From assembly GCA_902571865.1 (NCBI GenBank), contig CACGDO010000004.1, positions 20,260 to 84,259 on the forward strand: 64,000 nucleotides of DNA, read 5' to 3'. The DNA is from an uncultured Alphaproteobacteria bacterium. GTDB lineage: Bacteria > Pseudomonadota > Alphaproteobacteria > HIMB59 > GCA-002718135. Both the position numbers and the translations under genes were made by a program. A model generated the notes under the pieces. The model did no database searches. It was not told the DNA's origin and was given only the letters and a program-made list of their open reading frames with translations. Shown piece by piece: positions 1 through 64,000 of the stretch; the stretch's first letter is position 1; each line of letters opens with the position of its first letter.

Positions 1-148
1 TATGAAATTTATATGTTGTCCATCTATCATTTGAAATATTTTCTTGATTCACAATATCTGCAGCATTTGTGCAAAAATTTTCGTGAATTTTTTGAACGGG
101 CCCTGTCCATTTATAGACCTTTGCTTTAACACTTACAATTTTACTCAC
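1..148 (-). CDS. Enolase/mandelate-racemase superfamily acid-sugar dehydratase, L-lyxonate/L-rhamnonate dehydratase-like (N-terminal part only; runs off window start)
   Basis: Not in ORF track. Manual translation from GTG at 148: MSKIVSVKAKVYKWTGPVQKIHENFCTNAADIVNQENISNDRWTTYKFH, resembling the W-x-G...FCTNAxD...F-H N-terminus of LyxD-type dehydratases. Confidence 0.65.
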   Translation of the reverse strand, partial: MSKIVSVKAKVYKWTGPVQKIHENFCTNAADIVNQENISNDRWTTYKFH

Positions 149-197
149 AAAATAATTATTATACTAATTTAATTCAATTTAAGAGAATTTTTTAATA

Positions 198-1175
198 TTA
201 AGATAAGAGTTTAAGTAATAACTTTAAAGATTCTAGCATCGGACTTACATTAGCTTTATTTTTACCCACAATATCAAAAGCTGTTCCATGAGCAGGTGTA
301 GTTATAGGTATTGGTAGACCTCCTTGAACAGTAACACCTTTTTCAAATCCAAACGATTTAAGACCTGATTGTATGGCGTCATGATACATACCGACAAGAC
401 AATTATACTCTTTATTTTTATAAGCTCTAATAAATGATGTATCACATGGTAACGGGCCAAAAGCTTTGATTTTCATTTTTCTTGCTTTGTTTATTGCAGG
501 AATTATTATTTTTTTCTCTTCATTTCCAAACTCAGCGTGAGGATTTAAAGCTTGAACACCTACTTTCGGATTTTTTAATCCATTTTTTTTTAAATACTTG
601 TTAACTAATTTAATTGGTTCAATAATATTTTTAATAGTGATATTTTTTGCGACATCTTTAAGGGGAATATGTGAAGTTACTCGTGCAGTCCAAAAATTAT
701 CTAATACGTTAAGTTCGCAAACATAGCTTTTTATTTTAAATTTATTTTTAAAGTAATGGAGTTCATCCTTAAATTTCATACCAGCAAGATCTAAACTTGT
801 TTTATTAAACGGAGCAAAATTAATTCCATCTATTTTTTTCTTATTATATAAATCAACCGCTATATCGATAGAATTTAGAACAGAAATTCCTGATTTTGTA
901 TTTGCTTTTCCAATTGGATATCTTACTTTTCTTTTAGTAATATCAAAGAAAATCTTATTAGTATTTTTAAATTCTATCTGATCAAAATTATTAATAAATT
1001 TAATATTTTTTCTATTTTTTTTTTTCGTTAAATGTTGATCAAATATAGATTTTTCTCCAATAATTATAATATTTATTTTTTTTAAAATATTATGAGATAG
1101 AATTTTTGAAATTAATTCTGGGCCTATTCCAGATGGATCACCTAAAAGAACAGCTATACTTTTTTTATTTCTCAT
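198..1175 (-). CDS. pdxA: PdxA-family dehydrogenase (4-hydroxythreonine-4-phosphate dehydrogenase / PdxA2-like)
   Basis: GDPSGIGPE, TSHIPL, NPHA, MYHD and TPAHGTAFDIVGK motifs. Confidence 0.85.
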   Translation of the reverse strand: MRNKKSIAVLLGDPSGIGPELISKILSHNILKKINIIIIGEKSIFDQHLTKKKNRKNIKFINNFDQIEFKNTNKIFFDITKRKVRYPIGKANTKSGISVLNSIDIAVDLYNKKKIDGINFAPFNKTSLDLAGMKFKDELHYFKNKFKIKSYVCELNVLDNFWTARVTSHIPLKDVAKNITIKNIIEPIKLVNKYLKKNGLKNPKVGVQALNPHAEFGNEEKKIIIPAINKARKMKIKAFGPLPCDTSFIRAYKNKEYNCLVGMYHDAIQSGLKSFGFEKGVTVQGGLPIPITTPAHGTAFDIVGKNKANVSPMLESLKLLLKLLS

Positions 1176-2083
1176 TAAATTCTATAAAACTTCTCTGCAT
1201 TTTTAAAAAAAATTTTATTATGTTCATCTTTTGAAAAATTTTTTACTATTTCAAAATATGAATTCCAATAGTTATCAAAAGTGTTAAAAATTTTATCTAC
1301 TGGAAAATTTGATCCAAACATACACCTATCAATACCAAAAATCTCAATTGTCTTAAGAATAAAATATTCAGTTGAAATAATTGTCCAACTAGGATTAAAC
1401 ATTCCTAATCCTGATATTTTACAAACAAAATTTTTATGTTCGGCTAAAGATTGCATTTTTCTCATCCAATAATTTTTGTATTCTTTTGTTTGGAGACAAG
1501 GCTCGCCAGTATGATTTAAGATAAACAGAACATTTTGATATCGTTTAGCTAATTTACAAGCATCATCAAACTGATGAGGATATATTTGGATATCAAAAGA
1601 TAAGTCTCTATCGGCTATATGTCTAAAGTTATTTAGCCATACCTCGTCTTTTAGAAAATCTTTTTTAGCATGCGAATATTGAGGTTTATCTTTATCAAAT
1701 GACAAGATTTGTCTAATTCCTCTTACATTTTTATATACAAGGTGTTGATCAAGATCTTCACTGACTCTTTCTTTAGAAAAATCTGCAAATGCAACAATAC
1801 CATTTGGAATTTTTAAATTGTTATTATCTGAAATATTTTGTAACCATTTTGTTTCTTCTATCGGGTTCATTGCATCATGTTCAGCCTGAACATGTATTGA
1901 TTTTACAAGATTTTGATTTTTTGCATCATTTAAATAATCATCTAATAAATAACTTTTTTTAATACTTTTAAAACTTCCATAAAAAGCTTCTTCTTCATTA
2001 CTGCTTAACCAAGGATAATGTGTTTCTTTAGAATCAAGATCCCATAGATGATGATGTGAGTCAATAATAGCTATTCTTTCCAT
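1175..2083 (-). CDS. Amidohydrolase_2 family sugar lactonase (L-fucono/L-rhamnono-lactonase-like)
   Basis: IIDSHHHLWD, LNHTG, KISGLG and MFGSNFPVD motifs. Confidence 0.8.
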   Translation of the reverse strand: MERIAIIDSHHHLWDLDSKETHYPWLSSNEEEAFYGSFKSIKKSYLLDDYLNDAKNQNLVKSIHVQAEHDAMNPIEETKWLQNISDNNNLKIPNGIVAFADFSKERVSEDLDQHLVYKNVRGIRQILSFDKDKPQYSHAKKDFLKDEVWLNNFRHIADRDLSFDIQIYPHQFDDACKLAKRYQNVLFILNHTGEPCLQTKEYKNYWMRKMQSLAEHKNFVCKISGLGMFNPSWTIISTEYFILKTIEIFGIDRCMFGSNFPVDKIFNTFDNYWNSYFEIVKNFSKDEHNKIFFKNAEKFYRI

Positions 2084-2160
2084 TTATATTTTTTATAAAA
2101 TTGAATTTTTCCTATAAGTTTATAAAATTAATACATATATTTTATTTGAAAAGAGGTTTT

Positions 2161-2472
2161 ATGAATTACGCATGGATTCTTGAAATCCGACCAGGATATG
2201 AGGAAGAATATAAAAAAAGACATGATGAAATTTGGCCAGAAATGGTTCAAATGCTTAAAGAAGCTGGATTACGAAATTATAATATTTTTAGATATGGAAT
2301 AAAACTTTTTGGATATTTTGAAACTGATGATCTTAATAAATCAATTAATTTTATCTCTAATAGCGAAATAAATAAAAAATGGTCTGAATATATGGAACCT
2401 ATTATGAAAGTAGATATTGATCCAAAAACAAATTTTCCCTACTTATTACCATTACAAATGCATTTAGATTAA
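2161..2472 (+). CDS. rhaM: L-rhamnose mutarotase
   Basis: EEYKKRHDEIWPEM...NYNIF...KW motif; ATG 2161 preceded by GAGG. Confidence 0.85.
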   Translation: MNYAWILEIRPGYEEEYKKRHDEIWPEMVQMLKEAGLRNYNIFRYGIKLFGYFETDDLNKSINFISNSEINKKWSEYMEPIMKVDIDPKTNFPYLLPLQMHLD

Positions 2473-2481
2473 ATTTTAAAA

Positions 2482-3537
2482 ATGAATAAATTAAAAATTG
2501 GGGTAATAGGAGCTGGATGGTGGGCAACTGAAAACCACATTCCACATTTATTAGAAAGAAGTGAAGTAGAATTAACAAGTGTATGTAAACTCGAAGAAGA
2601 TCAATTAAAATTTGTTAAGGAAAAGTTTGGATTTAAATTTGCATCAACAAATTACAATGAGATGCTTCAATTATCTGATTTGGATGGGGTAATTATTTCT
2701 TCTCCTCATCACGCTCATTTTGAAAATGCCAAAGCTGCTCTTGAAAAAAAATGTCATGTAATGATCGAAAAACCCATGACGACGAATGTTAAAGATGCAG
2801 AAATATTAATTGAACTTGCTAAAAAATATAATAAGGAAATTTTAATTCCAAATGGTTTTAATTTTAAATCTTTTATGTCAAAGGCAGAGGAAATAATTTC
2901 AAATGGTTTAATTGGAGAAATTAAGCATTTAGACGCAGCTTTTTCTTCTTCTTTAACAGATTTATTTCAGGGCATACCTTTAAGTGAATCAAATAATCAT
3001 ACTTTTCAACCTCATGCATCAACTTGGTCAGATCCTGAAAAAGCTGGTGGTTATGGTTGGGGACAATTATCGCATATGTTTGCAGGTATATTAAAAATTA
3101 CTAATCTTGACCCAGAATGTATATTTTGTCTTTCAGTTCCATCGCCAACAAAAGTTGATTACACTAATGCGATATCTATGAAATTTGCTAATGGGGCAAC
3201 TGGATCATTTTCTGGCAGTGCTTTTGTGCCTAAAAATTTTGGAGGAACTTTTTATATTACAATTCATGGAACCATTGGTACATTATACTTAGATATGGAA
3301 ATAAAAAGAGAAAGGCTTTTTGTAAGATTAAATGATGGAAATATTATTGAACATAAAATTAAAGAGGGTGATGGTGCGTACTCTTATGGCACTAAAGAAG
3401 CATTGAATACATTTATTGATATATGTTTAAATAAAAACGTAACCAATCATTCAAATGGTGAACTTGCTCTTAAAACTGTGAAAATACTTGAAGCGATGTA
3501 TAAATCTCTGAAAAGTAAAAAATTAGAAAGAATATAG
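2482..3537 (+). CDS. Gfo/Idh/MocA family oxidoreductase
   Basis: IGVIGAG Rossmann motif, HVMIEKPM. Confidence 0.85.
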   Translation: MNKLKIGVIGAGWWATENHIPHLLERSEVELTSVCKLEEDQLKFVKEKFGFKFASTNYNEMLQLSDLDGVIISSPHHAHFENAKAALEKKCHVMIEKPMTTNVKDAEILIELAKKYNKEILIPNGFNFKSFMSKAEEIISNGLIGEIKHLDAAFSSSLTDLFQGIPLSESNNHTFQPHASTWSDPEKAGGYGWGQLSHMFAGILKITNLDPECIFCLSVPSPTKVDYTNAISMKFANGATGSFSGSAFVPKNFGGTFYITIHGTIGTLYLDMEIKRERLFVRLNDGNIIEHKIKEGDGAYSYGTKEALNTFIDICLNKNVTNHSNGELALKTVKILEAMYKSLKSKKLERI

Positions 3538-3543
3538 TTTACT

Positions 3544-4323
3544 TCACCATTTATTAACTGATCCTAAAAGTAATTTTTGTAAATTACTTCCACTTTTTTT
3601 TATCTTTGAAATAATTGGCCCATCAAATGTTTCTCGTGATTTCATCCATGAATTTTGATAGCATATTAAACACACTCTTCTATTAGACTTTGATTTATTA
3701 CCTAAACCCCTATGATATATCCATCCATTAAATATTATGGCTTGCCCAGGTTTTGCATATATTATTTTTTGATCTGGAAATTCAAAATCTTTTTTTGGCG
3801 GTTTAAATAAAGCTTTTTGACTTCCCGGAACAATTGCTATCGGACCATTTTTTTCAGTTAGAGGATCTAGATAATAACCACAATTAATTTGACCAGGAAT
3901 ACTTCCAATTGGGGTTCCATTTGGATCAACGGGCCAATGCCCATCTCTATGCCAATTTTGATTTTTTGATCCAGGACTTGATAGTCTTGCTGAAGCGCTA
4001 TGAAGTTGAATACAATTACCTAGAATTGCAGAAATTCTTTTTATTACAGGTTTATTATCAAGCAAAAATAAGAAGTTTTTATTATATTCAAATAAATTGT
4101 AATCTATATGTTCTTTTCCTTTAAGTTTTTTAAAAGTTTTATTAAAAGTTTTTCTTAACAGTACAATTTGATTATCTGTTAGAGCTTTATCAATAATAAG
4201 ATAGCCCCATTTAAGAAAAAAATTGACCTCTTTTTCTAATTTTTTATCTAAATCTGGATTTAATTTTTTTGGGATAATTTCGTTGTTATAATTTATTTCA
4301 AACTCATTATTTAATTTATACAT
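3544..4323 (-). CDS. Phytanoyl-CoA dioxygenase (PhyH) family Fe(II)/2-oxoglutarate dioxygenase
   Basis: GYLII, WHRD (HxD), NGPIAIVPGSQ, distal YHRG...N.S...R. Confidence 0.8.
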   Translation of the reverse strand: MYKLNNEFEINYNNEIIPKKLNPDLDKKLEKEVNFFLKWGYLIIDKALTDNQIVLLRKTFNKTFKKLKGKEHIDYNLFEYNKNFLFLLDNKPVIKRISAILGNCIQLHSASARLSSPGSKNQNWHRDGHWPVDPNGTPIGSIPGQINCGYYLDPLTEKNGPIAIVPGSQKALFKPPKKDFEFPDQKIIYAKPGQAIIFNGWIYHRGLGNKSKSNRRVCLICYQNSWMKSRETFDGPIISKIKKSGSNLQKLLLGSVNKW

Positions 4324-5686
4324 CAAAAACTTTACCAGGATTTAAAATATTGTTTGGATCGAAACTTTTTTTTATCAATTTCATTAGTGGAATATTATCT
4401 GAATGTTGTTTTAATAAATACTCTTTCTTTTGAAGACCTATACCGTGCTCCCCTGTTATAGTTCCATCCATTTCTAGTGCTTTATCAATTAATTTATTAC
4501 TAAATGCTCTAATATATTTATATTCATTTTCTTTGCTAGGATCGTAAACAACAGATACATGAAAGTTTCCATCCCCTACATGACCAACCATTGGTGCCCT
4601 TAATCCAGTGTCCCTAAGTTCTGTTTCTGCAAATTTAATACATTCCACAATGTTTGAAATAGGTACACAAACATCAGTGACATACACTCTAATGTTATCT
4701 CCTTCTGCTTTTACTGAATAATATACATTATGCCTTGCTTTCCAGATTTTATTTCTTTCTTCTGTGTTTTCTGCCCACTTAAATTCACTGCCATTATTAT
4801 TTTTTGAAATTTCTTCCACTACATCAATCGATTCTTTATTTGAAATTTCACTCCCATGGAATTCATAGAAAAGTGTAGGCAAGCTCTCTAAATTTTCTAA
4901 CTTTGAATATTTAATACTTATATCCATTTGATCTTTATTTAATAACTCTACTCTTGCAATTGGGACACCATACTGAATTATTTCTTGTGCTGTTAAAACT
5001 GCAGAGTCTAGATCTGGGAATTGACAAACAGCACTCATAATACTTTCAGGTATAGGTGATAATCTTAGATGAACTTCAGTAATAATCCCAAGTGTTCCTT
5101 CTGAACCAACAAAAAGGTTTGTTAAATTGTATCCTGCGGAAGTTTTTTTTGCCCTACTTCCTGTTTTAATTATATCGCCATTTGCCATTACGACAGTTAA
5201 ACCAAGCACACTAGTTCGCATCGTTCCATATCTTACTGCCATTGTTCCTGAAGCAGAACAAGCCGTCATACCTCCAAGAGAAGCATTTGCACCTGGATCT
5301 ATTGGGAAAAAAACTCCTTTATCTTTTAAAGTTTCATTTAGTTGTTCACGTGATACATTTGCTTGTACACGACAATCAAAGTCTGCCTCATTAATAGAAA
5401 TAACTTTGTTGAAATTTTCCATTGAAATTGTAAAACCTTCATCATTTCCAACAACATGACCTTCTAAAGATGTTCCAGTACCATAGGCAGTTACTGGTAC
5501 TTTAAATTCATTACAAATTTTTAAAATTTTTGAGAGTTCTTCGTTGCTTTTTGGAAACAAAACTGCCCTAGGCAGAACAGGATCATAGGCATCTTCACCT
5601 TTTGCATGATTATTTCTTACACTTTCTGAAAATGATATTCTTTCTTGTAAAATATCTTTTAAATTGTCTAATAATCCTCTATCCAT
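4316..5686 (-). CDS. FAD-linked oxidase, D-lactate dehydrogenase/GlcD family
   Basis: GTGTSLEGH, DPGANASLGGM, GSEGTLG, GHVGDGNFH, GEHGIG, NILNPGK. Confidence 0.9.
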   Translation of the reverse strand: MDRGLLDNLKDILQERISFSESVRNNHAKGEDAYDPVLPRAVLFPKSNEELSKILKICNEFKVPVTAYGTGTSLEGHVVGNDEGFTISMENFNKVISINEADFDCRVQANVSREQLNETLKDKGVFFPIDPGANASLGGMTACSASGTMAVRYGTMRTSVLGLTVVMANGDIIKTGSRAKKTSAGYNLTNLFVGSEGTLGIITEVHLRLSPIPESIMSAVCQFPDLDSAVLTAQEIIQYGVPIARVELLNKDQMDISIKYSKLENLESLPTLFYEFHGSEISNKESIDVVEEISKNNNGSEFKWAENTEERNKIWKARHNVYYSVKAEGDNIRVYVTDVCVPISNIVECIKFAETELRDTGLRAPMVGHVGDGNFHVSVVYDPSKENEYKYIRAFSNKLIDKALEMDGTITGEHGIGLQKKEYLLKQHSDNIPLMKLIKKSFDPNNILNPGKVFDV

Positions 5687-5719
5687 GAATTAATAATATT
5701 AATTATTCAATAAAAGTAA

Positions 5720-6719
5720 ATGAATACCACGCCATTAGAATTAGAAAATATATATGATTTAGCATATAAAGTACTTTCAGCCCATGGGTGTGATCATTTC
5801 AATGCTGATTCTGTAGCTACTACAGTTTCACATGCTGAAAGAGATGGAAGTGTTTCTCATGGATTATTTCGAATTCCTGGTTATGTAGCTTCTCTAAAAA
5901 GTAAAAAAGTAAATGGAGTTTCCCGACCTTCTAATACTTATCTTACACAAAATGCAATTCGCGTTGAAGGTGATTATGGGTTTGCTCCAGTAGGAATAAA
6001 AGTTGGTTTGCCTGAATTGATAAAAACGACAAATAAACATGGAGTTGGAGTTTTAACTATAACTAATACTCATCACTTTGCGGCATTATGGCATGAAACC
6101 GAAGCATTAGCTGAAAATAATTTAATTGGAATTGCATGTACTGCTTATAAGCCAAGTGTAGCACCAGCCGGTGCAAAAAAAACCATTATTTGGAACTAAT
6201 CCAATATCATTTGCTTGGCCAAGAAAAAATAAAACTCCTGTAGTTTACGATATGGCAACTTCAACAATGGCGATGGGAGAAGTTCAGGTTGCAGCACGTG
6301 ATGGTCACAAAGTTCCATTTGGAACAGGCTTAAATAAAGATGGAGAAAAAACTGATAATCCATCTGAAATTGCAAATGGAGGAGTCCTTCTAACATTTGG
6401 CGACTACAAAGGTTCTGCAATAGCAATGATGATTGAGTTATTAGCTGCTGGTTTAGTTGGAGATTTATTTAGTTTTGAAGCTAAAGAAGAAGATAATAAT
6501 GATGGAGGCCCTGCAAGAGGAGGTGAATTTATAATGGCTTTATCCCCTGAACTTATAGCAGGAAAAAATTGGAACGAACATGCTGAGAAATTTTTTGAAC
6601 AAATGACATCTTTAGATGGTGTGCGTTTACCTGGACAAAGAAGACATACAAATAGGCAAGATAAAGGTCCAAGACAAATCAATTCAGAACTAATAGAAAA
6701 AATAAAGAGTCTTATCTAA
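5720..6719 (+). CDS. Ldh_2 family (malate/L-lactate/sulfolactate dehydrogenase, DpkA-like) oxidoreductase, split by a +1 frameshift at A8 6175-6182
   Basis: ORF 5720-6199 (SHGLFRIPGY, HHFAALW) and ORF 6171-6719 (FGTNPI, DMATS, YKGSA, RLPGQRR) join as GAKKPLFGTNP if one A is removed. Confidence 0.85.
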
Positions 6720-6726
6720 TCCAGTT

Positions 6727-7917
6727 ATGGATAATATTAAATTAGATTTTCAAAAACACATTGATGCTGGCAGATGTAACGGAGCTGAATGGATAATAAA
6801 TCATAAAAATAATATTTATCATGAAGTAATTGGTTACAAAGATTTGGAGTTAAAAAATAAGCTTAATAAAAATTCATATTATAGAATTTGGTCAATGACT
6901 AAGCCAATTATTGGTTTTGCAGCAATGCAATTAATTGATAAAAATTTCTTATCTCTTGATGATACTATAGATAAACATTTATCTGATTTTAAAAATTTAA
7001 AAAAACTTAGCAGTATTGAGAGTAACTTAAAAAATACAACTTTTCTAGAAAACAAACCTACTGTTAGACAACTTTTACAACATACAGCAGGCTTTACATA
7101 TAACAGTTGTGATAATTTTTTAGCTAAAGAATATGAGGATAGAAGTTTATTTCATTCTGCATCTTCAAGTTTGGAGGAAGAGATTAGTAAAATTTCTGAA
7201 TTACCTCTTTTATATGAACCTGGTTCAAAGTGGCATTATTCTATATCTATAGATGTTTTAGCGAGAATTATAGAAGTTGTAACAAAAGATAAAATCTTTG
7301 ATGTTTTAAAAGAAAATATTTTTTTACCTTTAGAAATGAATAATACAAATTTTAGTATTGATGAAAATAGTAATAGTCAGTTAGTTGAAACATTTGAATA
7401 TAATAGTGATAAATTAAAACTAACAAATTTAAATTACGATAAAAGAAAGTTAATATTATACGGGTACCCAACAAATAATAAAAATTATTCCAGAGGAGGC
7501 CATGGTTTGTTTTCTACGGCTAAAGATTATGAAAAATTTGCTACAATGCTTATAGATGGTAAAAATAAAAAAGGAAAAGAGCTTATTAATTCTCAAAGTT
7601 TAGAATTAATGCGAAATAATTCTTTAAATAAAGAATTATTTCCAATTGAAATCACATCAATAAATACAAATAAAGATGCAGATTATGAAAATGATCTAGA
7701 TGGATATGGTTGGGGTTTAGGATTTAGAGTATTAATGAATAATACCTCTCAAAATAAGTTTGGTCCAGTTGGAGAATTTGGATGGTCAGGCTATGCCGCT
7801 ACTTATTTTTTGGCAGATCCAGAAAATAATTTGTCAGCTGTTTTAATGATGCAAATTTTAGATGCAGATAAGAATATTAAAAAAGATTTTTACAATAATA
7901 TCTTTAAAAATCTTTAA
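6727..7917 (+). CDS. Serine hydrolase, beta-lactamase class C/esterase family
   Basis: SMTK (SxxK), LLQHTAG, WHYS, FGWSG. Confidence 0.85.
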   Translation: MDNIKLDFQKHIDAGRCNGAEWIINHKNNIYHEVIGYKDLELKNKLNKNSYYRIWSMTKPIIGFAAMQLIDKNFLSLDDTIDKHLSDFKNLKKLSSIESNLKNTTFLENKPTVRQLLQHTAGFTYNSCDNFLAKEYEDRSLFHSASSSLEEEISKISELPLLYEPGSKWHYSISIDVLARIIEVVTKDKIFDVLKENIFLPLEMNNTNFSIDENSNSQLVETFEYNSDKLKLTNLNYDKRKLILYGYPTNNKNYSRGGHGLFSTAKDYEKFATMLIDGKNKKGKELINSQSLELMRNNSLNKELFPIEITSINTNKDADYENDLDGYGWGLGFRVLMNNTSQNKFGPVGEFGWSGYAATYFLADPENNLSAVLMMQILDADKNIKKDFYNNIFKNL

Positions 7918-8777
7918 TGAACATGCAATCAAATCCCTATACCTATGGAATAATTTTAACTCTTTTAACTTATTTATCTTTTGGTATTTTAGATACAATT
8001 CAAAAAACAGCAGTTCAATATCACTCTGTTTTTGTATTATTATTTGTAAAATTTACTTTCTGTTTTATTTTTTCTTTTTTTATTGCAAAAAAAAATAAAG
8101 TTAAAAAATTTTATCTTTCAAATAATTACAAGATACAAATAACCAGATGTATTTTATCTGTATGTGAATCTTGTTTTTTTGTATTGTCTTTTAGGCACTT
8201 AGCTCTGGCAGATGCTCACACAATAGGATCTTTAGCCCCTGTTCTAGTTTTAGTTTTTTCTTATTTTATTTTAAAAGAAAAAATAAATGTGGCCACTTGG
8301 TTAGCAATTTGTGTAAGTTTTTGTGGAGTTATTCTAATCATGCGACCTGGATTAACTATTTTTAATCCATATCTAATAATTCCATTATGTGCTGCTTTTT
8401 TCTATTCACTATTTCAAATAGCAACAAGATTAAATGCTAAGTATGATGATAATGAAACCATGTTATTCTACAATGGTCTTATAGGTGCTATCATTACATT
8501 TGTACTATCACTTTTTTTCTGGCAACCCCTACATTCATTTTCTTTTATCTTTTTTATTTTTTTGGGTATCTTTTTTTGTACTGGGCTATTTTTACAAATT
8601 AAGGCACTGAGTATTACACCAGCAAGTATTTTAGCACCTTATAATTATACTATAATTGTTTGGGGAATAATTTTTGGTTTATTAGTATATGGAGAAGTCC
8701 CAGATATATTTACGATTATAGGAGCAATTATTATTGTTTCATCTGGAATATTTATATTTAGATATTCTTACAAGTAG
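7917..8777 (+). CDS. DMT/EamA family transporter
   Basis: About 10 hydrophobic segments, LKEKI, GVILIMRPG, ASILAPYNY. Confidence 0.85.
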   Translation: MNMQSNPYTYGIILTLLTYLSFGILDTIQKTAVQYHSVFVLLFVKFTFCFIFSFFIAKKNKVKKFYLSNNYKIQITRCILSVCESCFFVLSFRHLALADAHTIGSLAPVLVLVFSYFILKEKINVATWLAICVSFCGVILIMRPGLTIFNPYLIIPLCAAFFYSLFQIATRLNAKYDDNETMLFYNGLIGAIITFVLSLFFWQPLHSFSFIFFIFLGIFFCTGLFLQIKALSITPASILAPYNYTIIVWGIIFGLLVYGEVPDIFTIIGAIIIVSSGIFIFRYSYK

Positions 8778-8826
8778 TTTTAATTTCTTTGTATCAATTA
8801 AAAAATTAATGTTATAAATTTAGGCT

Positions 8827-10311
8827 ATGTTTATTGGAATTGATCTTGGAACTTCATCAATCAAAATGATTTTAATTGATCACAATCAAAGCATCCTTGC
8901 ATCCGCTAATTCAAGTCTTACTGTACAATCCCCTAAAGATGGTTTTAGTGAACAAAATCCACAAGAATGGATTGACTCAACAATGGAATGCTTGGAGGCT
9001 TTAAAGTCAAAAAAACCAAAAGAATTTTCACAAACTATTTCAATAGGAATATCTGGTCATATGCATGGAGCTACGTTAATAGATAAGGATGGAAATGTTA
9101 TTAGGCCATGTATTCTTTGGAACGATACAAGATCATATCAAGAGTGTGAAGAATTTGAAAAACAAAATTTTGATGTACGATCAATCGCAGGAAATATTAC
9201 TATGCCTGGTTTTACTGCACCAAAAATAAATTGGATAAAAAATAATGAAATAGATAATTTCAAAAAAATTTTTAAAGTTTTACTCCCTAAAGATTATTTA
9301 CGATTTGTTCTTACTGGTGAATTTTTTTCTGAAATGTCAGATGCATCTGGAACATTATGGCTAGATATCCAAAAAAGAAAATGGTCCAATCAGCTTTTAT
9401 CTTGCTCATTTTTAGAAGAAAAACACATGCCAGATCTAGTGGAAGGCAATGAGCAGACAGGATTTTTAAAAAAAGATTTAAAAGAGAAATTTAATTTTAA
9501 TAATAATGTTAAAGTTGTGGGTGGAGCAGGGGATAATGCTGCCGCAGCAACTGGTATGGGTATAACAAATAAAAATCAATCATTTATATCTCTTGGTACT
9601 TCAGGCGTTTTTTTTACCCCCACTGAAAATTTTTTAAGTAATACTGTTGATGCAGTACATTCTTTTTGTCATTGTTTACCAAACAAATGGCACCTTATGT
9701 CTGTTATGTTAAGTGCGAGTAATTGTTTAGATTGGATTTGCGCTATTACCAATACTTCAATTGCTGATACACTTAATAATGTAGAGCAATTTTATAATGA
9801 TAAAAATTCTATAAAAAATTCATCATATTTTTTACCTTATTTGTCTGGAGAAAGGACTCCACATAATGATCCGCATATTAGAGGTTCACTCCATTCTATA
9901 AAAACAACTACAAATGCAACAGATTTACAGTATGCAGTAATTGAAGGTGTCAGTTTTGGAATATTAGATGGAGTAAATTCTATTTTGAAAGTTAATAATA
10001 ACTTTGATAAAATCTTCATGGTTGGAGGTGGTTCAAAAAGTTCATTTTGGATTGAATTGCTTGCAGCACTTTTAAATAGAAAGTTAAGTGTTTGTGATCA
10101 AAGTGAATTTGGTGCCGCACTTGGCGTTGCAAGATTAGCTATGTATCAGGATGTTACTATTGATAATAAAGAAAATATTATTAGTGAAATAAAAATAAGT
10201 AAAACTTATGAACCTAATGAAGATAACATTGATCTTTTATTACAAAGGTATTCAATTTGGAAAGATTTATATAACAGTAATAATAAAATTGCTAAAAATT
10301 TAAATTTTTAG
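8827..10311 (+). CDS. xylB: Xylulokinase (FGGY family)
   Basis: IGIDLGTSS, SGHMHG, LWNDTR, MPGFTAPK, YLSGERTPHND. Confidence 0.9.
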   Translation: MFIGIDLGTSSIKMILIDHNQSILASANSSLTVQSPKDGFSEQNPQEWIDSTMECLEALKSKKPKEFSQTISIGISGHMHGATLIDKDGNVIRPCILWNDTRSYQECEEFEKQNFDVRSIAGNITMPGFTAPKINWIKNNEIDNFKKIFKVLLPKDYLRFVLTGEFFSEMSDASGTLWLDIQKRKWSNQLLSCSFLEEKHMPDLVEGNEQTGFLKKDLKEKFNFNNNVKVVGGAGDNAAAATGMGITNKNQSFISLGTSGVFFTPTENFLSNTVDAVHSFCHCLPNKWHLMSVMLSASNCLDWICAITNTSIADTLNNVEQFYNDKNSIKNSSYFLPYLSGERTPHNDPHIRGSLHSIKTTTNATDLQYAVIEGVSFGILDGVNSILKVNNNFDKIFMVGGGSKSSFWIELLAALLNRKLSVCDQSEFGAALGVARLAMYQDVTIDNKENIISEIKISKTYEPNEDNIDLLLQRYSIWKDLYNSNNKIAKNLNF

Positions 10312-10338
10312 TAAATCTATCTTAAAAAAAATTATTCT

Positions 10339-10896
10339 TTAAAAAGAAAAAATATTTGCCTTTATCTTTATTTTATCTTTGAGGATTGTTGTATTTTTCC
10401 AATTACCAGTGCCTATTTTAAAGTCATTTCTAGAAAAAGATATTTCACTTTTTACCTGAACCAACTCACTCGCCAATTTTATTACTTCAATATTAATAGG
10501 AATATTTTGACTTTTTCCTTTTATTGATAACTCACCTATTAAATTAATTTTATTGTCTTCATAATTAAATTTAAAATTATTTGTATCAATAAGACCTAAT
10601 GGATATTTTTTAGCATCAAAAAAAACTTCACTAAGAACTAAATCTTTATATCGTTTGTAATTTATATCTAAACTATCAATTCTAACATTTATAAGAGCTT
10701 TATTATTATTTTGATTTGATAAATCTAAGGAAACAAAACCATCAAATTCATTAAATTTACCGATAACATTTTTCGTTAACAAAACTGGAACTTCAAATTC
10801 TATACTAGAAATATTTTTATCAATAGTCCATAAATCATTAGCTGCACTCTGCTTACAATACAGAAATATAAAAAATAAACTAAATATAACCTTCAA
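10339..10896 (-). CDS. YceI family periplasmic lipid/polyisoprenoid-binding protein
   Basis: Signal peptide, W-x-ID...S-x-I-x-F, FFDAKKYP, GELSIKG, SRNDFKIG. Confidence 0.8.
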   Translation of the reverse strand: MKVIFSLFFIFLYCKQSAANDLWTIDKNISSIEFEVPVLLTKNVIGKFNEFDGFVSLDLSNQNNNKALINVRIDSLDINYKRYKDLVLSEVFFDAKKYPLGLIDTNNFKFNYEDNKINLIGELSIKGKSQNIPINIEVIKLASELVQVKSEISFSRNDFKIGTGNWKNTTILKDKIKIKANIFSF

Positions 10897-11308
10897 TATA
10901 TTTCCTTGCTAGTTCATCAGCTTTCTCATTAAATTCGAAACCAGCGTGTCCTTTAACCCATTTCCATGTTACATTATGTTTATTAATTAGATTATCTAAT
11001 TGCATCCATAATTCTTTATTTTTCACTATTTTTTTTGTTGAAGTTTTCCATCCATTCTTTTTCCAATTTGTAATCCATGATTCAATACCATCCTTTACAT
11101 ATTTGCTATCGGTATAAATGATTAATTCTTTTTTTATCTCAAAATATTCCAGTGCTTTTATTGCTGCTGTAAGTTCCATTTTATTATTAGTTGTGTGTTG
11201 ATCACCACCATTTAATAAAATTTCTTTATTATTATCTAATATCACGACACCCCATCCACCTATACCAGGATTCCCAGAACATGCGCCATCTGTATAAATA
11301 TTAATCAT
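10880..11308 (-). CDS. rnhA: Ribonuclease HI
   Basis: YTDGACSGNPG, TNNKMEL, WVKGHAG, NEKAD. Confidence 0.95.
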   Translation of the reverse strand: MINIYTDGACSGNPGIGGWGVVILDNNKEILLNGGDQHTTNNKMELTAAIKALEYFEIKKELIIYTDSKYVKDGIESWITNWKKNGWKTSTKKIVKNKELWMQLDNLINKHNVTWKWVKGHAGFEFNEKADELARKYIEGYI

Positions 11309-12258
11309 TATTCAAAAATATCATTTTGTTGATGCCATCTCAAAATATTCAAATATTCAAATGGATCTTTTTTAACAACTACTGCATCAGGTGGATGAAA
11401 AATATAATCGTGCACTCTCGTACATAATATTCTAACAGCAGCAGCTCTTAATAAAATATTTAATGATTTCTTTTCAATATCACTTAATTCTCTCAACTTT
11501 TGATATTCCCCAAGAATTATCAAGCAGTTTTCTTTGTTAAAGTATTGTCCATTTTCACTAAAACACCAATCATTAATAACTATAGCTAAATCGTAAATAT
11601 AAAAATAATAACATGCAAAATAGAAATCTATTACTCCAGAAATTTTTTCATCTTTAAAAAAAATATTATCTCTAAACAAATCAGCATGTATGACACCGCA
11701 AGGAATATTTGTTGGCCAATAATTTTCTAAATAGTCTAATTCATTTTTTAACAAATACATTGTTTCATTAAACTTTTCGGATTTATTATTAAGGCACTTT
11801 TTGTAAATTTCTTTCCAATCCTGTAGATCTAAACTGTTTGGTCTTTTTTCATCAAAATTTATGGTAAGATTGTGTAAATCAGCAACCATTTTTCCAACTT
11901 CTCTACACATTTCAGAGTTAGGTTTTTCAATACTTTTACCTTCTAGAAAAGATATTATTACAGCTGTTTTATTTTTTATTCTTTTTAAAATTTTTCCATT
12001 TTTATCTGAGATAGCTTTTGGACATTTAAAATTATTTTTATTTAAAAAGTTTTTTAAATTTATAAAAAAAGGTAATTCTTGCTCAGTTACTCTTTTTTCA
12101 AATATTGTTAAAATATATGGTTGATTATTACAAAAAATTTTAAAATTTGAGTTCTCTATCCCATCTACAATTTCTTCAAAGCTGTCTAAATTTCCAATAG
12201 AGTATTCAGAAATAAAGTTTTCAATATCTTCTTTAAGTAATTTAGTAAAGACTGCCAT
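11308..12258 (-). CDS. thrB: Homoserine kinase type II
   Basis: MAVFT, GIENSN, IHADLFRDN, IDFYFAC; ispH-thrB-rnhA synteny. Confidence 0.92.
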   Translation of the reverse strand: MAVFTKLLKEDIENFISEYSIGNLDSFEEIVDGIENSNFKIFCNNQPYILTIFEKRVTEQELPFFINLKNFLNKNNFKCPKAISDKNGKILKRIKNKTAVIISFLEGKSIEKPNSEMCREVGKMVADLHNLTINFDEKRPNSLDLQDWKEIYKKCLNNKSEKFNETMYLLKNELDYLENYWPTNIPCGVIHADLFRDNIFFKDEKISGVIDFYFACYYFYIYDLAIVINDWCFSENGQYFNKENCLIILGEYQKLRELSDIEKKSLNILLRAAAVRILCTRVHDYIFHPPDAVVVKKDPFEYLNILRWHQQNDIFE

Positions 12259-12261
12259 CTT

Positions 12262-13203
12262 CTATACGTTTAGTTTTTGTGGCACTTTAAAAAATACATC
12301 TTCTTTTTGGTAAGATCCTTCATTTATATGTATTTCAAAATTTCTTTTCAAATTATCAAGAAGTTTTTTAACAAGTACTTCTGGCGATGATGCACTTGCT
12401 GTTATTCCTATATTTTCAGATTCTTGAAATATATTTAAATTTAAGGAATCTACATCTTCTACTAAAATAGCTTTTTTTGATCCATAATTTTTTGCTACTT
12501 CAACTAATCTTAGGGAATTTGATGAGTTACTTGCACCAATTACTAAAAAATAATCACATTGATTCGCTATCTTTTTAACCGCTTCTTGTCTATTTGTCGT
12601 AGCATAACAAATATCATTTTTTTTTGGTTCTATAACATTATTAAAATGTAATTTTATCTCTTTTATTATATCTTTTGTATCATCTACTGATAGCGTTGTC
12701 TGAGTAACATATGCAATCTCATCATTTTGGTTTAAAGGCAATTTTTTTACATCTTCAACTTTTTCTACTAAATGAATTTTTTTATCTGTTTGACCCATAG
12801 TTCCAATAACTTCAGGATGATTTCTATGACCAATTAAAATTACTGGCAAATTTTTTTTATCAAAATTTTCAACTTCTTTATGGATTTTGCTAACAAGCGG
12901 ACATGTTGCATCATAATATACTAAATTTAAACTTAATGCTTCCTCTGGTACTGCTTTTGGAACACCATGTGCAGAAAAGATAACTGGCCTACTTCTATCT
13001 TCAATCTCATTTAATTCTTCTACAAAAATAGCTCCCTGTGATTTGAGATTTTCAACAACAAATTTATTATGCACTATTTCATGACGAACGTATACGGGCG
13101 CTCCATATTTTTTTAGAGCACCCTTTACCATTTCTATAGCCCTATCTACACCTGCACAAAATCCCCGAGGTCCTGCCAGAAATATATTAAGTTTTTTTGT
13201 CAT
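12262..13203 (-). CDS. ispH: 4-hydroxy-3-methylbut-2-enyl diphosphate reductase
   Basis: PRGFCAGVDRA, DATCPLV, ICYATTNRQ, SSNS. Confidence 0.95.
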   Translation of the reverse strand: MTKKLNIFLAGPRGFCAGVDRAIEMVKGALKKYGAPVYVRHEIVHNKFVVENLKSQGAIFVEELNEIEDRSRPVIFSAHGVPKAVPEEALSLNLVYYDATCPLVSKIHKEVENFDKKNLPVILIGHRNHPEVIGTMGQTDKKIHLVEKVEDVKKLPLNQNDEIAYVTQTTLSVDDTKDIIKEIKLHFNNVIEPKKNDICYATTNRQEAVKKIANQCDYFLVIGASNSSNSLRLVEVAKNYGSKKAILVEDVDSLNLNIFQESENIGITASASSPEVLVKKLLDNLKRNFEIHINEGSYQKEDVFFKVPQKLNV

Positions 13204-13286
13204 CCAAATTTGTTACCATTAATTTTGGTTACTTAATAATACTATAGATTTTGCAAATCTTTTAATATTAAATTATTAATATTGTA

Positions 13287-13314
13287 AGTAGATTTTGGAA
13301 TAACTAAATCTACT
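13287..13314 (-). terminator. Hairpin immediately after the atp F0 operon (possible terminator/stabiliser)
   Basis: 9-bp inverted repeat AGTAGATTT (13287-13295) / AAATCTACT (13306-13314) abutting the atpF stop; AT-rich and without a clear U-tract. Confidence 0.35.
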
Positions 13315-13315
13315 A

Positions 13316-13801
13316 CTAGTTCTTTAGAACAGAGTTAAATTCGGTAATTGACTCTTCAATTAAAGCAGATTTTTTATCCTTACTTAGATTTTGAAGTAGA
13401 ATATTTCTAGTAGCCTCTATTGCAACGCTTGAAATATAACTTTTGATAGAATTATTAGTATCTCGAACTAATTGTTCAATTTTATTTTCTGCCAATATTT
13501 TTCTTTTTTCAATTTGATCGGTTAATTTAGTGGTGGATATATCTTTCAATTCTGCAATTCTTTTTTCAGATTCTAACTTTAGATTTTGTATTTCTTTCTC
13601 TACTTTAGATTCTCTCTCCCTAAGTTCATCCAAAGCTTTTTGAGCCTCGCTTTTTAAATTCTCAACTTCATCTATTTTATTTTTTATATCTTTTATTTGT
13701 GCATCTAAACTAGATGTAAGAATTTTTCGTACTGGATTAAAAATAGCTGCAATAAATAATATAAAAGATACCGCTACCCAAAATTGAGGATCAGAAAACA
13801 T
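13316..13801 (-). CDS. atpF: ATP synthase F0 subunit b
   Basis: DPQFWVAVSF TM helix followed by coiled coil; operon position. Confidence 0.9.
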   Translation of the reverse strand: MFSDPQFWVAVSFILFIAAIFNPVRKILTSSLDAQIKDIKNKIDEVENLKSEAQKALDELRERESKVEKEIQNLKLESEKRIAELKDISTTKLTDQIEKRKILAENKIEQLVRDTNNSIKSYISSVAIEATRNILLQNLSKDKKSALIEESITEFNSVLKN

Positions 13802-14292
13802 TAGTTAAAATTACCTTTATGTGTTTCAATAACTTTATTAAGTTCATTGTCTGATAATTCTATATCTGTAATTTTTCCAACAGTCAGTTTTGTAATATTA
13901 ACTATTTCATTGTTAATATTTTTCATTTGATCATCTTTACTTTTTAAAATTTCTTTTTCTGCATCAGAAACTTTTTTTTCTAAATCTTTATCAAGTGAAG
14001 AAAGTTGAGAAGAAACATTTTCTTGTAAAGCATTGATTGTTTCTTTAATTTTCTCATCTGTTTCTAGTTTAGCCTTATTAATCTGATCATTAATTTTTTT
14101 TTCAATTTCCACTGCCTGTTCTTGAAGCTCTTTTGCTGAAGATAAATTTTCATCTATTTTATTTTGTCTTTTCTCTAATACTGTAGCTATTCTTGGAAGT
14201 GATACCCTCCATAAAAATACAAATAGAAAAGTAAAAAATACAGCTAACCAAAAGAGCTGTGAAACAAAAAACTCTGGATTTAATTGAGGCAT
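13801..14292 (-). CDS. atpF2: ATP synthase F0 subunit b'
   Basis: MPQLN...SQLFWL N-terminus typical of alphaproteobacterial b'. Confidence 0.9.
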   Translation of the reverse strand: MPQLNPEFFVSQLFWLAVFFTFLFVFLWRVSLPRIATVLEKRQNKIDENLSSAKELQEQAVEIEKKINDQINKAKLETDEKIKETINALQENVSSQLSSLDKDLEKKVSDAEKEILKSKDDQMKNINNEIVNITKLTVGKITDIELSDNELNKVIETHKGNFN

Positions 14293-14309
14293 TAATTAAT
14301 TATTGAGCT

Positions 14310-14534
14310 CTATCCAAACAAAATAACTAACGCAATAACTAGTGCGAAAAGTGCAATCGCTTCAACTAATGCGAAACCTAACATTGTCATTGTAAAAACC
14401 TCACCTCTTGCTGCCGGATTTCTTCCAACTGCTTGAATAAAAGATGAGAAAATATTCCCAATTCCAATCCCTGATCCAATAACACCGATAACGGCTAAAC
14501 CCGCTCCGATTACTTTTGCTGCTTCAATTTCCAT
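14310..14534 (-). CDS. atpE: ATP synthase F0 subunit c
   Basis: GxGxGxG, RNP, FALVEA. Confidence 0.97.
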   Translation of the reverse strand: MEIEAAKVIGAGLAVIGVIGSGIGIGNIFSSFIQAVGRNPAARGEVFTMTMLGFALVEAIALFALVIALVILFG

Positions 14535-14552
14535 AAGTCCTCCTATTTTAAA

Positions 14553-15287
14553 TTAATGTAAATGATAAGCATCGTTAATATATAAACACGTCAGTATTGC
14601 AAACACATATGCTTGCAAAAAAGCAATTAAAATTTCTAATCCTGTTAAAGCTACTATGAAAGCTAAAGGAAAAACTCCTGTAAAAAATGGCATGGAAACA
14701 ACAAAGCCTGCAAACACTTTTAGTAGTGTGTGACCAGCCAGCATGTTTGCAAATAATCTAACTGATAAACTTATAGGTCTTGATAAATAAGAAATTACCT
14801 CAATGGGAATAAGCAGTGGATGCATGTAAAACGGTACACCTGGTATATAGAAAAAAGTAAAAAATTTAATACCATGGTTAATAAATCCAAGAATAGTTAC
14901 GCCAATAAATACAACTGCTGCTAATGCAAATGTAACAATGATGTGACTCGTGAAAGTAAATTGATATGGTATCATTCCAACCATATTTCCAATTAGTACA
15001 AACATGAATAAAGAGAAAACAAATGGGAAATATCTTTTTCCATTATCTCCAACTGTATCGGAGAGTAACTGAGCAATAAAATTATACATAAGCTCTGAGA
15101 TAAGCTGCATCCTAGAAGGGATAATTGATCTTGTGTTCACTGTTAAAGTTAAAAATAGAGTAATCATTAAAACAGTAATTAGCATTGCAAAAGATGAGTT
15201 TGTGAAAGAAATGTTATAACCTCCAAGTTCAATATTAGATATTGGATCTATTTCGAACTGTTTTAGAGGACTATCTTTTGCGGCCAT
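14553..15287 (-). CDS. atpB: ATP synthase F0 subunit a
   Basis: SLSVRLFANMLAGH, LQAYVF. Confidence 0.97.
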   Translation of the reverse strand: MAAKDSPLKQFEIDPISNIELGGYNISFTNSSFAMLITVLMITLFLTLTVNTRSIIPSRMQLISELMYNFIAQLLSDTVGDNGKRYFPFVFSLFMFVLIGNMVGMIPYQFTFTSHIIVTFALAAVVFIGVTILGFINHGIKFFTFFYIPGVPFYMHPLLIPIEVISYLSRPISLSVRLFANMLAGHTLLKVFAGFVVSMPFFTGVFPLAFIVALTGLEILIAFLQAYVFAILTCLYINDAYHLH

Positions 15288-15308
15288 AATTGATATTGAA
15301 TATTAAAA

Positions 15309-15596
15309 TTACCTTTGCTTTTCAATGCGACGCATTACACGATAAACATTCAAAAATCCAGCTAATGCGCCAAATATGAAGAAAATAATTAAGCCTATTG
15401 GTTTAGTATTAAAGTAATTATCCACAATAAGCCCAATTCCAACTCCAACAACTAGTGCAGCTATAATTTCTGTACTAATTTTAAAACCAAATCCTGCACC
15501 ACTCTCTTTTTTTTTAATATTAGGTTCTTTATTTTGATTATCTAAATCATCAATTTTTTTACCTAATTCTTCTAAATTTTTATTTTTATATTTCAT
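15309..15596 (-). CDS. atpI: AtpZ/AtpI family protein
   Basis: Two TM helices, GLIVD..F.T.P, AGFLNVYR; first gene of F0 operon. Confidence 0.85.
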   Translation of the reverse strand: MKYKNKNLEELGKKIDDLDNQNKEPNIKKKESGAGFGFKISTEIIAALVVGVGIGLIVDNYFNTKPIGLIIFFIFGALAGFLNVYRVMRRIEKQR

Positions 15597-18231
15597 TTGT
15601 AGCGTCTTGCTCTTTTATCTCAATTGCTTTTTCAAGATCAACGGAAACTAATTGTGATACACCTTTCTCAGGCATAGTAACACCAAATAATCTATTTACT
15701 CTTGCCATTGTCATTCTATGGTGAGTTATTACTAAGAATTTTGTTGAAGAAGTTTTGGCTATTTCCTCCACTAATGAACAAAATCTATCAACATTAGTAT
15801 CATCTAATGGAGCGTCAACCTCATCAAGTACACAAATTGGAGCTGGGTTTGATAAAAATACAGCAAATAATAATGATAATGCCGTAAGAGCTTGCTCACC
15901 ACCAGAAAGTAAATTTAGATTTTGTAATTTTTTTCCAGGAGGACTAGCAAATATTTCTAAACCAGCTTGAAGAGGATCTGATTCATCTGTAAACTTTAGA
16001 TAAGCCTTGCCGCCACCAAATAACCTAGTAAATAATTTTTGAAAATTTTCATTCACTATTCCATATGCAGCAAGTAAACGTTGTCTACCTTCTGTATTAA
16101 GTGAATCAATTGCTTCTCTTAGTTTTGCAATTGCACTTAAAAGGTCACTTTGATCTTTCTTTATCGTATTTACTTTTTCTTCTAAATCTTTGGATTCTTG
16201 CTCTGCAAGAAGATTAACACCACCTAAACGTTCTTGCTCAGCAATTAGTCTTTCTAATTTTTTTTCTAAATCATTAGTCTCTCCTAAAACTTTATTTGGA
16301 TCGATTTCTCCAATATTGTAAAGTTCTTCTAATTCTACACTCAATCTTTCTTTTACTTGAGTAGCTAATAATTTAATTGCTTCATTAATTGTATTAATTT
16401 GGCCTTCAGTCCTAATTCTTTCTTCCCTTAGTTCATTTAATTTAATTTCTTCTAGTTTTAACTTCTTATTGATCTCATTAGAATTTTGTTCAGTTTGACG
16501 AAGCTGCTCAGCTATTTGCTCATAAGAACTCTTATTCTCATCAATCAACTTTTGTATTTTTAATTTTTCACTTGATACATCATCAGGAACGGATTGGAGA
16601 TTAGATAATTCATTAATTAATGTATTTTGCCTTGAATTCAGTTCTTCTATTCTTTGATTTGCTTTTGCAGAAATATCATTCCATTGTTTTTCCTCTGCAC
16701 TTAATTGCTTTATTCTTCTATTTTTTAATTGCTCCAATATTGCTTTAGTTGAATTATTTTGTTTACCTTTAGATACATACCCATCCCATCTCCAAATTTC
16801 TCCTAGTTTGCTTACTAATATCTGACCTGGCTTTAAAGTTTTTTGAATTTCTAAAACATTCTCTTTATTTTCAATTAATCCAACAAACTCTAATTTCTTT
16901 TTCAAATTATCTGGTGCTTTGATCAGAGAGGAAAATTTAGTAATTTCTGAATTAAAGGAAGAATCTTCTACATCTAATTTTCTCCAAAAAATACTTTGTT
17001 CTTCATCGATAGATGCAATTAACTCATCTGAAAAAACTGCAGCAATTGCTTGTTCAAGACCATCTTCAAAGTCTAGATAATCAATTATTGGATTATTATT
17101 TTTTTTATTTGAAACATTTTCGTTATTTAGATCGTCATCAGTTTGAATAAAAAGATCACCTTGCTGTTTTAATAGAATTGATTTTTCTTCCTGTACTCTT
17201 TCAAGATTTTGTTTTGCATCTTCAAATAAAAATTTTTCTCTTTCAATGTCATTTTTAATCTGCTCTATACGAACTTTTGTTTCATCTACTGCAATATTTG
17301 CTCTTTCAATTTCTTTTTCTTGGTTTTCTAAACTAATTGAATATTTCTGAAGCTCAGCTGCAACCTTACTTTCTTGAAGTCTAAGGTTTGGGAGGCTTTC
17401 TTGAACTTTTTCAAATTCGATATTTATTTGCGCAACTACCTGAGTTTGATCATTTACTACATTTGTTTCAGATTGAATTTTTTCATTAGCATTTTTTAAT
17501 TTATCTTTTTCATCAATCCATTTCTTATAAAATAATCTTGCTCTTGCTTTAGTAATATCTTTTTGGATGTACTTATATCTTTCAGCTTGTTTTGATTGTT
17601 TCTTTAATATTGTGAGTTGTTCGTCTTGTGCTTTTAATACGTCCTTAACACGCTCTAAGTTATTTTCAGTTGCATTTAATCTTAATTCAGCTTCGTGTCG
17701 TCTTGAATGCAGACCTGTAATTCCCGCAGCTTCTTCAAGCAAGGTTCTTCTTTGCTCTGGCTTAGCAGCGATAATAGCTCCAACTCTACCTTGACTAACC
17801 ATCGATGTTGAGCGAGCACCTGTTGCTGCATCAGCAAATAGTAATTGAACATCCTTTAATCGGACCTCTTTTCCGTTTACTCTATATTCTGATCCTTCAC
17901 CTCGCCAAATTCTTCTAGTTACTTCAATAGTATCATTTTCATTGAAAATACTTGGTGCTTTTCTTGCTTTATTATCTAAGTCTATAGTAACTTCGGCAAT
18001 ATCCCATGCTGGTCTATCATCTGTACCATTAAAAATAACGTCATCTAATTCGTTTCCTCTCATTTGTTTTGGCGATAACTCACCCATAACGAATCTAAAA
18101 GCTTCAACGAGATTGGATTTACCACATCCATTTGGCCCCACAATACCTGTCAAACCATTTTCAATCAAAATTTCAGTTGGTTCAACAAAAGACTTAAAGC
18201 CTTTGACTTTAAGAGTCCTAAAATTAATCAT
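15586..18231 (-). CDS. smc: Chromosome segregation protein SMC (short form, ~880 aa)
   Basis: GFKSF, Walker A GPNGCGKSN, LSGGE, LDEVDAPLD, ITH. Confidence 0.93.
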   Translation of the reverse strand: MINFRTLKVKGFKSFVEPTEILIENGLTGIVGPNGCGKSNLVEAFRFVMGELSPKQMRGNELDDVIFNGTDDRPAWDIAEVTIDLDNKARKAPSIFNENDTIEVTRRIWRGEGSEYRVNGKEVRLKDVQLLFADAATGARSTSMVSQGRVGAIIAAKPEQRRTLLEEAAGITGLHSRRHEAELRLNATENNLERVKDVLKAQDEQLTILKKQSKQAERYKYIQKDITKARARLFYKKWIDEKDKLKNANEKIQSETNVVNDQTQVVAQINIEFEKVQESLPNLRLQESKVAAELQKYSISLENQEKEIERANIAVDETKVRIEQIKNDIEREKFLFEDAKQNLERVQEEKSILLKQQGDLFIQTDDDLNNENVSNKKNNNPIIDYLDFEDGLEQAIAAVFSDELIASIDEEQSIFWRKLDVEDSSFNSEITKFSSLIKAPDNLKKKLEFVGLIENKENVLEIQKTLKPGQILVSKLGEIWRWDGYVSKGKQNNSTKAILEQLKNRRIKQLSAEEKQWNDISAKANQRIEELNSRQNTLINELSNLQSVPDDVSSEKLKIQKLIDENKSSYEQIAEQLRQTEQNSNEINKKLKLEEIKLNELREERIRTEGQINTINEAIKLLATQVKERLSVELEELYNIGEIDPNKVLGETNDLEKKLERLIAEQERLGGVNLLAEQESKDLEEKVNTIKKDQSDLLSAIAKLREAIDSLNTEGRQRLLAAYGIVNENFQKLFTRLFGGGKAYLKFTDESDPLQAGLEIFASPPGKKLQNLNLLSGGEQALTALSLLFAVFLSNPAPICVLDEVDAPLDDTNVDRFCSLVEEIAKTSSTKFLVITHHRMTMARVNRLFGVTMPEKGVSQLVSVDLEKAIEIKEQDATNEI

Positions 18232-18234
18232 CAA

Positions 18235-18847
18235 CTATTGTGATAATATTTTATCGATGATTTGTCTAAACTCTTTTATGTTTTTATTCCCGGAATATAG
18301 TACCCCGTTAATAATGAATGAAGGGGTAGAACCTATTTTATATTCTCTCTGAGCTTCCATTACACCCTCAAGTAATTGATTCTCTAATTCAACATTACTT
18401 AAACATGCATCAAAGTCCTCTTGTTGCATACCACCACTTTGCATTATTTTGTATAACTCGGACTTTGTTTTTGAATGATCTCTATTAACCCAATTATTTT
18501 GGAGTTTATAAAGGCCATTCATGTAATCATATCTCACATCTTCTGGGACGCATCTTAAAATCATGCTTCCAGCAAGAGCTGGATAATTAAATGGGAAATC
18601 ACGAAAAATAAACTTAACTTTACCAGTATCAATAAACTCTTTTTTTAATTCTTCTAGAGTATCATTGTGAAAATCTGCACAGTGACTACAAGACATTGAA
18701 GCATATTCTATAATTGTGATTGGAGCATTGTCTTTCCCAATATAAAAAATCATTATCTTTAATATCTAGTATTGAGTTTTCAGCTGCGTTAGCATTAATA
18801 AAAAATAGTGATAGTATAATAGAAATAAATAAAATTTTAATTTTCAT
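18235..18847 (-). CDS. dsbA: DsbA family thiol-disulfide oxidoreductase; signal-peptide part shifted by +1 at A6 18744-18749
   Basis: CSHC active site, STPSF. ATG at 18847 gives MKIKILFISIILSLFFINANAAENS..., which joins ORF 18235-18753 as DNDFYIGKD if one base is removed. Confidence 0.85.
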
Positions 18848-19362
18848 TATTTGTCCTCAGTTGTAATTTTATTACCTAAATTTAATAACGATTTTTTTAA
18901 ATCAGAATTTTGAAATTCTTTAACGTTTTGCTTAACAAATTCTATGTCATCTTTATCTATTTGTTTTTTCTTACTTTGTTTCATAGGAGTATATTTAGGT
19001 ATGTAATTTTGATGAATTCTCAAGTCCATTATAGCTTTATAGCCAAAATAAGTATTAATTTTTTCAATTATAGTGTCCTTAAAGTGTTGAAATTCAATGG
19101 CTGCGGCTGGGGCAACACTCACATTTAGATAATTTTTATATACTGTCTCACCTACATCGTTTTCAAAATCACGCACCCTTGAAACATTTAATGGCTCTGA
19201 ATATTCTTTAAAATAACTACCAGCAATTTCAGGCCATTTGGAGTTAATTATAAATTCTGTACGATTATATTTAGAGGAAAATTTTCTATTAACCTTCCTC
19301 AGAGTTTCGCCAATAGATTGTGGAACAAATGTTCTTTTTTGCTTTATATTTTTTTTGTCCAT
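18847..19362 (-). CDS. DUF721 / DciA family protein
   Basis: WPEIAG...FQH....IIEKINTYFGY; conserved position between mutY and dsbA; start moved to ATG 19362 to avoid overlapping mutY. Confidence 0.8.
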   Translation of the reverse strand: MDKKNIKQKRTFVPQSIGETLRKVNRKFSSKYNRTEFIINSKWPEIAGSYFKEYSEPLNVSRVRDFENDVGETVYKNYLNVSVAPAAAIEFQHFKDTIIEKINTYFGYKAIMDLRIHQNYIPKYTPMKQSKKKQIDKDDIEFVKQNVKEFQNSDLKKSLLNLGNKITTEDK

Positions 19363-19401
19363 ATACATAAATAATTTATAGTACCTAAATATGAAAGCAA
19401 T

Positions 19402-20451
19402 ATGTTTAAACACGAAACACAAGTAATAAATTTTTTGCTTCAATGGTATTCCGTGAATGCCAGAAATTTACCGTGGCGGAAGAAAAATACTCTAAATTTA
19501 CCTGATCCATACTTTGTGTTTGTAAGTGAATATATGCTCCAACAAACAACAGTAAATACTGTAAAAAATAAATTTAATGATTTTATTTTAAAATGGCCTT
19601 CACTAAATAAATTAGCGCAAACTTCAGAATCAAATATTTTAAAGTTCTGGTCAGGCCTTGGTTATTATTCCAGAGCAAGAAATTTATTAAAGTCTGCAAA
19701 AATAATTCATAAAAATTTTAAAAATAATATACCAAAAACTTATGACGAACTCATCCAACTTCCTGGTATTGGAGATTACACAGCAAAAGCAATTCTTGGA
19801 ATAGGATTTAATCAATCAGTTATGCCACTTGATGCTAATATTGAGAGAATTTTGGTTAGGTTATATGCTATCGATAAACCAATTAATAAAGTCAAAAATA
19901 AACTTAAAGATTTAGGAAAAAAATTCATCTCAGATAAATACTCTTCAAATTTAATTCAGTCTTTTATGGATTACGGATCAGAGATCTGTCTTCCGAGAAA
20001 CCCTAAATGTAATATTTGTGGAATTAATAAATTTTGCCAATCATATAAAAAAAATTTACAGCAAAAAATTCCTTTTAAACTAAAAAAGAAAACTACTAAG
20101 CCTATAAAGTATACAAGAGCTTATGTAATTGTGAATGAAAAGAATGAAATCCTTGTGCGAAGTAGACCAAATAAAGGTATGTTGGCCTCCATGCTTGAAG
20201 TACCAAATGATGTCTGGGTTAAAAATAAGAAATTATTAACCACTGATCAAGATATACAAAAAATAAAAACAAAATTACAATCTAAAGGCTCATTTGAATA
20301 TTCATTTAGTCATTTTGATTTAGAAACAGAAATTTTTTATGGCAATGTTAAAAAAGCAAAATTATCAAAAAGTAATTGGATAAAGAAATCTTCTTATTCT
20401 AGCTCTAGAATGCCAACTGTGATGAAAAAAATAGTAGATATAGCAGTATAA
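19402..20451 (+). CDS. mutY: A/G-specific adenine glycosylase
   Basis: RNLPWR, SEYMLQQT, WSGLGYYSRARNL, LPGIGDYTA, C-x6-C-x2-C-x5-C, FSHF. Confidence 0.93.
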   Translation: MFKHETQVINFLLQWYSVNARNLPWRKKNTLNLPDPYFVFVSEYMLQQTTVNTVKNKFNDFILKWPSLNKLAQTSESNILKFWSGLGYYSRARNLLKSAKIIHKNFKNNIPKTYDELIQLPGIGDYTAKAILGIGFNQSVMPLDANIERILVRLYAIDKPINKVKNKLKDLGKKFISDKYSSNLIQSFMDYGSEICLPRNPKCNICGINKFCQSYKKNLQQKIPFKLKKKTTKPIKYTRAYVIVNEKNEILVRSRPNKGMLASMLEVPNDVWVKNKKLLTTDQDIQKIKTKLQSKGSFEYSFSHFDLETEIFYGNVKKAKLSKSNWIKKSSYSSSRMPTVMKKIVDIAV

Positions 20452-20452
20452 T

Positions 20453-21217
20453 TTATGCAAAGAATTTTTTTGCGTTCATAAAAATTTTATATCCATCCCC
20501 AAATTTTTTTAAGGTTTTACTTTGCCAATTGGGAATATGATAATGATAAAATGCTCTTTCAGGATGAGGCATCATTGCAAGAACATTACCATTTTGATTT
20601 GTTAGCGCTGCGATATCATCTTTAGATCCATTCGGATTAAAAGGAAATTGACCTTTTGCTAATTTTTTATGATGATTAATGTATTGCAAACCAATAAGGT
20701 TATTAGCTTTGATACTTTTTAGTAGATTAATAGGTATGATAAATTGCCCTTCTTGATGGGCAACAGGCAAGTTCAGCGTACTAATATTTTCTAGCCATGG
20801 TGATTTATTATTACTTACTTTTACATCAACCCATCGACACTCATAGCTACCAGATTTATTTTCAATCAATGCTACTTCTGGATCTTTTTTATTTAGGTTT
20901 GGTACTAATCCAAGATTAATTAATATTTGGCATCCATTACAAATACCTATGATTAATTTATCTTTTAATGAAAAATCTATTAGTTGATCATATAAATTGG
21001 TCATAATTTTTTTCGCCATTGCATTTCCTGAACCTGTATCATCGCCATACGAAAAACCACCAGGTATAGCGAATACTTGATAGTTATTAAGTTGTTTAGG
21101 ATTTTGAATCAGATCATTAATATGAATAATTTTTCCTTTAAATCCTACTACTTCAAATGCATGTAGTGTTTCATTTTCACAATTAATACCATAACCTGAC
21201 AGGACTAATACGTTCAT
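20453..21217 (-). CDS. purQ: Phosphoribosylformylglycinamidine synthase subunit PurQ (long type)
   Basis: GYGINCE, PGGFSYGDD, GICNGCQ, MMPHPER. Confidence 0.93.
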   Translation of the reverse strand: MNVLVLSGYGINCENETLHAFEVVGFKGKIIHINDLIQNPKQLNNYQVFAIPGGFSYGDDTGSGNAMAKKIMTNLYDQLIDFSLKDKLIIGICNGCQILINLGLVPNLNKKDPEVALIENKSGSYECRWVDVKVSNNKSPWLENISTLNLPVAHQEGQFIIPINLLKSIKANNLIGLQYINHHKKLAKGQFPFNPNGSKDDIAALTNQNGNVLAMMPHPERAFYHYHIPNWQSKTLKKFGDGYKIFMNAKKFFA

Positions 21218-24142
21218 AACCCTTTAATATTTTGTTTGTATGACTTAGCAAAATCTGAAATTTTACCTCTCATAATTTTTTTGTTATCTTTAAACTCAAT
21301 TACATCTGAGCCCGTACATTTACCAATAATTGTATAATCAGAAGCTTTAAATATTTTTTTAAAATTGGCTAACTTATTTTTTTTAAGAGAAACAAGAATT
21401 CTACTTTGTGTTTCAGAAAATAAAAATTGGTCTACTGAGATTTTATTTTTTAGTTTTAAATCAAAAGTTAAACCTTTTTTTGAAGCAATTGCCATCTTTG
21501 TAACTGCAATTCCTATTCCACCCAAATCTATTCCAATTGCAGAATTTATAATTCCAAGTTTATTAGCTTTTTCAAAATTTCTATATGTGCGAAGTGCATC
21601 CTTGCTATTTACAACTGGATTTTTTGATTTTTCACAACCTATAATTTTGGAATAAACACTATCCTGTAATTCATTATGGGTATTTCCTAAAACTAAAAGT
21701 ATATCATCATCATCTGGTGTTATTTTTGTTAAGTGTGAAATTTTATCTACCACTCCAATAGAAGAAATAAGCAAAGTTGGAGGTATTGAAATTTTTACTG
21801 ATTTTCCAGTTTTATCAAAACCTTTAAAATCATTAAACATACTATCTTTTCCTGAAATAAATGGTGTTTGGTAAGCAACTGCATAATCATAACAAGCTTT
21901 TGCCGCTTCTTTCAATTGATATAAGCGATCAGGTTCATCGGAGCTACACCAACAAAAGTTATCAAGAATTGCAATTTTTTTTTGAGTTGGCACCACTTAC
22001 AATTAAATTTTTATATGCTGTATCAATAGAGCACCCAGCCATATCATAAGGATTTGTTTCGGCGTACTGAGGATAAGCAGCTTGAGAAAGAGCTATTGAT
22101 TTTTCATCATCAAATATGGGTTTAATAGCAGTAGCATTTCCAAAAACTCTGCCTTCGCCTTGTAATGGTTTTATAATAGAGGTACCTTGTACTTCGTGAT
22201 CATATTGTGTGGCTATAAATTCTTTTGATACAATATTTGAACTAGAGAGAAGTTTATGTAATTTATCTATCAAGATACTTTTCTTAATTATTTTTTTCTT
22301 CTCTTTTTTAATTTTTGGAAAAGATGTTTTTAAATTTAATTTAGGATAACCTTCATGAAGAAATTCCATATCTAAATTGAGAATTTCAGTTTTATTATAT
22401 TTTACTATAGCTTTTTCTTTTTTAATAAACTTACCAATTATTGTTGCTTCTACACCTCTTGCATTAAATCTCTTTATAACTTTTTCTGCGTTCGCTGGAG
22501 GTACTGCTAGTGTCATTCTTTCTTGCGATTCAGAAACCCAAATCTCCCAAGGATATAATCCATTATATTTAAGAGGAACTTTTTCAAGATTAACTATAAA
22601 ACCGCCACTCTCTTTTGCCATTTCTCCAATTGATGATGATAATCCCCCAGCTCCATTATCTGTTATGCTCGAGTAAAGATTTTCATCACGCAATTCTCTA
22701 ATGATGACATCAGACATTTTCTTTTGTGTTATTGGATCACCAATTTGTACTGCAGAAACTGGACTATTAGGATCTAATTCCTCTGAAGAAAATGTTGCAC
22801 CGTGAATACCATCTTTGCCTACTCTACCTCCAGCCATTAGTATGATATCTCCTGGATTAGCTTTCTTCTTATGCGATAATTTTCCTTTAATTTTTTTCGG
22901 AATAATCCCAACTGTTCCACAAAATACTAGTGGCTTTCCTGCAAACCGGTCATCAAAATATACATTACCTTGAGGAGTAGGAATACCCGAACAATTCCCC
23001 CCAACTCTAACACCACTTATAATGCCCTTCGCAATAAAATTTGCTGGAAGCATTGGATCCTTATTTTTTTGACGATACAATTGATATTTCTTATTCGGGT
23101 CTGCTAAATAATATGCATACGTATTCGCTATAGGTTTTGCTCCTTTCCCAAATCCAAGACAATCCCTATTAACACCAACAATTCCAGTGATTGCACCGCC
23201 AAATGGATCTAAGGCTGAAGGTGTATTATGTGTTTCAACTTTATGACAAATAATCCAATCTTTATTAAATTCTATTCCACCGGCATTATCCGTAAAAAGA
23301 GAAACACAAAAATTATCTTTTCTTAATTGAATAATTTTTTCAGTCGCGCCTTTAATATATTTTTTAAATATACCTTCGTGAATATCATCAATTTTAGCTG
23401 AAAATATTTTGTGTTTACAGTGCTCGGACCACGTTTGTGCTAATGTTTCAATTTCTACATCCGTTGGTTTACGTTTTATAGTAGAAAAATAATTTCTTAT
23501 GGCTTTTAAAGATTCTAGATCTAAGCCAAGTGTTCCCCTTCTAGATTTATCATTTTCTTCAATACCAAGTTTACCAATAAGACTGAGTTGATGATCAGAA
23601 ATATTTAAATTAATTTCTTTTTTACTATATTTTTTTTTCGGTAATTTTACCTTTTCTATTTTAAATTGATTTTTTTTAAAATTATTTAAATATTTTTTAA
23701 ATGGATAAATCTTAATTGTTTGAATTAAGGGATTTGCTTCATTTTTAGATATATTGGTAATATCTTCTTTTCTTCCTTTTATTAAAATAATTTTTGTTGA
23801 ACCAAGTTCAAAGCTTTTAAAACTACTTTTAAGATTATCTTTGATTATTTCTTTTACAGTTGTAGCAATATTATCAGTTACACCTGGTAAAAATTTTATT
23901 TCTACAACCCAGTTAAAATTACTATAACTAGATAAAACCTTATTCACATTTTTTTTTGTTAATATTGTTTGAGAAACGTCATTAGAAATAAGTTTACTTA
24001 TTTTAGTAAACTTTTGATCATCAAGATTTGTCGAAAAGAAATATCCATCTATAATTTTGATGGATTTATTATTGTATTCTTTTTGTAGTGAACTTTCTTT
24101 CCCTGTCTTCTCAATGGAGAGAATTTGAATTGTATTTGTCAT
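21214..24142 (-). CDS. purL: FGAM synthase PurL with N-terminal PurS-like extension, split by +1 frameshift at T9 21975-21983
   Basis: QTWSEHCKH, KVETHNTPS, DNGAGGL, SESQERM, QYDHEV in 21962-24142; LDNFCW, ISGKDS, FSETQSR in 21214-21996; removing one base gives GANSKKIAILDNF. Confidence 0.9.
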
Positions 24143-24149
24143 TATGAGT

Positions 24150-24199
24150 ACGAATCAACTTAATTTACTATATTAATAGTTTACTCGTTAACGATTCGT
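24150..24199. promoter_or_regulatory. Divergent purL/purM promoter with inverted ACGAATC/GATTCGT (two GANTC sites) and palindrome TCGTTAACGA
   Basis: GAATC 24152-24156, GATTC 24193-24197, palindrome 24185-24194 in a 73-bp spacer. Confidence 0.45.
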
Positions 24200-24215
24200 T
24201 TAAAACTAATTAAAT

Positions 24216-25250
24216 ATGACAACATATAAAGAAGCAGGTGTTGATATAGAAAATACAGATGCCCTTGTTGAAGATATTTCTGAGCTAAGCAAATCAACAA
24301 ACCGAAACGGAAATTTTGATAAAATTGGCGGATTTGGTGGTATTTTTGATCTTAAAAATTGTGGATATGAAGATCCTTTATTGGTCTCTGGTACAGATGG
24401 CATAGGGACAAAAATATTACTAGGGATTGAAACTGACATTTTAGATGGTTTGGGTCATGATCTTGTTGGTATGTGCCTTAATGATATTCTTTGCCATGGG
24501 GCAGAGCCATTATTTTTTTTAGATTACTATGCTTCTTCGAAGATTGATAAAAATTCTTTTTTAAAAATTATGAAAAGTATCACTGAAGCTTGCAAGATAA
24601 ATAATTGCTCTCTTATTGGTGGTGAAACAGCAGAGATGCCTGGGCTTTATAAAAAAGATGATTTCGATTTTGCTGGATTTTGTGTTGGTGCAGTAGAGAG
24701 AAAAAAAATTCTACCTAAAAGAGATGTTATGAAAGAAGATGATCTTCTTTATGGGATTAGATCTTCGGGCTTTCATTCAAATGGATATTCTCTCATTCGA
24801 AAAGTTTTAAAAGACAAAAATATAGATCTCTATAAAGAAACAGAATTTAAATCATCTTATGAAACAAATGCAGCAGCCTTAATGGCTCCAACAAAATTAT
24901 ATTTCCCTTTTTTAAAAAAAATTTTAACAACAAATCTTATCAACGGTATTTCGCATATAACAGGTGGAGGCATTATTGGTAATGCACCAAGAATGCTCTC
25001 TGAAAATTTATCAGCAAGGATTGATAAAAAATTTATTTGCAATGAAGAAATTTTCCAATGGTTTCAAAGTTTAGCTAACATTTCAGATGAAGACATGTTG
25101 AAGACCTTTAATTGTGGATTAGGTTTGATAATGACTATTTCAAAAAATAATTACAAAGAATTTGAGCAATTAATAAAAGATGAAAATTTAGATATTTTTG
25201 AAATTGGGAAAATAGAAGTTAACAAATCATCAAGGTGCACAATTAGTTGA
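24216..25250 (+). CDS. purM: Phosphoribosylformylglycinamidine cyclo-ligase (AIR synthetase)
   Basis: YKEAGVD, TDGIGTK, GGETAEMPG, HSNGYSL, HITGGG, TFNCG. Confidence 0.95.
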   Translation: MTTYKEAGVDIENTDALVEDISELSKSTNRNGNFDKIGGFGGIFDLKNCGYEDPLLVSGTDGIGTKILLGIETDILDGLGHDLVGMCLNDILCHGAEPLFFLDYYASSKIDKNSFLKIMKSITEACKINNCSLIGGETAEMPGLYKKDDFDFAGFCVGAVERKKILPKRDVMKEDDLLYGIRSSGFHSNGYSLIRKVLKDKNIDLYKETEFKSSYETNAAALMAPTKLYFPFLKKILTTNLINGISHITGGGIIGNAPRMLSENLSARIDKKFICNEEIFQWFQSLANISDEDMLKTFNCGLGLIMTISKNNYKEFEQLIKDENLDIFEIGKIEVNKSSRCTIS

Positions 25251-25816
25251 AAAAATTACAAGTTGCTATTTTCATATCGGGAAGAGGTTCCAATTTAGAA
25301 TCACTAATACAATCATCATTTACAAAACAAAGTTTAGTAGAGGTTCAATTAGTCATTTCTAATAATTCCAAAGCAAAAGGTTTAACTATTGCCAAAAAAA
25401 ATAAAATTCCATTTATACATTTTATACCAAGAAAAAATTTCGAAAACAAAGTCATGAAGTATCTAAAAAATATAGATATCATTTGTTTGGCTGGTTTTAT
25501 GCAAGTTTTAGATTCAAAATTTGTCAGGCAGTGGCAATCACGATTAATCAATATTCATCCATCTTATCTTCCAGCTTTCAAAGGCTTAAATGCTCAGGAT
25601 CAGGCCATAAAGGCTAAAGCGAGCTATTCTGGTTGTAGTGTTCATTACGTAAGCTCTAAAATTGACTCTGGAAAGATTATATTGCAAAAAAAAGTAAAGA
25701 TTTTGAAGAAAGATAATACCGAATCACTCTCAAAAAAAATATTGATAGAAGAGCATAAGGTTTATCCAAAAGCATTACAGATGGTTGCGAAAACACTTTT
25801 AACAAGACAACAGTAA
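25247..25816 (+). CDS. purN: Phosphoribosylglycinamide formyltransferase
   Basis: ISGRGSNL, LAGFM, NIHPSYLP, GCSVH, EH. Confidence 0.95.
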   Translation: MKKLQVAIFISGRGSNLESLIQSSFTKQSLVEVQLVISNNSKAKGLTIAKKNKIPFIHFIPRKNFENKVMKYLKNIDIICLAGFMQVLDSKFVRQWQSRLINIHPSYLPAFKGLNAQDQAIKAKASYSGCSVHYVSSKIDSGKIILQKKVKILKKDNTESLSKKILIEEHKVYPKALQMVAKTLLTRQQ

Positions 25817-25817
25817 G

Positions 25818-27305
25818 ATGAAAAATCGACAAAATTTCCTAAAAAAATTCGAGGTAAGGCAATTTCATGTTCCGAGATTTAATGAGGAGTGTGGTGTATT
25901 TGGAATAAGTGGAACCAAGGATGCTGCCGCCTTAACAGCTCTTGGTTTGCATGCGTTGCAACATCGTGGTCAAGAAGGTTGTGGAATTGTAAGTTATGAT
26001 GGCAACTCCTATCACTCAGAAAGAAAATTTGGATTGGTTGGCGATAATTTTACAAAGAAACACTCATTAGACAAGTTAAAGGGAAAAATTGCGATAGGAC
26101 ACAATCGCTATTCAACAACGGGCGGTGAAACAATAAGGAATATACAACCTTTTTATGCTGACCTTCATGGTGGAGCTATTAGTATTGCTCATAATGGTAA
26201 TTTAACTAATGCACTACTTTTAAGAGAGCAAATGGTACGTGAAGGTGCAATATTTCAAACAACATCAGATACCGAAACAATTGTTCAGCTTGTAGCTCGT
26301 TCAAAAAAGAAAGATATTTTAAATAAAATTATTGATGCTTTAATGCAAATTCAAGGTGGTTATGCTTTATCAATTATAGCTAATGGTACGTTGATTGGTG
26401 CAAGAGATCCATTAGGTATTCGACCACTTGTTTTAGGTAAATTTAAAAATGCATTTATCCTTGCCTCTGAAACTTGCGCACTAGACATTATAGGTGCAAA
26501 ATTTATCCGTGAAATTGAAAATGGAGAAGTTGTAGTTATAAAAGATAATAAAGTTGAAAGTCGAAGACCTTTTCCAAAAAAACAAATCAAACCATGTGTA
26601 TTTGAATATATTTATTTTTCGCGGCCAGATAGTATTTTAAAAAATAAAACCGCCTATGAATATAGAAAAAATTTAGGTACATACTTAGCAAAAGAAACCG
26701 ATATAAAACCTGATGTAGTCGTACCAGTTCCAGACTCTGGTGTTCCTGCTGCGCTTGGTTTTAGTCAAGAGTCTGGTATTCCTTTTGAGTTAGGATTAAT
26801 ACGAAATCATTATGTGGGGAGGACATTTATTGAGCCAACTCAGCAAATTAGAAGTTTAGGTGTAAAGTTAAAACTAAATCCTAACCAAAGTTCTATTAAA
26901 AAAAAGAAAGTTGTTTTAATTGACGACTCATTGGTTCGAGGAACAACATCCACTAAGATAATAAAAATGCTTTATGATTTTGGTGCAAAAGAAGTCCATA
27001 TGCGCATTGCTTCACCTGCAATTAAATATCCTGATTTTTATGGAGTTGATACTCCGACCCAAGAAGAATTATTAGCTGCAAACAAAAATTTAGAGGAAAT
27101 GTGTAAATATATTGGAGCTAAATCATTAAAATTTTTATCATTAGATGGTCTGTATCAAGCTCTTGGTTATGATGAGAGAGATAATGATAATCCTCAATTT
27201 ACTGATCATTATTTTACAGGAGAGTATCCAGTTAGACCTTTAGATTACTTGAATGACGAAAGCTTAAAAAAACTTTCATTCTTAAGTCTTGCTTCAAATA
27301 ATTAA
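25818..27305 (+). CDS. purF: Amidophosphoribosyltransferase
   Basis: EECGVFG, LQHRGQE, GHNRYST, PVPDSG, DDSLVRGTT. Confidence 0.97.
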   Translation: MKNRQNFLKKFEVRQFHVPRFNEECGVFGISGTKDAAALTALGLHALQHRGQEGCGIVSYDGNSYHSERKFGLVGDNFTKKHSLDKLKGKIAIGHNRYSTTGGETIRNIQPFYADLHGGAISIAHNGNLTNALLLREQMVREGAIFQTTSDTETIVQLVARSKKKDILNKIIDALMQIQGGYALSIIANGTLIGARDPLGIRPLVLGKFKNAFILASETCALDIIGAKFIREIENGEVVVIKDNKVESRRPFPKKQIKPCVFEYIYFSRPDSILKNKTAYEYRKNLGTYLAKETDIKPDVVVPVPDSGVPAALGFSQESGIPFELGLIRNHYVGRTFIEPTQQIRSLGVKLKLNPNQSSIKKKKVVLIDDSLVRGTTSTKIIKMLYDFGAKEVHMRIASPAIKYPDFYGVDTPTQEELLAANKNLEEMCKYIGAKSLKFLSLDGLYQALGYDERDNDNPQFTDHYFTGEYPVRPLDYLNDESLKKLSFLSLASNN

Positions 27306-27325
27306 TTAATGAATTATTTTTTTTC

Positions 27326-28603
27326 ATGAACGTTCTTGTCATTGGTAATGGTGGAAGAGAGCACGCATTATGTTATGGCATAAAACAATCTCCTAATTGT
27401 TCTAATTTATATTGTATTCCTGGCAGTGATAGTATCAGTGAGATTGCTTTTTCGATTATCATAGATGTTGATGATCATGATGCTATTCTTCAATTTTGTC
27501 TAGAAAATAAAATTGATCTAGTGGTAATAGGTCCAGAACTACCTTTGACTAAAGGATTATCCAACCTTTTAATGAACAATTCTATATTAGTCTTTGGCCC
27601 TGATCAGATGGGAGCTGAACTAGAAAAATCAAAAAAGTTTACAAAAGATATTTGTAAAAAATTACATATAGCAACAGCTGCTTATGACGTATTTGACAAC
27701 TATGATGATGCCTTCATTTTTTGTCAAAAACAATCCTATCCTCTTGTTATTAAAGCTGATGGTTTAGCAGCAGGAAAAGGAGTTATTATTTGTCAAACAA
27801 TGGAAGATGCAAAAGATGCACTAATTAAATGCTTTAAAGATAATTCTTTTGGTGATGCTGGTTCAGTTGTTGTTATTGAAGAATTTTTAGTTGGTGAAGA
27901 GGTAAGTTTATTTTCACTTGTTGATAAAAATGGATTTGTGTTGCCACTTACAACAGCACAAGATCATAAAAAAATCTTGGAAGGAGAAAAAGGGTTAAAC
28001 ACTGGTGGTATGGGAGCCTACACACCTGTTCCTTCTATTTCATCAAATAAAATGAATGAATTATCCAACACATTTGTTGAGCCTATCGTTCAACATCTTG
28101 CTGAACAAGGCATCAAGTATCAAGGAATGTTTTATGCAGGATTAATTCTAACAGATAAGGGTCCAAATTTACTTGAAATTAATGTTCGTTTCGGTGATCC
28201 GGAAACACAAGCAATTATTCCACTATTAGAAACAGATTTATTAGAACTCCTTCATGCATCAGCGATAGGCACCTTAAATGAAATAAAAAAAATTAAGTGG
28301 AAAAATGATTATGCCATGACAGTAGTAATGGCTACTCATGGTTATCCTGAGGATTATAAAAAATTGACACCAATTAATAATTTGGAAAATCTTACTTTAA
28401 CAACGGATGACTATTTATTTCATGCAGGCACAATGCTTAAAGAAAACAAATGGCTCTCTAATGGTGGGCGTGTTTTAAATATCTCAAACACGGGTAAGGA
28501 TTTAAAAACTATTAGAGAAACTATTCACAATATAATCAATCAAATTAATTGGGATGAGGGATATTATCGAAAAGATATTGGTTGGAGATATATTGATGAA
28601 TAA
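27326..28603 (+). CDS. purD: Phosphoribosylamine-glycine ligase
   Basis: GNGGREHA, KADGLAAGKGV, NTGGMG, RFGDPE, GGRV, YRKDIG. Confidence 0.96.
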   Translation: MNVLVIGNGGREHALCYGIKQSPNCSNLYCIPGSDSISEIAFSIIIDVDDHDAILQFCLENKIDLVVIGPELPLTKGLSNLLMNNSILVFGPDQMGAELEKSKKFTKDICKKLHIATAAYDVFDNYDDAFIFCQKQSYPLVIKADGLAAGKGVIICQTMEDAKDALIKCFKDNSFGDAGSVVVIEEFLVGEEVSLFSLVDKNGFVLPLTTAQDHKKILEGEKGLNTGGMGAYTPVPSISSNKMNELSNTFVEPIVQHLAEQGIKYQGMFYAGLILTDKGPNLLEINVRFGDPETQAIIPLLETDLLELLHASAIGTLNEIKKIKWKNDYAMTVVMATHGYPEDYKKLTPINNLENLTLTTDDYLFHAGTMLKENKWLSNGGRVLNISNTGKDLKTIRETIHNIINQINWDEGYYRKDIGWRYIDE

Positions 28604-29492
28604 TTCTTTTTTAGTTGAAGGAAAAACAAAAATTATTGAGAAAACAAATGATCAAAATATCATTCGAATTGTAACAAAAGATTTTTTAACAGGTGGGGAT
28701 GCAGCGAAGAAAGAGGAAATTAAAGATATTGGATTACAAAAGACAAAACAAACAAGTAATGTGTTTAGTATGCTAAGCAAGGCAGGTATTGCAACATCAT
28801 TTATTGAACAAGATTCTCCAAATAGTCTTTTAAGTTACAACTGCAATATGCTTCCTTTAGAATTTGTAGTTAGACGCTATGCATGGGGAAGTTATTTAAG
28901 CAGAAACACTCAATTTGAAAAAGATAAAAGCAATCCTCATCAATTTGAAAACTTAGTTTGGGAAATATTTCATAAACAAGCGGTTGTTATCCCTCCTCAT
29001 GTTACAGAACCTGTTCAAATGGACGAGAGTGAAGCGAGAAGACAATTTTTAAAAGATGGAAAATGGGAAGAGGGTGTATTTACTGATCCTTTAGTAAAAA
29101 CTGGAGAAGAATGGGAATTATTTTCTGCCAAACAACCTATAACAAGCAAAAGCTTGATGAAGACTAAAAAATTATTGTCTGATCAGGAATTAGAAATAGC
29201 TATTAGTAAAATTATTCTTCCAAGTTTTAAGCTTATTGAAGACAAATGGAAAACTATTAAGACAATTGATGGTCCTATACATTTGGTTGACATTAAGTTT
29301 GAGCTTGGTTTTAAAGTATCGGATAATTCGTTAGTTTTATCTGATGTCGTTGATAATGATAGTTGGCGAATATGGCCTGGGGGAGATCCAACTAAACAAT
29401 TAGATAAACAATCTTTTCGTGAAGGAGAAGATTTAGTAAATGTCGCCAATAAATATCAACTGGTAACAAAGTTAACTGATCAATTTAATTAA
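28596..29492 (+). CDS. purC: SAICAR synthetase, PAICS/Ade5-like type
   Basis: EGKTK, PLEFVVRR, LVDIKFELG, DVVDNDSWRIWP, LDKQSFR; ATG 28596 overlaps the purD end. Confidence 0.88.
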   Translation: MNNSFLVEGKTKIIEKTNDQNIIRIVTKDFLTGGDAAKKEEIKDIGLQKTKQTSNVFSMLSKAGIATSFIEQDSPNSLLSYNCNMLPLEFVVRRYAWGSYLSRNTQFEKDKSNPHQFENLVWEIFHKQAVVIPPHVTEPVQMDESEARRQFLKDGKWEEGVFTDPLVKTGEEWELFSAKQPITSKSLMKTKKLLSDQELEIAISKIILPSFKLIEDKWKTIKTIDGPIHLVDIKFELGFKVSDNSLVLSDVVDNDSWRIWPGGDPTKQLDKQSFREGEDLVNVANKYQLVTKLTDQFN

Positions 29493-29502
29493 AGTTAATG
29501 AT

Positions 29503-30546
29503 TTATTTTTCTATAATCGTTAAATGACCCATTTTTCTTTTTTGCTTAATTTCTGTTTTTAAATAATCGTAAAAAAATTCGTTATCCATAAATGGTTTAT
29601 TTCGGTACGGTGTTATCTCATCACCAATTAAATTAATCATTTTGGCATTATATAATTTTTTTGTCTCAATCTTTTCTAAACCACATACTGCTCGTACATG
29701 ATTTTCAAATTGACTAATATTATGAGAGTTCATTGTCAGATGTCCAGAATTATGAACACGAGGGGCAATTTCATTAGCATATAAATTATCATCAGTATCA
29801 ATAAAAAATTCTACACATAACGTTCCTATGTAATCTAGTTTTTCTACAACGTGTTTTGCCCACTCAATTGATTTTATTCGTATGTTATCAGAAATATCAC
29901 TTGGTATTGTTGAATATTTTAAAATTTGTTCTTCATGAACATTCTCAATAGGGTCATAGATCTCATAACTATTTTGATCATAACGAGTAATGACGACTGA
30001 GATTTCTTTTTTAAGATGAATGAGTTTTTCTAAAATGTATTCTTTTGTAAAATCAATTTCGTTCGTAATATCATCTTCAGTATGTAATTTATACTGACCT
30101 TTGCCATCGTATCCTAATGTTGTTGTTTTTAACAAACCAGGAAGCAAGTCTACATTTTCACTCAAATCCTTTTCATTTTTGATAGTTACATATTTTGTTG
30201 TTGTTATATTATTATCATTGAGAAATTTTTTTTCTGTTTCCCGGTGTTGAATGAGTCGATTAATTTCTGGTTTTGGTAAAACTTGTTTCTTTTCATTAAT
30301 CTTTTTGAGTATTGCGAAGGGAATATTTTCAAATTCATATGTAACAAGATCAACTTCATTAATAAAACTATTTATTATTGTATCATCATCATACTGACCA
30401 AAAATAAATTTAGTCGCAAAGTGTTTCCCGGGCGCATCAGGATCATCACTTAATATAACGGTTTGTATATCTATTTTTTTTGCTGCATCTGCTAGAAGAC
30501 TTCCTAATTGTCCACCACCGATAATGCCAAGTGTGGGTGTATTCAT
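29503..30546 (-). CDS. purK: N5-CAIR synthase
   Basis: GIIGGGQLG, TYEFEN, GYDGKGQ, NEIAPRVHNSGH, RKMGH. Confidence 0.95.
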   Translation of the reverse strand: MNTPTLGIIGGGQLGSLLADAAKKIDIQTVILSDDPDAPGKHFATKFIFGQYDDDTIINSFINEVDLVTYEFENIPFAILKKINEKKQVLPKPEINRLIQHRETEKKFLNDNNITTTKYVTIKNEKDLSENVDLLPGLLKTTTLGYDGKGQYKLHTEDDITNEIDFTKEYILEKLIHLKKEISVVITRYDQNSYEIYDPIENVHEEQILKYSTIPSDISDNIRIKSIEWAKHVVEKLDYIGTLCVEFFIDTDDNLYANEIAPRVHNSGHLTMNSHNISQFENHVRAVCGLEKIETKKLYNAKMINLIGDEITPYRNKPFMDNEFFYDYLKTEIKQKRKMGHLTIIEK

Positions 30547-30549
30547 GAC

Positions 30550-31041
30550 TTATGGTTTTTGTTTAACAGCTTTTGATTGTTTAGTTCGGTAATTTTTTAA
30601 ATTTTTCTTAATTTCTTTATTCGTAAGAGCAATAATGGAAGCTGCATATAAACCAGCATTCATTGCTCCATCTTCACCAATTGCAACACTACCAACAGGG
30701 ATACCTTTTGGCATTTGTACTATAGATAACAAACTATCCAGTCCCTTTAATTTACGACTTTCCACTGGTACACCGATAACAGGTATAGTTGTTAATGATG
30801 CAATCATTCCTGGTAAATGTGCAGAACCTCCTGCACCAGCAATAATGACAGAAATATTATTATCTTCAGCTGCTTTGGCAAATTTAAACATTCTCTCTGG
30901 TGTACGGTGTGCAGAAACAATTTTGGTTTCAAATTTAACTTTCAGTAATCTTAAAATTTTTTCACAATTTTTCATGGTAGCATAATCAGACTTACTTCCC
31001 ATCACAATTGCGACCTTATGTTTTGTTGATGCTGAGGTCAT
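30550..31041 (-). CDS. purE: N5-CAIR mutase
   Basis: [30 protein letters not shown]. Confidence 0.96.
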
Positions 31042-31083
31042 TTTTGTTTTATTGTATCAATTCAATGATGATTCGATACATTA

Positions 31084-32190
31084 TTACATAATGACATCGT
31101 GGACATTACTTTCGCGGGCTCCTGCTTTAGAAATAAACACAAATTTACAATTGCCCTGCATTTTCTTAATCGTTTTATGACCAGTGTAACCCATGGAAGA
31201 TCTTAAGCCACCAACAAGTTGATACGCTACATCTTCTATTTTACCTTTATATGGAACCATCCCTTCAACACCTTCTGCCACTAATTTTTTGGCATTCTTT
31301 GTTTCTTCTTGGGAGTATCGATCAAAAGAACCCTTTTGCATTGCTCCTACTGAACCCATACCTCTATAGGATTTAAATTTTTTACCTTTAATCGTTAATA
31401 ATTTTCCTGGTGATTCTTCAGTGCCAGCAAATAAAGACCCTATCATGCAAGCACTTGCACCGCCTGCTATAGCTTTTGCAATATCACCTGATGTTTTTAT
31501 TCCTCCATCTGCAATCACAGGAATTTTAAATTTATTGGCAACTTGATATGTATCCATCACAGCAGAGAGTTGAGGAATACCAACACCAGTCACAACCCTT
31601 GTTGTACAAATTGATCCTGGTCCAATACCTACTTTAATAGCATCTACACCAGCACTAATTAAATCCGATGCAGCTTTTTTTGTAGCAATATTTCCAACTA
31701 TGAGAGGTGTTTTCTTTAAAACTTTTTTTGCTTTTTCAATAAATTGTAAAGTCGTTTTCGTATGTGCATGAGCAACATCAATAAAAACTATATCAACACC
31801 AAATTTTAATAATTCTAATAGTCGTAAGTACGCATTATTTTCAACACCAATTGCAGCGCCCACCGCAATCTTTCCATTAGAATTAATTACAGCATTTTGA
31901 AATTTTTTAGCGTTAACTTTAAAGCTATGAACTTTTTTTACTTCGCTTGCTTGTTTATCAATTGGCATATTACGGTGAATAACACCTAGACCACCATGTA
32001 GTGCGAGATTGATCGCCATTTTATTCTCTGTTACGGTATCCATAGCAGCGGAGAGTATGGGAATATGTAATTTGACTTTTCCAATGGTAATCGATGTATC
32101 TACATCTTTTGGTTTGATCTCCGAATACGCTGGTGAGAGCAGAACATCATCAAAGGTAACGGAATAATTGGTATTTATTTGGTAGGCCAT
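31084..32190 (-). CDS. guaB: Inosine-5'-monophosphate dehydrogenase, CBS-less short form
   Basis: [38 protein letters not shown]; only ~368 aa from ATG 32190. Confidence 0.93.
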
Positions 32191-32263
32191 TTCCAACAAT
32201 ATTTATTTTGTTTCGATTTGTAAAATAAATAGTTCAAATAATACTTTTTGAACCCCCTACGTC

Positions 32264-32743
32264 TTAAATTTTATATTCGAAGTTCTGGGTTGTAGGGTTA
32301 ATCTTTATTAATCTGGCACCATTTCGTATGTGATAATGTGTTGCCACAGGCGTTAAAGGGGAAAGGGTAATAATACTTTCAAATTGATCTTTTGATTTAA
32401 TATAGTTTTGTAATTCCTTCATTATTTTCTTTCCAGCACCTTTTTTAAAAGACCAAACTGTATACGCAATAGGGATGGAAGCTTCATCTTCCTTTACACT
32501 CATTAAATCCATTTCTTTAATTGTTGCAGGAATTTCATTTGTAAAAGCAAAACAGGCAATACCTTCAATATCATCTTTATATTTGAGGCCAAAAATTTTT
32601 CTTCCTTTTGATGTACGAAAATCATTATCCAGTTCTGGGCGCACTGGATCATCAGATGGATTAACACCATCTAGTTCAACTAGCTCCGTTTTTTTGATCC
32701 AACTAAAGAAATCAAACTCGTATTTGTATCTGCCAATTTTCAT
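32264..32743 (-). CDS. Hypothetical protein, GNAT-like / malonyl-CoA-decarboxylase-like fold, resembling marine phage proteins
   Basis: DDPVRPEL, AYTVWS..KGAGKKIM (acyl-CoA loop-like), ITLSP, A..YH.RNG. Confidence 0.5.
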   Translation of the reverse strand: MKIGRYKYEFDFFSWIKKTELVELDGVNPSDDPVRPELDNDFRTSKGRKIFGLKYKDDIEGIACFAFTNEIPATIKEMDLMSVKEDEASIPIAYTVWSFKKGAGKKIMKELQNYIKSKDQFESIITLSPLTPVATHYHIRNGARLIKINPTTQNFEYKI

Positions 32744-32862
32744 TTAAAGTATGTAATGCTTTATAAGATTTGATAAATAAAGATAGTGAATATTTTGATA
32801 AGAAAGTAGCTGTAATTACTTATTATCAAATTTTACTACTATAAATTCTTGCTACACTAAAA

Positions 32863-34176
32863 ATGTCTTCAAAATCATCTATTCAAAATATTTTTAAATT
32901 ATCTATCCCTATTTTCTTTGCAAATTTAGTCATTCCTTTTGTGGCTATTGTTGATACGGGTTTAATGGGTAATCTTGATAATGCTAGTTACTTAGTTGCT
33001 ACCAGTATTGCGGCAAGTGTCTTTTCCATTCTTTTTGGGAGTTTTGGTTTTTTACGATCAGGTACGGTTGGAATGATCGCTCAAGCAGATGGATCTAAAG
33101 ATTATGAAGAAATAATAAATATTTTTTTACGTAATATTTTTTTTGTTATTATTATTTCCCTCTTATTAATTATTCTTCAAACATACATATATAAATTTTC
33201 CTTATCTATTTTTGAATTATCACAAGAAACAAGACTTTATTTTAACGATTATTTTACCTTTCGTATTTACTCCTCTTTTGGTGAGCTAACGATTTTTGTG
33301 ATCACAGGACTATTTATTGGTTTACAAAAAACAAAAACATCCAGTCTTATTGTTGGGTTTTATTCTGTTGCAAATATAATTTTAAGCTTAGTCTTTGTTT
33401 TATATTTTAATTTAAATGTTTTAGGTGTTGCCTTAGGCACACTCGTCGCTTCAACACTGACAACAATAATCTTTTTATTTTATACATTTTATGATCTAAA
33501 CATGATGACCAAATTAGAATTTAATTCAAAAAAAATTTTTAATCTTAGTAAAGTAAAAAATATTTTTAATATTAATCTTAATATATTTATCCGATCTCTT
33601 CTTCTTGCTTTTGCCTTTTTATATTTTACCTATCTTGGTAATTCTATCAGTGAAGAAACAGTAGCAGCAAATACCATTTTGCTAAATTTTATAATGTTAT
33701 CAGCCTATGTTCTTGATGCTTATGCCTTTTCTACCGAAGGTATCGTTGGATATTCTATTGGTTCAAAAAATTTAAATTTATTAAAGGATGTTGTTAAAAA
33801 TTCTTTCATCTTAAGTACGGCAACAGGTTTAATAATATGCATCATTTTTTTCTTTAGTAAAAATTATTATATTATGATGATGACAGATTTACCTGACATC
33901 CGAGAGATTAGTTTTTCTTTTTCTTATTGGGTAATCATCATTCCTTTTGCAGCGTCTTTTTGTTTTCAATTTGATGGTATTTTTGTTGGCGCATCCCAAA
34001 CCACAGAACTGCGAAATGCCATGATTGCATCTGTTGCAATATATATCGTCCTTTCTTTCTTTTTGATCTCAAGTTTTGGAAATACAGGCTTATGGTTATC
34101 TCTCTGCATTTTCTTTATAGCAAGAGCACTCACTTTGTTTGTTTATATGCCTAGAATTTATCGTCGTATTTCGTAA
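32863..34176 (+). CDS. dinF: MATE family efflux transporter (DinF-like)
   Basis: P...AN...P....VDT...G, FGFLRSGT.G, FDGIFVGA....LRNAM; about 12 TM segments. Confidence 0.85.
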   Translation: MSSKSSIQNIFKLSIPIFFANLVIPFVAIVDTGLMGNLDNASYLVATSIAASVFSILFGSFGFLRSGTVGMIAQADGSKDYEEIINIFLRNIFFVIIISLLLIILQTYIYKFSLSIFELSQETRLYFNDYFTFRIYSSFGELTIFVITGLFIGLQKTKTSSLIVGFYSVANIILSLVFVLYFNLNVLGVALGTLVASTLTTIIFLFYTFYDLNMMTKLEFNSKKIFNLSKVKNIFNINLNIFIRSLLLAFAFLYFTYLGNSISEETVAANTILLNFIMLSAYVLDAYAFSTEGIVGYSIGSKNLNLLKDVVKNSFILSTATGLIICIIFFFSKNYYIMMMTDLPDIREISFSFSYWVIIIPFAASFCFQFDGIFVGASQTTELRNAMIASVAIYIVLSFFLISSFGNTGLWLSLCIFFIARALTLFVYMPRIYRRIS

Positions 34177-34311
34177 CATCATTAAATTTTTTTGAAATTT
34201 TTATTTCTATTTGTAAAAATAAAATCACTGTAAATGAAAAATAGTAATGACCCATTTTGGGGCATTTGCTACTATAAAATTCCTTTTTTTCTGATATTTC
34301 CCTGTATTTAA

Positions 34312-34346
34312 ACAAGGTTCGGTCCCAACCCTTGTAAAAAAAGACC
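34312..34346 (+). promoter_or_regulatory. Candidate preQ1 class I-like riboswitch aptamer (H-type pseudoknot) in the tpsA1 leader
   Basis: P1 ACAAGG (34312-17) / CCTTGT (34330-35); loop starts TTC and ends with an unpaired C (34329); A7 tract 34336-42; GACC (34343-46) pairs with loop GGTC (34321-24); 16 nt to ATG 34363. Confidence 0.6.
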
Positions 34347-34362
34347 TCGTAAATATTATACT

Positions 34363-37300
34363 ATGAGAGTCTTTGTTATTATATTTTGTTGTTTTTTTTA
34401 TTCATGTCTTTTGTGGGCTGAACTACCAAGTGGTAAAACAACGATTACAGGCGATATTTCAATTAGCTCTGATACTCAAACGATGACCATCCACCAACAA
34501 TCAAACCAGGCTATTATAGAATGGAATAGTTTTAATATCGGGGAAAATAATACTGTTACCTTTCAACAACCATCAACTAGTGCCAGTGCCCTTAATAGAG
34601 TTGTCTCTGGTAATCCTACAACACTAGCCGGTGCTTTAAATGCCAATGGTAAAGTATTTGTGGTGAATGAAAACGGTGTCTACTTTACACCAAATGCAAC
34701 AATCAATGCGCATTCGTTTGCTGCCTCCACGCTGGCTTTATCCAATGATAACTTTCTTAATAATATTTTTTCTTTTAATTCTTCAAATCAATCATCCCTT
34801 CAATCAATTATTAATAAGGGATCGATCACGACATTAGATGGAGGCTTTACTGCTCTACTAGGCGGTGCGATCAATAATGAAGGGACCATTAATGCCAACC
34901 TTGGAAAACTTGGTCTTGGTGCTGGAAAAGAAATCACCTTAGATTTAAGTGGAGACAAATTTTTACAAGTAGCGGTGCCAATAGAATTGGCCACGACAAT
35001 TCTTGATGACGAAAATAACGATGTTAAAGCTCTCATTCAACATGCTGGATCTTCTAATGCTCACACTATAGATATTGATATTGGATCAGCTAAAACAGCA
35101 TTAAACAACGCCGTGTTCATTCCTGGTAATCTTGTTGCCACAACAGCTTCACAAGAAAATGGTGTTATTACTCTTGGAGGAAGTACGGCGCCTATTAATG
35201 TTTTAGGAAACATGACTGCAAAGGAAGGTCTCGTTAATATTGATGCGGGTTTAATCTCTTTTACTGGAAAGGTAGATGTATCAGGTGAAGATTCAGGTAA
35301 TGCTAACTTTGCATCGATAGGTAATATCTATCTTGATGGACCCATTGATGCATCATCAACAGTGGCACAAGGAGGTAATATTACTCTTTCGTCATCAAAT
35401 AAAATTATACAAACATCGAATAGCACTTTAGATGCCTCTGGAACAGAAGGAGGAGACATAAATATTAGTGCAAAAAATTTTGAAACATCAGGAAATCTTA
35501 TAGCTGCAGGTTTGAATGGTGTGGGAGGACGACTTGATATTGAAGCAAGCAGTAAAGCAACCATTTATACATCAAACCTTGATGCGAGTGGTACTAGTAG
35601 AGGTGGTTTAGTAAGAATTGGTGGTGCGTTTCAAGGAAGTAATTATCTAACACGGACAACAGCACAAGAAGAAACATTTATTAATCGTTGGGGAATTCTT
35701 CCAAGTATGAAAAATGCACAATTTGTTTTTATAAACAAAGGCGCTATCATTGACGTTGCTTCTAGTAATGGTGATGCAGGCACAGCAATCATTTGGAGTG
35801 ATCAAGAAACAACGATGCTGGGAAAAATTCTTGCAACAGGAACAATAGGCGGGTCAGTTGAAATATCATCAAAGGATACACTTCGTCATATTGGACTAAA
35901 TGATATTTCAATTAGTGCTGGTGGTCATTTACTTTTAGATCCTAAAAATATTACTATCGGGGATGTTGGCACCTCAAAAAATTGGACATATCAATCAATA
36001 ATAGATAGTTCTGCTAATAGTGCAGTCGACTTGACTAGTTTTAATATAAAATCTGGATGGGCAAATGGTGATCAATTTGGAACGTCCGGTGTAAGATTAA
36101 GCGGAGATGGAACAAAACTTGGTGTACTTTCACGGTATGACGATGGCTATAATGATAGTAGCAATAATTATCCAGCTCTTTATTTATTTCAGTTTAGTGA
36201 CACAAACTTTTCCAATCCAACTCTTAGAGGTATTATAGGTAAAGGTTATGATGCTTTATCAGGTACTCATCCTGGCAGTTTAGATTTTGAATTTCCATCA
36301 AATGATCCTTATCCGGTTCAGTTTGATTTAGATTATGATGGTGATCGTCTGGTATTAGGAGCACCAATACATAACGCCCCCGGTAAAGCGGGTTCTGTCT
36401 ATACTATTAAATTTGACGATACTAATTTTACTAATCCAACCATTGTTGGGCATATCTCCGAGACTCCTAATGCAGCCTACAGTCAAAATTTACAACTATT
36501 AGATTTATTTAACCAGGGATTTGGAGGTGGGATCGCTCTTAATTCTGATGGATCAAGAATGGCAGTAGCAGTGCTTGAAGGTATTCATTTAATTTCATTT
36601 AGTGATACAAATTTTACATCTCCCACAATAACAAGGGTACTCTGGGCTGAGAGTTCAAGTACACCATATTCATATAATTCTACTTTCCCCATAACGAGTA
36701 TTAATTACCATACATTAGGTAATAATATACCATATAATTTGAATTTAACCGATGATGCCACAGCTCTTTCGTTTACAGGTTCTGAAAATAATATAGTTAC
36801 TTTCTCAGATAATAATTTTTCTAATCCTTCACTTGCTCTTCAATTTAAACATGATTGCTCATCGTGTACTGGTAATAATAATATTAGCTTCGATGCCCCT
36901 GCTGGCGCAAATCGTGGCGTTCGTGCTCATGCGTTAAGTGGAGACGGACGCACTCTTTTAATATCATCTAACACAATAGATAATTATATAATTAAAGCGT
37001 ACGGTTTTAGTGATACAAGTTTTTCAAACCCAACATTAATTTCCTCATTTTATGCTTTGAATGGTGCAGATGTACAAAAAATGGCTTTAAGTTCTGATGG
37101 TTCCAACCTTGCTTTAGGATATGGAAGTGGAGGTAGTGTAGAATTATTGACGTCATCTAATTATCTTGATGGTACAGCCTATACTGAAGATCCCAGTAGT
37201 GATATTACAATTAGTGTGGATGCGCTTGAAGCTCTTCTTGATACCAATGTGAATGTGACACTTCAAGCGAACACCGATATTATAATTAACGCGCCCATTA

Positions 37301-38103
37301 CAACAACTGGCACAGGAACATTAAGTCTGCATGCTGGACGTGATGTTGATATTAATAAGTCAATTAGTACTTCTGGCAATTTAGCAATTATTGCCAGTGA
37401 TACTAGTGCTAATAATGTCGTGAGTGCGCAGCGTGATAGCGGAACCGGTGATATTTTAGCGGCCTATGAAAGTGATGGAACAACATCTATAAGTTTATCG
37501 GCAAGTGATTTAGATATAACACTTAATAACGGCAGTGGTGTGAGTAATGCCAGTATGGGGAACATTGAACTTGCTACTATTACGGCTACAACAGGAACAC
37601 TGCAATCAGCAAACTTTAGTGGTTCGGGAGCAGCTGTCAGTGATAAAGCGCACGATGGCACAACGTCAGCAACAGTTGCTACAACGGGATCTGTTTCAGG
37701 ATTAACGTTAGTTGGTAGTGACTTAGCACTTGTAAATACAGCCGCATTCACATCAGCAACTATTGGTGCAGCAAAAGATGCAACAGTGGATTATGATCTC
37801 AGTGGCTATTTAAGTAGCACGATGGATGTGACAGATACAAGTAGTACTGCTATTACCGAGAGTGTCACAGCAGCTATAACTGGGACAAGTTCGAGCAGTT
37901 CTTCAATCGAAAATAACAATGTAGAAGTGACCATTAATGATCAAACAGAAATTGTGGAAAACATGATTGGAGACATTAACAAAATTGTTCCTTTCGTATC
38001 TGTAGACGCTATAGTTGGATCAAATATGTCCCTTCAATTAGCAAGAGAAGCCAACATACAATCTGCTCCAAATACTGAAGGTTTAGGTTTTCAAAGTCTA
38101 TAA
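34363..38103 (+). CDS. Two-partner secretion exoprotein TpsA1 (filamentous haemagglutinin N-domain, beta-helix, 6 FG-GAP-like repeats, degenerate YDG domain)
   Basis: Signal peptide then LPSG; IIEWNSFNIG, ALNRV, NGKVFVVNENG, LLLDPKNITI, NVTLQANTDI, SDKAHDGTT. Confidence 0.88.
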   Translation: MRVFVIIFCCFFYSCLLWAELPSGKTTITGDISISSDTQTMTIHQQSNQAIIEWNSFNIGENNTVTFQQPSTSASALNRVVSGNPTTLAGALNANGKVFVVNENGVYFTPNATINAHSFAASTLALSNDNFLNNIFSFNSSNQSSLQSIINKGSITTLDGGFTALLGGAINNEGTINANLGKLGLGAGKEITLDLSGDKFLQVAVPIELATTILDDENNDVKALIQHAGSSNAHTIDIDIGSAKTALNNAVFIPGNLVATTASQENGVITLGGSTAPINVLGNMTAKEGLVNIDAGLISFTGKVDVSGEDSGNANFASIGNIYLDGPIDASSTVAQGGNITLSSSNKIIQTSNSTLDASGTEGGDINISAKNFETSGNLIAAGLNGVGGRLDIEASSKATIYTSNLDASGTSRGGLVRIGGAFQGSNYLTRTTAQEETFINRWGILPSMKNAQFVFINKGAIIDVASSNGDAGTAIIWSDQETTMLGKILATGTIGGSVEISSKDTLRHIGLNDISISAGGHLLLDPKNITIGDVGTSKNWTYQSIIDSSANSAVDLTSFNIKSGWANGDQFGTSGVRLSGDGTKLGVLSRYDDGYNDSSNNYPALYLFQFSDTNFSNPTLRGIIGKGYDALSGTHPGSLDFEFPSNDPYPVQFDLDYDGDRLVLGAPIHNAPGKAGSVYTIKFDDTNFTNPTIVGHISETPNAAYSQNLQLLDLFNQGFGGGIALNSDGSRMAVAVLEGIHLISFSDTNFTSPTITRVLWAESSSTPYSYNSTFPITSINYHTLGNNIPYNLNLTDDATALSFTGSENNIVTFSDNNFSNPSLALQFKHDCSSCTGNNNISFDAPAGANRGVRAHALSGDGRTLLISSNTIDNYIIKAYGFSDTSFSNPTLISSFYALNGADVQKMALSSDGSNLALGYGSGGSVELLTSSNYLDGTAYTEDPSSDITISVDALEALLDTNVNVTLQANTDIIINAPITTTGTGTLSLHAGRDVDINKSISTSGNLAIIASDTSANNVVSAQRDSGTGDILAAYESDGTTSISLSASDLDITLNNGSGVSNASMGNIELATITATTGTLQSANFSGSGAAVSDKAHDGTTSATVATTGSVSGLTLVGSDLALVNTAAFTSATIGAAKDATVDYDLSGYLSSTMDVTDTSSTAITESVTAAITGTSSSSSSIENNNVEVTINDQTEIVENMIGDINKIVPFVSVDAIVGSNMSLQLAREANIQSAPNTEGLGFQSL
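35962..37160 (+). repeat. Six FG-GAP/propeller-blade-like protein repeats inside tpsA1 (approximate limits)
   Basis: Six copies of L-x-x-D-[GA]-x-x-[LM], five of them followed by F-[SD]-D-x-[NS]-F-[ST]-[NS]-P-[TS]. Confidence 0.7.
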
Positions 38104-38109
38104 GCATTT

Positions 38110-41100
38110 ATGAAAAATGCTTTTATTTTTCTTCTTTCTTTTCTCTTTCTAGAAACACAATTCGTCTACGCTACCTCTCTTCCAAGCGGGGAAAATATTA
38201 TATCCGGGGATATTTCTATCAGTTCATCACAAAATTCCATGACAATTATACAGTCTTCCGAACAATCGATTATTGAATGGACGAGTTTTGATATTGGGGC
38301 ACAAAATAGTTTAACCTTTAATCAACCTTCTGTTAATGCAAGTGCTTTAAACAGAGTTGTCTCAGGAAATCCAACAACGCTTGCTGGTGCATTAAATGCC
38401 AATGGTAAAGTTTTTGTTGTGAATGAAAACGGTGTTTACTTTACACCCACGTCGACAATCAATGCGCATTCCTTTGCTGCATCGACACTGGCTCTTTCAA
38501 ATGATGATTTTCTCAATAATAGATTTTTATTTAAAGCAGATAATGTAAATAATATTTTTTCTTCTATTATTCATAAAGGTTCCATTACTACTTTGGATGG
38601 AGGTTTTACTGCTCTCTTCGGTGGCGCTATTAATAATGAAGGTACGATTAATGCGAACCTTGGTAAAATTGGAATAGGAGCTGGAAAAGAAATTACGTTA
38701 GACTTGAGTGGTGATAAATTTTTACAAGTAAGCGTTCCATTTAGTGAAGCGATAACGTTACTTGATCAAAATGCAGAAGAATTAAATACCATTATTAATC
38801 ATGCAGGAACATCAACGGCAAATAGAATAGATATTGATGTTGGCGCTGCTAAAAATGTTGTTCAGCGCGCTGTCAATATTCCAGGTAATCTTGTTGCAAC
38901 AACTGCCTCACAAAAAAATGGCGTCATTACCCTTGGGGGTGCAGGTGATATTGTCGTTGCAGGAAATTTAACAGCCAAAGAAAATGGTAAAATTAACGCA
39001 GAAGGTAATTTTTTATCTTTTGGTGGTAAAGTTGATGTGTCAGGTGCAAATGCAGGAACAATAAGTTTTAATAGTACAGGTGAAATATCTTTAGGAGGAA
39101 CTCTAAATGCTTCTTCCTCTACTAATGCTGGTGGTAAAATTGATATTCAATCTGATTATAAAATTATTCAAAGTCATGGCAGTGAAATTAATACATCAGG
39201 ACATACTAAGGGTGGTAATATTCTAGTATCAGCACCAAACATTATGTCTTCAGGTTCTATGTCTTCAAATGGCAGTCAACAAGGTGGTTTCATTGATATA
39301 GAGTCTGAAGGTTACATTCGTTTATTATCTACTGATATTAATGTAGTAGGTAATACCCATGGAGGGTTAGTTCGTATTGGGGGAGAATTTCAGGGTAATA
39401 ATAATTTAACAAGAACTACCCAGCAACAAGATGTTTTTATTGATAGGTGGGGTGAAAGACGATCACTTGTTAACGCAAAAACTATTTTAATATCAGATGG
39501 ATCGAATATTAATATTTCCTCTTCTAATGGCGATGCAGGTACAGCAATCATTTGGAGTGATCAAGAAACGACTATGCTTGGTAATATTGATGCAAAAGGC
39601 TTGACTGGTGGTGCTGTTGAAATTTCCTCCAAAGACACATTACGACATGTTGGATTATCAAATGTCAATATATCAGAAGGTGGCCAATTATTACTTGATC
39701 CAAAAAATATTACTGTTGGAACGGGTGTAACGTCTCAAAACTGGGTTCATAAAGGCTTAATCGGAAAGGATTATGCCGTTGTATCATCAACCAATGTCGG
39801 GGAGCCTAAACTAACTAGAGGTGGAAATTTTGGATCTGATATAGCAATCAGTGATGATTCAACTTTAATGGCTGTGGGTGCTAGAGAAGGTGGAGCGCAA
39901 AATAATACAAAAACAGGAGTGGTATATTTGTACCAATTTGATGACGGCAATTTTACTAACGCAACACTGATAGGGCGTATAGGAAAAGGATACACTGGAG
40001 GAAAAAATGTAGATAACTCATATCTTCAAAAGAATGACAAGTTTGGTCGCTCCTTATCTTTTAATAGTACCGGTACTAGATTAGCGGTTGGAGCAACTGG
40101 TGATGATGCAGCACAAAATGGTTCAGAGTCAACTGGTGCGGTTTATTTAATAACTTTTGATGATACTTCTTACTCAGGTGGAGAAATTGTTGGAAGAATA
40201 GGAGGTGGTTACACCGGCTCCAAGAATGTCAATTTGTTTAGACAGGGAGTTACTAAAAAAGGGGTAACTGTAAAATCTTATGATTTATTTGGTTCGAGTG
40301 TAGCATTAGATGGTGATGCAAATGTTCTGGCTGTTGGTCTGAGAGGTGATGATGGATTTAAGCAATATAGTAATAGTTATGACATATCTAAGGCTGGTGG
40401 AGTATTTATAATTGCTTTTGATGATACAGATTTTTCTAATGGTGAAGTTGTATCACGAATTGGTAATGGTTATCAAAATTTAAGCTCTAACAGTAATTGT
40501 GCGAAAACTAATAAGTGTGCTGCAATTGCAAATGATTTTGACACAAATAGTCATACTGATTTAACTCCAAAAAAAGATGATGAATTAGGTTCAGCGGTTT
40601 CTTTTAATCATGATGGCTCTCTTCTTGCTATTGGATCTACAGGAGATAATGGTAAAAATAATAATAAAAATAATTCGGGTTCTGTAAGATTATTTAAGTT
40701 CATGAATAGTGGAAGCATTGTTTCTGCTGCTACAGGTACGCCAACCTATATTGGTTCTATCGGACAAGATTATGATTATCTTGATACAAGTGACTCAAGT
40801 GTTCATGCAGTAACCTTGGCTAATGGAGATCGATTTGGAAACTCTGTTGCATTTGATAAAGATGCTGATCGATTAGCTGTTAGTTACTGGGATCAATCTG
40901 TATCTGGTGAAAGCAAAGTTAGAACAGGAGCTGTAAATTTATATACACTAACTGATAACCTTGCATCCGCAACCTACATTGGAACAATTGGTAATGGTTA
41001 TACTGGATCAAAAGATTTGGATCTTGGAAGTTCATTAGATAGTGGTGATAAGTTTGGTGAAGGTATAGATTTGAATGAAACAGGTAATCGCCTTGTAATG

Positions 41101-43425
41101 TCAGGAATGATGGCAGATGGAAATAATAATTCAAAATCTAATAGTGGTGAAGTTATGCTCATTAAATTTAATGATAATGACTTTACTGGTGGAAGTTTGT
41201 ACGGAAAAGTTGGTTATGGTTATGGAAGTACAGGTGGTAGTTCACTGGATATTGATCTTGATGATGATGATAGGTTTGGTCAAGGAACAGCCTTAGATAG
41301 TGATGGTAATAGAATGGCCATAGTTGCTGCTAGAGTTGATGGTGCAGGTAATAATTCATCAGATTCTGGTGCTGTCTTTTTATTTACCTTTGATGATGAC
41401 TCAGCATTTCAAAATCCAACACATGTAGGAACAATTGGAAAAGGTTACACAGGAACTTATAGTTTAGACTTAGATGATTTAACTTCTGGTGATTATATTT
41501 GGAGAACTGCCTTAGATGGTGATGGGGATAGATTAGTTTTATCACAACTTGATGCAACATCAGGCGGGGTTGATAGTGGCTCAGTGTTCACAATAAAATT
41601 TGATGATACAAATTTTACTAATCCAACACACGTAGGAACAATTGGACATAGTTATAATTCATCTAGTTATGATTTATCAATTGGTACTCTTGGTTCAGGT
41701 GATAGTTTTACTGCATTATCTTTGACTGATGATGGATCACGTCTTGCAGTTGGAGCAATGAAAGATGATGGAGCAAATGGAGGTCATAGTAATGCTGGAG
41801 CAGTTTACTTAATCACATTTGATCAAACAACAAATAGTGATGGAAACCCATCAACTGATTTTAACAACCCAACTCATGTTGGAACAATAGGAATAGATTA
41901 TGCCCCTACAAATACTTTAACAAAGAGTTTGGACTTAGGTGATAACGGAATTGATATATTAAGCAATAATGATCAATTTGGAAACTCTCTTGGTTTAACA
42001 GCAGATGGTAAGATCTTAGCGGTAAGCTCAACTAAAGATGATGGATATAACACAACAAATGATACCAATGATGATTATGGAGCAGTACACTTGTTTACTT
42101 TTAGTGACTCAAATTTCACTGGTGCCACATATGCAGCTTCCATAGGGAATAATTACACTGGAGGTAAAAATTATGATACTTCACGAATATCTGGTTGGGG
42201 GGCGGCTCAAGTTGCTGTTGATGGTGATGGTAATAGAATAGCAATAGGGGATTTTGCTGAAGATGATATTTATTTATTTGGTTTTGAAGATACTTCTCTA
42301 ACTGGTGCAAGTTTACAATTTACTATTGGTTTTGGTAAAACAGGTACGAATGAACTTGATACTTCAACAGCAACTTTAGCAGATGATGACACATTTCCAA
42401 ATTATATTGCTCTAGATGATACTGGTACCTTAATGGTTGCAGGAAGTGCTAAAGGTGATGGTGCAAGCGATGCGGGTGATAATACTGGCGATATATCTTT
42501 ATGGTCAGATACAATTATCCGAGGTAATACGTCTTATACAGATTATGCAAGTGATGATATCGTAATTAATAAAACAGAATTAGAAGAATTTCTGAATAAC
42601 GGTGTTCATGTTACTCTTCAAGCTAATACTGACATCACTATTAGCTCTGCCATTACTGTCACTGGTACAGGTACTCTTAACCTTCATGCAGGAAGAGATG
42701 TAAACATTAATAGCAATATTAACACTGCATCTAATTTAGAAATTATTGCAAGTGATTCAAATGATAATAGTGTTTCTGATAGCGATAGAGATGCGGGAGC
42801 AGGTGATGTAGTAGCTAGTTCAGCAAGTTTGACGGCTGAAGATCTCAATATACAACTTTTAGATGGAGGCACATTAACAAATGCTAGCATGGGAAGTATT
42901 GATCTTTCAACTGTTACGGCTACAACTGGATCTTTAATGTCAGCTAACTTTACAGTGTCAGGTGCTTCGGCAAATGATAAAACATATGATGGAACTACAA
43001 CGGCCACTACAAGTGGTGGCACTATATCGGGTTTAAACTTAACAGGTTCAGATCTTTCTATTAGTTCTTCTGGCAGTTTTGCAGATGCAGATGTTGGTAA
43101 TGATAAAGATGTTACAATAAATTATGAATTATCTGGTTTTACATCAAGTCCAATTACAATAAATGAAAATTCTGGAGCATTAGAAGCAATACCAACAGCA
43201 AATATTTTAGCTGGGGCTTCGACCCCACCTCTTCCAGGTGTAGCACCAGATGAAGAAAAAGAAAAAATTGTAGTAAGGGAAAAAATCAATAAAGATGTTT
43301 TCGATGATGTATCTCGAATAATTTCTTTTATCTCGGTTGATGGTGCGTCTAACGCTGCTTTAATTCAAAATGAATTCATTACGTCTTTTCCTCAGGTAGA
43401 CGCAATTAGTATCCAAAGGTTATAA
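38110..43425 (+). CDS. Two-partner secretion exoprotein TpsA2 (TPS domain, beta-helix, 12 FG-GAP-like repeats, YDG domain)
   Basis: Own signal peptide then LPSG; same TPS motifs as tpsA1; ANDKTYDGTTTAT YDG motif; paralogous C-terminal tail. Confidence 0.88.
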   Translation: MKNAFIFLLSFLFLETQFVYATSLPSGENIISGDISISSSQNSMTIIQSSEQSIIEWTSFDIGAQNSLTFNQPSVNASALNRVVSGNPTTLAGALNANGKVFVVNENGVYFTPTSTINAHSFAASTLALSNDDFLNNRFLFKADNVNNIFSSIIHKGSITTLDGGFTALFGGAINNEGTINANLGKIGIGAGKEITLDLSGDKFLQVSVPFSEAITLLDQNAEELNTIINHAGTSTANRIDIDVGAAKNVVQRAVNIPGNLVATTASQKNGVITLGGAGDIVVAGNLTAKENGKINAEGNFLSFGGKVDVSGANAGTISFNSTGEISLGGTLNASSSTNAGGKIDIQSDYKIIQSHGSEINTSGHTKGGNILVSAPNIMSSGSMSSNGSQQGGFIDIESEGYIRLLSTDINVVGNTHGGLVRIGGEFQGNNNLTRTTQQQDVFIDRWGERRSLVNAKTILISDGSNINISSSNGDAGTAIIWSDQETTMLGNIDAKGLTGGAVEISSKDTLRHVGLSNVNISEGGQLLLDPKNITVGTGVTSQNWVHKGLIGKDYAVVSSTNVGEPKLTRGGNFGSDIAISDDSTLMAVGAREGGAQNNTKTGVVYLYQFDDGNFTNATLIGRIGKGYTGGKNVDNSYLQKNDKFGRSLSFNSTGTRLAVGATGDDAAQNGSESTGAVYLITFDDTSYSGGEIVGRIGGGYTGSKNVNLFRQGVTKKGVTVKSYDLFGSSVALDGDANVLAVGLRGDDGFKQYSNSYDISKAGGVFIIAFDDTDFSNGEVVSRIGNGYQNLSSNSNCAKTNKCAAIANDFDTNSHTDLTPKKDDELGSAVSFNHDGSLLAIGSTGDNGKNNNKNNSGSVRLFKFMNSGSIVSAATGTPTYIGSIGQDYDYLDTSDSSVHAVTLANGDRFGNSVAFDKDADRLAVSYWDQSVSGESKVRTGAVNLYTLTDNLASATYIGTIGNGYTGSKDLDLGSSLDSGDKFGEGIDLNETGNRLVMSGMMADGNNNSKSNSGEVMLIKFNDNDFTGGSLYGKVGYGYGSTGGSSLDIDLDDDDRFGQGTALDSDGNRMAIVAARVDGAGNNSSDSGAVFLFTFDDDSAFQNPTHVGTIGKGYTGTYSLDLDDLTSGDYIWRTALDGDGDRLVLSQLDATSGGVDSGSVFTIKFDDTNFTNPTHVGTIGHSYNSSSYDLSIGTLGSGDSFTALSLTDDGSRLAVGAMKDDGANGGHSNAGAVYLITFDQTTNSDGNPSTDFNNPTHVGTIGIDYAPTNTLTKSLDLGDNGIDILSNNDQFGNSLGLTADGKILAVSSTKDDGYNTTNDTNDDYGAVHLFTFSDSNFTGATYAASIGNNYTGGKNYDTSRISGWGAAQVAVDGDGNRIAIGDFAEDDIYLFGFEDTSLTGASLQFTIGFGKTGTNELDTSTATLADDDTFPNYIALDDTGTLMVAGSAKGDGASDAGDNTGDISLWSDTIIRGNTSYTDYASDDIVINKTELEEFLNNGVHVTLQANTDITISSAITVTGTGTLNLHAGRDVNINSNINTASNLEIIASDSNDNSVSDSDRDAGAGDVVASSASLTAEDLNIQLLDGGTLTNASMGSIDLSTVTATTGSLMSANFTVSGASANDKTYDGTTTATTSGGTISGLNLTGSDLSISSSGSFADADVGNDKDVTINYELSGFTSSPITINENSGALEAIPTANILAGASTPPLPGVAPDEEKEKIVVREKINKDVFDDVSRIISFISVDGASNAALIQNEFITSFPQVDAISIQRL
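39721..42510 (+). repeat. Twelve FG-GAP/propeller-blade-like protein repeats inside tpsA2 (approximate limits)
   Basis: Twelve units, consensus D-x-FG-x-S-x-AL-x-x-DG-x-RLAVGA-x-x-DDG...GAVYL-x-x-F-x-D-x-x-F...G-x-IG-x-x-Y. Confidence 0.75.
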
Positions 43426-45108
43426 ATGAGATATTTTTTATCTTTTATCTTTTTTATCTCTACTTCATTTATGACATATCCTGTTTTTACTAATACTGGT
43501 AATTATATTGTTTATGAAACAGGTTTAGTTATTCCACCTGGTGCAGAAAATATTTCATTTAATTTTGTTGGTATTGAAATTGAAAATGAAATTGAAGAAA
43601 TGATTGAGCTTCGTAAAAATTTATTTAAATCAAAAATTTTTAAAACAATAACATTAAAAGATTTTTATAATTTATTGATTGCTTTAGAACAACTGTATGT
43701 TTTAAATGGATATTTTTTAACGCGTTTTATTGTTCCACCTCAAACAATTGAACAAAATACTAAGGTAAAAGCCATTGTTTTCCCTGGTAAAATTGAAACA
43801 ATTGATTACTCACAACTAGATAAACGTATTTCTAAACCAATTAAAAAATATTTTAAAAAACTTGTTGGTATTAAAGGATTAGAATATCCCGTCATTGAAA
43901 AATCGATCATTAAATCACGAGAACTACCAGGTGTTGAATTAGAAACAACAATTAAGGCAGGAGAGGAGCCTGGAACTTCTTCATTGCAATTGAACGCTGA
44001 ACATAAATTAGTAAATGGTTATTTTACTTATTCAAATGGATTATCAGAAACAGCAGGAAAAGATCAGTTTACTTCGTATGTTAGTCTTAATAGTCCATTT
44101 GGTTATGGAGAAAATATTTATGCAGCATACGTCTTAGATCCTGAAAACAGTGTTAATGTTCCAATAGATGATACTGAAATAATTAAACGAACAGATTTTC
44201 GAGAAGCATATCTTGTTGGTGGTAAACTTCCAATTTTTGCCTCAGACTTTTCCGTTTTTGGTGCTGTTAATGAATCTTATTCAGAACCTAACGGACTAGA
44301 AAAAAAGGGGGAATTCAAACAAATCAACTTTGGTCTTGAATATCAAATAAAAAATACAAGGCTTATAAAAAATAATCTTTCATTAGATTGGCAATGGATT
44401 AAAGAAAGAGAATATTCAATACTACCTAACATCACAGAAGATAACTTTTACGATGAGTACAATGCTCTAGAGTTAAAATATACAACTACTAACTTATCTT
44501 TTTTAGATTCTTTCTCGCTTAAAGGCAGCTCAGCTTTAAAGTTTGGAACTCCTATCTATACAAATAAAACATCAGATACAAAAACATTATCCCGTGTTGG
44601 TTCCACTTTAAATTTTATAAAATGGAATAGTGATATTAATTTGAATAGGCAAATATTTAGAGACTATTTATTGAACACACGTTTTGTTTTTCAAAAACTT
44701 GTTAGCGATAGAGGTTTAATTAATTCAGAACAAATAAATATAACAGGACCAGGCCAAATGTCTGGTTATGAATCAGGTAATATGTCTGGTGATCAAGGCT
44801 TCTTTCTGCGAACAGAATTGAGCAGACCTTTTTATCCTTTTTTAGAAGGAGAAGAAGATAAAAGGGAAGAGTCTATACGTATTGAGCCGTATATCCATCT
44901 TGGTGTTGGTGCTACCTACTATAAACGACCAGCCTCAGGTGAGTTTAGTCGAACAGAAGTGGCAAGTGGAGGGTACGGTGTTAAATTTAAAATTCCTCTT
45001 AATTCTAATAGTCTAGATATTAATTTCGAAGTAGCAGAAGCGGATAAAAGTGTTGAGGGAACTACTTCCAGACCGGTGTATTTACTCAATGCCACATTTT
45101 CATTCTAA
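43426..45108 (+). CDS. TpsB outer-membrane transporter (ShlB/FhaC/HecB family)
   Basis: POTRA motifs (LY...GYFLTR..VPPQ, LPGV), N.G....G, LNSPFGYGE, degenerate VRGY loop (MSGYESG...GDQG), terminal aromatic FSF. Confidence 0.85.
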   Translation: MRYFLSFIFFISTSFMTYPVFTNTGNYIVYETGLVIPPGAENISFNFVGIEIENEIEEMIELRKNLFKSKIFKTITLKDFYNLLIALEQLYVLNGYFLTRFIVPPQTIEQNTKVKAIVFPGKIETIDYSQLDKRISKPIKKYFKKLVGIKGLEYPVIEKSIIKSRELPGVELETTIKAGEEPGTSSLQLNAEHKLVNGYFTYSNGLSETAGKDQFTSYVSLNSPFGYGENIYAAYVLDPENSVNVPIDDTEIIKRTDFREAYLVGGKLPIFASDFSVFGAVNESYSEPNGLEKKGEFKQINFGLEYQIKNTRLIKNNLSLDWQWIKEREYSILPNITEDNFYDEYNALELKYTTTNLSFLDSFSLKGSSALKFGTPIYTNKTSDTKTLSRVGSTLNFIKWNSDINLNRQIFRDYLLNTRFVFQKLVSDRGLINSEQINITGPGQMSGYESGNMSGDQGFFLRTELSRPFYPFLEGEEDKREESIRIEPYIHLGVGATYYKRPASGEFSRTEVASGGYGVKFKIPLNSNSLDINFEVAEADKSVEGTTSRPVYLLNATFSF

Positions 45109-45114
45109 AAATTT

Positions 45115-46434
45115 ATGATAAACACATCTCATATAATGAAAATTTTTACGATAATTATCCTCAAGATCATATTTTTTTACTCAACCTTTGTGAATGCAGA
45201 AGTAAAAATTGCAGCCCTTTACGCAGAAAGTGGTCCTGTTAGTGAAATTGCTGAAGCAATTGCAGAAGCAAAAAGAGTTGCTGTAGAAACAATTAATGCG
45301 GACGGTATTGGTATAGTAGGAAGAGGTCTTATATCAATTGATACTATTGATACAGGATGTGATCCTACAAAAACAGAAGATAGTTTAAATGCCTATTTAA
45401 AAAATAATGATCCAGAAATCCTTTTAGGACCAACGTGTTCAACAAGTGCTGTTAAAGTTATTGAACAGGCAACTATTCCAGACAATATTTTAACGATTTC
45501 TTCTTCTGCTAGTTACCCGTTACTTTCAACAATTGAAGATAATGATTTATTTTTTAGAACTATTCCTTCTGATATTCAACAATCAACATCCATTGCTAAT
45601 TATCTACTATCTAAAAACATAAGAGAAATAATTCTTCTCTACGGTGATGATAATTATAATTCTACACTGGCTCAAAATTTTTTAAAAGTTTTCACCGAAC
45701 AAGAAGGTATAGTGTTATTTAATACTTTGCTAACAGATAAAACACTGATCAATCAAAACTTCATTAATACATTTGTTGATATTGCTATAGACAATAATCA
45801 ACCTGGTTTAGTCATGTTTCTTCACGGAAATGAACGAACAGTTAATTTACTAGAACAATTTGTAAATACTGTTTTGACTAGATTACAAGAACTAGAAACT
45901 TCAGGTATTTTTAAACATCATTATGGTTCTGATAGTATGCTGACGAATGACGTTAAGGATTTAATCTATTCCTATATTCCTATTCAGTTAAATAAAAATA
46001 CAACTATTGTTGCCCAAGCAACTTCACAAAGTTCAGAAGAGTTTCAAACATACGCAAATATAATGTTGAACGCAGGTGTTGATCCAAATTCTCCTTATTC
46101 CGCTATTAGTTTTGATACAATGATGTTAGCAGCTTTGGCAATACAGCATCAGACACATAATAATATTTCTAAGAAAGACTTATCAAAAAGTTTAGTTAGT
46201 GTTGCTAACCCACCAGGAATTAAAATGGGACCTGGAAGTTGGGAAGCTGCTAGAGCTTTACTTCTCCGCGGTGTTGAAATTAATTATGAGGGTGTTTCTG
46301 GATCACTAGATTTTGATATTAACGGTGATGTGGAGGGCATGTATTCTTTAAACCAAGTCACGGAAGATAATCTTTGGTCAGTTGAGCGTTTAGAAAAACT
46401 TCACCCTTTTGAGCCTAGAATTATAATTGATTAA
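45115..46434 (+). CDS. Type 1 periplasmic (branched-chain amino acid-like) ABC substrate-binding protein, orphan
   Basis: Signal peptide, VKIAAL....GP, DTGCDP, GPTCS, FFRTIPSD..Q, INYEGVSG..DFD.NGDV. Confidence 0.8.
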   Translation: MINTSHIMKIFTIIILKIIFFYSTFVNAEVKIAALYAESGPVSEIAEAIAEAKRVAVETINADGIGIVGRGLISIDTIDTGCDPTKTEDSLNAYLKNNDPEILLGPTCSTSAVKVIEQATIPDNILTISSSASYPLLSTIEDNDLFFRTIPSDIQQSTSIANYLLSKNIREIILLYGDDNYNSTLAQNFLKVFTEQEGIVLFNTLLTDKTLINQNFINTFVDIAIDNNQPGLVMFLHGNERTVNLLEQFVNTVLTRLQELETSGIFKHHYGSDSMLTNDVKDLIYSYIPIQLNKNTTIVAQATSQSSEEFQTYANIMLNAGVDPNSPYSAISFDTMMLAALAIQHQTHNNISKKDLSKSLVSVANPPGIKMGPGSWEAARALLLRGVEINYEGVSGSLDFDINGDVEGMYSLNQVTEDNLWSVERLEKLHPFEPRIIID

Positions 46435-46442
46435 GAAATTAA

Positions 46443-46808
46443 TTATTTTTTAATTTTTTCCCATTCTGCCATTCCGCCAGTAATATTTTTAACGTTTTTA
46501 ATACCCATATCCTGCATTGTTTTAGTGGCTAAAGTTCCTTGTCCCCCGACACCACAAAATACAACATATTCTTTATCTGGGTTGTTTTTAAAAAATTCAT
46601 TTTCTAAAGGACTGCCCTCAGCTAAATAAAATTCAAGAAAAGCCTTGTCCAAATGCATTGCATTTCCAATAGTTTCTTTTTCAAAACTCTCTTTATCTCT
46701 AACATCAATAAATTGTACATTTGGATTATTAAGTTTTTCTTTTGCTTCTGATGCAGAAATATTTTCAATTTCATTTTTAATACTCATTAAGTCTTCAAAT
46801 TTTTTCAT
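46443..46808 (-). CDS. Rhodanese-like domain protein
   Basis: IDVRD, FCGVGGQG active loop, GGMAEW. Confidence 0.85.
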   Translation of the reverse strand: MKKFEDLMSIKNEIENISASEAKEKLNNPNVQFIDVRDKESFEKETIGNAMHLDKAFLEFYLAEGSPLENEFFKNNPDKEYVVFCGVGGQGTLATKTMQDMGIKNVKNITGGMAEWEKIKK

Positions 46809-46892
46809 AATAGTCCTTTATTTAAAAAGCAGTTTTATTTTGAACATTAATAAAATTAGCAGAAAACTTAATAGTTTAAAATGAAAATTTTT

Positions 46893-47963
46893 TTAATTCA
46901 GTTTATCTTTACGGTAATTAGATCGTATTTCGTCAAGAAGGATTGATTTTGACTTATCTTTTACATGCCAAAAATCCCAGCCATTACAGCTTGGCAGTCC
47001 TTGTATTTTTGCTCCCATTTGATGAATAGAACCTGATAAATCTTTTATTTTAAGTGTTCCATCAATACTAACTGTTGCTTTAAAGCGTTCTTTTTTATCT
47101 GTTAATACAGCACCTGGCGGTATAATTCCTTGCTCGACTAATTCACCAAAAGGAACCTTCGGTAATTCCTTTCTGCTCTTTGCAATAGTGACAACATCTT
47201 CTTTCAATACTTTTGTATTCTTTAATCGTTCTTTTGAAAGTTTAACGTAATCTTTATCTTTTTCTATACCAATAAAGTTACGTTGTAATTTTTTTGCAAC
47301 AACAGCTGTTGTCCCACTTCCTGAAAATGGATCAAGAACAAGATCACCTTTGTTTGTCGATGCTAGAAGAATTCGGTAGAGGAGAGCTTCTGGTTTTTGC
47401 GTTGGGTGTGATCGTTGATTGTTATCTTTTCGTAATCGTTCTTTGCCCGAACAAATAGGAATATACCAGTCACTACGCATTTGTTTTCCTTCATTTAGTT
47501 CTTTGAGATTTTGATAGTTGAATGTGTATTTCGCTTCTCTTGATGTTGTGCACCATAAAAGTGTTTCATGGGCATTTGTAAAACGTGTACCACGAAAATT
47601 TGGCATAGGATTTGTTTTATGCCAAATGATATCATTTAAAATCCATAATCCTTCATCTTGAATTGTGGATCCTACACGTAAAATATTATGATAACTTCCA
47701 ATGACCCAAAGCGCTCCACCTTTTTTTAAAACACGTTTACATTCACTAAGCCATGCATTGGTAAATTGATCATATTCTTTATAGGTATTAAATTTATCCC
47801 AATCTTGTGTAACAGCTTCGACCGTTGTTTGATCAGGTCTGTATAATGTATCCTTTAGTTGAAGATTATAGGGTGGATCAGCAAAAACAAGATCAACCGA
47901 ATGATCTTTTAATTTTTTCATTTCCTTAATGGAATCTCCCAAAATAATTTGATTTTTCTTCAT
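46893..47963 (-). CDS. ccrM: Cell-cycle-regulated GANTC adenine methyltransferase CcrM
   Basis: [44 protein letters not shown]-terminal GSIH...CNGWDFWH. Confidence 0.95.
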
Positions 47964-47975
47964 AATTGATAAAAA

Positions 47976-48045
47976 GAATCTTTAAGCAGATATGGAATCA
48001 GGTCAATTGAGTTATCAACAGGGGGAATCTTTAGGTAGGGATAAC
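47976..48045 (-). promoter_or_regulatory. ccrM upstream region with three GAATC sites and two opposed DnaA-box-like 9-mers
   Basis: GAATC at 47976, 47995 and 48025; TTATCAACA 48012-48020; TAGGGATAA 48036-48044. Confidence 0.5.
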
Positions 48046-48067
48046 CTTAAAATTTGGCCAAAAACAT

Positions 48068-48091
48068 AAAAAAAGGGGTCCGAAGACCCCT
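48068..48091 (-). terminator. Rho-independent terminator
   Basis: Minus strand AGGGGUC-UUCG-GACCCCU followed by a U-tract (A run 48068-48074). Confidence 0.85.
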
Positions 48092-48127
48092 AAAATAGTT
48101 CATCAAATGGGAGGAATGATGAAACTT
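48068..48127 (-). ncRNA. Candidate ~60-nt trans-acting sRNA with an anti-Shine-Dalgarno loop (AbcR/cuckoo-like architecture)
   Basis: Minus strand AGUUUCAUCA-UUCCUCCCAUU-UGAUGAACU hairpin followed by the UUCG terminator; upstream LysR-type box. Confidence 0.6.
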
Positions 48128-48183
48128 AATATCTATTTAGTGTTTGTCGCATCTTTTTGAAGCATAATAAAATAATATTTGGT

Positions 48184-48198
48184 ATGCATTCTTTGCAT
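48184..48198. promoter_or_regulatory. LysR-type T-N11-A operator ATGC-N7-GCAT upstream of the candidate sRNA
   Basis: ATGCATTCTTTGCAT, about 55-70 nt upstream of the predicted 5' end. Confidence 0.45.
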
Positions 48199-48215
48199 GG
48201 ATAAAATTAGGTAAT

Positions 48216-48830
48216 TTATTTTTTTAATAACGATTTAATTGGTTCAAACGATTTTCGGTGAAATTGAGTTACACCGTGTTTGTGTATTGCATCAATATGT
48301 TTTTTCGTTCCATAACCTGCATTTTTTTTCCAATCATAAAATGTAAACTTACTATCAAGAATACTCATCAGTCGATCACGGTGAACTTTTGCAATAATAG
48401 ATGCACTTGCAATCGATAAAGATTTTTTATCACCACCTATAATAGATTTTTCATTTTGATAATTTAATGAAAAGTTTCCATCAATAATAAGATGTGGATT
48501 TTCAAAATTAAATTTATCTATTACTCTTTTCATAGATAATTTTGTTGCTTCCAAAATATTAATTTCATCTATTTCTTTGACACTCGCATACCCCAAGTAA
48601 TATTGAAGTTTTTTTTCTTTTTGTAATTTTTTAAAAAATAAAAATAATTTTTCTCTTTGTTTTGTAGTATGTTTTTTTGAATCAGTTATGGGTATTTCTG
48701 ATTCTAAATCATCATAATTAGAAAAATAACATCCACAACTCACCACTGGGCCTGCTAATGGACCTCTGCCAACTTCGTCTAAACCAATTACAGGTTCACC
48801 AATTGATTTCTCTATAGAAAAATCAGTCAC
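48216..48830 (-). CDS. rnhB: Ribonuclease HII
   Basis: GLDEVGRGPLAGPV, DSKK, IIDG, ASIIAKVHRD, GYGT..H, HRKSF. Confidence 0.95.
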   Translation of the reverse strand: MTDFSIEKSIGEPVIGLDEVGRGPLAGPVVSCGCYFSNYDDLESEIPITDSKKHTTKQREKLFLFFKKLQKEKKLQYYLGYASVKEIDEINILEATKLSMKRVIDKFNFENPHLIIDGNFSLNYQNEKSIIGGDKKSLSIASASIIAKVHRDRLMSILDSKFTFYDWKKNAGYGTKKHIDAIHKHGVTQFHRKSFEPIKSLLKK

Positions 48831-49357
48831 TACTTTTCATTTAATCTTGGCATGATTTCAACAAAATTACAGGGCTTATGTCTAATGTCTAATTGATATT
48901 GTAAAATTTCATCCCAACCATCTTTGCATGCACCTGTCGATCCGGGTAAACAAAAAACATACGTACTATTTATTAAAGCTGCAACTGCTCGTGATTGAAT
49001 TGCTGATGTGCCTATTTTTTCAAAACTAACTTTGCGAAATAATTCCCCAAATCCATCAATATGTTTACTTGCAATAGCATTTACAGCTTCTGGTGTTGTA
49101 TCTCTTCCTGTTAATCCAGTCCCACCAGTTGTAATAATGCAATCAATCTCTTTTTCCTTAGACATTGTGTTTAAGGTATCTTTTATTTGACTAACGTCAT
49201 CTGGTATAATTGTCCGTTTAATCATTGTATGACCAGCATCAGTAATGCGCTTTTCTAATGTATCTCCAGATGTATCGTTTTCTTTAGTTCTTGAATCTGA
49301 AATTGTAATAACAGCAATATTTATTGGAACAAAATCTAGAGAAGTATCAATTGGCAT
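48830..49357 (-). CDS. moaB: Molybdenum cofactor biosynthesis protein B
   Basis: ITISDSR, TTGGTGLTGRDTTPEA, LPGS, PCNF. Confidence 0.93.
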   Translation of the reverse strand: MPIDTSLDFVPINIAVITISDSRTKENDTSGDTLEKRITDAGHTMIKRTIIPDDVSQIKDTLNTMSKEKEIDCIITTGGTGLTGRDTTPEAVNAIASKHIDGFGELFRKVSFEKIGTSAIQSRAVAALINSTYVFCLPGSTGACKDGWDEILQYQLDIRHKPCNFVEIMPRLNEK

Positions 49358-49363
49358 AAACTA

Positions 49364-51109
49364 TTAATAAAGTGGATCATTTCCATTTGCTAGCATTTTT
49401 AGGGAACGCATTTCTTTATTATTTTTATTTTGGTAAATCCAATATTTTGTTAAAATCTTTTCAATGAACCACCGTGTTTCTCTTGAAGGAATACTTTCCA
49501 TAAAAAATAGCGAGTCTTCCATATAGTTTGTTTCATTTTTCCATTTTTGTAAATTTCCTGGACCACCATTATAAGCTGCTGCCAGAAATATAAGATTTCT
49601 TGAAACTTGCTCTAGATCTAGAAGATATGTAATGTATTCTTGTCCAACCTCTAGATTTATTTCTGGATTTTTAAGAATATTACTATTGCTTCTTTTTACA
49701 TCTTTACTTTTTGTAATAAATTTAGCTGTTGAAGGTAAAACTTGCATTAACCCTATGGCACCATCTTTACTTTTTGCTTTTATGTTGAACATAGATTCTT
49801 GATGCATAAAGGCGTGAAGTAATTCTTTTTCTAATTTGAAACCATCTCTTGGCTTCCAAACACTTGTTGGGTAGTAAAGGTAAGTAGGAACATCCATACC
49901 AAAATTATCAAGTTTATTGACAATTTTTAGTTGAGTATAAGCAAGATCAAAATTTTCAGCAATTTGAATAGACTCTTTTGCTATTTTTCTATTTAAAATG
50001 GAATTAATGTGTACAATTTCTTTTTCTAACTCATCTGCAAATCCAACTTGTATCAGTGTCTGTATTCTTTTTCCTGCTGGTATATTTAAAATTGTACTAT
50101 TATTTTTATTCAAATCAGTATGTTCTACCCATTCTATTTTTTCATCTACACCTAATATTTCTAATGCCAGCATTCCATAAAAACTATTCGGATTATTTGA
50201 TGCTCTTTTTAACCAAAAATTAATATCATCATAACGACCAAGTTTTGCATACGATCTAGCTGTCCAAAAACTTCCTGACGTTTGATGCCATGCATCATCT
50301 TTTAAACTAATCGAAAAGAGAGAAAAATATTTTGCAGCATCTTCATATTTTTCTAGCCTCCAAGAAGATAAACCAGCAGTCCAAGCTGCATAAGGAACAT
50401 ATTTTGCAGAATTTACAAGAGCTTCAGAAGCGTATTGGATTGCCAAGTCATTTTTATTTGCTAAAAAATATCCTTTCGCAATTAATTCTTTTTGCTGATC
50501 TATCTCAACTTGATCTAATAATAGATCTACATCTCTTTGATTTAATAATTGTACTGCACCTGTCGGCCATCCTTTGTTAACTCTTGATTTAATTCCGTTA
50601 ATTAATTTTCTTTTTTCAGCTCTTTGATTGTTAGATAGTTTTTTGGAACTTTTATATTTACTAGATTTCTTACTATTTACCTGTTCCGATTCTATTCCAA
50701 CTGGAATGCTTGGTTTAGTTGGGCTTTTATAACCCTCTGGCATTCTTCGAATAGCCAATTTATAAATTTGCTTTGCTTGTGGATGATCATTATATTTTTT
50801 TAGCCAATAATATAATTCTAAATACTTTGATCGATAACAATTTGGATGCAAAAACTTTTGTGCATAGATGTGTCCTAATAAAGATTTATTTTTAATTTTT
50901 AAAATAAAATTGTTTGCACTTTTCCATTTGCATATATCTTGAAACTTGTATGCTTGTTGATAGTTATAAACATCTTCTTCACTAAGTACCTTTGATGAGA
51001 ATATATCATCGTATTTGGTGACTATATCTTGTTGGTATGAGTAGACTTGTTTTGAAAAAATTATAAAGAATACAAAAAAACAAAAAATTAAAAATTTTTT
51101 AAGATACAT
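49364..51109 (-). CDS. Soluble lytic murein transglycosylase (SLT domain)
   Basis: QESMF, GAIGLMQVLPSTA, AAYNGGPG, ESIP..ETR. Confidence 0.9.
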   Translation of the reverse strand: MYLKKFLIFCFFVFFIIFSKQVYSYQQDIVTKYDDIFSSKVLSEEDVYNYQQAYKFQDICKWKSANNFILKIKNKSLLGHIYAQKFLHPNCYRSKYLELYYWLKKYNDHPQAKQIYKLAIRRMPEGYKSPTKPSIPVGIESEQVNSKKSSKYKSSKKLSNNQRAEKRKLINGIKSRVNKGWPTGAVQLLNQRDVDLLLDQVEIDQQKELIAKGYFLANKNDLAIQYASEALVNSAKYVPYAAWTAGLSSWRLEKYEDAAKYFSLFSISLKDDAWHQTSGSFWTARSYAKLGRYDDINFWLKRASNNPNSFYGMLALEILGVDEKIEWVEHTDLNKNNSTILNIPAGKRIQTLIQVGFADELEKEIVHINSILNRKIAKESIQIAENFDLAYTQLKIVNKLDNFGMDVPTYLYYPTSVWKPRDGFKLEKELLHAFMHQESMFNIKAKSKDGAIGLMQVLPSTAKFITKSKDVKRSNSNILKNPEINLEVGQEYITYLLDLEQVSRNLIFLAAAYNGGPGNLQKWKNETNYMEDSLFFMESIPSRETRWFIEKILTKYWIYQNKNNKEMRSLKMLANGNDPLY

Positions 51110-51809
51110 TTTTTAATTTCTCTTGTAGCATTTGTAAATCTTCCCAAGAATGTTTTTTATACTGAGGAGATCGCAGTAAAAAAGCAGGATGATAGGAAGC
51201 TATTGTAGGAATTGATTCATCTAAATTGAGTGATTTGTATTCATGCAATTTACCTCTGAGTTTTCCAAGCGCTAGAGGCGTTGATAAGATAGCTTTTGCT
51301 GCAACGCCTCCTAATAGAAAGATAAATTTTGGTTTAATAATATCAATTTGTCTTTGTAAAAATGGTAAAAATTCTAAAATTTCTTCATCATTAGGTGTTC
51401 TATTATCAGGCGGGCGCCAATTAACGACATTTGTAATGTAGACGTCTTCTCTTTGTAAATTAATTGCTAAAAGCATTTTATTTAATAGTTGCCCAGCTCT
51501 CCCAACAAATGGAATACCTTGCTGATCCTCGTCTCTTCCTGGAGCCTCACCAATTAACATAACTTTAGCATTTAAATTTCCATCATAGACTACTAAATTT
51601 TTTGCAGTTTTTTGAAGATTCGATTTGTGATCTTTAAGGTCTTTAATCACATCATCTATTTTCTTTTTTTTATCCCCAGCATTGATATTGGGATCAGGTA
51701 ATTCAGATTTTTTCTCATTTTCAAACCAGTTTCTTGGAGAATCTTGAAGAAAATAGTTTACTCCAGAATTAACTATGAATTCTAAATTTTTTTTATTTGA
51801 TTGATTCAT
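51099..51809 (-). CDS. Uracil-DNA glycosylase family 4
   Basis: IGEAPG..ED..G.PFVGRAG, WRPPDNRTP, YHPAFLLR. Confidence 0.92.
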   Translation of the reverse strand: MNQSNKKNLEFIVNSGVNYFLQDSPRNWFENEKKSELPDPNINAGDKKKKIDDVIKDLKDHKSNLQKTAKNLVVYDGNLNAKVMLIGEAPGRDEDQQGIPFVGRAGQLLNKMLLAINLQREDVYITNVVNWRPPDNRTPNDEEILEFLPFLQRQIDIIKPKFIFLLGGVAAKAILSTPLALGKLRGKLHEYKSLNLDESIPTIASYHPAFLLRSPQYKKHSWEDLQMLQEKLKNVS

Positions 51810-51856
51810 GCAAAATTACAATTATCTATTCATAGTGCAACTCTAGTATATTTAAA

Positions 51857-53164
51857 ATGATTAATTTGATTAAAAAATGGTTTTTTATTTGTCTTCTCAT
51901 CTCCTTCAATACTAGTGTTTTTGCAACAAGTAGTTCTAACTTTTTAATCTCACAACTAGCCTTTAAAAATTATGATTATCCTGCAACATTATTGAATTTT
52001 AATGCCAATAAAATAAAACTATCTCAAGACCAACTACTTGATAAAGCAATTGCGGCGATTATTACCGAAGACATTAATTTAGCCAAAGATATTGCTAATA
52101 AAATTTTGGAAAAAAACAAAAATAATCAAGAAGCATATATAATTAAAATTTCATCCTTATTTTTAGACAAAAAATTTAATCAGATAAAAGATTTACGAGA
52201 TAATTTAGACCAACCAAATGAATTACTAAATTTTATTTTCTTCACAAATAATAGACTTAAGGATGGTACTACCATTAGTCGTTCACTTGTTGAAATTGTG
52301 GCATCATCTTTTTCAAACAATGAGCAAAGACGTTTAAATTATAATTTTTTGTTATTTTATACTTCACTTGCCAAATTAATTGATCCAAATAATGAAAGAG
52401 CAATAATTATTAAGGCCGAACTATTTGATCAAGTTGGTCAATTCGAAGTGGCAAGAGATACTTTTGAGAAGATAGGGAAGGAAAGTCCATATTATTTAGA
52501 TGCACAAAGCAGTTTAGCAATTAATTATTTATATAATAGTTCGTATGAGGATGCTGAAAATAAAATTTTATCTATTCTACAAAATAACAAAAACAATTAT
52601 TCTCTAAAAAAAATTCTTGGTGATTTCTATCGGTACAACAAAAAATATGATTTAGCTTTACCAATATACAACCAGATGATTAAAGAAAACCGCGGTGACG
52701 TTTGGAATATATATTATATGAGAGGTATATGTTTTGAACAATTAGGTGATTGGGATTTAGCAGAAAAAGATTTTTTAAAATCACTTGAAATAAAACCTGA
52801 TAGTCCAAATGTTTTAAATTATCTTGCTTATGGCTGGGTTGAAAGAGAAATGAAATTAGATCGTTCTTTGCAAATGTTAGAAGAAGCGTATGAGGCTAAC
52901 CCTGAAAGTTTCTATATTATTGACAGTCTTGCTTGGGCGCATTTTAAAAAAAATAATCTTTCAGAAGCTGCACGTTTAATGGAAATGGTAATAGATATTG
53001 CTCCAGGTGAAGCAATATCTCTAGACCACCTAGGAGATATTTATTATGCTATGAATAGAAAAAGAGAAGCTATTCATTTCTGGCAACAAGCTCTAGAATT
53101 AGCTGAACCTGAAGATGAAATTGAAGAACATGTTAAAATTAAATTAGAAAAATTTAATGGATAA
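51857..53164 (+). CDS. Tetratricopeptide repeat protein (periplasmic)
   Basis: Signal peptide; VLNYLAY, IIDSLAW, DHLGD.Y TPR motifs; conserved position upstream of ispE. Confidence 0.85.
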   Translation: MINLIKKWFFICLLISFNTSVFATSSSNFLISQLAFKNYDYPATLLNFNANKIKLSQDQLLDKAIAAIITEDINLAKDIANKILEKNKNNQEAYIIKISSLFLDKKFNQIKDLRDNLDQPNELLNFIFFTNNRLKDGTTISRSLVEIVASSFSNNEQRRLNYNFLLFYTSLAKLIDPNNERAIIIKAELFDQVGQFEVARDTFEKIGKESPYYLDAQSSLAINYLYNSSYEDAENKILSILQNNKNNYSLKKILGDFYRYNKKYDLALPIYNQMIKENRGDVWNIYYMRGICFEQLGDWDLAEKDFLKSLEIKPDSPNVLNYLAYGWVEREMKLDRSLQMLEEAYEANPESFYIIDSLAWAHFKKNNLSEAARLMEMVIDIAPGEAISLDHLGDIYYAMNRKREAIHFWQQALELAEPEDEIEEHVKIKLEKFNG

Positions 53165-53990
53165 TAGTATTACTGAGAAGTCACCTGCAAAAATAAATTT
53201 ATTTCTTAAAATTTTAAATCGAAGAGAAGATAACTATCATAATATTAGAACAGGAATAACCAGTATTAATTTGTGTGATGAAATAGAAGTAAAACCAAGC
53301 AATCAATTCTATGTCGAATACAAGGGAGTATTTGCTCCAGAAAATAATAAATTTGATGATTGTATTGTAAAAAAAATATTTAGTTTTTTGAATATTTCAC
53401 CCCCCAACATTTCATTTTCAATTACAAAAAATTTTCCTTATCAAGCTGGATTGGGTTCTGCATCTTCAAATGCAGCAACGGTAATAAAGATCCTAGAAAA
53501 TCTAGAAATTATTAATAAAAAAAATATTTTTGACTATACAAATTTAGGTTCTGACATTCCTTTCTTTCTTAATCAACACGATAGTTTGGTAAGAGGAAGA
53601 GGAGATTTAATCTCAAACATTGTTTTTCCAAAATATTTTTTCTTAATAACAAAACCAAATTTTAATTGCTCCACAAAAAAAATGTACGACACATTCATTC
53701 CTTCTGATTTTGATTATAATGTCGAGGAAGATATTGAAGAAATTAATGATAACGATAACGGGAATGATTTTGAAAAAGTAATTAAAAAACTCGAGCCTGA
53801 TTTTAAATCTATTTATAATAAAATGGATAATTTAGAAGATACTATTTTTACAAGACTAACAGGTAGTGGATCTTGTATTTTTTCAGTTTTTGAAAATAAA
53901 CTTAAAGCTGAAAATGCAAAAAATTCTTTTCTTAAAACTTATCCAAATTTGTGGGTAGCTGTTGCTGAAAATAATAATATAAAATTATAA
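53157..53990 (+). CDS. ispE: 4-diphosphocytidyl-2-C-methyl-D-erythritol kinase
   Basis: PAKINLFL, AGLGSASSNAA, GSDIPF, NDFE, LTGSGS. Confidence 0.92.
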   Translation: MDNSITEKSPAKINLFLKILNRREDNYHNIRTGITSINLCDEIEVKPSNQFYVEYKGVFAPENNKFDDCIVKKIFSFLNISPPNISFSITKNFPYQAGLGSASSNAATVIKILENLEIINKKNIFDYTNLGSDIPFFLNQHDSLVRGRGDLISNIVFPKYFFLITKPNFNCSTKKMYDTFIPSDFDYNVEEDIEEINDNDNGNDFEKVIKKLEPDFKSIYNKMDNLEDTIFTRLTGSGSCIFSVFENKLKAENAKNSFLKTYPNLWVAVAENNNIKL

Positions 53991-54641
53991 AATTTTATGT
54001 TTCTCGAATACGGCAGTTAAACTATCCCCTTTTTTTAATTCATCTCTAACAGTATTTTCACTACTTACTTTTTCTAGAGCTTTACTTATTACCTCATCAA
54101 TAACTTTAGATGGTACAATAACAACACCATCATTATCGCCAAATACCAAATCTCGACTTTCAACATAGACATTTGCTATTTCGCCTGGCACATCTGCCAT
54201 CATCATTTTACCTCTAAATTTTGTATCAACAGGATTAGTGCCTTTTGCAAAAACTGGAAAACCAATTTCATTAATCATTTTTGTATCACGAACACAGCCA
54301 TCTGTTAAACAACCTGCTGATTTTAAATAAGTTGCTCGAGTTGATAATAATTCCCCCCAAGGAGCGATCTTTTCATTTCCATGACAACATAAAACAGCAA
54401 TTTCATTTTCTTTTAAACTATCAATTAAAGCTATTTCATGTTCGTAAACATTTGTATTTTCATCATCGTGATAAATGGGCATATACAAACCAACTCTCGC
54501 AAGCCCACATATAATTACATCTGGTTTTATTGATTTGATACCAGGTGTTAATGTTTGTTTATGATAACCCAAACTATCTAACGTATCAGCTAATACAGCT
54601 GAATAAAGTTTTGTTTTATATTCTTCAAAATTAAGATTCAT
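53985..54641 (-). CDS. RraA family / HMG-aldolase-like protein
   Basis: YSAVLADTLD, APWGELLS, DGCVRD, GDNDGVVIVP. Confidence 0.85.
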   Translation of the reverse strand: MNLNFEEYKTKLYSAVLADTLDSLGYHKQTLTPGIKSIKPDVIICGLARVGLYMPIYHDDENTNVYEHEIALIDSLKENEIAVLCCHGNEKIAPWGELLSTRATYLKSAGCLTDGCVRDTKMINEIGFPVFAKGTNPVDTKFRGKMMMADVPGEIANVYVESRDLVFGDNDGVVIVPSKVIDEVISKALEKVSSENTVRDELKKGDSLTAVFEKHKIL

Positions 54642-54728
54642 TTTTTTTGAATTTATTTATATTATCAATTTAGTTATTCGTATAACATCATACTATTTTA
54701 AAGTGGTCAAGTTAGTTTTATATAAATA

Positions 54729-55733
54729 ATGATTTATAATATTTTAATAATTGGAGCAGGTGGAATTGGTAAAAGACATATTAAAGGTTATTTGGGAACT
54801 AGCAGAGCTAAAATTTCTATTGTTGAACCAGATGCTAATAAACAAAAAAACTTAAATAATGAATTTGAAATTCAACATACATTTAATTCTCTTGATGAAG
54901 TTAATCAAAAATTTGATCTAGCAATAATATGTTCGCCAGCTAATTGGCATTTGGAACATATGCAGTTTTGTGTAAAAAATAATCTATCATTTATGGTAGA
55001 AAAACCTCTTTCTACAAAAATTGATGGTTTGGAAAAAATTATAGAAGAGGTAAGAGAAAAAAAATTATTTGTTCGTGTAGGATATACAAGAAGAAATAGC
55101 ATAGTCTCTAGAGCCTTAAAAGATCAAATTAAGAATAAAAAAATTGGAGATGTAAAATTAGTTTACATTAATTCTTCACAAGAGTTCCCTAAATATAGGC
55201 CAGATTATCAAACTATTTATTATGCAAAAGAAGAAACAGGAGGAGGCGCTATACTCGATGCTTCTACGCATATGATTGATCAATTAATTTGGATATTAGG
55301 AAATCCTGAGCAGGTAAGTTGTATGTACGATAGATTAGTATTAGAGGGAACAGAAACAGAAGATACTTGTCTTATTAATATTAAATTTTCTAATGGGTGT
55401 TTAGCTAATATTACTGTTAATCAATTTCAAAAACCAAATATTAATACCTATGAGTTTGTTGGCACTAAAGGTAATTTAAAAATTGATCATTCTAAATTAA
55501 TGTTTGCTGATGATGATAGTGGTGTTTGGAAAGATCAAAAAGATTATATGAAAGGGCAAAATCCAATGGAAGTACATCAAAATAATTTTTTATTACAGGC
55601 AAATAGATTTTTAGATGGTTATGAAGGTAAGGATTGTGACTTAGCAACCTTAGAAGAAGCTTATTTAAATTTAAAAGTTGTATTAGCGGCTAAATTGTCT
55701 TGGAAAGATAAAAAAATTATCAAAATCAGTTAA
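54729..55733 (+). CDS. Gfo/Idh/MocA family oxidoreductase
   Basis: IGAGGIGKRH, VEKPL, GGGAILD..H..D. Confidence 0.85.
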   Translation: MIYNILIIGAGGIGKRHIKGYLGTSRAKISIVEPDANKQKNLNNEFEIQHTFNSLDEVNQKFDLAIICSPANWHLEHMQFCVKNNLSFMVEKPLSTKIDGLEKIIEEVREKKLFVRVGYTRRNSIVSRALKDQIKNKKIGDVKLVYINSSQEFPKYRPDYQTIYYAKEETGGGAILDASTHMIDQLIWILGNPEQVSCMYDRLVLEGTETEDTCLINIKFSNGCLANITVNQFQKPNINTYEFVGTKGNLKIDHSKLMFADDDSGVWKDQKDYMKGQNPMEVHQNNFLLQANRFLDGYEGKDCDLATLEEAYLNLKVVLAAKLSWKDKKIIKIS

Positions 55734-55734
55734 T

Positions 55735-56514
55735 ATGATTAGTTTGAAAAATAAAAATATTTTTATAGCTGGAGGTAGTGGATATCTTGGTTCAGTTTTA
55801 TGTGAAGAAATATTGAAACTAGAGGGAAATATATTTTTAGCTGATCAAGACATTAAAAGATCAGAATTAGTAATTAAAAAATTATTAAAAAAATATCCGA
55901 AAAGTAAAATTAAATTTTCTCAATTAAATATGATTGAGCCTGATTCTATTTCTAAAAATATTAAATTAGCTTATCAAAAATTAAAATATATAGATGGATT
56001 AGTTAATGCAACATTTGGATCAACTTCTGATAAATTATCTCAATTGACTGCTGAAAAATTTAATAAAGCTAATCAAATTAACTTAACAGGGTCTTTTTTA
56101 CTTATGAGAGGTATTGCAAATAAAATGAAAAAAGGTGGAAGTATCGTAATGTTTGCATCTATGTATGGATTAGTATCGCCAAAAATGGAAATGTATCCAA
56201 AAAATATAAATCCTAATCCTGTAGAATATGGTGCAGGAAAAGCTGGTTTAAACCAAATGGTAAGATATTTATCCTCTTATTATGGTAAAAATAATATTCG
56301 TATCAATGCAATTGTGCCTGGACCTTTTCCAAACATAACTAAGGCTGCAAACAATAATAAAAAATTTTTGAATAATTTAAAAAATTCTACAATGTTAAAA
56401 CGTTTTGGTAAACCTATCGAAACTGCAAAACCAACAATTTTTCTCTTATCTGATGCATCAAGTTATATGACGGGTCATTCACTAATAGTTGATGGTGGTT
56501 GGACAGCGTGGTAA
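55735..56514 (+). CDS. SDR family oxidoreductase
   Basis: AGGSGYLG, ASMYG, YGAGK (YxxxK), VDGGWTAW. Confidence 0.85.
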   Translation: MISLKNKNIFIAGGSGYLGSVLCEEILKLEGNIFLADQDIKRSELVIKKLLKKYPKSKIKFSQLNMIEPDSISKNIKLAYQKLKYIDGLVNATFGSTSDKLSQLTAEKFNKANQINLTGSFLLMRGIANKMKKGGSIVMFASMYGLVSPKMEMYPKNINPNPVEYGAGKAGLNQMVRYLSSYYGKNNIRINAIVPGPFPNITKAANNNKKFLNNLKNSTMLKRFGKPIETAKPTIFLLSDASSYMTGHSLIVDGGWTAW

Positions 56515-56527
56515 GTGATATTAATTA

Positions 56528-57487
56528 ATGATTCAGTTTCCCATAGAAAATAAAAAAATCAAATTAGCAATGCTAGGAATGACGGAAGGAAATGGACATC
56601 CTTACTCATGGAGCATAATTATTAACGGTAGATTTAATGCAGAAGCTTTAGCAAAATGTCCTTATGCAGCAATTATTGATTACATTTCAAAGCAACCAAA
56701 AAATACCCTGGGTATAAAAAATGTAGAAGTTTCACATGTATGGACAGATAATTCTGAAGATGCAAAACTTGTCGCTAAAGTTGCAGAAATTGAAAATATT
56801 GTTGAAGATCCAAAAGATGTGATTGGTCAAGTCGATGCAGTTTTAGTTGCAACTGATATTGGTTCAGAGCATGTTGAGAGGTGTAAACCATTCGTTGAGG
56901 CAAATGTACCAATCTTTGTTGATAAACCATTATGCGATAGTTTTAATGATCTAAAAATTTTTCAACAGTGGATTGATGAGGGAAAGCCTATAATTAGTTC
57001 TTCTGCAATGCGATACTTTAAAGAATACGAGCCATATCATCAATCAACTTATGAACTAGGTGATTTAAGATATATCAATGTAACAATGGCAAAAAGTTGG
57101 GAGAAGTATGGGATACACGCTTTAGAAACATTATATCCAATTGTTGGTCCAGGCTTTACTTCAATACAAAATCTTGGAGATAGGGATAGAAATATTATCC
57201 ATTTACATCATTCAAAAGGCATAGATATAAATATTGCAAACATTGATGATATGTATGGAGGTTTTGGACTTATTTCATTAGTAGGAACTAAAAGTGGAAT
57301 ACAAATAAAATCAAATGATACTTTTTATGCATTTAAAAAACAATTAGAGTCATACGTTCATTATTTACGAACAGGTGTAAAACCAGTTCCATGGGAGGAA
57401 ACCAAAGAACTAATGCAACTTGTTGCTGCTGGCATTAAGAGTAGAGAAGAAGGTGGAATTAAAATTAATTTAAGTGAGGTTAGTTAG
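56528..57487 (+). CDS. Gfo/Idh/MocA-like oxidoreductase (atypical N-terminus)
   Basis: GNGHPYSWS, FVDKPL, SSSAMRY, YGIH. Confidence 0.75.
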   Translation: MIQFPIENKKIKLAMLGMTEGNGHPYSWSIIINGRFNAEALAKCPYAAIIDYISKQPKNTLGIKNVEVSHVWTDNSEDAKLVAKVAEIENIVEDPKDVIGQVDAVLVATDIGSEHVERCKPFVEANVPIFVDKPLCDSFNDLKIFQQWIDEGKPIISSSAMRYFKEYEPYHQSTYELGDLRYINVTMAKSWEKYGIHALETLYPIVGPGFTSIQNLGDRDRNIIHLHHSKGIDINIANIDDMYGGFGLISLVGTKSGIQIKSNDTFYAFKKQLESYVHYLRTGVKPVPWEETKELMQLVAAGIKSREEGGIKINLSEVS

Positions 57488-58279
57488 ATGAAAGTTTTAG
57501 AAAGTTTTTCTTTAAATGGTAAAGTTGCACTTGTTACTGGAGGTGCTGGACTTTATGGGAGACAAATAGTGGAAGCATTAGCTGAAGCTGGAGCAGATAC
57601 ATATATAGCTTCACGAAATATTGAAAGTTTACAACAAGTAGCAGAAGAAGAAACAAAACGAGGCTATAAAGTTACTGCATTACAATTAGATTTATCTCAG
57701 GATGACTCAATCGAAAAATTATACAATGACATTATTGAGAAAAGTGGAAAATGTGATGTCTTGATTAATAATGCAGTCTCTAGAGAATACGGCAGCCTTG
57801 GCTGGGACAATAGTCTAGATGATTTTGATAAAAGTTTAAGAATAAATGCATCAGCATTATTTAAAATTACAAATATGTTTGCTGAAGGAATGAAAAAAAA
57901 TAAATCTGGATCCATTATAAATATTGGATCAATGATGGGTACTGTTGGTGTGGAAAATGGCAATTATGAAGGTACAGATTTCACACCTGCTACTTCTCCT
58001 TTATATTTTTATGAAAAGGGAGGTATGCACAATTTTACAAGATGGGCAGCAAGTATGTTAGGTCCTTTTAATATTCGAGTTAATTGTTTAGCTCCAGGAG
58101 GATTTAAAGTTCCTTCTCATCCAGACAGATTTGTTGAAAATTATAGTAAAAGAACCCAGCTAGGACGAATGGCTAATAGTACTGATTTAAAAGGCCCAAT
58201 AATTTTTTTAGCATCAGAATCATCAGCTTATTTGACTGGAACAATTATTGCTGTTGATGGTGGATATACTGCAAAATAA
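57488..58279 (+). CDS. SDR family oxidoreductase (gluconate 5-dehydrogenase-like)
   Basis: TGGAGLYG, INNA, YFYEK, VDGGYTA. Confidence 0.85.
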   Translation: MKVLESFSLNGKVALVTGGAGLYGRQIVEALAEAGADTYIASRNIESLQQVAEEETKRGYKVTALQLDLSQDDSIEKLYNDIIEKSGKCDVLINNAVSREYGSLGWDNSLDDFDKSLRINASALFKITNMFAEGMKKNKSGSIINIGSMMGTVGVENGNYEGTDFTPATSPLYFYEKGGMHNFTRWAASMLGPFNIRVNCLAPGGFKVPSHPDRFVENYSKRTQLGRMANSTDLKGPIIFLASESSAYLTGTIIAVDGGYTAK

Positions 58280-58294
58280 CAAAGGATAAATAAT

Positions 58295-59119
58295 ATGACT
58301 AAATATGATGAAACAACAACAAATAATGGAAAAAAACCATTTAATACTTTTCGAAAGAGCAGAGTAAAAAGAACGACTAGTGCAGGGAAAGTTGCAACAA
58401 TATTAAAATGCAACACAGTTGATATTAAAGTAGCAGAAATTTTTGCCTTAGCACAACCAGATGCCATCTGGCTTTGTATGGAACATGGATCACTTGATTA
58501 CAATCAAGCTGAAAATCAAAGTAATGCCGCTAAGATATATGATGTTGACTCTCTTCTTCGTGTTAATAGAGGTAGCTACAGTAATTATATTAGAGGTTTA
58601 GAAGTTGATTGTACGGGATTAATCATACCTCAAATAAAAAGCTTAGCAGATGCTAAAGAGATTGAGGAGTTTACAAAATTTCCTCCTATTGGCAAAAGAG
58701 GAGTTGATGGTGGTAACAATGATGGAAAATATACAAAGCTTGATATGGCAGAGTATATTAAACAAGCTAATCAAGAAAGATTAGTAATCTATCAGATTGA
58801 AACACCTGAAGTAATTAATGATGTCGAAGCCATTGCTGAAATGGAAGGCGTAGATGCACTATTTTTTGGGCCTGGAGATTATTCTCTTTCACTAGGTGTT
58901 CCAGGTCAAATGGATCATCCTGATGTTGTAAGTGCAAGAAAAAGAGTTGCAGAAGTAGCAAGAAAAAATAATAAAATTGCAGCTACTCCAGGTGGACCCG
59001 GAGTTGCAAAAAATTATATTGATATGGGATATAATCTTCTAAATATTGGTGCTGATGTAATTGCATTATCTGATTATGCAGAGAATTTAGTTAGTCAGTT
59101 TGAAGAAATTAATTCTTAA
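58295..59119 (+). CDS. HpcH/HpaI class II pyruvate-dependent aldolase
   Basis: CMEHG, FPPIGKRG, QIETP, FFGPGDYS. Confidence 0.88.
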   Translation: MTKYDETTTNNGKKPFNTFRKSRVKRTTSAGKVATILKCNTVDIKVAEIFALAQPDAIWLCMEHGSLDYNQAENQSNAAKIYDVDSLLRVNRGSYSNYIRGLEVDCTGLIIPQIKSLADAKEIEEFTKFPPIGKRGVDGGNNDGKYTKLDMAEYIKQANQERLVIYQIETPEVINDVEAIAEMEGVDALFFGPGDYSLSLGVPGQMDHPDVVSARKRVAEVARKNNKIAATPGGPGVAKNYIDMGYNLLNIGADVIALSDYAENLVSQFEEINS

Positions 59120-60399
59120 TGGATTTAAGTGAAATTCAAAATACTATTTTAGATAGGCGTACCAAAGGTATTCCAGGTTCAAGTGAACCATTTCCACTAA
59201 AAGAATTAAAAAATAAAAAATGGAATATTTTGAAGGAAGATATGCCTATGCCGTTAATGGTATTAAAACAAAAAAATTATCTTCATAACTTGAAAACTTT
59301 CTCTAATTATTTAGAAAAACACAATTTAGATATTGCTCCTCATGGTAAAACTACCATGGCCCCTCAGATTTTTTCTGAGCAGATAAAACATGGTGCATGG
59401 GGCATTACAGCTGGTGCTATTAATCAAATTCAAGTTATGTTTGATTTTGGTATAAAAAAAGTTTTACTTGCTAATCAACTTTTAGGTAAATCACATTTAG
59501 AAACAATAGCATCATATATTAATCAAAATAAAAATTTTTCTTTCTATTGTTTTGTTGATTCTATTGAGCAGTTTTTAAATATAAAAAAAAATCTTGGTGA
59601 TCAAAATTTAACCAACCCAATAAATTTATTGCCCGAAGTAGGTGCGGAAAATGGACGGACCGGTATACGTAAAAAAGAAGATTTTTTAAAACTTGTTAAT
59701 ATAATTGGAGAAGATTCATCAAAGAATTTTACTTTCGCAGGTATTTCTTCATACGAGGGTATAGCAGCTGTAGCAATGAAAGGATCAGATGCTGTGCATG
59801 ATTTTTGTTCAAAGATTGAAGATATTATTAATGATATTCCTTCAAATTATTACTCTCATCTAAATGAATTATTAATTACTGCTGGTGGATCAACTCATTT
59901 TGATATTGTGGGGGAAAGATTTTCAAAAATTAAACTCAGTGTTCCAATTAAAGTACTATTACGCAGCGGATGTTATATTACACATGATCATGGACCTTAT
60001 TTGGATGCACTTGAGACAGCTAAAAGTGATTCCAATAGACAATGGGATCAATCTCTGCAACCAGCTCTTGAAATTTGGTCCTATGTACAATCCATTCCTG
60101 AAAATAATCTTGCTTTTCTAACTATGGGAAAACGAGATGCTCCATATGATTCACGTTTACCAAAACCAATAAAAAGATTTAGACCTGGTGAAGGTTTCTT
60201 AGATATTGGTGAAGCAGAAATATTTAGCACAAATGATCAGCATGCCTTTGTTAAACTTGCTGATAATCATGAATGGCAGGTAGGGGATATGATTTGTTCT
60301 GGTATTTCACATCCATGCACAGCATTTGATAAATGGAAGTTTATTCCAGTTGTTGATGATGACTATAATGTTCTTGATGGAATATTAACTTATTTTTAA
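59119..60399 (+). CDS. PLP fold-type III D-amino acid deaminase/dehydratase (cryptic D-serine dehydratase family)
   Basis: APHGKTTMAPQ (PLP lysine), GAWGIT, GRTG.R, YEG, LRSGCY..HDHG, NDQH, SHPCTAFDKW. Confidence 0.85.
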   Translation: MDLSEIQNTILDRRTKGIPGSSEPFPLKELKNKKWNILKEDMPMPLMVLKQKNYLHNLKTFSNYLEKHNLDIAPHGKTTMAPQIFSEQIKHGAWGITAGAINQIQVMFDFGIKKVLLANQLLGKSHLETIASYINQNKNFSFYCFVDSIEQFLNIKKNLGDQNLTNPINLLPEVGAENGRTGIRKKEDFLKLVNIIGEDSSKNFTFAGISSYEGIAAVAMKGSDAVHDFCSKIEDIINDIPSNYYSHLNELLITAGGSTHFDIVGERFSKIKLSVPIKVLLRSGCYITHDHGPYLDALETAKSDSNRQWDQSLQPALEIWSYVQSIPENNLAFLTMGKRDAPYDSRLPKPIKRFRPGEGFLDIGEAEIFSTNDQHAFVKLADNHEWQVGDMICSGISHPCTAFDKWKFIPVVDDDYNVLDGILTYF

Positions 60400-60789
60400 T
60401 TATCCTTCTTGTCTGGTATTTGGTGCATAAGCAACACAATCAAGCTCAAATTTTAAGAAAGTAGGCAACACTTTTACAATTGTACTTCTTGTTGGTAGTG
60501 GATTTGTAAAATATTCAGGATAAATTTTATTATATTCTTTTAAATCTTTTTGATCAGCTACGTAACCTTTCACATTAATAACATGATCCAAGGTCAGACC
60601 TGCTTCTTTTAAAATTACTTCTAAATTTTCAATTGAACGTCTCATTTCTTCTTCAAATGTTCCTTCAATGACTGACCCATTTTCTCGATCAACAGATGCT
60701 TGGCCTGAAACATATACAAAATCTCCTGCTTTGATAGCTGGGCTAAAAGGTAAAACTGATTTTGCACCAGTGGTTATTATTTTAATCAT
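60400..60789 (-). CDS. RidA/YjgF family enamine/imine deaminase
   Basis: PFSPA, YVSGQ, P.RST, ELDC; ATG 60789 with AGGAG RBS. Confidence 0.88.
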   Translation of the reverse strand: MIKIITTGAKSVLPFSPAIKAGDFVYVSGQASVDRENGSVIEGTFEEEMRRSIENLEVILKEAGLTLDHVINVKGYVADQKDLKEYNKIYPEYFTNPLPTRSTIVKVLPTFLKFELDCVAYAPNTRQEG

Positions 60790-60811
60790 ATTATCTCCTT
60801 TTTTAAATTTT

Positions 60812-61576
60812 TTATAAAAGTGACTCATCCCAATTTAATTGATTAGCTAAAATTCCACCATCGACGTATAACATTTGTCCTGTAATATATTTTGCATCTT
60901 CAGATGCTAAAAATACAGCTGCTCCACCAATATCCGATGGCTTCCCAATCCTTCCAAGTGGAATTTGTGCACTTATTACTTTTTTATTATTTCCTTTATT
61001 TAGACCTGCACTAGTTAATGGTGTTTCAAGTATGCCTGGACCAATACCATTAACACGAATGTTCTTTGATGCTAAACTTACAGCCATTGATTTAACCATC
61101 ATTAATACTGCTCCTTTGGAAGTATCATACATGACGCTATTTTTTTCAGCTGCTAAGGAGTTAGAGGAACCAATACAAATAATACTACTATTATTTTGAT
61201 CATTTGAAATTTGTTTTACAAATTCTTGAGATGTAAACATATAACCTCTAACATTCAGATTAAATGTTTTATCAAATTTTTCTTCATTTATATTCTCAAA
61301 ATCAGTATCCTGAAACGTGCCTGCATTATTTATAAGAGTATCTATTTTTCCAAGTTTAACTTTTGCTTCTTGAATTAGTTTTTTATTTCCATCAATTGTT
61401 GATAGATCTGATTGTACAAAATAACACTCAGTCAATTTTTTGAGTTTTTCTAAAGCACCATTATCTTTTTCATGAGAATTAATGACAATTTTTGCTCCTT
61501 TTTTAGCAAATGCCTCTGCAATTCCAAATCCTATACCATGCGTAGATCCAGTTATACATACACATTGGTCTTTCAT
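60812..61576 (-). CDS. SDR family oxidoreductase
   Basis: TGSTHGIG, NNAG, YDTSK, YVDGG. Confidence 0.88.
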   Translation of the reverse strand: MKDQCVCITGSTHGIGFGIAEAFAKKGAKIVINSHEKDNGALEKLKKLTECYFVQSDLSTIDGNKKLIQEAKVKLGKIDTLINNAGTFQDTDFENINEEKFDKTFNLNVRGYMFTSQEFVKQISNDQNNSSIICIGSSNSLAAEKNSVMYDTSKGAVLMMVKSMAVSLASKNIRVNGIGPGILETPLTSAGLNKGNNKKVISAQIPLGRIGKPSDIGGAAVFLASEDAKYITGQMLYVDGGILANQLNWDESLL

Positions 61577-61646
61577 CTTATTTTTCCTAGTTCTTGTTTT
61601 TTTTCTATAGTTGTTTTAGGTTTTACCTTAATATTAAATTAAATAT

Positions 61647-62825
61647 ATGCAACACAAACAAAGATTTACAAATGTTACTTTGGTAACTCCATATGGAGAA
61701 GAAGATAAAGATCTTCTCATTGATGGCGATAAAATTGTTGATATTTTAAATTCGAATGAAAATATTTCTGATGACTGGAAAAAAATCGATGGTCAGAATA
61801 ACTTTATCTTTCCTGGAATGATTGATGTTCTGCAACATGGTTTTTTAAATTATTTGTATGGTCATGCGGAAGAAAATTGTACTGTTGATAATTCTAAAAT
61901 ACTACCATCAGTAGGAGTGACAGGTTTTTTACCTTCGACACCATGTCTGCCACCTGAAAAAACTAAAACTTTATTAAACGCATTATCAAATGATATTGAT
62001 AAAGCTAAAGAGGGAGCGCGTGTTTTAGGAATTCATTCAGAGGGACCTTGTTTTGCATTACCTGGGGCTCATGATCCTAAAAATCTTCGAAATCCTTCTG
62101 TATCTTTAGCTGAAGAATTATTAGATGCATGCCAGGGTAAACTAAAAGCTCTGACATTAGCGCCAGAAATGAATGGTTCAGAAGAATTTATAAAGAGACT
62201 TAAAAAAGAAAAAATATCAATTCATTTAGGTCACAGTGGAGCCAATCCAATTGATGTTCCTAAATTTGCAGATTGGGGGGTTGATGCTGTAACACATATG
62301 TATGATGCACTTCCAACTTATCCACCAGATGACACAGGTGTTCATGTATTATCTCTAACTGATGCTTTAATTGCTGAAACACGAATTGCTCTTGGAGTTA
62401 TATGTGATGGTATTCATGTTCACCCTCAATTAGTTGAACTATTATCTCACTTGCCAACTGATAGAGTATTCTTAGAAACAGACTCTGTTAAGGGAGCCGG
62501 TTCTCCAGTTCCTGTTAAGTTTGAATTTTTTCCTGGAAGATGGTGTACAGTAGAAAAAGGGAAAGCTTCTACTTATAATGGCTTATTAGCTGGATCATCA
62601 TTAACTTCTATTGAAGCATTGCAAAATTATTTCAAGTTTTCAAAAAAAACTTTATCCCAAGTTGCTATTGCTGCAAGCTTAGTCCCATCAAGAGTTATTG
62701 GGTTAGATAATATTATGGGAAGTATTGAAAAAAATAAATTAGCTGATTTTATTCTTTTACGAAAAGATAACTTGGAGATTAGTGAAACCTATATTGCAGG
62801 AAAATCTGTATATAAAAGTGAATAA
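61647..62825 (+). CDS. nagA: NagA-like N-acetyl amino-sugar deacetylase (divergent active site)
   Basis: PGMID...HG, GIHSEGP, GAHD, TLAPE, GHS, THMYD, DGIHV, TD, LAGS, ADF. Confidence 0.75.
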   Translation: MQHKQRFTNVTLVTPYGEEDKDLLIDGDKIVDILNSNENISDDWKKIDGQNNFIFPGMIDVLQHGFLNYLYGHAEENCTVDNSKILPSVGVTGFLPSTPCLPPEKTKTLLNALSNDIDKAKEGARVLGIHSEGPCFALPGAHDPKNLRNPSVSLAEELLDACQGKLKALTLAPEMNGSEEFIKRLKKEKISIHLGHSGANPIDVPKFADWGVDAVTHMYDALPTYPPDDTGVHVLSLTDALIAETRIALGVICDGIHVHPQLVELLSHLPTDRVFLETDSVKGAGSPVPVKFEFFPGRWCTVEKGKASTYNGLLAGSSLTSIEALQNYFKFSKKTLSQVAIAASLVPSRVIGLDNIMGSIEKNKLADFILLRKDNLEISETYIAGKSVYKSE

Positions 62826-63282
62826 AAATAATTTAGATCAAAAACTTCGTTACAATGATGGTGGCAATGTTCACATGGATTTTCATGGTGCTACAAATAC
62901 CACAATTAAGTTTATCATTGATAAATATGGTATCGATACCATGAATGATATTTTCAAAAAAGTTGGTAATAATGTTTATAAGAACATCAAAGATCATATT
63001 AAAAAAGGGAATATCGAAATGTTAGCTAAACATTGGCAGCATTTTTTTGATCGGGAAAATGCTGATTATAATATTTCTATTAATGATGAAGAAATTATTT
63101 TAACAGTTAATCGTTGTACAGCATATGAACATGTAAGAAAGTTGGTTGGAAATGTTTCACCTAACTTTTGTGATCAAACTATTAAAACAAATGAAGCACT
63201 GGCTGAAGATACTCCATACGAAATTAAAACTGAAATTTTAGGAGAAGCAGCATGCAGACAAACTATAAGGAAAAGAGCATGA
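62818..63282 (+). CDS. Hypothetical protein, ATC-hydrolase/V4R-like fold
   Basis: GTG start overlapping the nagA stop; L-x-V-x-x-C...FCD...C pattern. Confidence 0.55.
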   Translation: MNKNNLDQKLRYNDGGNVHMDFHGATNTTIKFIIDKYGIDTMNDIFKKVGNNVYKNIKDHIKKGNIEMLAKHWQHFFDRENADYNISINDEEIILTVNRCTAYEHVRKLVGNVSPNFCDQTIKTNEALAEDTPYEIKTEILGEAACRQTIRKRA

Positions 63283-63764
63283 TACCTAGTGATCATTTCA
63301 CCCGTTTCTATAATGAAGTTTTTAAGTTTCTCGAAGATCAAGGAGAAGAGCATCTAGAGGCTTACTGGTTGGAAATCAGTAAAAACCAAGAAAAACATAC
63401 TTTAGAATTATTCAAAGAAAAAGGTTTGAAGGGGATGTATGAATACTGGGACCATATTAGAATTGAAGAAAACTGTGATATGGATTTAAAATTAGATGAC
63501 GAAAAATTAGAATTAAGAATGAATGTTTGTCCAAGTCTTAGTAAAGTTTTGGATAATGATGCAGAGCCTATGAAAAGATACTGCGATCATTGTGCTGGTT
63601 GGATAGGCCCACTTATTGATAAAGTAGATCACCATCTAGTTTATGATGTAATTGATCGTAATAAACCTCAATGCGTAGTGAAAATTTTTAAAGATAAAGA
63701 AAAAGCTATTGAAGAAGAAAAAAATGCCAAACTTTTAATGGGATGGCCTAAGAAAAAAAAATAA
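63279..63764 (+). CDS. Hypothetical protein, ATC-hydrolase/V4R-like fold (paralog-like partner of the upstream gene)
   Basis: ATGA overlap; M-x-x-CPS...YCDHC...C pattern. Confidence 0.6.
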   Translation: MIPSDHFTRFYNEVFKFLEDQGEEHLEAYWLEISKNQEKHTLELFKEKGLKGMYEYWDHIRIEENCDMDLKLDDEKLELRMNVCPSLSKVLDNDAEPMKRYCDHCAGWIGPLIDKVDHHLVYDVIDRNKPQCVVKIFKDKEKAIEEEKNAKLLMGWPKKKK

Positions 63765-63775
63765 AATTTTATTAA

Positions 63776-64000
63776 ATGAAAATAGATTCTTCAGGCATCT
63801 TATGTTCTGCAAAAATTGATTCAAATAAAGCATGCTATACTTTTTCATCATTTGTTTCTCTTAGTAATGGATCTATTCTTGCCACTGCAAGAGGTGGAAA
63901 TAATAAAGATTCTGAATTAGAGGGAATAGAGTTTTTCCGATCAGATGATGAAGGTGAGAAATGGTCAGAACCTTGGGAGCCTTTTAAAAATGTTAAAATA
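63776..64000 (+). CDS. BNR/Asp-box (sialidase-like beta-propeller) protein, N-terminal part only
   Basis: Not in ORF track. Translation MKIDSSG...YTFSSFVSLSNGSILATARGG...FRSDDEGEKWSEP contains an Asp-box S-x-D-x-G-x-x-W. Confidence 0.7.
   Translation, partial: MKIDSSGILCSAKIDSNKACYTFSSFVSLSNGSILATARGGNNKDSELEGIEFFRSDDEGEKWSEPWEPFKNVKI

Follow-up and report, generated by a model that had tools for sequence, protein, structure and literature searches.

The window (the whole stretch of 64,000 nucleotides analyzed here) carries a run of genes on one strand that encode a two-partner secretion system:

34363 to 38103, + strand: tpsA1, 1246 aa, with Pfam TPS (94.4 bits) and the NCBIfam filamentous hemagglutinin N-terminal domain; first gene under the putative regulation
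38110 to 43425, + strand: tpsA2, 1771 aa, with TPS (80.6 bits), FG-GAP and YDG domains
43426 to 45108, + strand: tpsB, 560 aa, ShlB/FhaC type (ShlB, 64.7 bits), with POTRA_2 (24.9 bits)
45115 to 46434, + strand: periplasmic binding protein, 439 aa, which closes the same-strand run

The NCBIfam scan placed TIGR01901 in both TpsA proteins, and the two parts of a type Vb system are present, i.e., TpsA with an N-terminal TPS domain and a ShlB/FhaC-type TpsB with POTRA. The 6-nt intergenic gaps suggest that the periplasmic binding protein gene is also a member of the operon. On the 5' side, the neighbor on the same strand is a MatE efflux gene that ends at 34176. Between this gene and tpsA1 lies a motif of 35 bases, at 34312-34346 (+), and its sequence reads, from 5' to 3', as the following parts of an H-type pseudoknot:

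34312 to 34317, + strand: P1 5' strand, ACAAGG; its partner is 34330-34335, and the outer pairs covary across the family
34318 to 34320, + strand: L1, UUC; the first U is the counterpart of preQ1-I U6
34321 to 34324, + strand: P2 5' strand, GGUC
34325 to 34329, + strand: L2, CCAAC; C34329 stands at the position of the preQ1-I specificity cytosine
34330 to 34335, + strand: P1 3' strand, CCUUGU
34336 to 34342, + strand: L3, seven A
34343 to 34346, + strand: P2 3' strand, GACC, common to P2 and a competing helix

The ATG of tpsA1 is found at 34363, 16 nt 3' of the motif, and the spacer between them, UCGUAAAUAUUAUACU (16 nt), is without a purine-rich Shine-Dalgarno (SD) sequence. The initial annotation had given this pseudoknot sequence, its position and its distance to the tpsA ATG correctly to the base, and its proposal that the motif heads the TPS operon was borne out. 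Transcription probably starts 5' of the motif. Twenty seawater metatranscriptome runs contain small shares of the stretch; in the four whose contigs were placed, these are 151-199 nt long and fall in the upstream gene (33955-34032) and in the tpsA coding sequence (34396-34905), outside the motif. A simple promoter scan was uninformative, with 6 promoter-like sites versus 4.3 ± 2.1 expected, and a simple scan for terminators detected no such site on the + strand.

To assess how rare the architecture is, we searched the host genome (1.63 Mb, 29% G+C, 92% complete) on both strands and over its full length with a descriptor. P1 had to have 5 bp and a closing G-C pair, and P2 4 bp of which two or more were G-C; L1 had to begin with U, L2 to finish with C, and L3 to be A-rich and 7-9 nt long, with A as its last base. 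Two matches were obtained, the window copy and a paralogous copy (G000:C1:117387) ahead of a 130-aa membrane protein, and none was generated in any of 10 first-order Markov random genomes of equal size. At the gathering level, Rfam 15 gave no match in the whole window. RF00522 (PreQ1) was the best permissive match on 301 nt, with 17.6 bits (E 0.28, gathering threshold 39) over model positions 6-35 only, and it was also the best Rfam match of a SUP05-type copy, at 15.2 bits against the same threshold. The search of 12 relatives together (23 kb) with RF00522 gave no match at E ≤ 10, and no family of Rfam 15 besides PreQ1 came near the motif in the window, the 12 relatives or the SUP05-type copy. 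In its own genome, the window copy was the third of 35 sub-threshold RF00522 matches at E ≤ 10; the top match, at 22.6 bits, lies, by eye, within coding sequence. Judged by Rfam score alone, the motif is noise, and the search did not place it in the catalogued preQ1-I family to which the initial annotation had likened it. It is preQ1-I-like in architecture, and membership in the preQ1-I family is not demonstrated. A score within the noise of a 29% G+C genome would fit a chance resemblance in an A+T-rich intergenic region, but the descriptor control, along with the conservation and covariation across relatives given below, already refutes this reading, which is almost certainly wrong.

BLAST and pattern searches for relatives found the element in many genomes of the window's genus, ahead of the same two gene families. 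A covariance model (R1), built from 43 unique copies (alignment A1), detected 69 places at E ≤ 1e-4 in 116 genomes of the family, all of them in the window's genus and divergent copies included. When species-representative genomes were scanned with an exact pattern, 97 stretches were returned, 80 of them among the matches listed, and the carriers include records titled 'uncultured Alphaproteobacteria bacterium' (single-cell), SAR116, Candidatus Puniceispirillum and Puniceispirillales, along with Candidatus Thioglobus, Piscirickettsiaceae, other gammaproteobacterial SAGs and several alphaproteobacterial MAGs. The scan of metagenome contigs with a broad consensus gave 96 stretches (80 among the matches listed, 77 parsed), and the contig names that state a source give marine or TARA. 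A second covariance model (R2), for which 89 unique cores were used, was applied to samples of 121 genomes each from the Thioglobus-type family and the SAR116-type order, and the motif was present in 11 and 15 of them, respectively. The core GGUCGGUC ... CCC ... A run had no exact match in a viral contig collection. Set aside as chance were coding-region matches of the first pattern (L040, L056, L065, L095, L101-L107); two stretches without the P2 3' strand (L176, L208) and four weak model matches (L156, L157, L159, L160) were also set aside. The broad consensus is NNAGG-UC-GGUC-AC(U)AGC-CCUN'N'-(U)A7-9-GGCC, with L1 summarized as UY, and the window's genus has a derived form, with UU(C) as L1 and AAAAC, CAAAC or CCAAC as L2. 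The final C of L2 is preceded by A in the window and its genus, and by G in most other members (ACUAGC, ACCAGC, GCUAGC, ACAGC). We found no description of this motif in the literature, where motif lists could sit in supplements; the accessible part of a report on structured RNAs of Pelagibacter (PMC2704228) lists autotransporter intergenic regions and does not describe such a motif.

Next, the fold was analyzed in alignment A4 (89 unique cores), where 84.6% of cells pair when P1 and P2 are taken as a pseudoknot. The covariation score was 0.192, compared with 0.102 ± 0.008 in shuffles, none of which reached it (0 of 500), and with at most 0.06 for slid partners. The covariance-model alignments A2 and A5 misgapped the A run and the 3-nt L1, and hence pairs were counted after we had parsed the cores ourselves. 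Of 97 unique rows, 93 could be parsed, and the other four, each with an L1 of 3 nt, were dropped. The first two pairs of P1 are G-C, with the floor pair being G-C in 90 of 93 cores; the G of this pair was fixed by the patterns and the parsing expression. Pair 3 was AU in 83 cores, UA in 8 and GU in 2. At pair 4, 82 of the 93 cores were canonical with five pair types (UA 36, GC 33, AU 8, CG 4, UG 1), and at pair 5, 72 were canonical with six (AU 38, UA 12, CG 8, UG 8, GC 4, GU 2), while the sixth position paired in 33 cores only. The P2 pairs were canonical in 91, 91, 90 and 93 of the 93 cores; the P2 3' strand, which was in no search pattern, was GGCC in 70, GACC in 11, GGCU in 4, GAUC in 2 and GGUC in 2. 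Since P2 and the loops are near invariant, the support for P2 consists of its complementarity and two compensatory variants, GUUC/GAAC (L039) and GAUC/GGUC (L151). The two large collections were gathered with fixed AGGU, GGUC, CCCU and A run, and conservation at these positions is there by construction; sequence variants are visible only to model-based searches. L1 was UC in 72 cores, UU in 20 and UA in 1, its first U being fixed by the patterns and the parsing expression. L2 ended in C in 92 of 93 cores, where this C was fixed by the collection patterns, and in 64 of 65 genus leaders found by the covariance model. L3 was 7-10 residues long and consisted almost entirely of A in 93 of 93 cores, and its last base was A in all that were parsed.

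About half of the genus copies ahead of the membrane protein have two P1 mismatches, U-U and A-G at pairs 4-5, and a register shift of one base (AUAGG with CUUGU, two G-U) would restore five pairs in them. An alternative P1 (GGUU/AACC) was dropped, as GGU can be followed by any of U, C, A and G, and covariation is seen in the outer, preQ1-like pairs. Collectively, the motif is a conserved pseudoknot of 34-38 nt, with a 5-bp P1 ending in AGG/CCU, a 4-bp P2 and an A-rich L3. The H-type pseudoknot with preQ1-I architecture that had been read from the window copy is genuine: among homologues P1 covaries richly, P2 is complementary and near invariant with two compensatory variants, and the pocket positions are kept.

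The genes downstream of the family members were then classified. In the 80 listed genome records, 49 leaders precede a family of ~130-aa membrane proteins, 11 precede TpsA, 4 a class of 110-117 aa, 3 a class of 75-93 aa and 2 a peptide of 41-42 aa; a further 5 are followed by other genes, no ORF was called for 4, and 2 were chance matches. The 77 metagenome leaders precede the membrane-protein family in 36 cases, the three small classes in 7, 7 and 6, and other genes in 18, with no ORF in the remaining 3. Other downstream genes encode MlaA, an OmpA-family lipoprotein and ABC exporters of type I secretion that carry a C39-like domain. Two more encode autotransporters, and the 1967-aa product of one of these contains nine Big_5 repeats; the proteins of the 110-117-aa class are secreted. 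Adhesin-type genes after the motif belong to type Vb (window), type Va and type I secretion, so the link of the motif to adhesins, which was first noticed at the TPS operon, is not a one-off. The ~130-aa membrane protein has no family in Pfam, NCBIfam or the protein atlas; DUF4345 on 30% of one cluster (score 0.90) is a lead only, and its profile gave only a chance match (E = 1.2) against PDB sequences. An 85-aa protein had nothing in the protein atlas. No queuosine gene was found after any of the 150 leaders with a called ORF, nor after 29 further listed leaders that were not classified, and no queuosine family was detected in the 13 representatives scanned with Pfam. The association with queuosine genes that is known for preQ1-I aptamers did not hold among the downstream genes listed.

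The initial annotation had also offered that the TPS cassette displaced the gene originally controlled by the riboswitch and left the latter an orphan; in this case, the element would be decaying and functionless at this locus. The window copy is indeed the lowest-scoring clear member of the family, with 38.9 bits in R2 and 44.3 bits in R1, and the tpsA loci L016 and L017 carry only a degenerate remnant. However, the tpsA-linked form occurs in at least 11 of the 80 listed genome records, its P1 is intact yet varying (C-G, U-G and U-A at pair 5), and the bases that follow its P2 find their complement in the tpsA start region, AUGAGAGUCUUU, and not where the other gene family starts. With the recurrence and this complementarity, the orphan explanation is not supported and is very improbable.

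The same complementarity to the start region points to an expression platform. The minimum-free-energy fold of the window copy predicts the following feature:

34340 to 34374, + strand: start-codon-sequestering hairpin

In this hairpin, AAAGACCUCGUA (34340-34351) pairs with UAUGAG (34362-34367) and GUCUUU (34369-34374), with A34368 bulged, and the AUG at 34363-34365 is inside the predicted stem; the P1 hairpin is kept in the same fold. The fold of 34290-34380 had -17.2 kcal/mol (z = -2.52), and the hairpin alone -10.8 kcal/mol. The helix enclosing the AUG and P2 compete, since both use GACC. The earlier caveat about the lack of a visible expression platform does not hold, given this predicted competing helix around the AUG. 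A platform of the preQ1 type, i.e., gene-off control by an SD in the P2 3' strand or by a terminator after the aptamer, is absent from the window.

Competing helices, all of them thermodynamic predictions, were also obtained in other leaders, with partners that differ from gene to gene. All tpsA-linked relatives have equivalent predicted hairpins, with a 12-bp anti-start helix of -9 to -13 kcal/mol. In genus membrane-protein leaders, ACCAUAA is predicted to pair with UUAUGGU, and in the leaders of 75-93-aa genes GGCCUUUAU would pair with AUAGAGGC, so that the SD is buried. Some membrane-protein leaders are predicted to pair the A run and GGCC with GAGG and a U run. SUP05-type leaders contain a uORF of seven codons, which encodes MDFAISK or a variant and in one case begins with UUG, and GCCAUUA would pair with UAAUGG where this uORF starts; in 8 of 8 leaders of this kind, its stop codon and the main AUG overlap in the sequence AUGA. 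Moreover, the competing helix of the genus membrane-protein leaders covaries: in 43 of 46 unique leaders, the second base of the P2 3' strand can pair with the second base of codon 2 (A-U 36, G-C 5, G-U 2, mismatch 3). In the 110-117-aa class, where 5-6 nt separate GGCC from the AUG and a competing helix is missing, AAGG may act as the SD, which would give an OFF logic.

These predictions suggest a mechanism in which the P2 3' strand and its neighbors would have two alternative partners, the P2 5' strand or the downstream ribosome-binding region, the target in the latter being the start codon in the window and other SD-less leaders and the SD elsewhere. Without the pseudoknot, AAAGACCUCGUA would pair with UAUGAGAGUCUUU, and the start codon of tpsA1 would be buried. 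A pseudoknot stabilized by a ligand would withdraw GACC and the last A residues, the AUG would be freed, and the TPS operon would be turned on. A translation-initiation riboswitch is the most likely nature of the element; a small molecule would bind to it, and the ON direction is what the competing folds would imply. No metabolic gene in the regulon, however, hints at a ligand. We give a probability of about 0.5 to the motif being a ligand-sensing switch with a preQ1-I-like fold and pocket layout and an anti-start platform.

As for the ligand, recognition of preQ1 by class I aptamers is ascribed to the specificity C, U6, A30 and the G5-C floor in the accessible sections of PMC11625349, and the class I pocket positions are likewise given in the part of PMC10622847 available to us. 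In the window motif, the floor is a G-C pair with G on the 5' side, L1 opens with U, L3 closes with A, and a C precedes the 3' strand of P1. Since all the class I positions that read preQ1 are present, a guanine-like base is a reasonable guess, and by analogy a guanine-like ligand is possible. A rival reading is that the element is a true class I riboswitch for preQ1 or preQ0, in effect a fourth type, which ties surface and envelope genes to the supply of queuosine precursor. Besides the recognition positions, RF00522 is the best Rfam match in both lineages tested, and the broad consensus has a 3' tail AAGG like that of type III, as described in the available portion of PMC10622847. The host genome has tgt and yhhQ, the latter 9 nt after rpmB, and no QueF match was found at its completeness of 92%; nor was a convincing QueC, with 23.5 and 19.4 bits over N-terminal stretches of frames of 373 and 524 aa, so the host probably depends on a salvaged precursor. 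Against these points, the RF00522 scores in both lineages are far under the gathering threshold and none of the 12 relatives was matched; in the broad consensus, the specificity C mostly follows a G and not a U or an A; no queuosine gene lies downstream, and the host yhhQ-tgt is without such a leader. The queuosine pathway differs among motif carriers (QueF in 3 of 5, clear QueC in 2 of 5), and the predicted ON logic is opposite to the gene-off regulation presented in the sections of PMC11625349 at hand. The gene set argues against preQ1 as a signal of the queuosine pathway, and we regard preQ1 or preQ0 sensing as distinctly unlikely. If preQ1 were the ligand, the element would be without precedent among preQ1 switches, both in acting on genes other than those of queuosine and in its ON logic. 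Another candidate, cyclic di-GMP, was suggested by the adhesin regulon; GGDEF (PF00990) was found in 0 of 5 motif-bearing genomes and in 8 of 14 reference genomes used as control, completeness being stated for the window's genome only (92%), and this ligand is unlikely.

The element could also work as a ligand-independent leader, i.e., a protein or sRNA site, a 5' stabilizer, or a temperature- or ion-sensitive fold that sets the translation of envelope genes. L2 (ACUAGC) and P2 are near invariant across classes, which fits recognition by a macromolecule, and the regulon consists of envelope and surface proteins without a metabolic theme. In addition, 56 of 156 unique upstream sequences have a TANNNT hexamer whose end lies precisely 8 nt ahead of AGG; with a distance of 5-10 nt, the share is 61% versus 17-49% for other intervals, a weak count with upstream sequences that are interrelated. 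As this -10-like hexamer ends about 8 nt before AGG, the motif would be at the very 5' end of many transcripts, and known 5' stabilizers sit at this place. In the window copy, the TANNNT hexamers end 34 and 39 nt upstream, and the motif would therefore lie inside the leader. A stabilizer, however, needs just a hairpin and not a pseudoknot with a conserved pocket; platforms fitted gene by gene around a constant aptamer are the usual signature of riboswitches, and no candidate partner was found. We consider a ligand-independent leader rather doubtful.

The preferred reading remains the ligand-sensing switch. The motif represents a family that is absent from Rfam 15; that this family is a hitherto undescribed cis-regulatory RNA, widespread in marine Proteobacteria and acting as a riboswitch, has about even chances. 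The more specific proposal, with odds somewhat short of even, is a new riboswitch class with a preQ1-I-like pocket that, in abundant marine bacteria, would turn on adhesins, outer-membrane lipoproteins and the ~130-aa membrane protein by setting free the sequestered start codon of SD-less mRNAs, in response to a small and probably guanine-like molecule. Riboswitches on mRNAs without an SD are named as an open challenge in section 11 of PMC11625349, among the sections available to us, and the family would provide natural SD-less examples, with a platform that is predicted to sequester the start codon and, in SUP05-type leaders, a coupled 7-codon uORF in addition. One RNA element would be tied to adhesins of three secretion routes in free-living marine lineages, with no gene for a c-di-GMP cyclase found in the carriers searched, and this link points to an undiscovered cue for surface attachment or envelope remodeling. 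It would also be the first functional handle on a metagenome-abundant family of ~130-aa membrane proteins without a Pfam or NCBIfam model.

Among known riboswitches, SAM-II and SAM-V, guanidine-III and fluoride resemble the motif in being small pseudoknots near the start codon in marine and other Proteobacteria, and SAM-V was found in Pelagibacter leaders according to the accessible part of PMC2704228; the gene contexts are, however, unrelated, and the Rfam models of these four gave no match at E ≤ 10 in the window or the SUP05-type copy. The nearest relative in form is preQ1-I (RF00522, types I-III; the leaders of B. subtilis queC, T. tengcongensis and E. coli yhhQ), from which the family differs in several respects. 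It falls short of the curated model, with 15-18 bits versus 39. In P2, GGUC is joined to GGCC or GACC by four pairs, canonical or G-U, with C-G beside the pocket; L2 is ACUAGC, and the specificity C follows G in most members, whereas in preQ1-I it follows U (type I) or A (types II and III). The regulon comprises adhesins and envelope proteins instead of queuosine genes, and the P2 3' strand would act as an anti-start or anti-SD strand and not as the SD, so that the predicted outcome is ON, not OFF. What the family shares with preQ1-I is the size of about 34 nt and the H-type pseudoknot, the closing G-C pair of P1 with its G on the 5' side, the U first in L1, the cytosine 5' of the P1 3' strand, the A-rich L3 ending in A beside P2, the AAGG-like tail of the broad consensus as in type III, and, as predicted here, the use of the P2 3' strand to address translation initiation.

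Another copy of the preQ1-I-like pseudoknot was found in the window's own genome (G000:C1:117382-117825), where it lies 5' of a gene encoding a 130-aa membrane protein, probably with four helices. This protein belongs to a family that is abundant in metagenomes and for which no Pfam or NCBIfam model was found; it gave 691 matches among 90% clusters, and at 50% identity it has 111 representatives. In SUP05-type leaders (e.g., L215, L192, L206, L265, and L313), a conserved 7-codon uORF was observed between the pseudoknot and a membrane-protein gene, encoding MDFAISK, MDFTNFK, and similar peptides, and starting with UUG in one case. Since the uORF stop overlaps the main AUG in these leaders, forming AUGA, the arrangement suggests that the uORF and the membrane-protein gene are translationally coupled.

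The pseudoknot was also found ahead of other genes, including the following autotransporters on marine gammaproteobacterial-type metagenome contigs:
L311:1026-6926, autotransporter downstream of the pseudoknot
L269:198-2762, autotransporter downstream of the pseudoknot
One of the two carries a CopC-like stretch in addition to nine Big_5 Ig-like repeats. In some copies from SAR116-type genomes (L375, L384, and L388), the first long ORF encodes a ParA/MinD-like ATPase and lies about 96 nt 3' of the motif; a short ORF may lie between them.

At two tpsA loci of the window's genus, L016 (G017:C2) and L017 (G028:C7), the motif survives only in degenerate form, with GGUC and AAAAGGC retained and P1 gone, and this decay may reflect loss of the regulation in some species. 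The covariance model R1, built from 43 unique copies of the motif, also matched a 22-nt segment (G000:C7:48822-48843), with one such place in each of dozens of genus genomes and a constant score of 23.3-23.7 bits. This segment and its counterparts are probably conserved coding sequence.

Two features lie upstream of the motif in the window:
29503-32199, purine genes on the minus strand, namely purK-like ATP-grasp, purE AIR carboxylase, and an IMPDH/GMP-reductase family gene
34243-34297, small hairpin (CCCAUUUUGGGG) with a U-rich stretch after it, in the interval that separates the MatE gene from the motif
No connection between the purine genes and the motif was found. The hairpin, which gave a weak suhB/mmgR-like Rfam match of 15.5 bits, may terminate transcription of the MatE gene upstream.

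As for queuosine genes, no QueF was found in the window's genome, and the sole QueC matches there were weak, N-terminal, and inside longer frames. The same genome contains:
G000:C6:98072-100295, rpmB, yhhQ (Vut_1), and tgt, consecutive, with yhhQ starting 9 nt past rpmB
This organism probably obtains its queuosine precursor by salvage.

Follow-up and report, generated by a model that had tools for sequence, protein, structure and literature searches.

Several two-partner secretion (TPS) operons carry a third gene beside those for the exported TpsA protein and the TpsB transporter. The three-gene HxuCBA operon of Haemophilus influenzae encodes the TpsA HxuA, the TpsB HxuB and the TonB-dependent receptor HxuC, and in HMW1ABC of H. 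influenzae and EtpBAC of enterotoxigenic E. coli the third gene encodes a cytoplasmic glycosyltransferase (PMC5422565). The accessory genes named in that account are cdiI, cdiO and cdiC of CDI systems, glycosyltransferases and the TonB receptor. FhaB, exported by FhaC in Bordetella, is described as having a C-terminal prodomain that is kept in the periplasm (PMC4542190; Noel et al. 2012, by its title in PMC5422565). TPS is known mostly from pathogens; the operon analyzed here occupies 12 kb of the 1.6-Mb genome of an abundant free-living ocean bacterium, and its additional component is a periplasmic binding protein (PBP).

The locus lies within a 64,000-nt stretch of DNA, which was analyzed as a whole and is referred to as the window. 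A preliminary description had read it as a four-gene operon in which two paralogous exoproteins share one TpsB, and this arrangement was confirmed exactly: four intact ORFs on the same strand (Table 1) are separated by gaps of 6, 0 and 6 nt. Pfam searches identified a TPS domain in each of the two large proteins, ShlB and POTRA_2 domains in the third and ANF_receptor/Peripla_BP_6 in the fourth. The two TPS domains are the only ones in the 1.63-Mb assembly. Scans for promoters and terminators returned weak consensus matches, none beyond the level of shuffled sequence. Contigs with pieces of all four genes were found in four RNA libraries made from seawater in separate studies, where DNA carry-over is possible.

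Table 1 Features of the TPS locus and its flanks, with positions counted from the first nucleotide of the window.
Feature	Position	Strand	Details
MatE-family transporter gene	32863..34176	+	Pfam MatE 9.1e-26; left flank, outside cassette
AT-rich intergenic region, 186 nt	34177..34362	+	Upstream of tpsA1; likely promoter region
tpsA1, 1246 aa	34363..38103	+	Signal peptide, TPS domain, beta-helix, FG-GAP-like repeats, C-terminal stalk, conserved tail
TpsA1 TPS secretion domain, aa 22-283	34426..35211	+	PF05860 1.4e-26; TIGR01901 2.4e-20
NENG, TpsA1 aa 102-105	34666..34677	+	Replaces NPNG beta-turn motif
TpsA1 conserved tail, last 72 aa	37885..38100	+	Ends FQSL
tpsA2, 1771 aa	38110..43425	+	Universal TpsA of the cassette, always adjoining tpsB
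TpsA2 TPS secretion domain, aa 25-280	38182..38949	+	PF05860 2.3e-22
TpsA2 FG-GAP-type tandem repeats, aa 562-1465	39793..42504	+	12 repeats of ~72 aa; Pfam FG-GAP_2 1.1e-22
TpsA2 YDG domain, aa 1613-1676	42946..43137	+	PF18657 1.3e-10
TpsA2 conserved tail, last 72 aa	43207..43422	+	Ends IQRL
TpsA2 tail residues 35-53	43309..43365	+	VSRIISFISVDGASNAALI; predicted to occupy PBP cleft
tpsB, 560 aa	43426..45108	+	Omp85-type outer-membrane transporter; ShlB 1.3e-17, POTRA_2 1.8e-5
L6 motif MSGY, TpsB aa 445-448	44758..44769	+	Replaces VRGY/F
HLGVG, TpsB aa 491-495	44896..44910	+	At site of beta13 motif F/GxDxG
Type I periplasmic binding protein, 439 aa	45115..46434	+	ANF_receptor 1.3e-27; signal peptide, no lipobox Cys
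Rhodanese-domain gene	46443..46808	-	Pfam Rhodanese 4.9e-20; variable neighbour, outside cassette
CcrM-like N6/N4 DNA methyltransferase + RAMA	46893..47963	-	Pfam N6_N4_Mtase 7.8e-69, RAMA 2.8e-16; right flank

The TPS domains of TpsA1 and TpsA2 score 94.4 and 80.6 bits with PF05860 (cut-off 33.5) and 72.2 and 67.7 bits with TIGR01901 (cut-off 29.1), and the closest solved sequences to that of TpsA1 are EtpA (1.8e-36), HxuA (8.2e-29) and HMW1 (4.9e-28). TpsB, encoded directly against tpsA2, scores 64.7 bits with PF03865 (cut-off 22.7) and 24.9 bits with PF08479 (cut-off 24). These profiles identify the locus as a two-partner secretion (type Vb) operon with predicted TpsB-dependent export. NENG aligns with the NPNG of EtpA, HxuA and HMW1, so that the canonical motif is replaced, as the preliminary description had it; NPNG is highly conserved in TPS and not strictly defining, and class membership was retained despite NENG because the TPS domain scores well.

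The two TPS domains had been called nearly identical in protein with differences at synonymous sites. The second half of this claim stands, with different codons at 85 of 190 identical residues; the first does not, as identity over aa 21-283 is 72.5% in protein and 70% in DNA, rising to 92% only within a 63-aa core (aa 73-135). Together these values identify TpsA1 and TpsA2 as old paralogues under purifying selection, and not the outcome of recent conversion. TpsA1, whose orthologues share 96-97% identity, has about three clear FG-GAP-like repeats and several degenerate ones. With an HMM trained on the repeats of TpsA2 itself, the TpsA2 block resolved into 10 strong and 2 weak repeats, predicted to form a beta-propeller head. 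This block is hypervariable, with a mean pairwise identity of 0.52-0.81 versus 0.84-0.95 at aa 61-540.

Pfam analysis of the four proteins detected no toxin domain or glycosyltransferase, the latter also being absent from 14 flanking ORFs; the proteins have no VENN motif, and no small ORF that could encode an immunity protein follows either tpsA. The locus is thus neither a CDI system nor an HMW1ABC locus, in agreement with the preliminary description, nor is it an EtpBAC locus, and it shows none of the features that mark CdiBAI (VENN-type demarcation, C-terminal toxin, downstream immunity gene). The flanks contain no member of the TonB-receptor family to which HxuC belongs; the third component is instead an ANF_receptor/Peripla_BP_6 protein.

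The MSGY of TpsB aligns with VRGF of CdiB (6wim). The Asp of F/GxDxG on beta13 is given as the salt-bridge partner of the L6 Arg (PMC5422565), and TpsB has neither the Arg nor the Asp. A search of 1.84 billion representatives returned one full-length TpsB relative at 55% identity and other full-length matches at or below ~29%; dN/dS of TpsB is 0.04-0.13. MSGY had been described as a degenerate loop with which NENG may have co-evolved. Both variants do occur in every member of the clade, and the 55%-identical TpsB relative (P0064) has LSGF. Ser is, however, the norm at this L6 position (122 of the 132 nearest TpsB cluster representatives), and the beta13 Asp column holds Ala in 109 and Asp in 5 of the same 132, so that loss of the pair is a trait of the subfamily, not degeneration. 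NENG is confined to the cassette clade (43/43 members versus 0/79 next relatives), while Ser-type TpsBs of other Alphaproteobacteria (L095, L096) adjoin an NPNG TpsA in 3/3 pairs. Since Ser is so common and has NPNG partners, co-evolution with NENG is not supported; the proposal is largely refuted, and we regard it as very improbable. TpsAs lacking NPNG also occur among the next relatives (11/79), and the second-position Pro is absent from 6 of 13 sampled alphaproteobacterial TpsAs. The Ser-type subfamily shows that the Arg-Asp lock, taken as an Omp85 hallmark, is dispensable in many TpsBs.

The fourth gene had been counted as a member of the operon, and its distribution bears this out. TpsB was found in 31 of the 105 genomes of the genus and the PBP in exactly these, the two genes always adjacent and always 6 nt apart (31/31). 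The PBP gene is absent from the 74 cassette-free genomes of the genus and from 82 other genomes of the order. A metagenome contig (L089) likewise keeps the order TpsA-TpsB-PBP, at 53-55% identity, and no such PBP lies within ~9 kb of 20 other alphaproteobacterial TpsB loci. Chimeric joins at 34.2 or 46.4 kb, a risk noted at the outset, are excluded because independently assembled single-cell genomes repeat the order MatE, tpsA(n)-tpsB-PBP, CcrM.

Comparison of genomes revealed that the site between MatE and CcrM is either empty, occupied by a classical autotransporter, or occupied by the cassette with one to three tpsA genes. MatE directly adjoins CcrM in three of the five cassette-free genomes examined. 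The autotransporter was found at the site in L048 and in 7/8 further loci, and none of the 26 genomes with an orthologue of it carries the cassette. The rhodanese gene is a neighbour of the cassette at 4/29 loci and of the autotransporter in L163 and L167. The CcrM flank shows 97-99% identity in the genus loci checked and 78% in the outlying G061, and the island states do not track the flank tree. No tRNA, no Rfam match and no repeat of at least 11 nt common to the two borders was found, and site-specific insertion was rejected as the origin. The raised G+C of the cassette (34-38% versus 26-33%) was likewise dropped as a sign of foreign origin, because it follows from a protein composition rich in G, A, S, T, N and D. 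The genomic comparison identifies the site as a replacement flexible genomic island, with alternative cargo at the same position among close relatives.

The PBP belongs to the Pfam families ANF_receptor/Peripla_BP_6. Its profile matches LivK in the PDB (9e-16), with an N-lobe match that includes the disulfide Cys pair. An earlier AF2 model from 11 sequences (pLDDT 55.6) was too poor for structure search, and a model from a 46-sequence alignment reached pLDDT 90.3. Foldseek analysis of the latter gave TM-scores of 0.70-0.78 with LivJ/LivK, normalised to LivJ/LivK (1z15 0.77, 2lbp 0.78), identifying a type I periplasmic binding fold. The Foldseek matches also include ectodomains of class C GPCRs and natriuretic-peptide receptors, and the ESM Atlas returned generic ABC binding-protein clusters only. 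The protein is under strong constraint (dN/dS 0.05-0.08). Many positions at which its canonical relatives are near-invariant have nevertheless changed (among them E to F216, H to L206 and K to T210), and four clade-specific insertions have been gained, including a C-terminal extension. The cleft retains the canonical near-invariant S109, D153, Q156, Y181 and D273, so the PBP may still bind a small amino-acid-like ligand.

No LivHMGF-type permease or ATPase gene is present in the cassette at any locus seen. The permease genes of this genome lie on other contigs, or on the same contig outside the window, and its one other Peripla_BP_6 protein is encoded on contig 9 beside BPD_transp_2 permeases. 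The eight closest PBP relatives outside the clade include none near a TpsA or TpsB and one beside LivH/M/G/F-type genes. Word-indexed protein searches found no PBP relative between 51% and ~30% identity; a view of the protein as isolated in sequence space was withdrawn once a six-frame genome search found full-length relatives at ~30%. The PBP appears to descend from a Liv-type ABC-transporter binding protein and to have lost the transporter genes.

All 51 TpsA C-termini collected end in I/F/L-Q-S/R-L and share F-V/I-S-V-D. The divergent clade and each of the three TpsA types share this conserved tail, which in TpsA2 is the most conserved part of the protein, with a mean identity of 0.96 over the last 60 aa. 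The alignment has 13 invariant tail columns, of which 6 fall within tail residues 35-53. The tail was not seen in 79 TpsA relatives outside the clade. As judged from these alignments, a conserved tail ending every TpsA of the clade is a new observation.

Structure prediction for the TpsA tail together with the PBP gave scores of 0.62, 0.79 and 0.74 (median 0.74), against a best score of 0.00 for three controls. Of 157 solved complexes, 116 attain the mark that the pair passed, as do 2 of 215 mismatched pairs; this calibration holds here only roughly, since the score expresses how confident the model itself is and the alignments were our own. The runs have at least 66% of contacts in common, and the tail itself has pLDDT 46-48, so that its fold is uncertain. 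The predicted interface places tail residues 35-53, containing the invariant SFISVD stretch, against the inter-lobe cleft. The terminal Leu of TpsA, considered as a ligand for a Leu-binding-type PBP, was rejected, as the C-terminus is not part of this interface. Among 16 clade PBPs, 28 of the 43 predicted interface residues are invariant versus 106 of the 368 others (Fisher p 4e-6), and clade-specific invariants number 10/43 versus 41/368 (p 0.03). Clefts of binding proteins are generally conserved and accept extended ligands, which weighs against the evidence for a tail-PBP pairing.

We give a probability of about 0.5 to the reading that the type Vb cassette is one allele of a replaceable island for surface proteins in a genus of marine Alphaproteobacteria with small genomes, and that its PBP is a dedicated partner which takes the TpsA tail into its cleft as a chaperone or tether. 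In the proposed mechanism, one TpsB pore would export both TpsA paralogues, each consisting of a TPS domain, a beta-helical stalk, an FG-GAP beta-propeller head and the short conserved tail. The PBP, apparently inherited only with the TPS pair and deprived of its transporter genes, would most likely serve as a periplasmic partner whose ligand cleft the SFISVD stretch enters. It may either chaperone the TpsA C-terminus or hold the tail on the periplasmic side, which would keep the exoprotein attached to the cell with its propeller presented to a putative target. A bound tail could retain the exoprotein, since a folded protein of 45 kDa is too large for the pore. Surface display, as proposed in the preliminary description, fits the hypervariable FG-GAP region, the alternative autotransporter at the site and the island states that depart from the flank tree.

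A more specific form of this reading is tentative, with the odds against it. The PBP would here be repurposed as a third type Vb component that clamps the TpsA C-terminal peptide in its former cleft and acts as a periplasmic stopper, tethering the large propeller-headed protein through the TpsB pore to a planktonic cell; a free amino-acid-like ligand could compete and release the exoprotein.

Nutrient capture on the HxuCBA pattern, in which TpsA would bind or release an amino-acid-like or peptide nutrient and the PBP would hand it to the genome's one Liv-type ABC importer, encoded elsewhere, is somewhat less likely still. It would account for a TPS domain among the closest to HxuA, for a third gene that in HxuCBA is an uptake component (PMC5422565), for the canonical cleft residues that are kept and for the N-lobe match to LivK/LivJ, and the permeases on contig 9 offer a docking partner. 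However, the cassette lacks permease and ATPase genes at every locus seen, several of the replaced near-invariant residues are charged ones, neither TpsA has a Pfam match to a hydrolase or to a domain known for ligand release, and the conserved tail and the complex prediction are left unexplained. An improbable alternative is that the PBP is a periplasmic sensor, with a small-molecule ligand and the TpsA tail competing for its cleft and the release or secretion of TpsA thereby depending on nutrient status. The predicted tail site does coincide with the canonical ligand cleft and its retained residues, and the fold family includes receptors and regulators by Foldseek, but the proposal is purely inferential and Pfam found no regulator or signalling domain in the cassette. 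That the PBP gene merely hitch-hikes in the island as an orphan transporter component is already disfavoured and very unlikely: orphan Liv-type binding proteins exist elsewhere (for example beside trpBA in L155) and the rhodanese neighbour is a precedent for unrelated genes carried at the site, but the rhodanese gene comes and goes whereas the PBP keeps its fixed place beside TpsB in 31/31 genomes, its gene order at ~54% identity and its low dN/dS, and is missing wherever the cassette is missing in the genus and order genomes searched.

If the PBP holds the TpsA tail as a dedicated partner, this would answer how a TpsA stays on the cell in dilute seawater, and protein clamping would join the functions of the Liv-type fold. 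A PBP stopper, if true, would give TpsAs a novel means of anchoring and regulation, and the binding-protein fold a novel function. With its three states (empty, autotransporter or TPS cassette), the island may serve as a natural experiment on attachment versus avoidance of predators and phages.

In its genomic setting, the island resembles the replacement flexible genomic islands described for HIMB59, in which alternative equivalent cargoes occupy one site (PMC10734472). The present genome probably belongs to AEGEAN-169/HIMB59, judging by its size, its G+C and how the order is structured. The islands in that account carry phosphate genes, whereas the island here carries surface proteins of type V secretion (Va or Vb); none of 'secretion', 'adhes' and 'hemagglutinin' occurs in the main text of PMC10734472.

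In its TPS domains the cassette has EtpA and HMW1 among its closest solved matches, and like HMW1ABC and EtpBAC it would export adhesin-type TpsAs without a toxin. The proposed role of the tail recalls FhaB, in that a C-terminal part of the TpsA would not leave the cell and would determine what becomes of the exported part. The FhaB prodomain is, however, large and removed by proteases, whereas the cassette has a tail of about 50 aa and a dedicated binding protein encoded beside the pore, and its TpsB lacks the L6 Arg/beta13 Asp pair. The PBP shares its fold and N-lobe match with LivJ, LivK and other HAAT-family binding proteins, and a relative of it lies beside livHMGF-type genes; it differs from them in having no adjacent transporter genes, in its four insertions and replaced residues and in its strict linkage to a TPS pair. 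Of the systems described, HxuCBA offers a close parallel, as a TPS pair of the same subfamily with a third co-operonic envelope protein of a kind associated with nutrient uptake. In the cassette that third gene encodes a periplasmic type I binding protein instead of an outer-membrane TonB receptor, the passenger carries an FG-GAP propeller, two to three TpsAs are encoded per TpsB, and NENG takes the place of NPNG.

The four same-strand ORFs of the preliminary description were all confirmed, with spacing of 6, 0 and 6 nt. Pfam analysis identified a two-partner secretion (TPS) domain in the two TpsA exoproteins (1.4e-26 and 2.3e-22), with TIGR01901 found in both by NCBIfam, and FG-GAP_2 and YDG in the longer of the two. 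TpsB was identified by ShlB (1.3e-17) and POTRA_2 (1.8e-5), and the fourth product, a type I periplasmic binding protein (PBP), matched ANF_receptor (1.3e-27) and Peripla_BP_6 (4.7e-17). As described earlier, the cassette lacks a VENN motif, none of the four proteins has a toxin domain in Pfam, and a glycosyltransferase was found neither among them nor in the 14 flanking ORFs. The rest of the assembly, which is 92% complete and spans 1.63 Mb in 23 contigs, has no further TPS domain. Housekeeping genes flank the cassette on both sides: to its left lie purD/C/K/E, an IMPDH-family gene and MatE, and to its right genes encoding a rhodanese, a CcrM-like methyltransferase and RNase HII. The ORF of 159 aa that separates MatE from the IMPDH-family gene matches no Pfam family, yet is conserved genus-wide at 93-97% identity.

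Table. Positions of the cassette, its flanks and the protein features discussed in the text (nucleotide positions in the window unless stated otherwise).
Feature	Position	Strand	Remark
159-aa ORF	32264-32743		
MatE	32863-34176		left border of the island
tpsA1	34363-38103	+	1246 aa
tpsA2	38110-43425	+	1771 aa
TpsA2, FG-GAP-type repeats	aa 562-1465		12 tandem repeats, each ~72 aa
TpsA2, N-terminal part	aa 61-540		mean pairwise identity 0.84-0.95
TpsA2, repeat region	aa 541-1440		mean pairwise identity 0.52-0.81
TpsA2, four 60-aa blocks	aa 1501-1740		mean pairwise identity 0.83-0.90
TpsA2, C-terminus	last 60 aa		mean pairwise identity 0.96
tpsB	43426-45108	+	560 aa
TpsB, MSGY	44758-44769		aligns to VRGF of CdiB
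TpsB, HLGVG	44896-44910		strand beta13
PBP gene	45115-46434	+	439 aa
PBP, clade insertions	aa 223-226, 251-261, 287-289, 429-439		relative to 30 canonical relatives
Rhodanese-domain gene	46443-46808		between cassette and CcrM
CcrM	46893-47963		right border of the island
Autotransporter gene	L048:5709-8153		814 aa, genome G019

The relatives of the source genome are marine single-cell genomes. TpsB is present in 31 of the 105 species-level genomes of the genus; the PBP occurs in these 31 and in no other, each time as the next gene downstream. Across the order, the PBP was detected in 31/187 genomes, every one in this genus, and in 0/11 genomes from seven other genera of the family and 0/71 from the sister family; many of the 187 genomes are only 53-90% complete, so that absence means 'not found'. 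The preliminary description had proposed a search for the same architecture and had considered a chimeric contig; tblastn located the cassette between MatE and CcrM in seven relatives, ruling out the latter. Among 29 further cassette loci the tpsA copy number varies: a single tpsA has MatE directly upstream in 12 loci and MatE not seen in 2, two tpsA genes have MatE directly upstream (6 loci), the end of a third tpsA upstream (4) or an upstream context not resolved (3), and contig ends cut the count in 2. The TpsA adjoining TpsB, of the TpsA2 type, is universal.

The PBP carries a signal peptide and no lipobox, and its N-lobe matches LivK and LivJ, including the disulfide Cys pair (9e-16). An AF2 model built from a 46-sequence alignment (pLDDT 90.3, pTM 0.86) was searched with Foldseek, returning LivJ/LivK first (target-normalised TM 0.70-0.78) and, after these, ectodomains of class C GPCRs and natriuretic-peptide receptors. 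The close family has ~60 members, comprising the genus clade and a clade at 51-58% identity, of which metagenome contig L089 has the same gene order (TpsA 53%, TpsB 55%, PBP 54%). A six-frame search of 301 alphaproteobacterial genomes revealed full-length relatives at ~30% identity (E 1e-44 to 1e-70). TPS genes were found near none of these at the 8 loci examined, one of which adjoins LivH/M/G/F-type genes and another trpBA. Conversely, no such PBP lies within ~9 kb of TpsB at 20 other alphaproteobacterial TpsB loci, and the only other Peripla_BP_6 protein of the genome is next to permease genes on a different contig (contig 9, 28257-29189). The cassette-clade PBP has four insertions and replacements of several residues near-invariant in the 30 canonical relatives, and is under strong constraint (dN/dS 0.05-0.08, vs 0.04-0.13 for TpsB). 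The PBP thus descends, by co-option, from a binding protein of an ABC transporter. Mere hitch-hiking of the PBP gene, set beside this constraint and the exact co-occurrence with TpsB, is very improbable.

A short tail following a low-complexity linker is common to all 51 TpsA C-termini collected (three TpsA paralogue types and the divergent clade), and was found in 0/79 TpsAs outside the clade. It bears the motif F-[V/I]-S-V-D ~28-32 residues before the end, terminates in [I/F/L]-Q-[S/R]-L, and retains 13 invariant columns despite TpsA1 and TpsA2 tail identity of only 22%. Complex prediction with the mature PBP (alignment A4) and the 72-aa tail (alignment A3) gave scores of 0.62, 0.79 and 0.74 (median 0.74), and 0.00 for the best of 3 controls. 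The mark reached by the PBP-tail score is attained by 116/157 solved complexes and 2/215 mismatched pairs, a calibration that is only rough here because our own alignments were supplied. The runs share at least 66% of contacts, with tail pLDDT of 46-48. The model supports, rather than shows, PBP-tail binding. The predicted interface comprises tail residues 35-53 (VSRIISFISVDGASNAALI), with six invariant columns, placed against the inter-lobe cleft of the PBP, including the clade-specific stretches AQATSQS and NSPY. Clade-invariant residues make up 28/43 positions at the predicted interface vs 106/368 elsewhere in the PBP (p 4e-6), and clade-specific invariants 10/43 vs 41/368 (p 0.03).

Starting from the established gene identities, strict three-way linkage, constraint, island alleles and motif distributions, we infer that the TpsAs would use Sec to cross the inner membrane and TpsB to cross the outer one, and would fold outside as a beta-helix bearing a variable propeller, with the PBP receiving their conserved tail in the periplasm. 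We assign this full reading a probability of about one half. Cleft conservation in binding proteins holds for any ligand, and the PBP retains canonical cleft residues, leaving room for a small one. The main rival of the full reading, a nutrient-capture chain on the HxuCBA pattern, could accommodate such a ligand and has HxuA among the closest matches of the TPS domains; set beside a tail common to all collected termini and its predicted docking, it is rather improbable. A ligand-gated variant, to which the retained cleft residues and the predicted occupation of the cleft by the tail apply alike, is clearly less probable again.

Other alphaproteobacterial TpsAs of ~1180-1240 aa (P0258, P0262-P0268, P0273; one named Ruegeria) have a different C-terminal tail, highly conserved, helical-looking and also Leu-terminated; tails at the C-terminus may be more widespread among TpsAs, as a feature that has gone unstudied.

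TpsA1 and TpsA2 are paralogues, 51% identical over the first ~780 aa and 34% in the C-terminal part. Their TPS domains had been called nearly identical in protein, which overstates a protein identity of 72.5% (92% only within a 63-aa core); the reported difference at synonymous sites holds, with different codons at 85/190 identical residues, and TpsA1 and TpsA2 are old paralogues that purifying selection has maintained. Closest by sequence to their TPS domains are EtpA (1.8e-36), HxuA (8.2e-29) and HMW1 (4.9e-28), a subfamily without the FHA-type NPNL hairpin; the NPNG turn is described as strongly conserved, with a crucial part in folding and secretion (PMC5422565). NENG replaces NPNG in 43/43 members of the cassette clade; of the 79 next relatives none has NENG, 68 have NPNG and 76 have Pro as the second residue. 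TpsA1 has ~3 clear FG-GAP-type repeats and degenerate remnants, compared with the 12 tandem repeats of TpsA2. Conservation across 16 TpsA2 orthologues, expressed as mean pairwise identity (Table), revealed a conserved stalk and a variable head, the pattern expected for an exposed surface protein.

In VRGY/F the Arg forms a pair with the Asp that F/GxDxG contributes from strand beta13 (PMC5422565); in the cassette TpsB, with MSGY and HLGVG, neither partner is present. Among the 132 nearest full-length TpsB cluster representatives (within P0064-P0213), 122 have Ser at the Arg position, and at the beta13 Asp position 109 have Ala and 5 have Asp. This subfamily thus mostly lacks the pair that forms the 'hallmark' Omp85 salt bridge, and MSGY, previously regarded as a degenerate loop, is not peculiar to this locus. 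TpsB is otherwise isolated, with one full-length cluster at 55% identity and other full-length matches at no more than ~29%. The suggested co-evolution of NENG with this L6 loop is not borne out, since L095 and L096, two of the 20 alphaproteobacterial TpsB loci sampled, have Ser-type pores that adjoin NPNG TpsAs in 3/3 pairs, so that the two features are not coupled. These loci (G312, G136; also G433) belong to small-genome (1.4-1.6 Mb) Alphaproteobacteria of another family, in which two TpsB genes lie a few kb from each other, both encoding Ser-type L6 loops and each with its own NPNG-type TpsA.

At the cassette site, MatE directly adjoins CcrM in 3/5 cassette-free loci examined, and a fourth (L048) carries a classical autotransporter with an Autotransporter beta-domain (1.7e-32) and a Big_5 (Ig-like) passenger. 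Orthologues sharing 67% identity or more over all or almost all of the length are present in 24 genus genomes, and two more have one whose N-terminal part is divergent; the TPS cassette, found in 31 genomes, is absent from all 26. In 7/8 further genomes (loci L163 and L165-L170) the autotransporter lies between MatE and CcrM, the fetched stretch of the eighth showing the MatE side only. A DNA tree of ccrM+rnhB from 39 loci (FastTree; topology alone) has the three island states interleaved, and the nearest neighbours of the window on it are autotransporter carriers. Neither a repeat of at least 11 nt common to both borders nor a tRNA was found at the island, and allele exchange likely proceeds via homologous recombination in the flanks. 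The alleles of MatE form divergent classes that do not follow island state: the copy in the window is 91-93% identical to those of several cassette-free or autotransporter genomes and only 77-81% to those of many cassette-bearing ones, which hints at recombination breakpoints in the left flank. The rhodanese-domain gene, found in only 4/29 cassette loci and also next to the autotransporter in L163 and L167, is a variable passenger that comes and goes independently at this site.

Fourteen seawater metatranscriptome runs contain 10-22% of sampled words, and contigs from 4/14 (four studies) cover parts of all four genes at identity of at least 90%, for example 217 nt of tpsA2 with 0 mismatches and 292 nt of tpsA1 with two; as RNA-library contigs, these allow for DNA carry-over and do not rank expression levels. 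One such contig (run X5) links 33418 (MatE) to 42757 (late tpsA2) with 11 other letters between, and may stem from an assembly artefact or from a strain in which the island has another allele.

Titles and abstracts on two-partner secretion with substrate or periplasmic binding proteins, and on SAR11 with filamentous hemagglutinin, describe no such cassette, and TPS terms are absent from the main texts of PMC10308909, PMC10734472 and PMC13712998. The 'additions to the core' of TPS systems as listed in PMC5422565 are CdiI/O/C, glycosyltransferases and HxuC, with no binding protein among those listed. We count as new the conserved tail with its predicted docking in the PBP cleft, the clade-specific NENG, the large Ser-type L6 TpsB subfamily, the range of 1 to 3 tpsA genes and the autotransporter allele at the cassette site.
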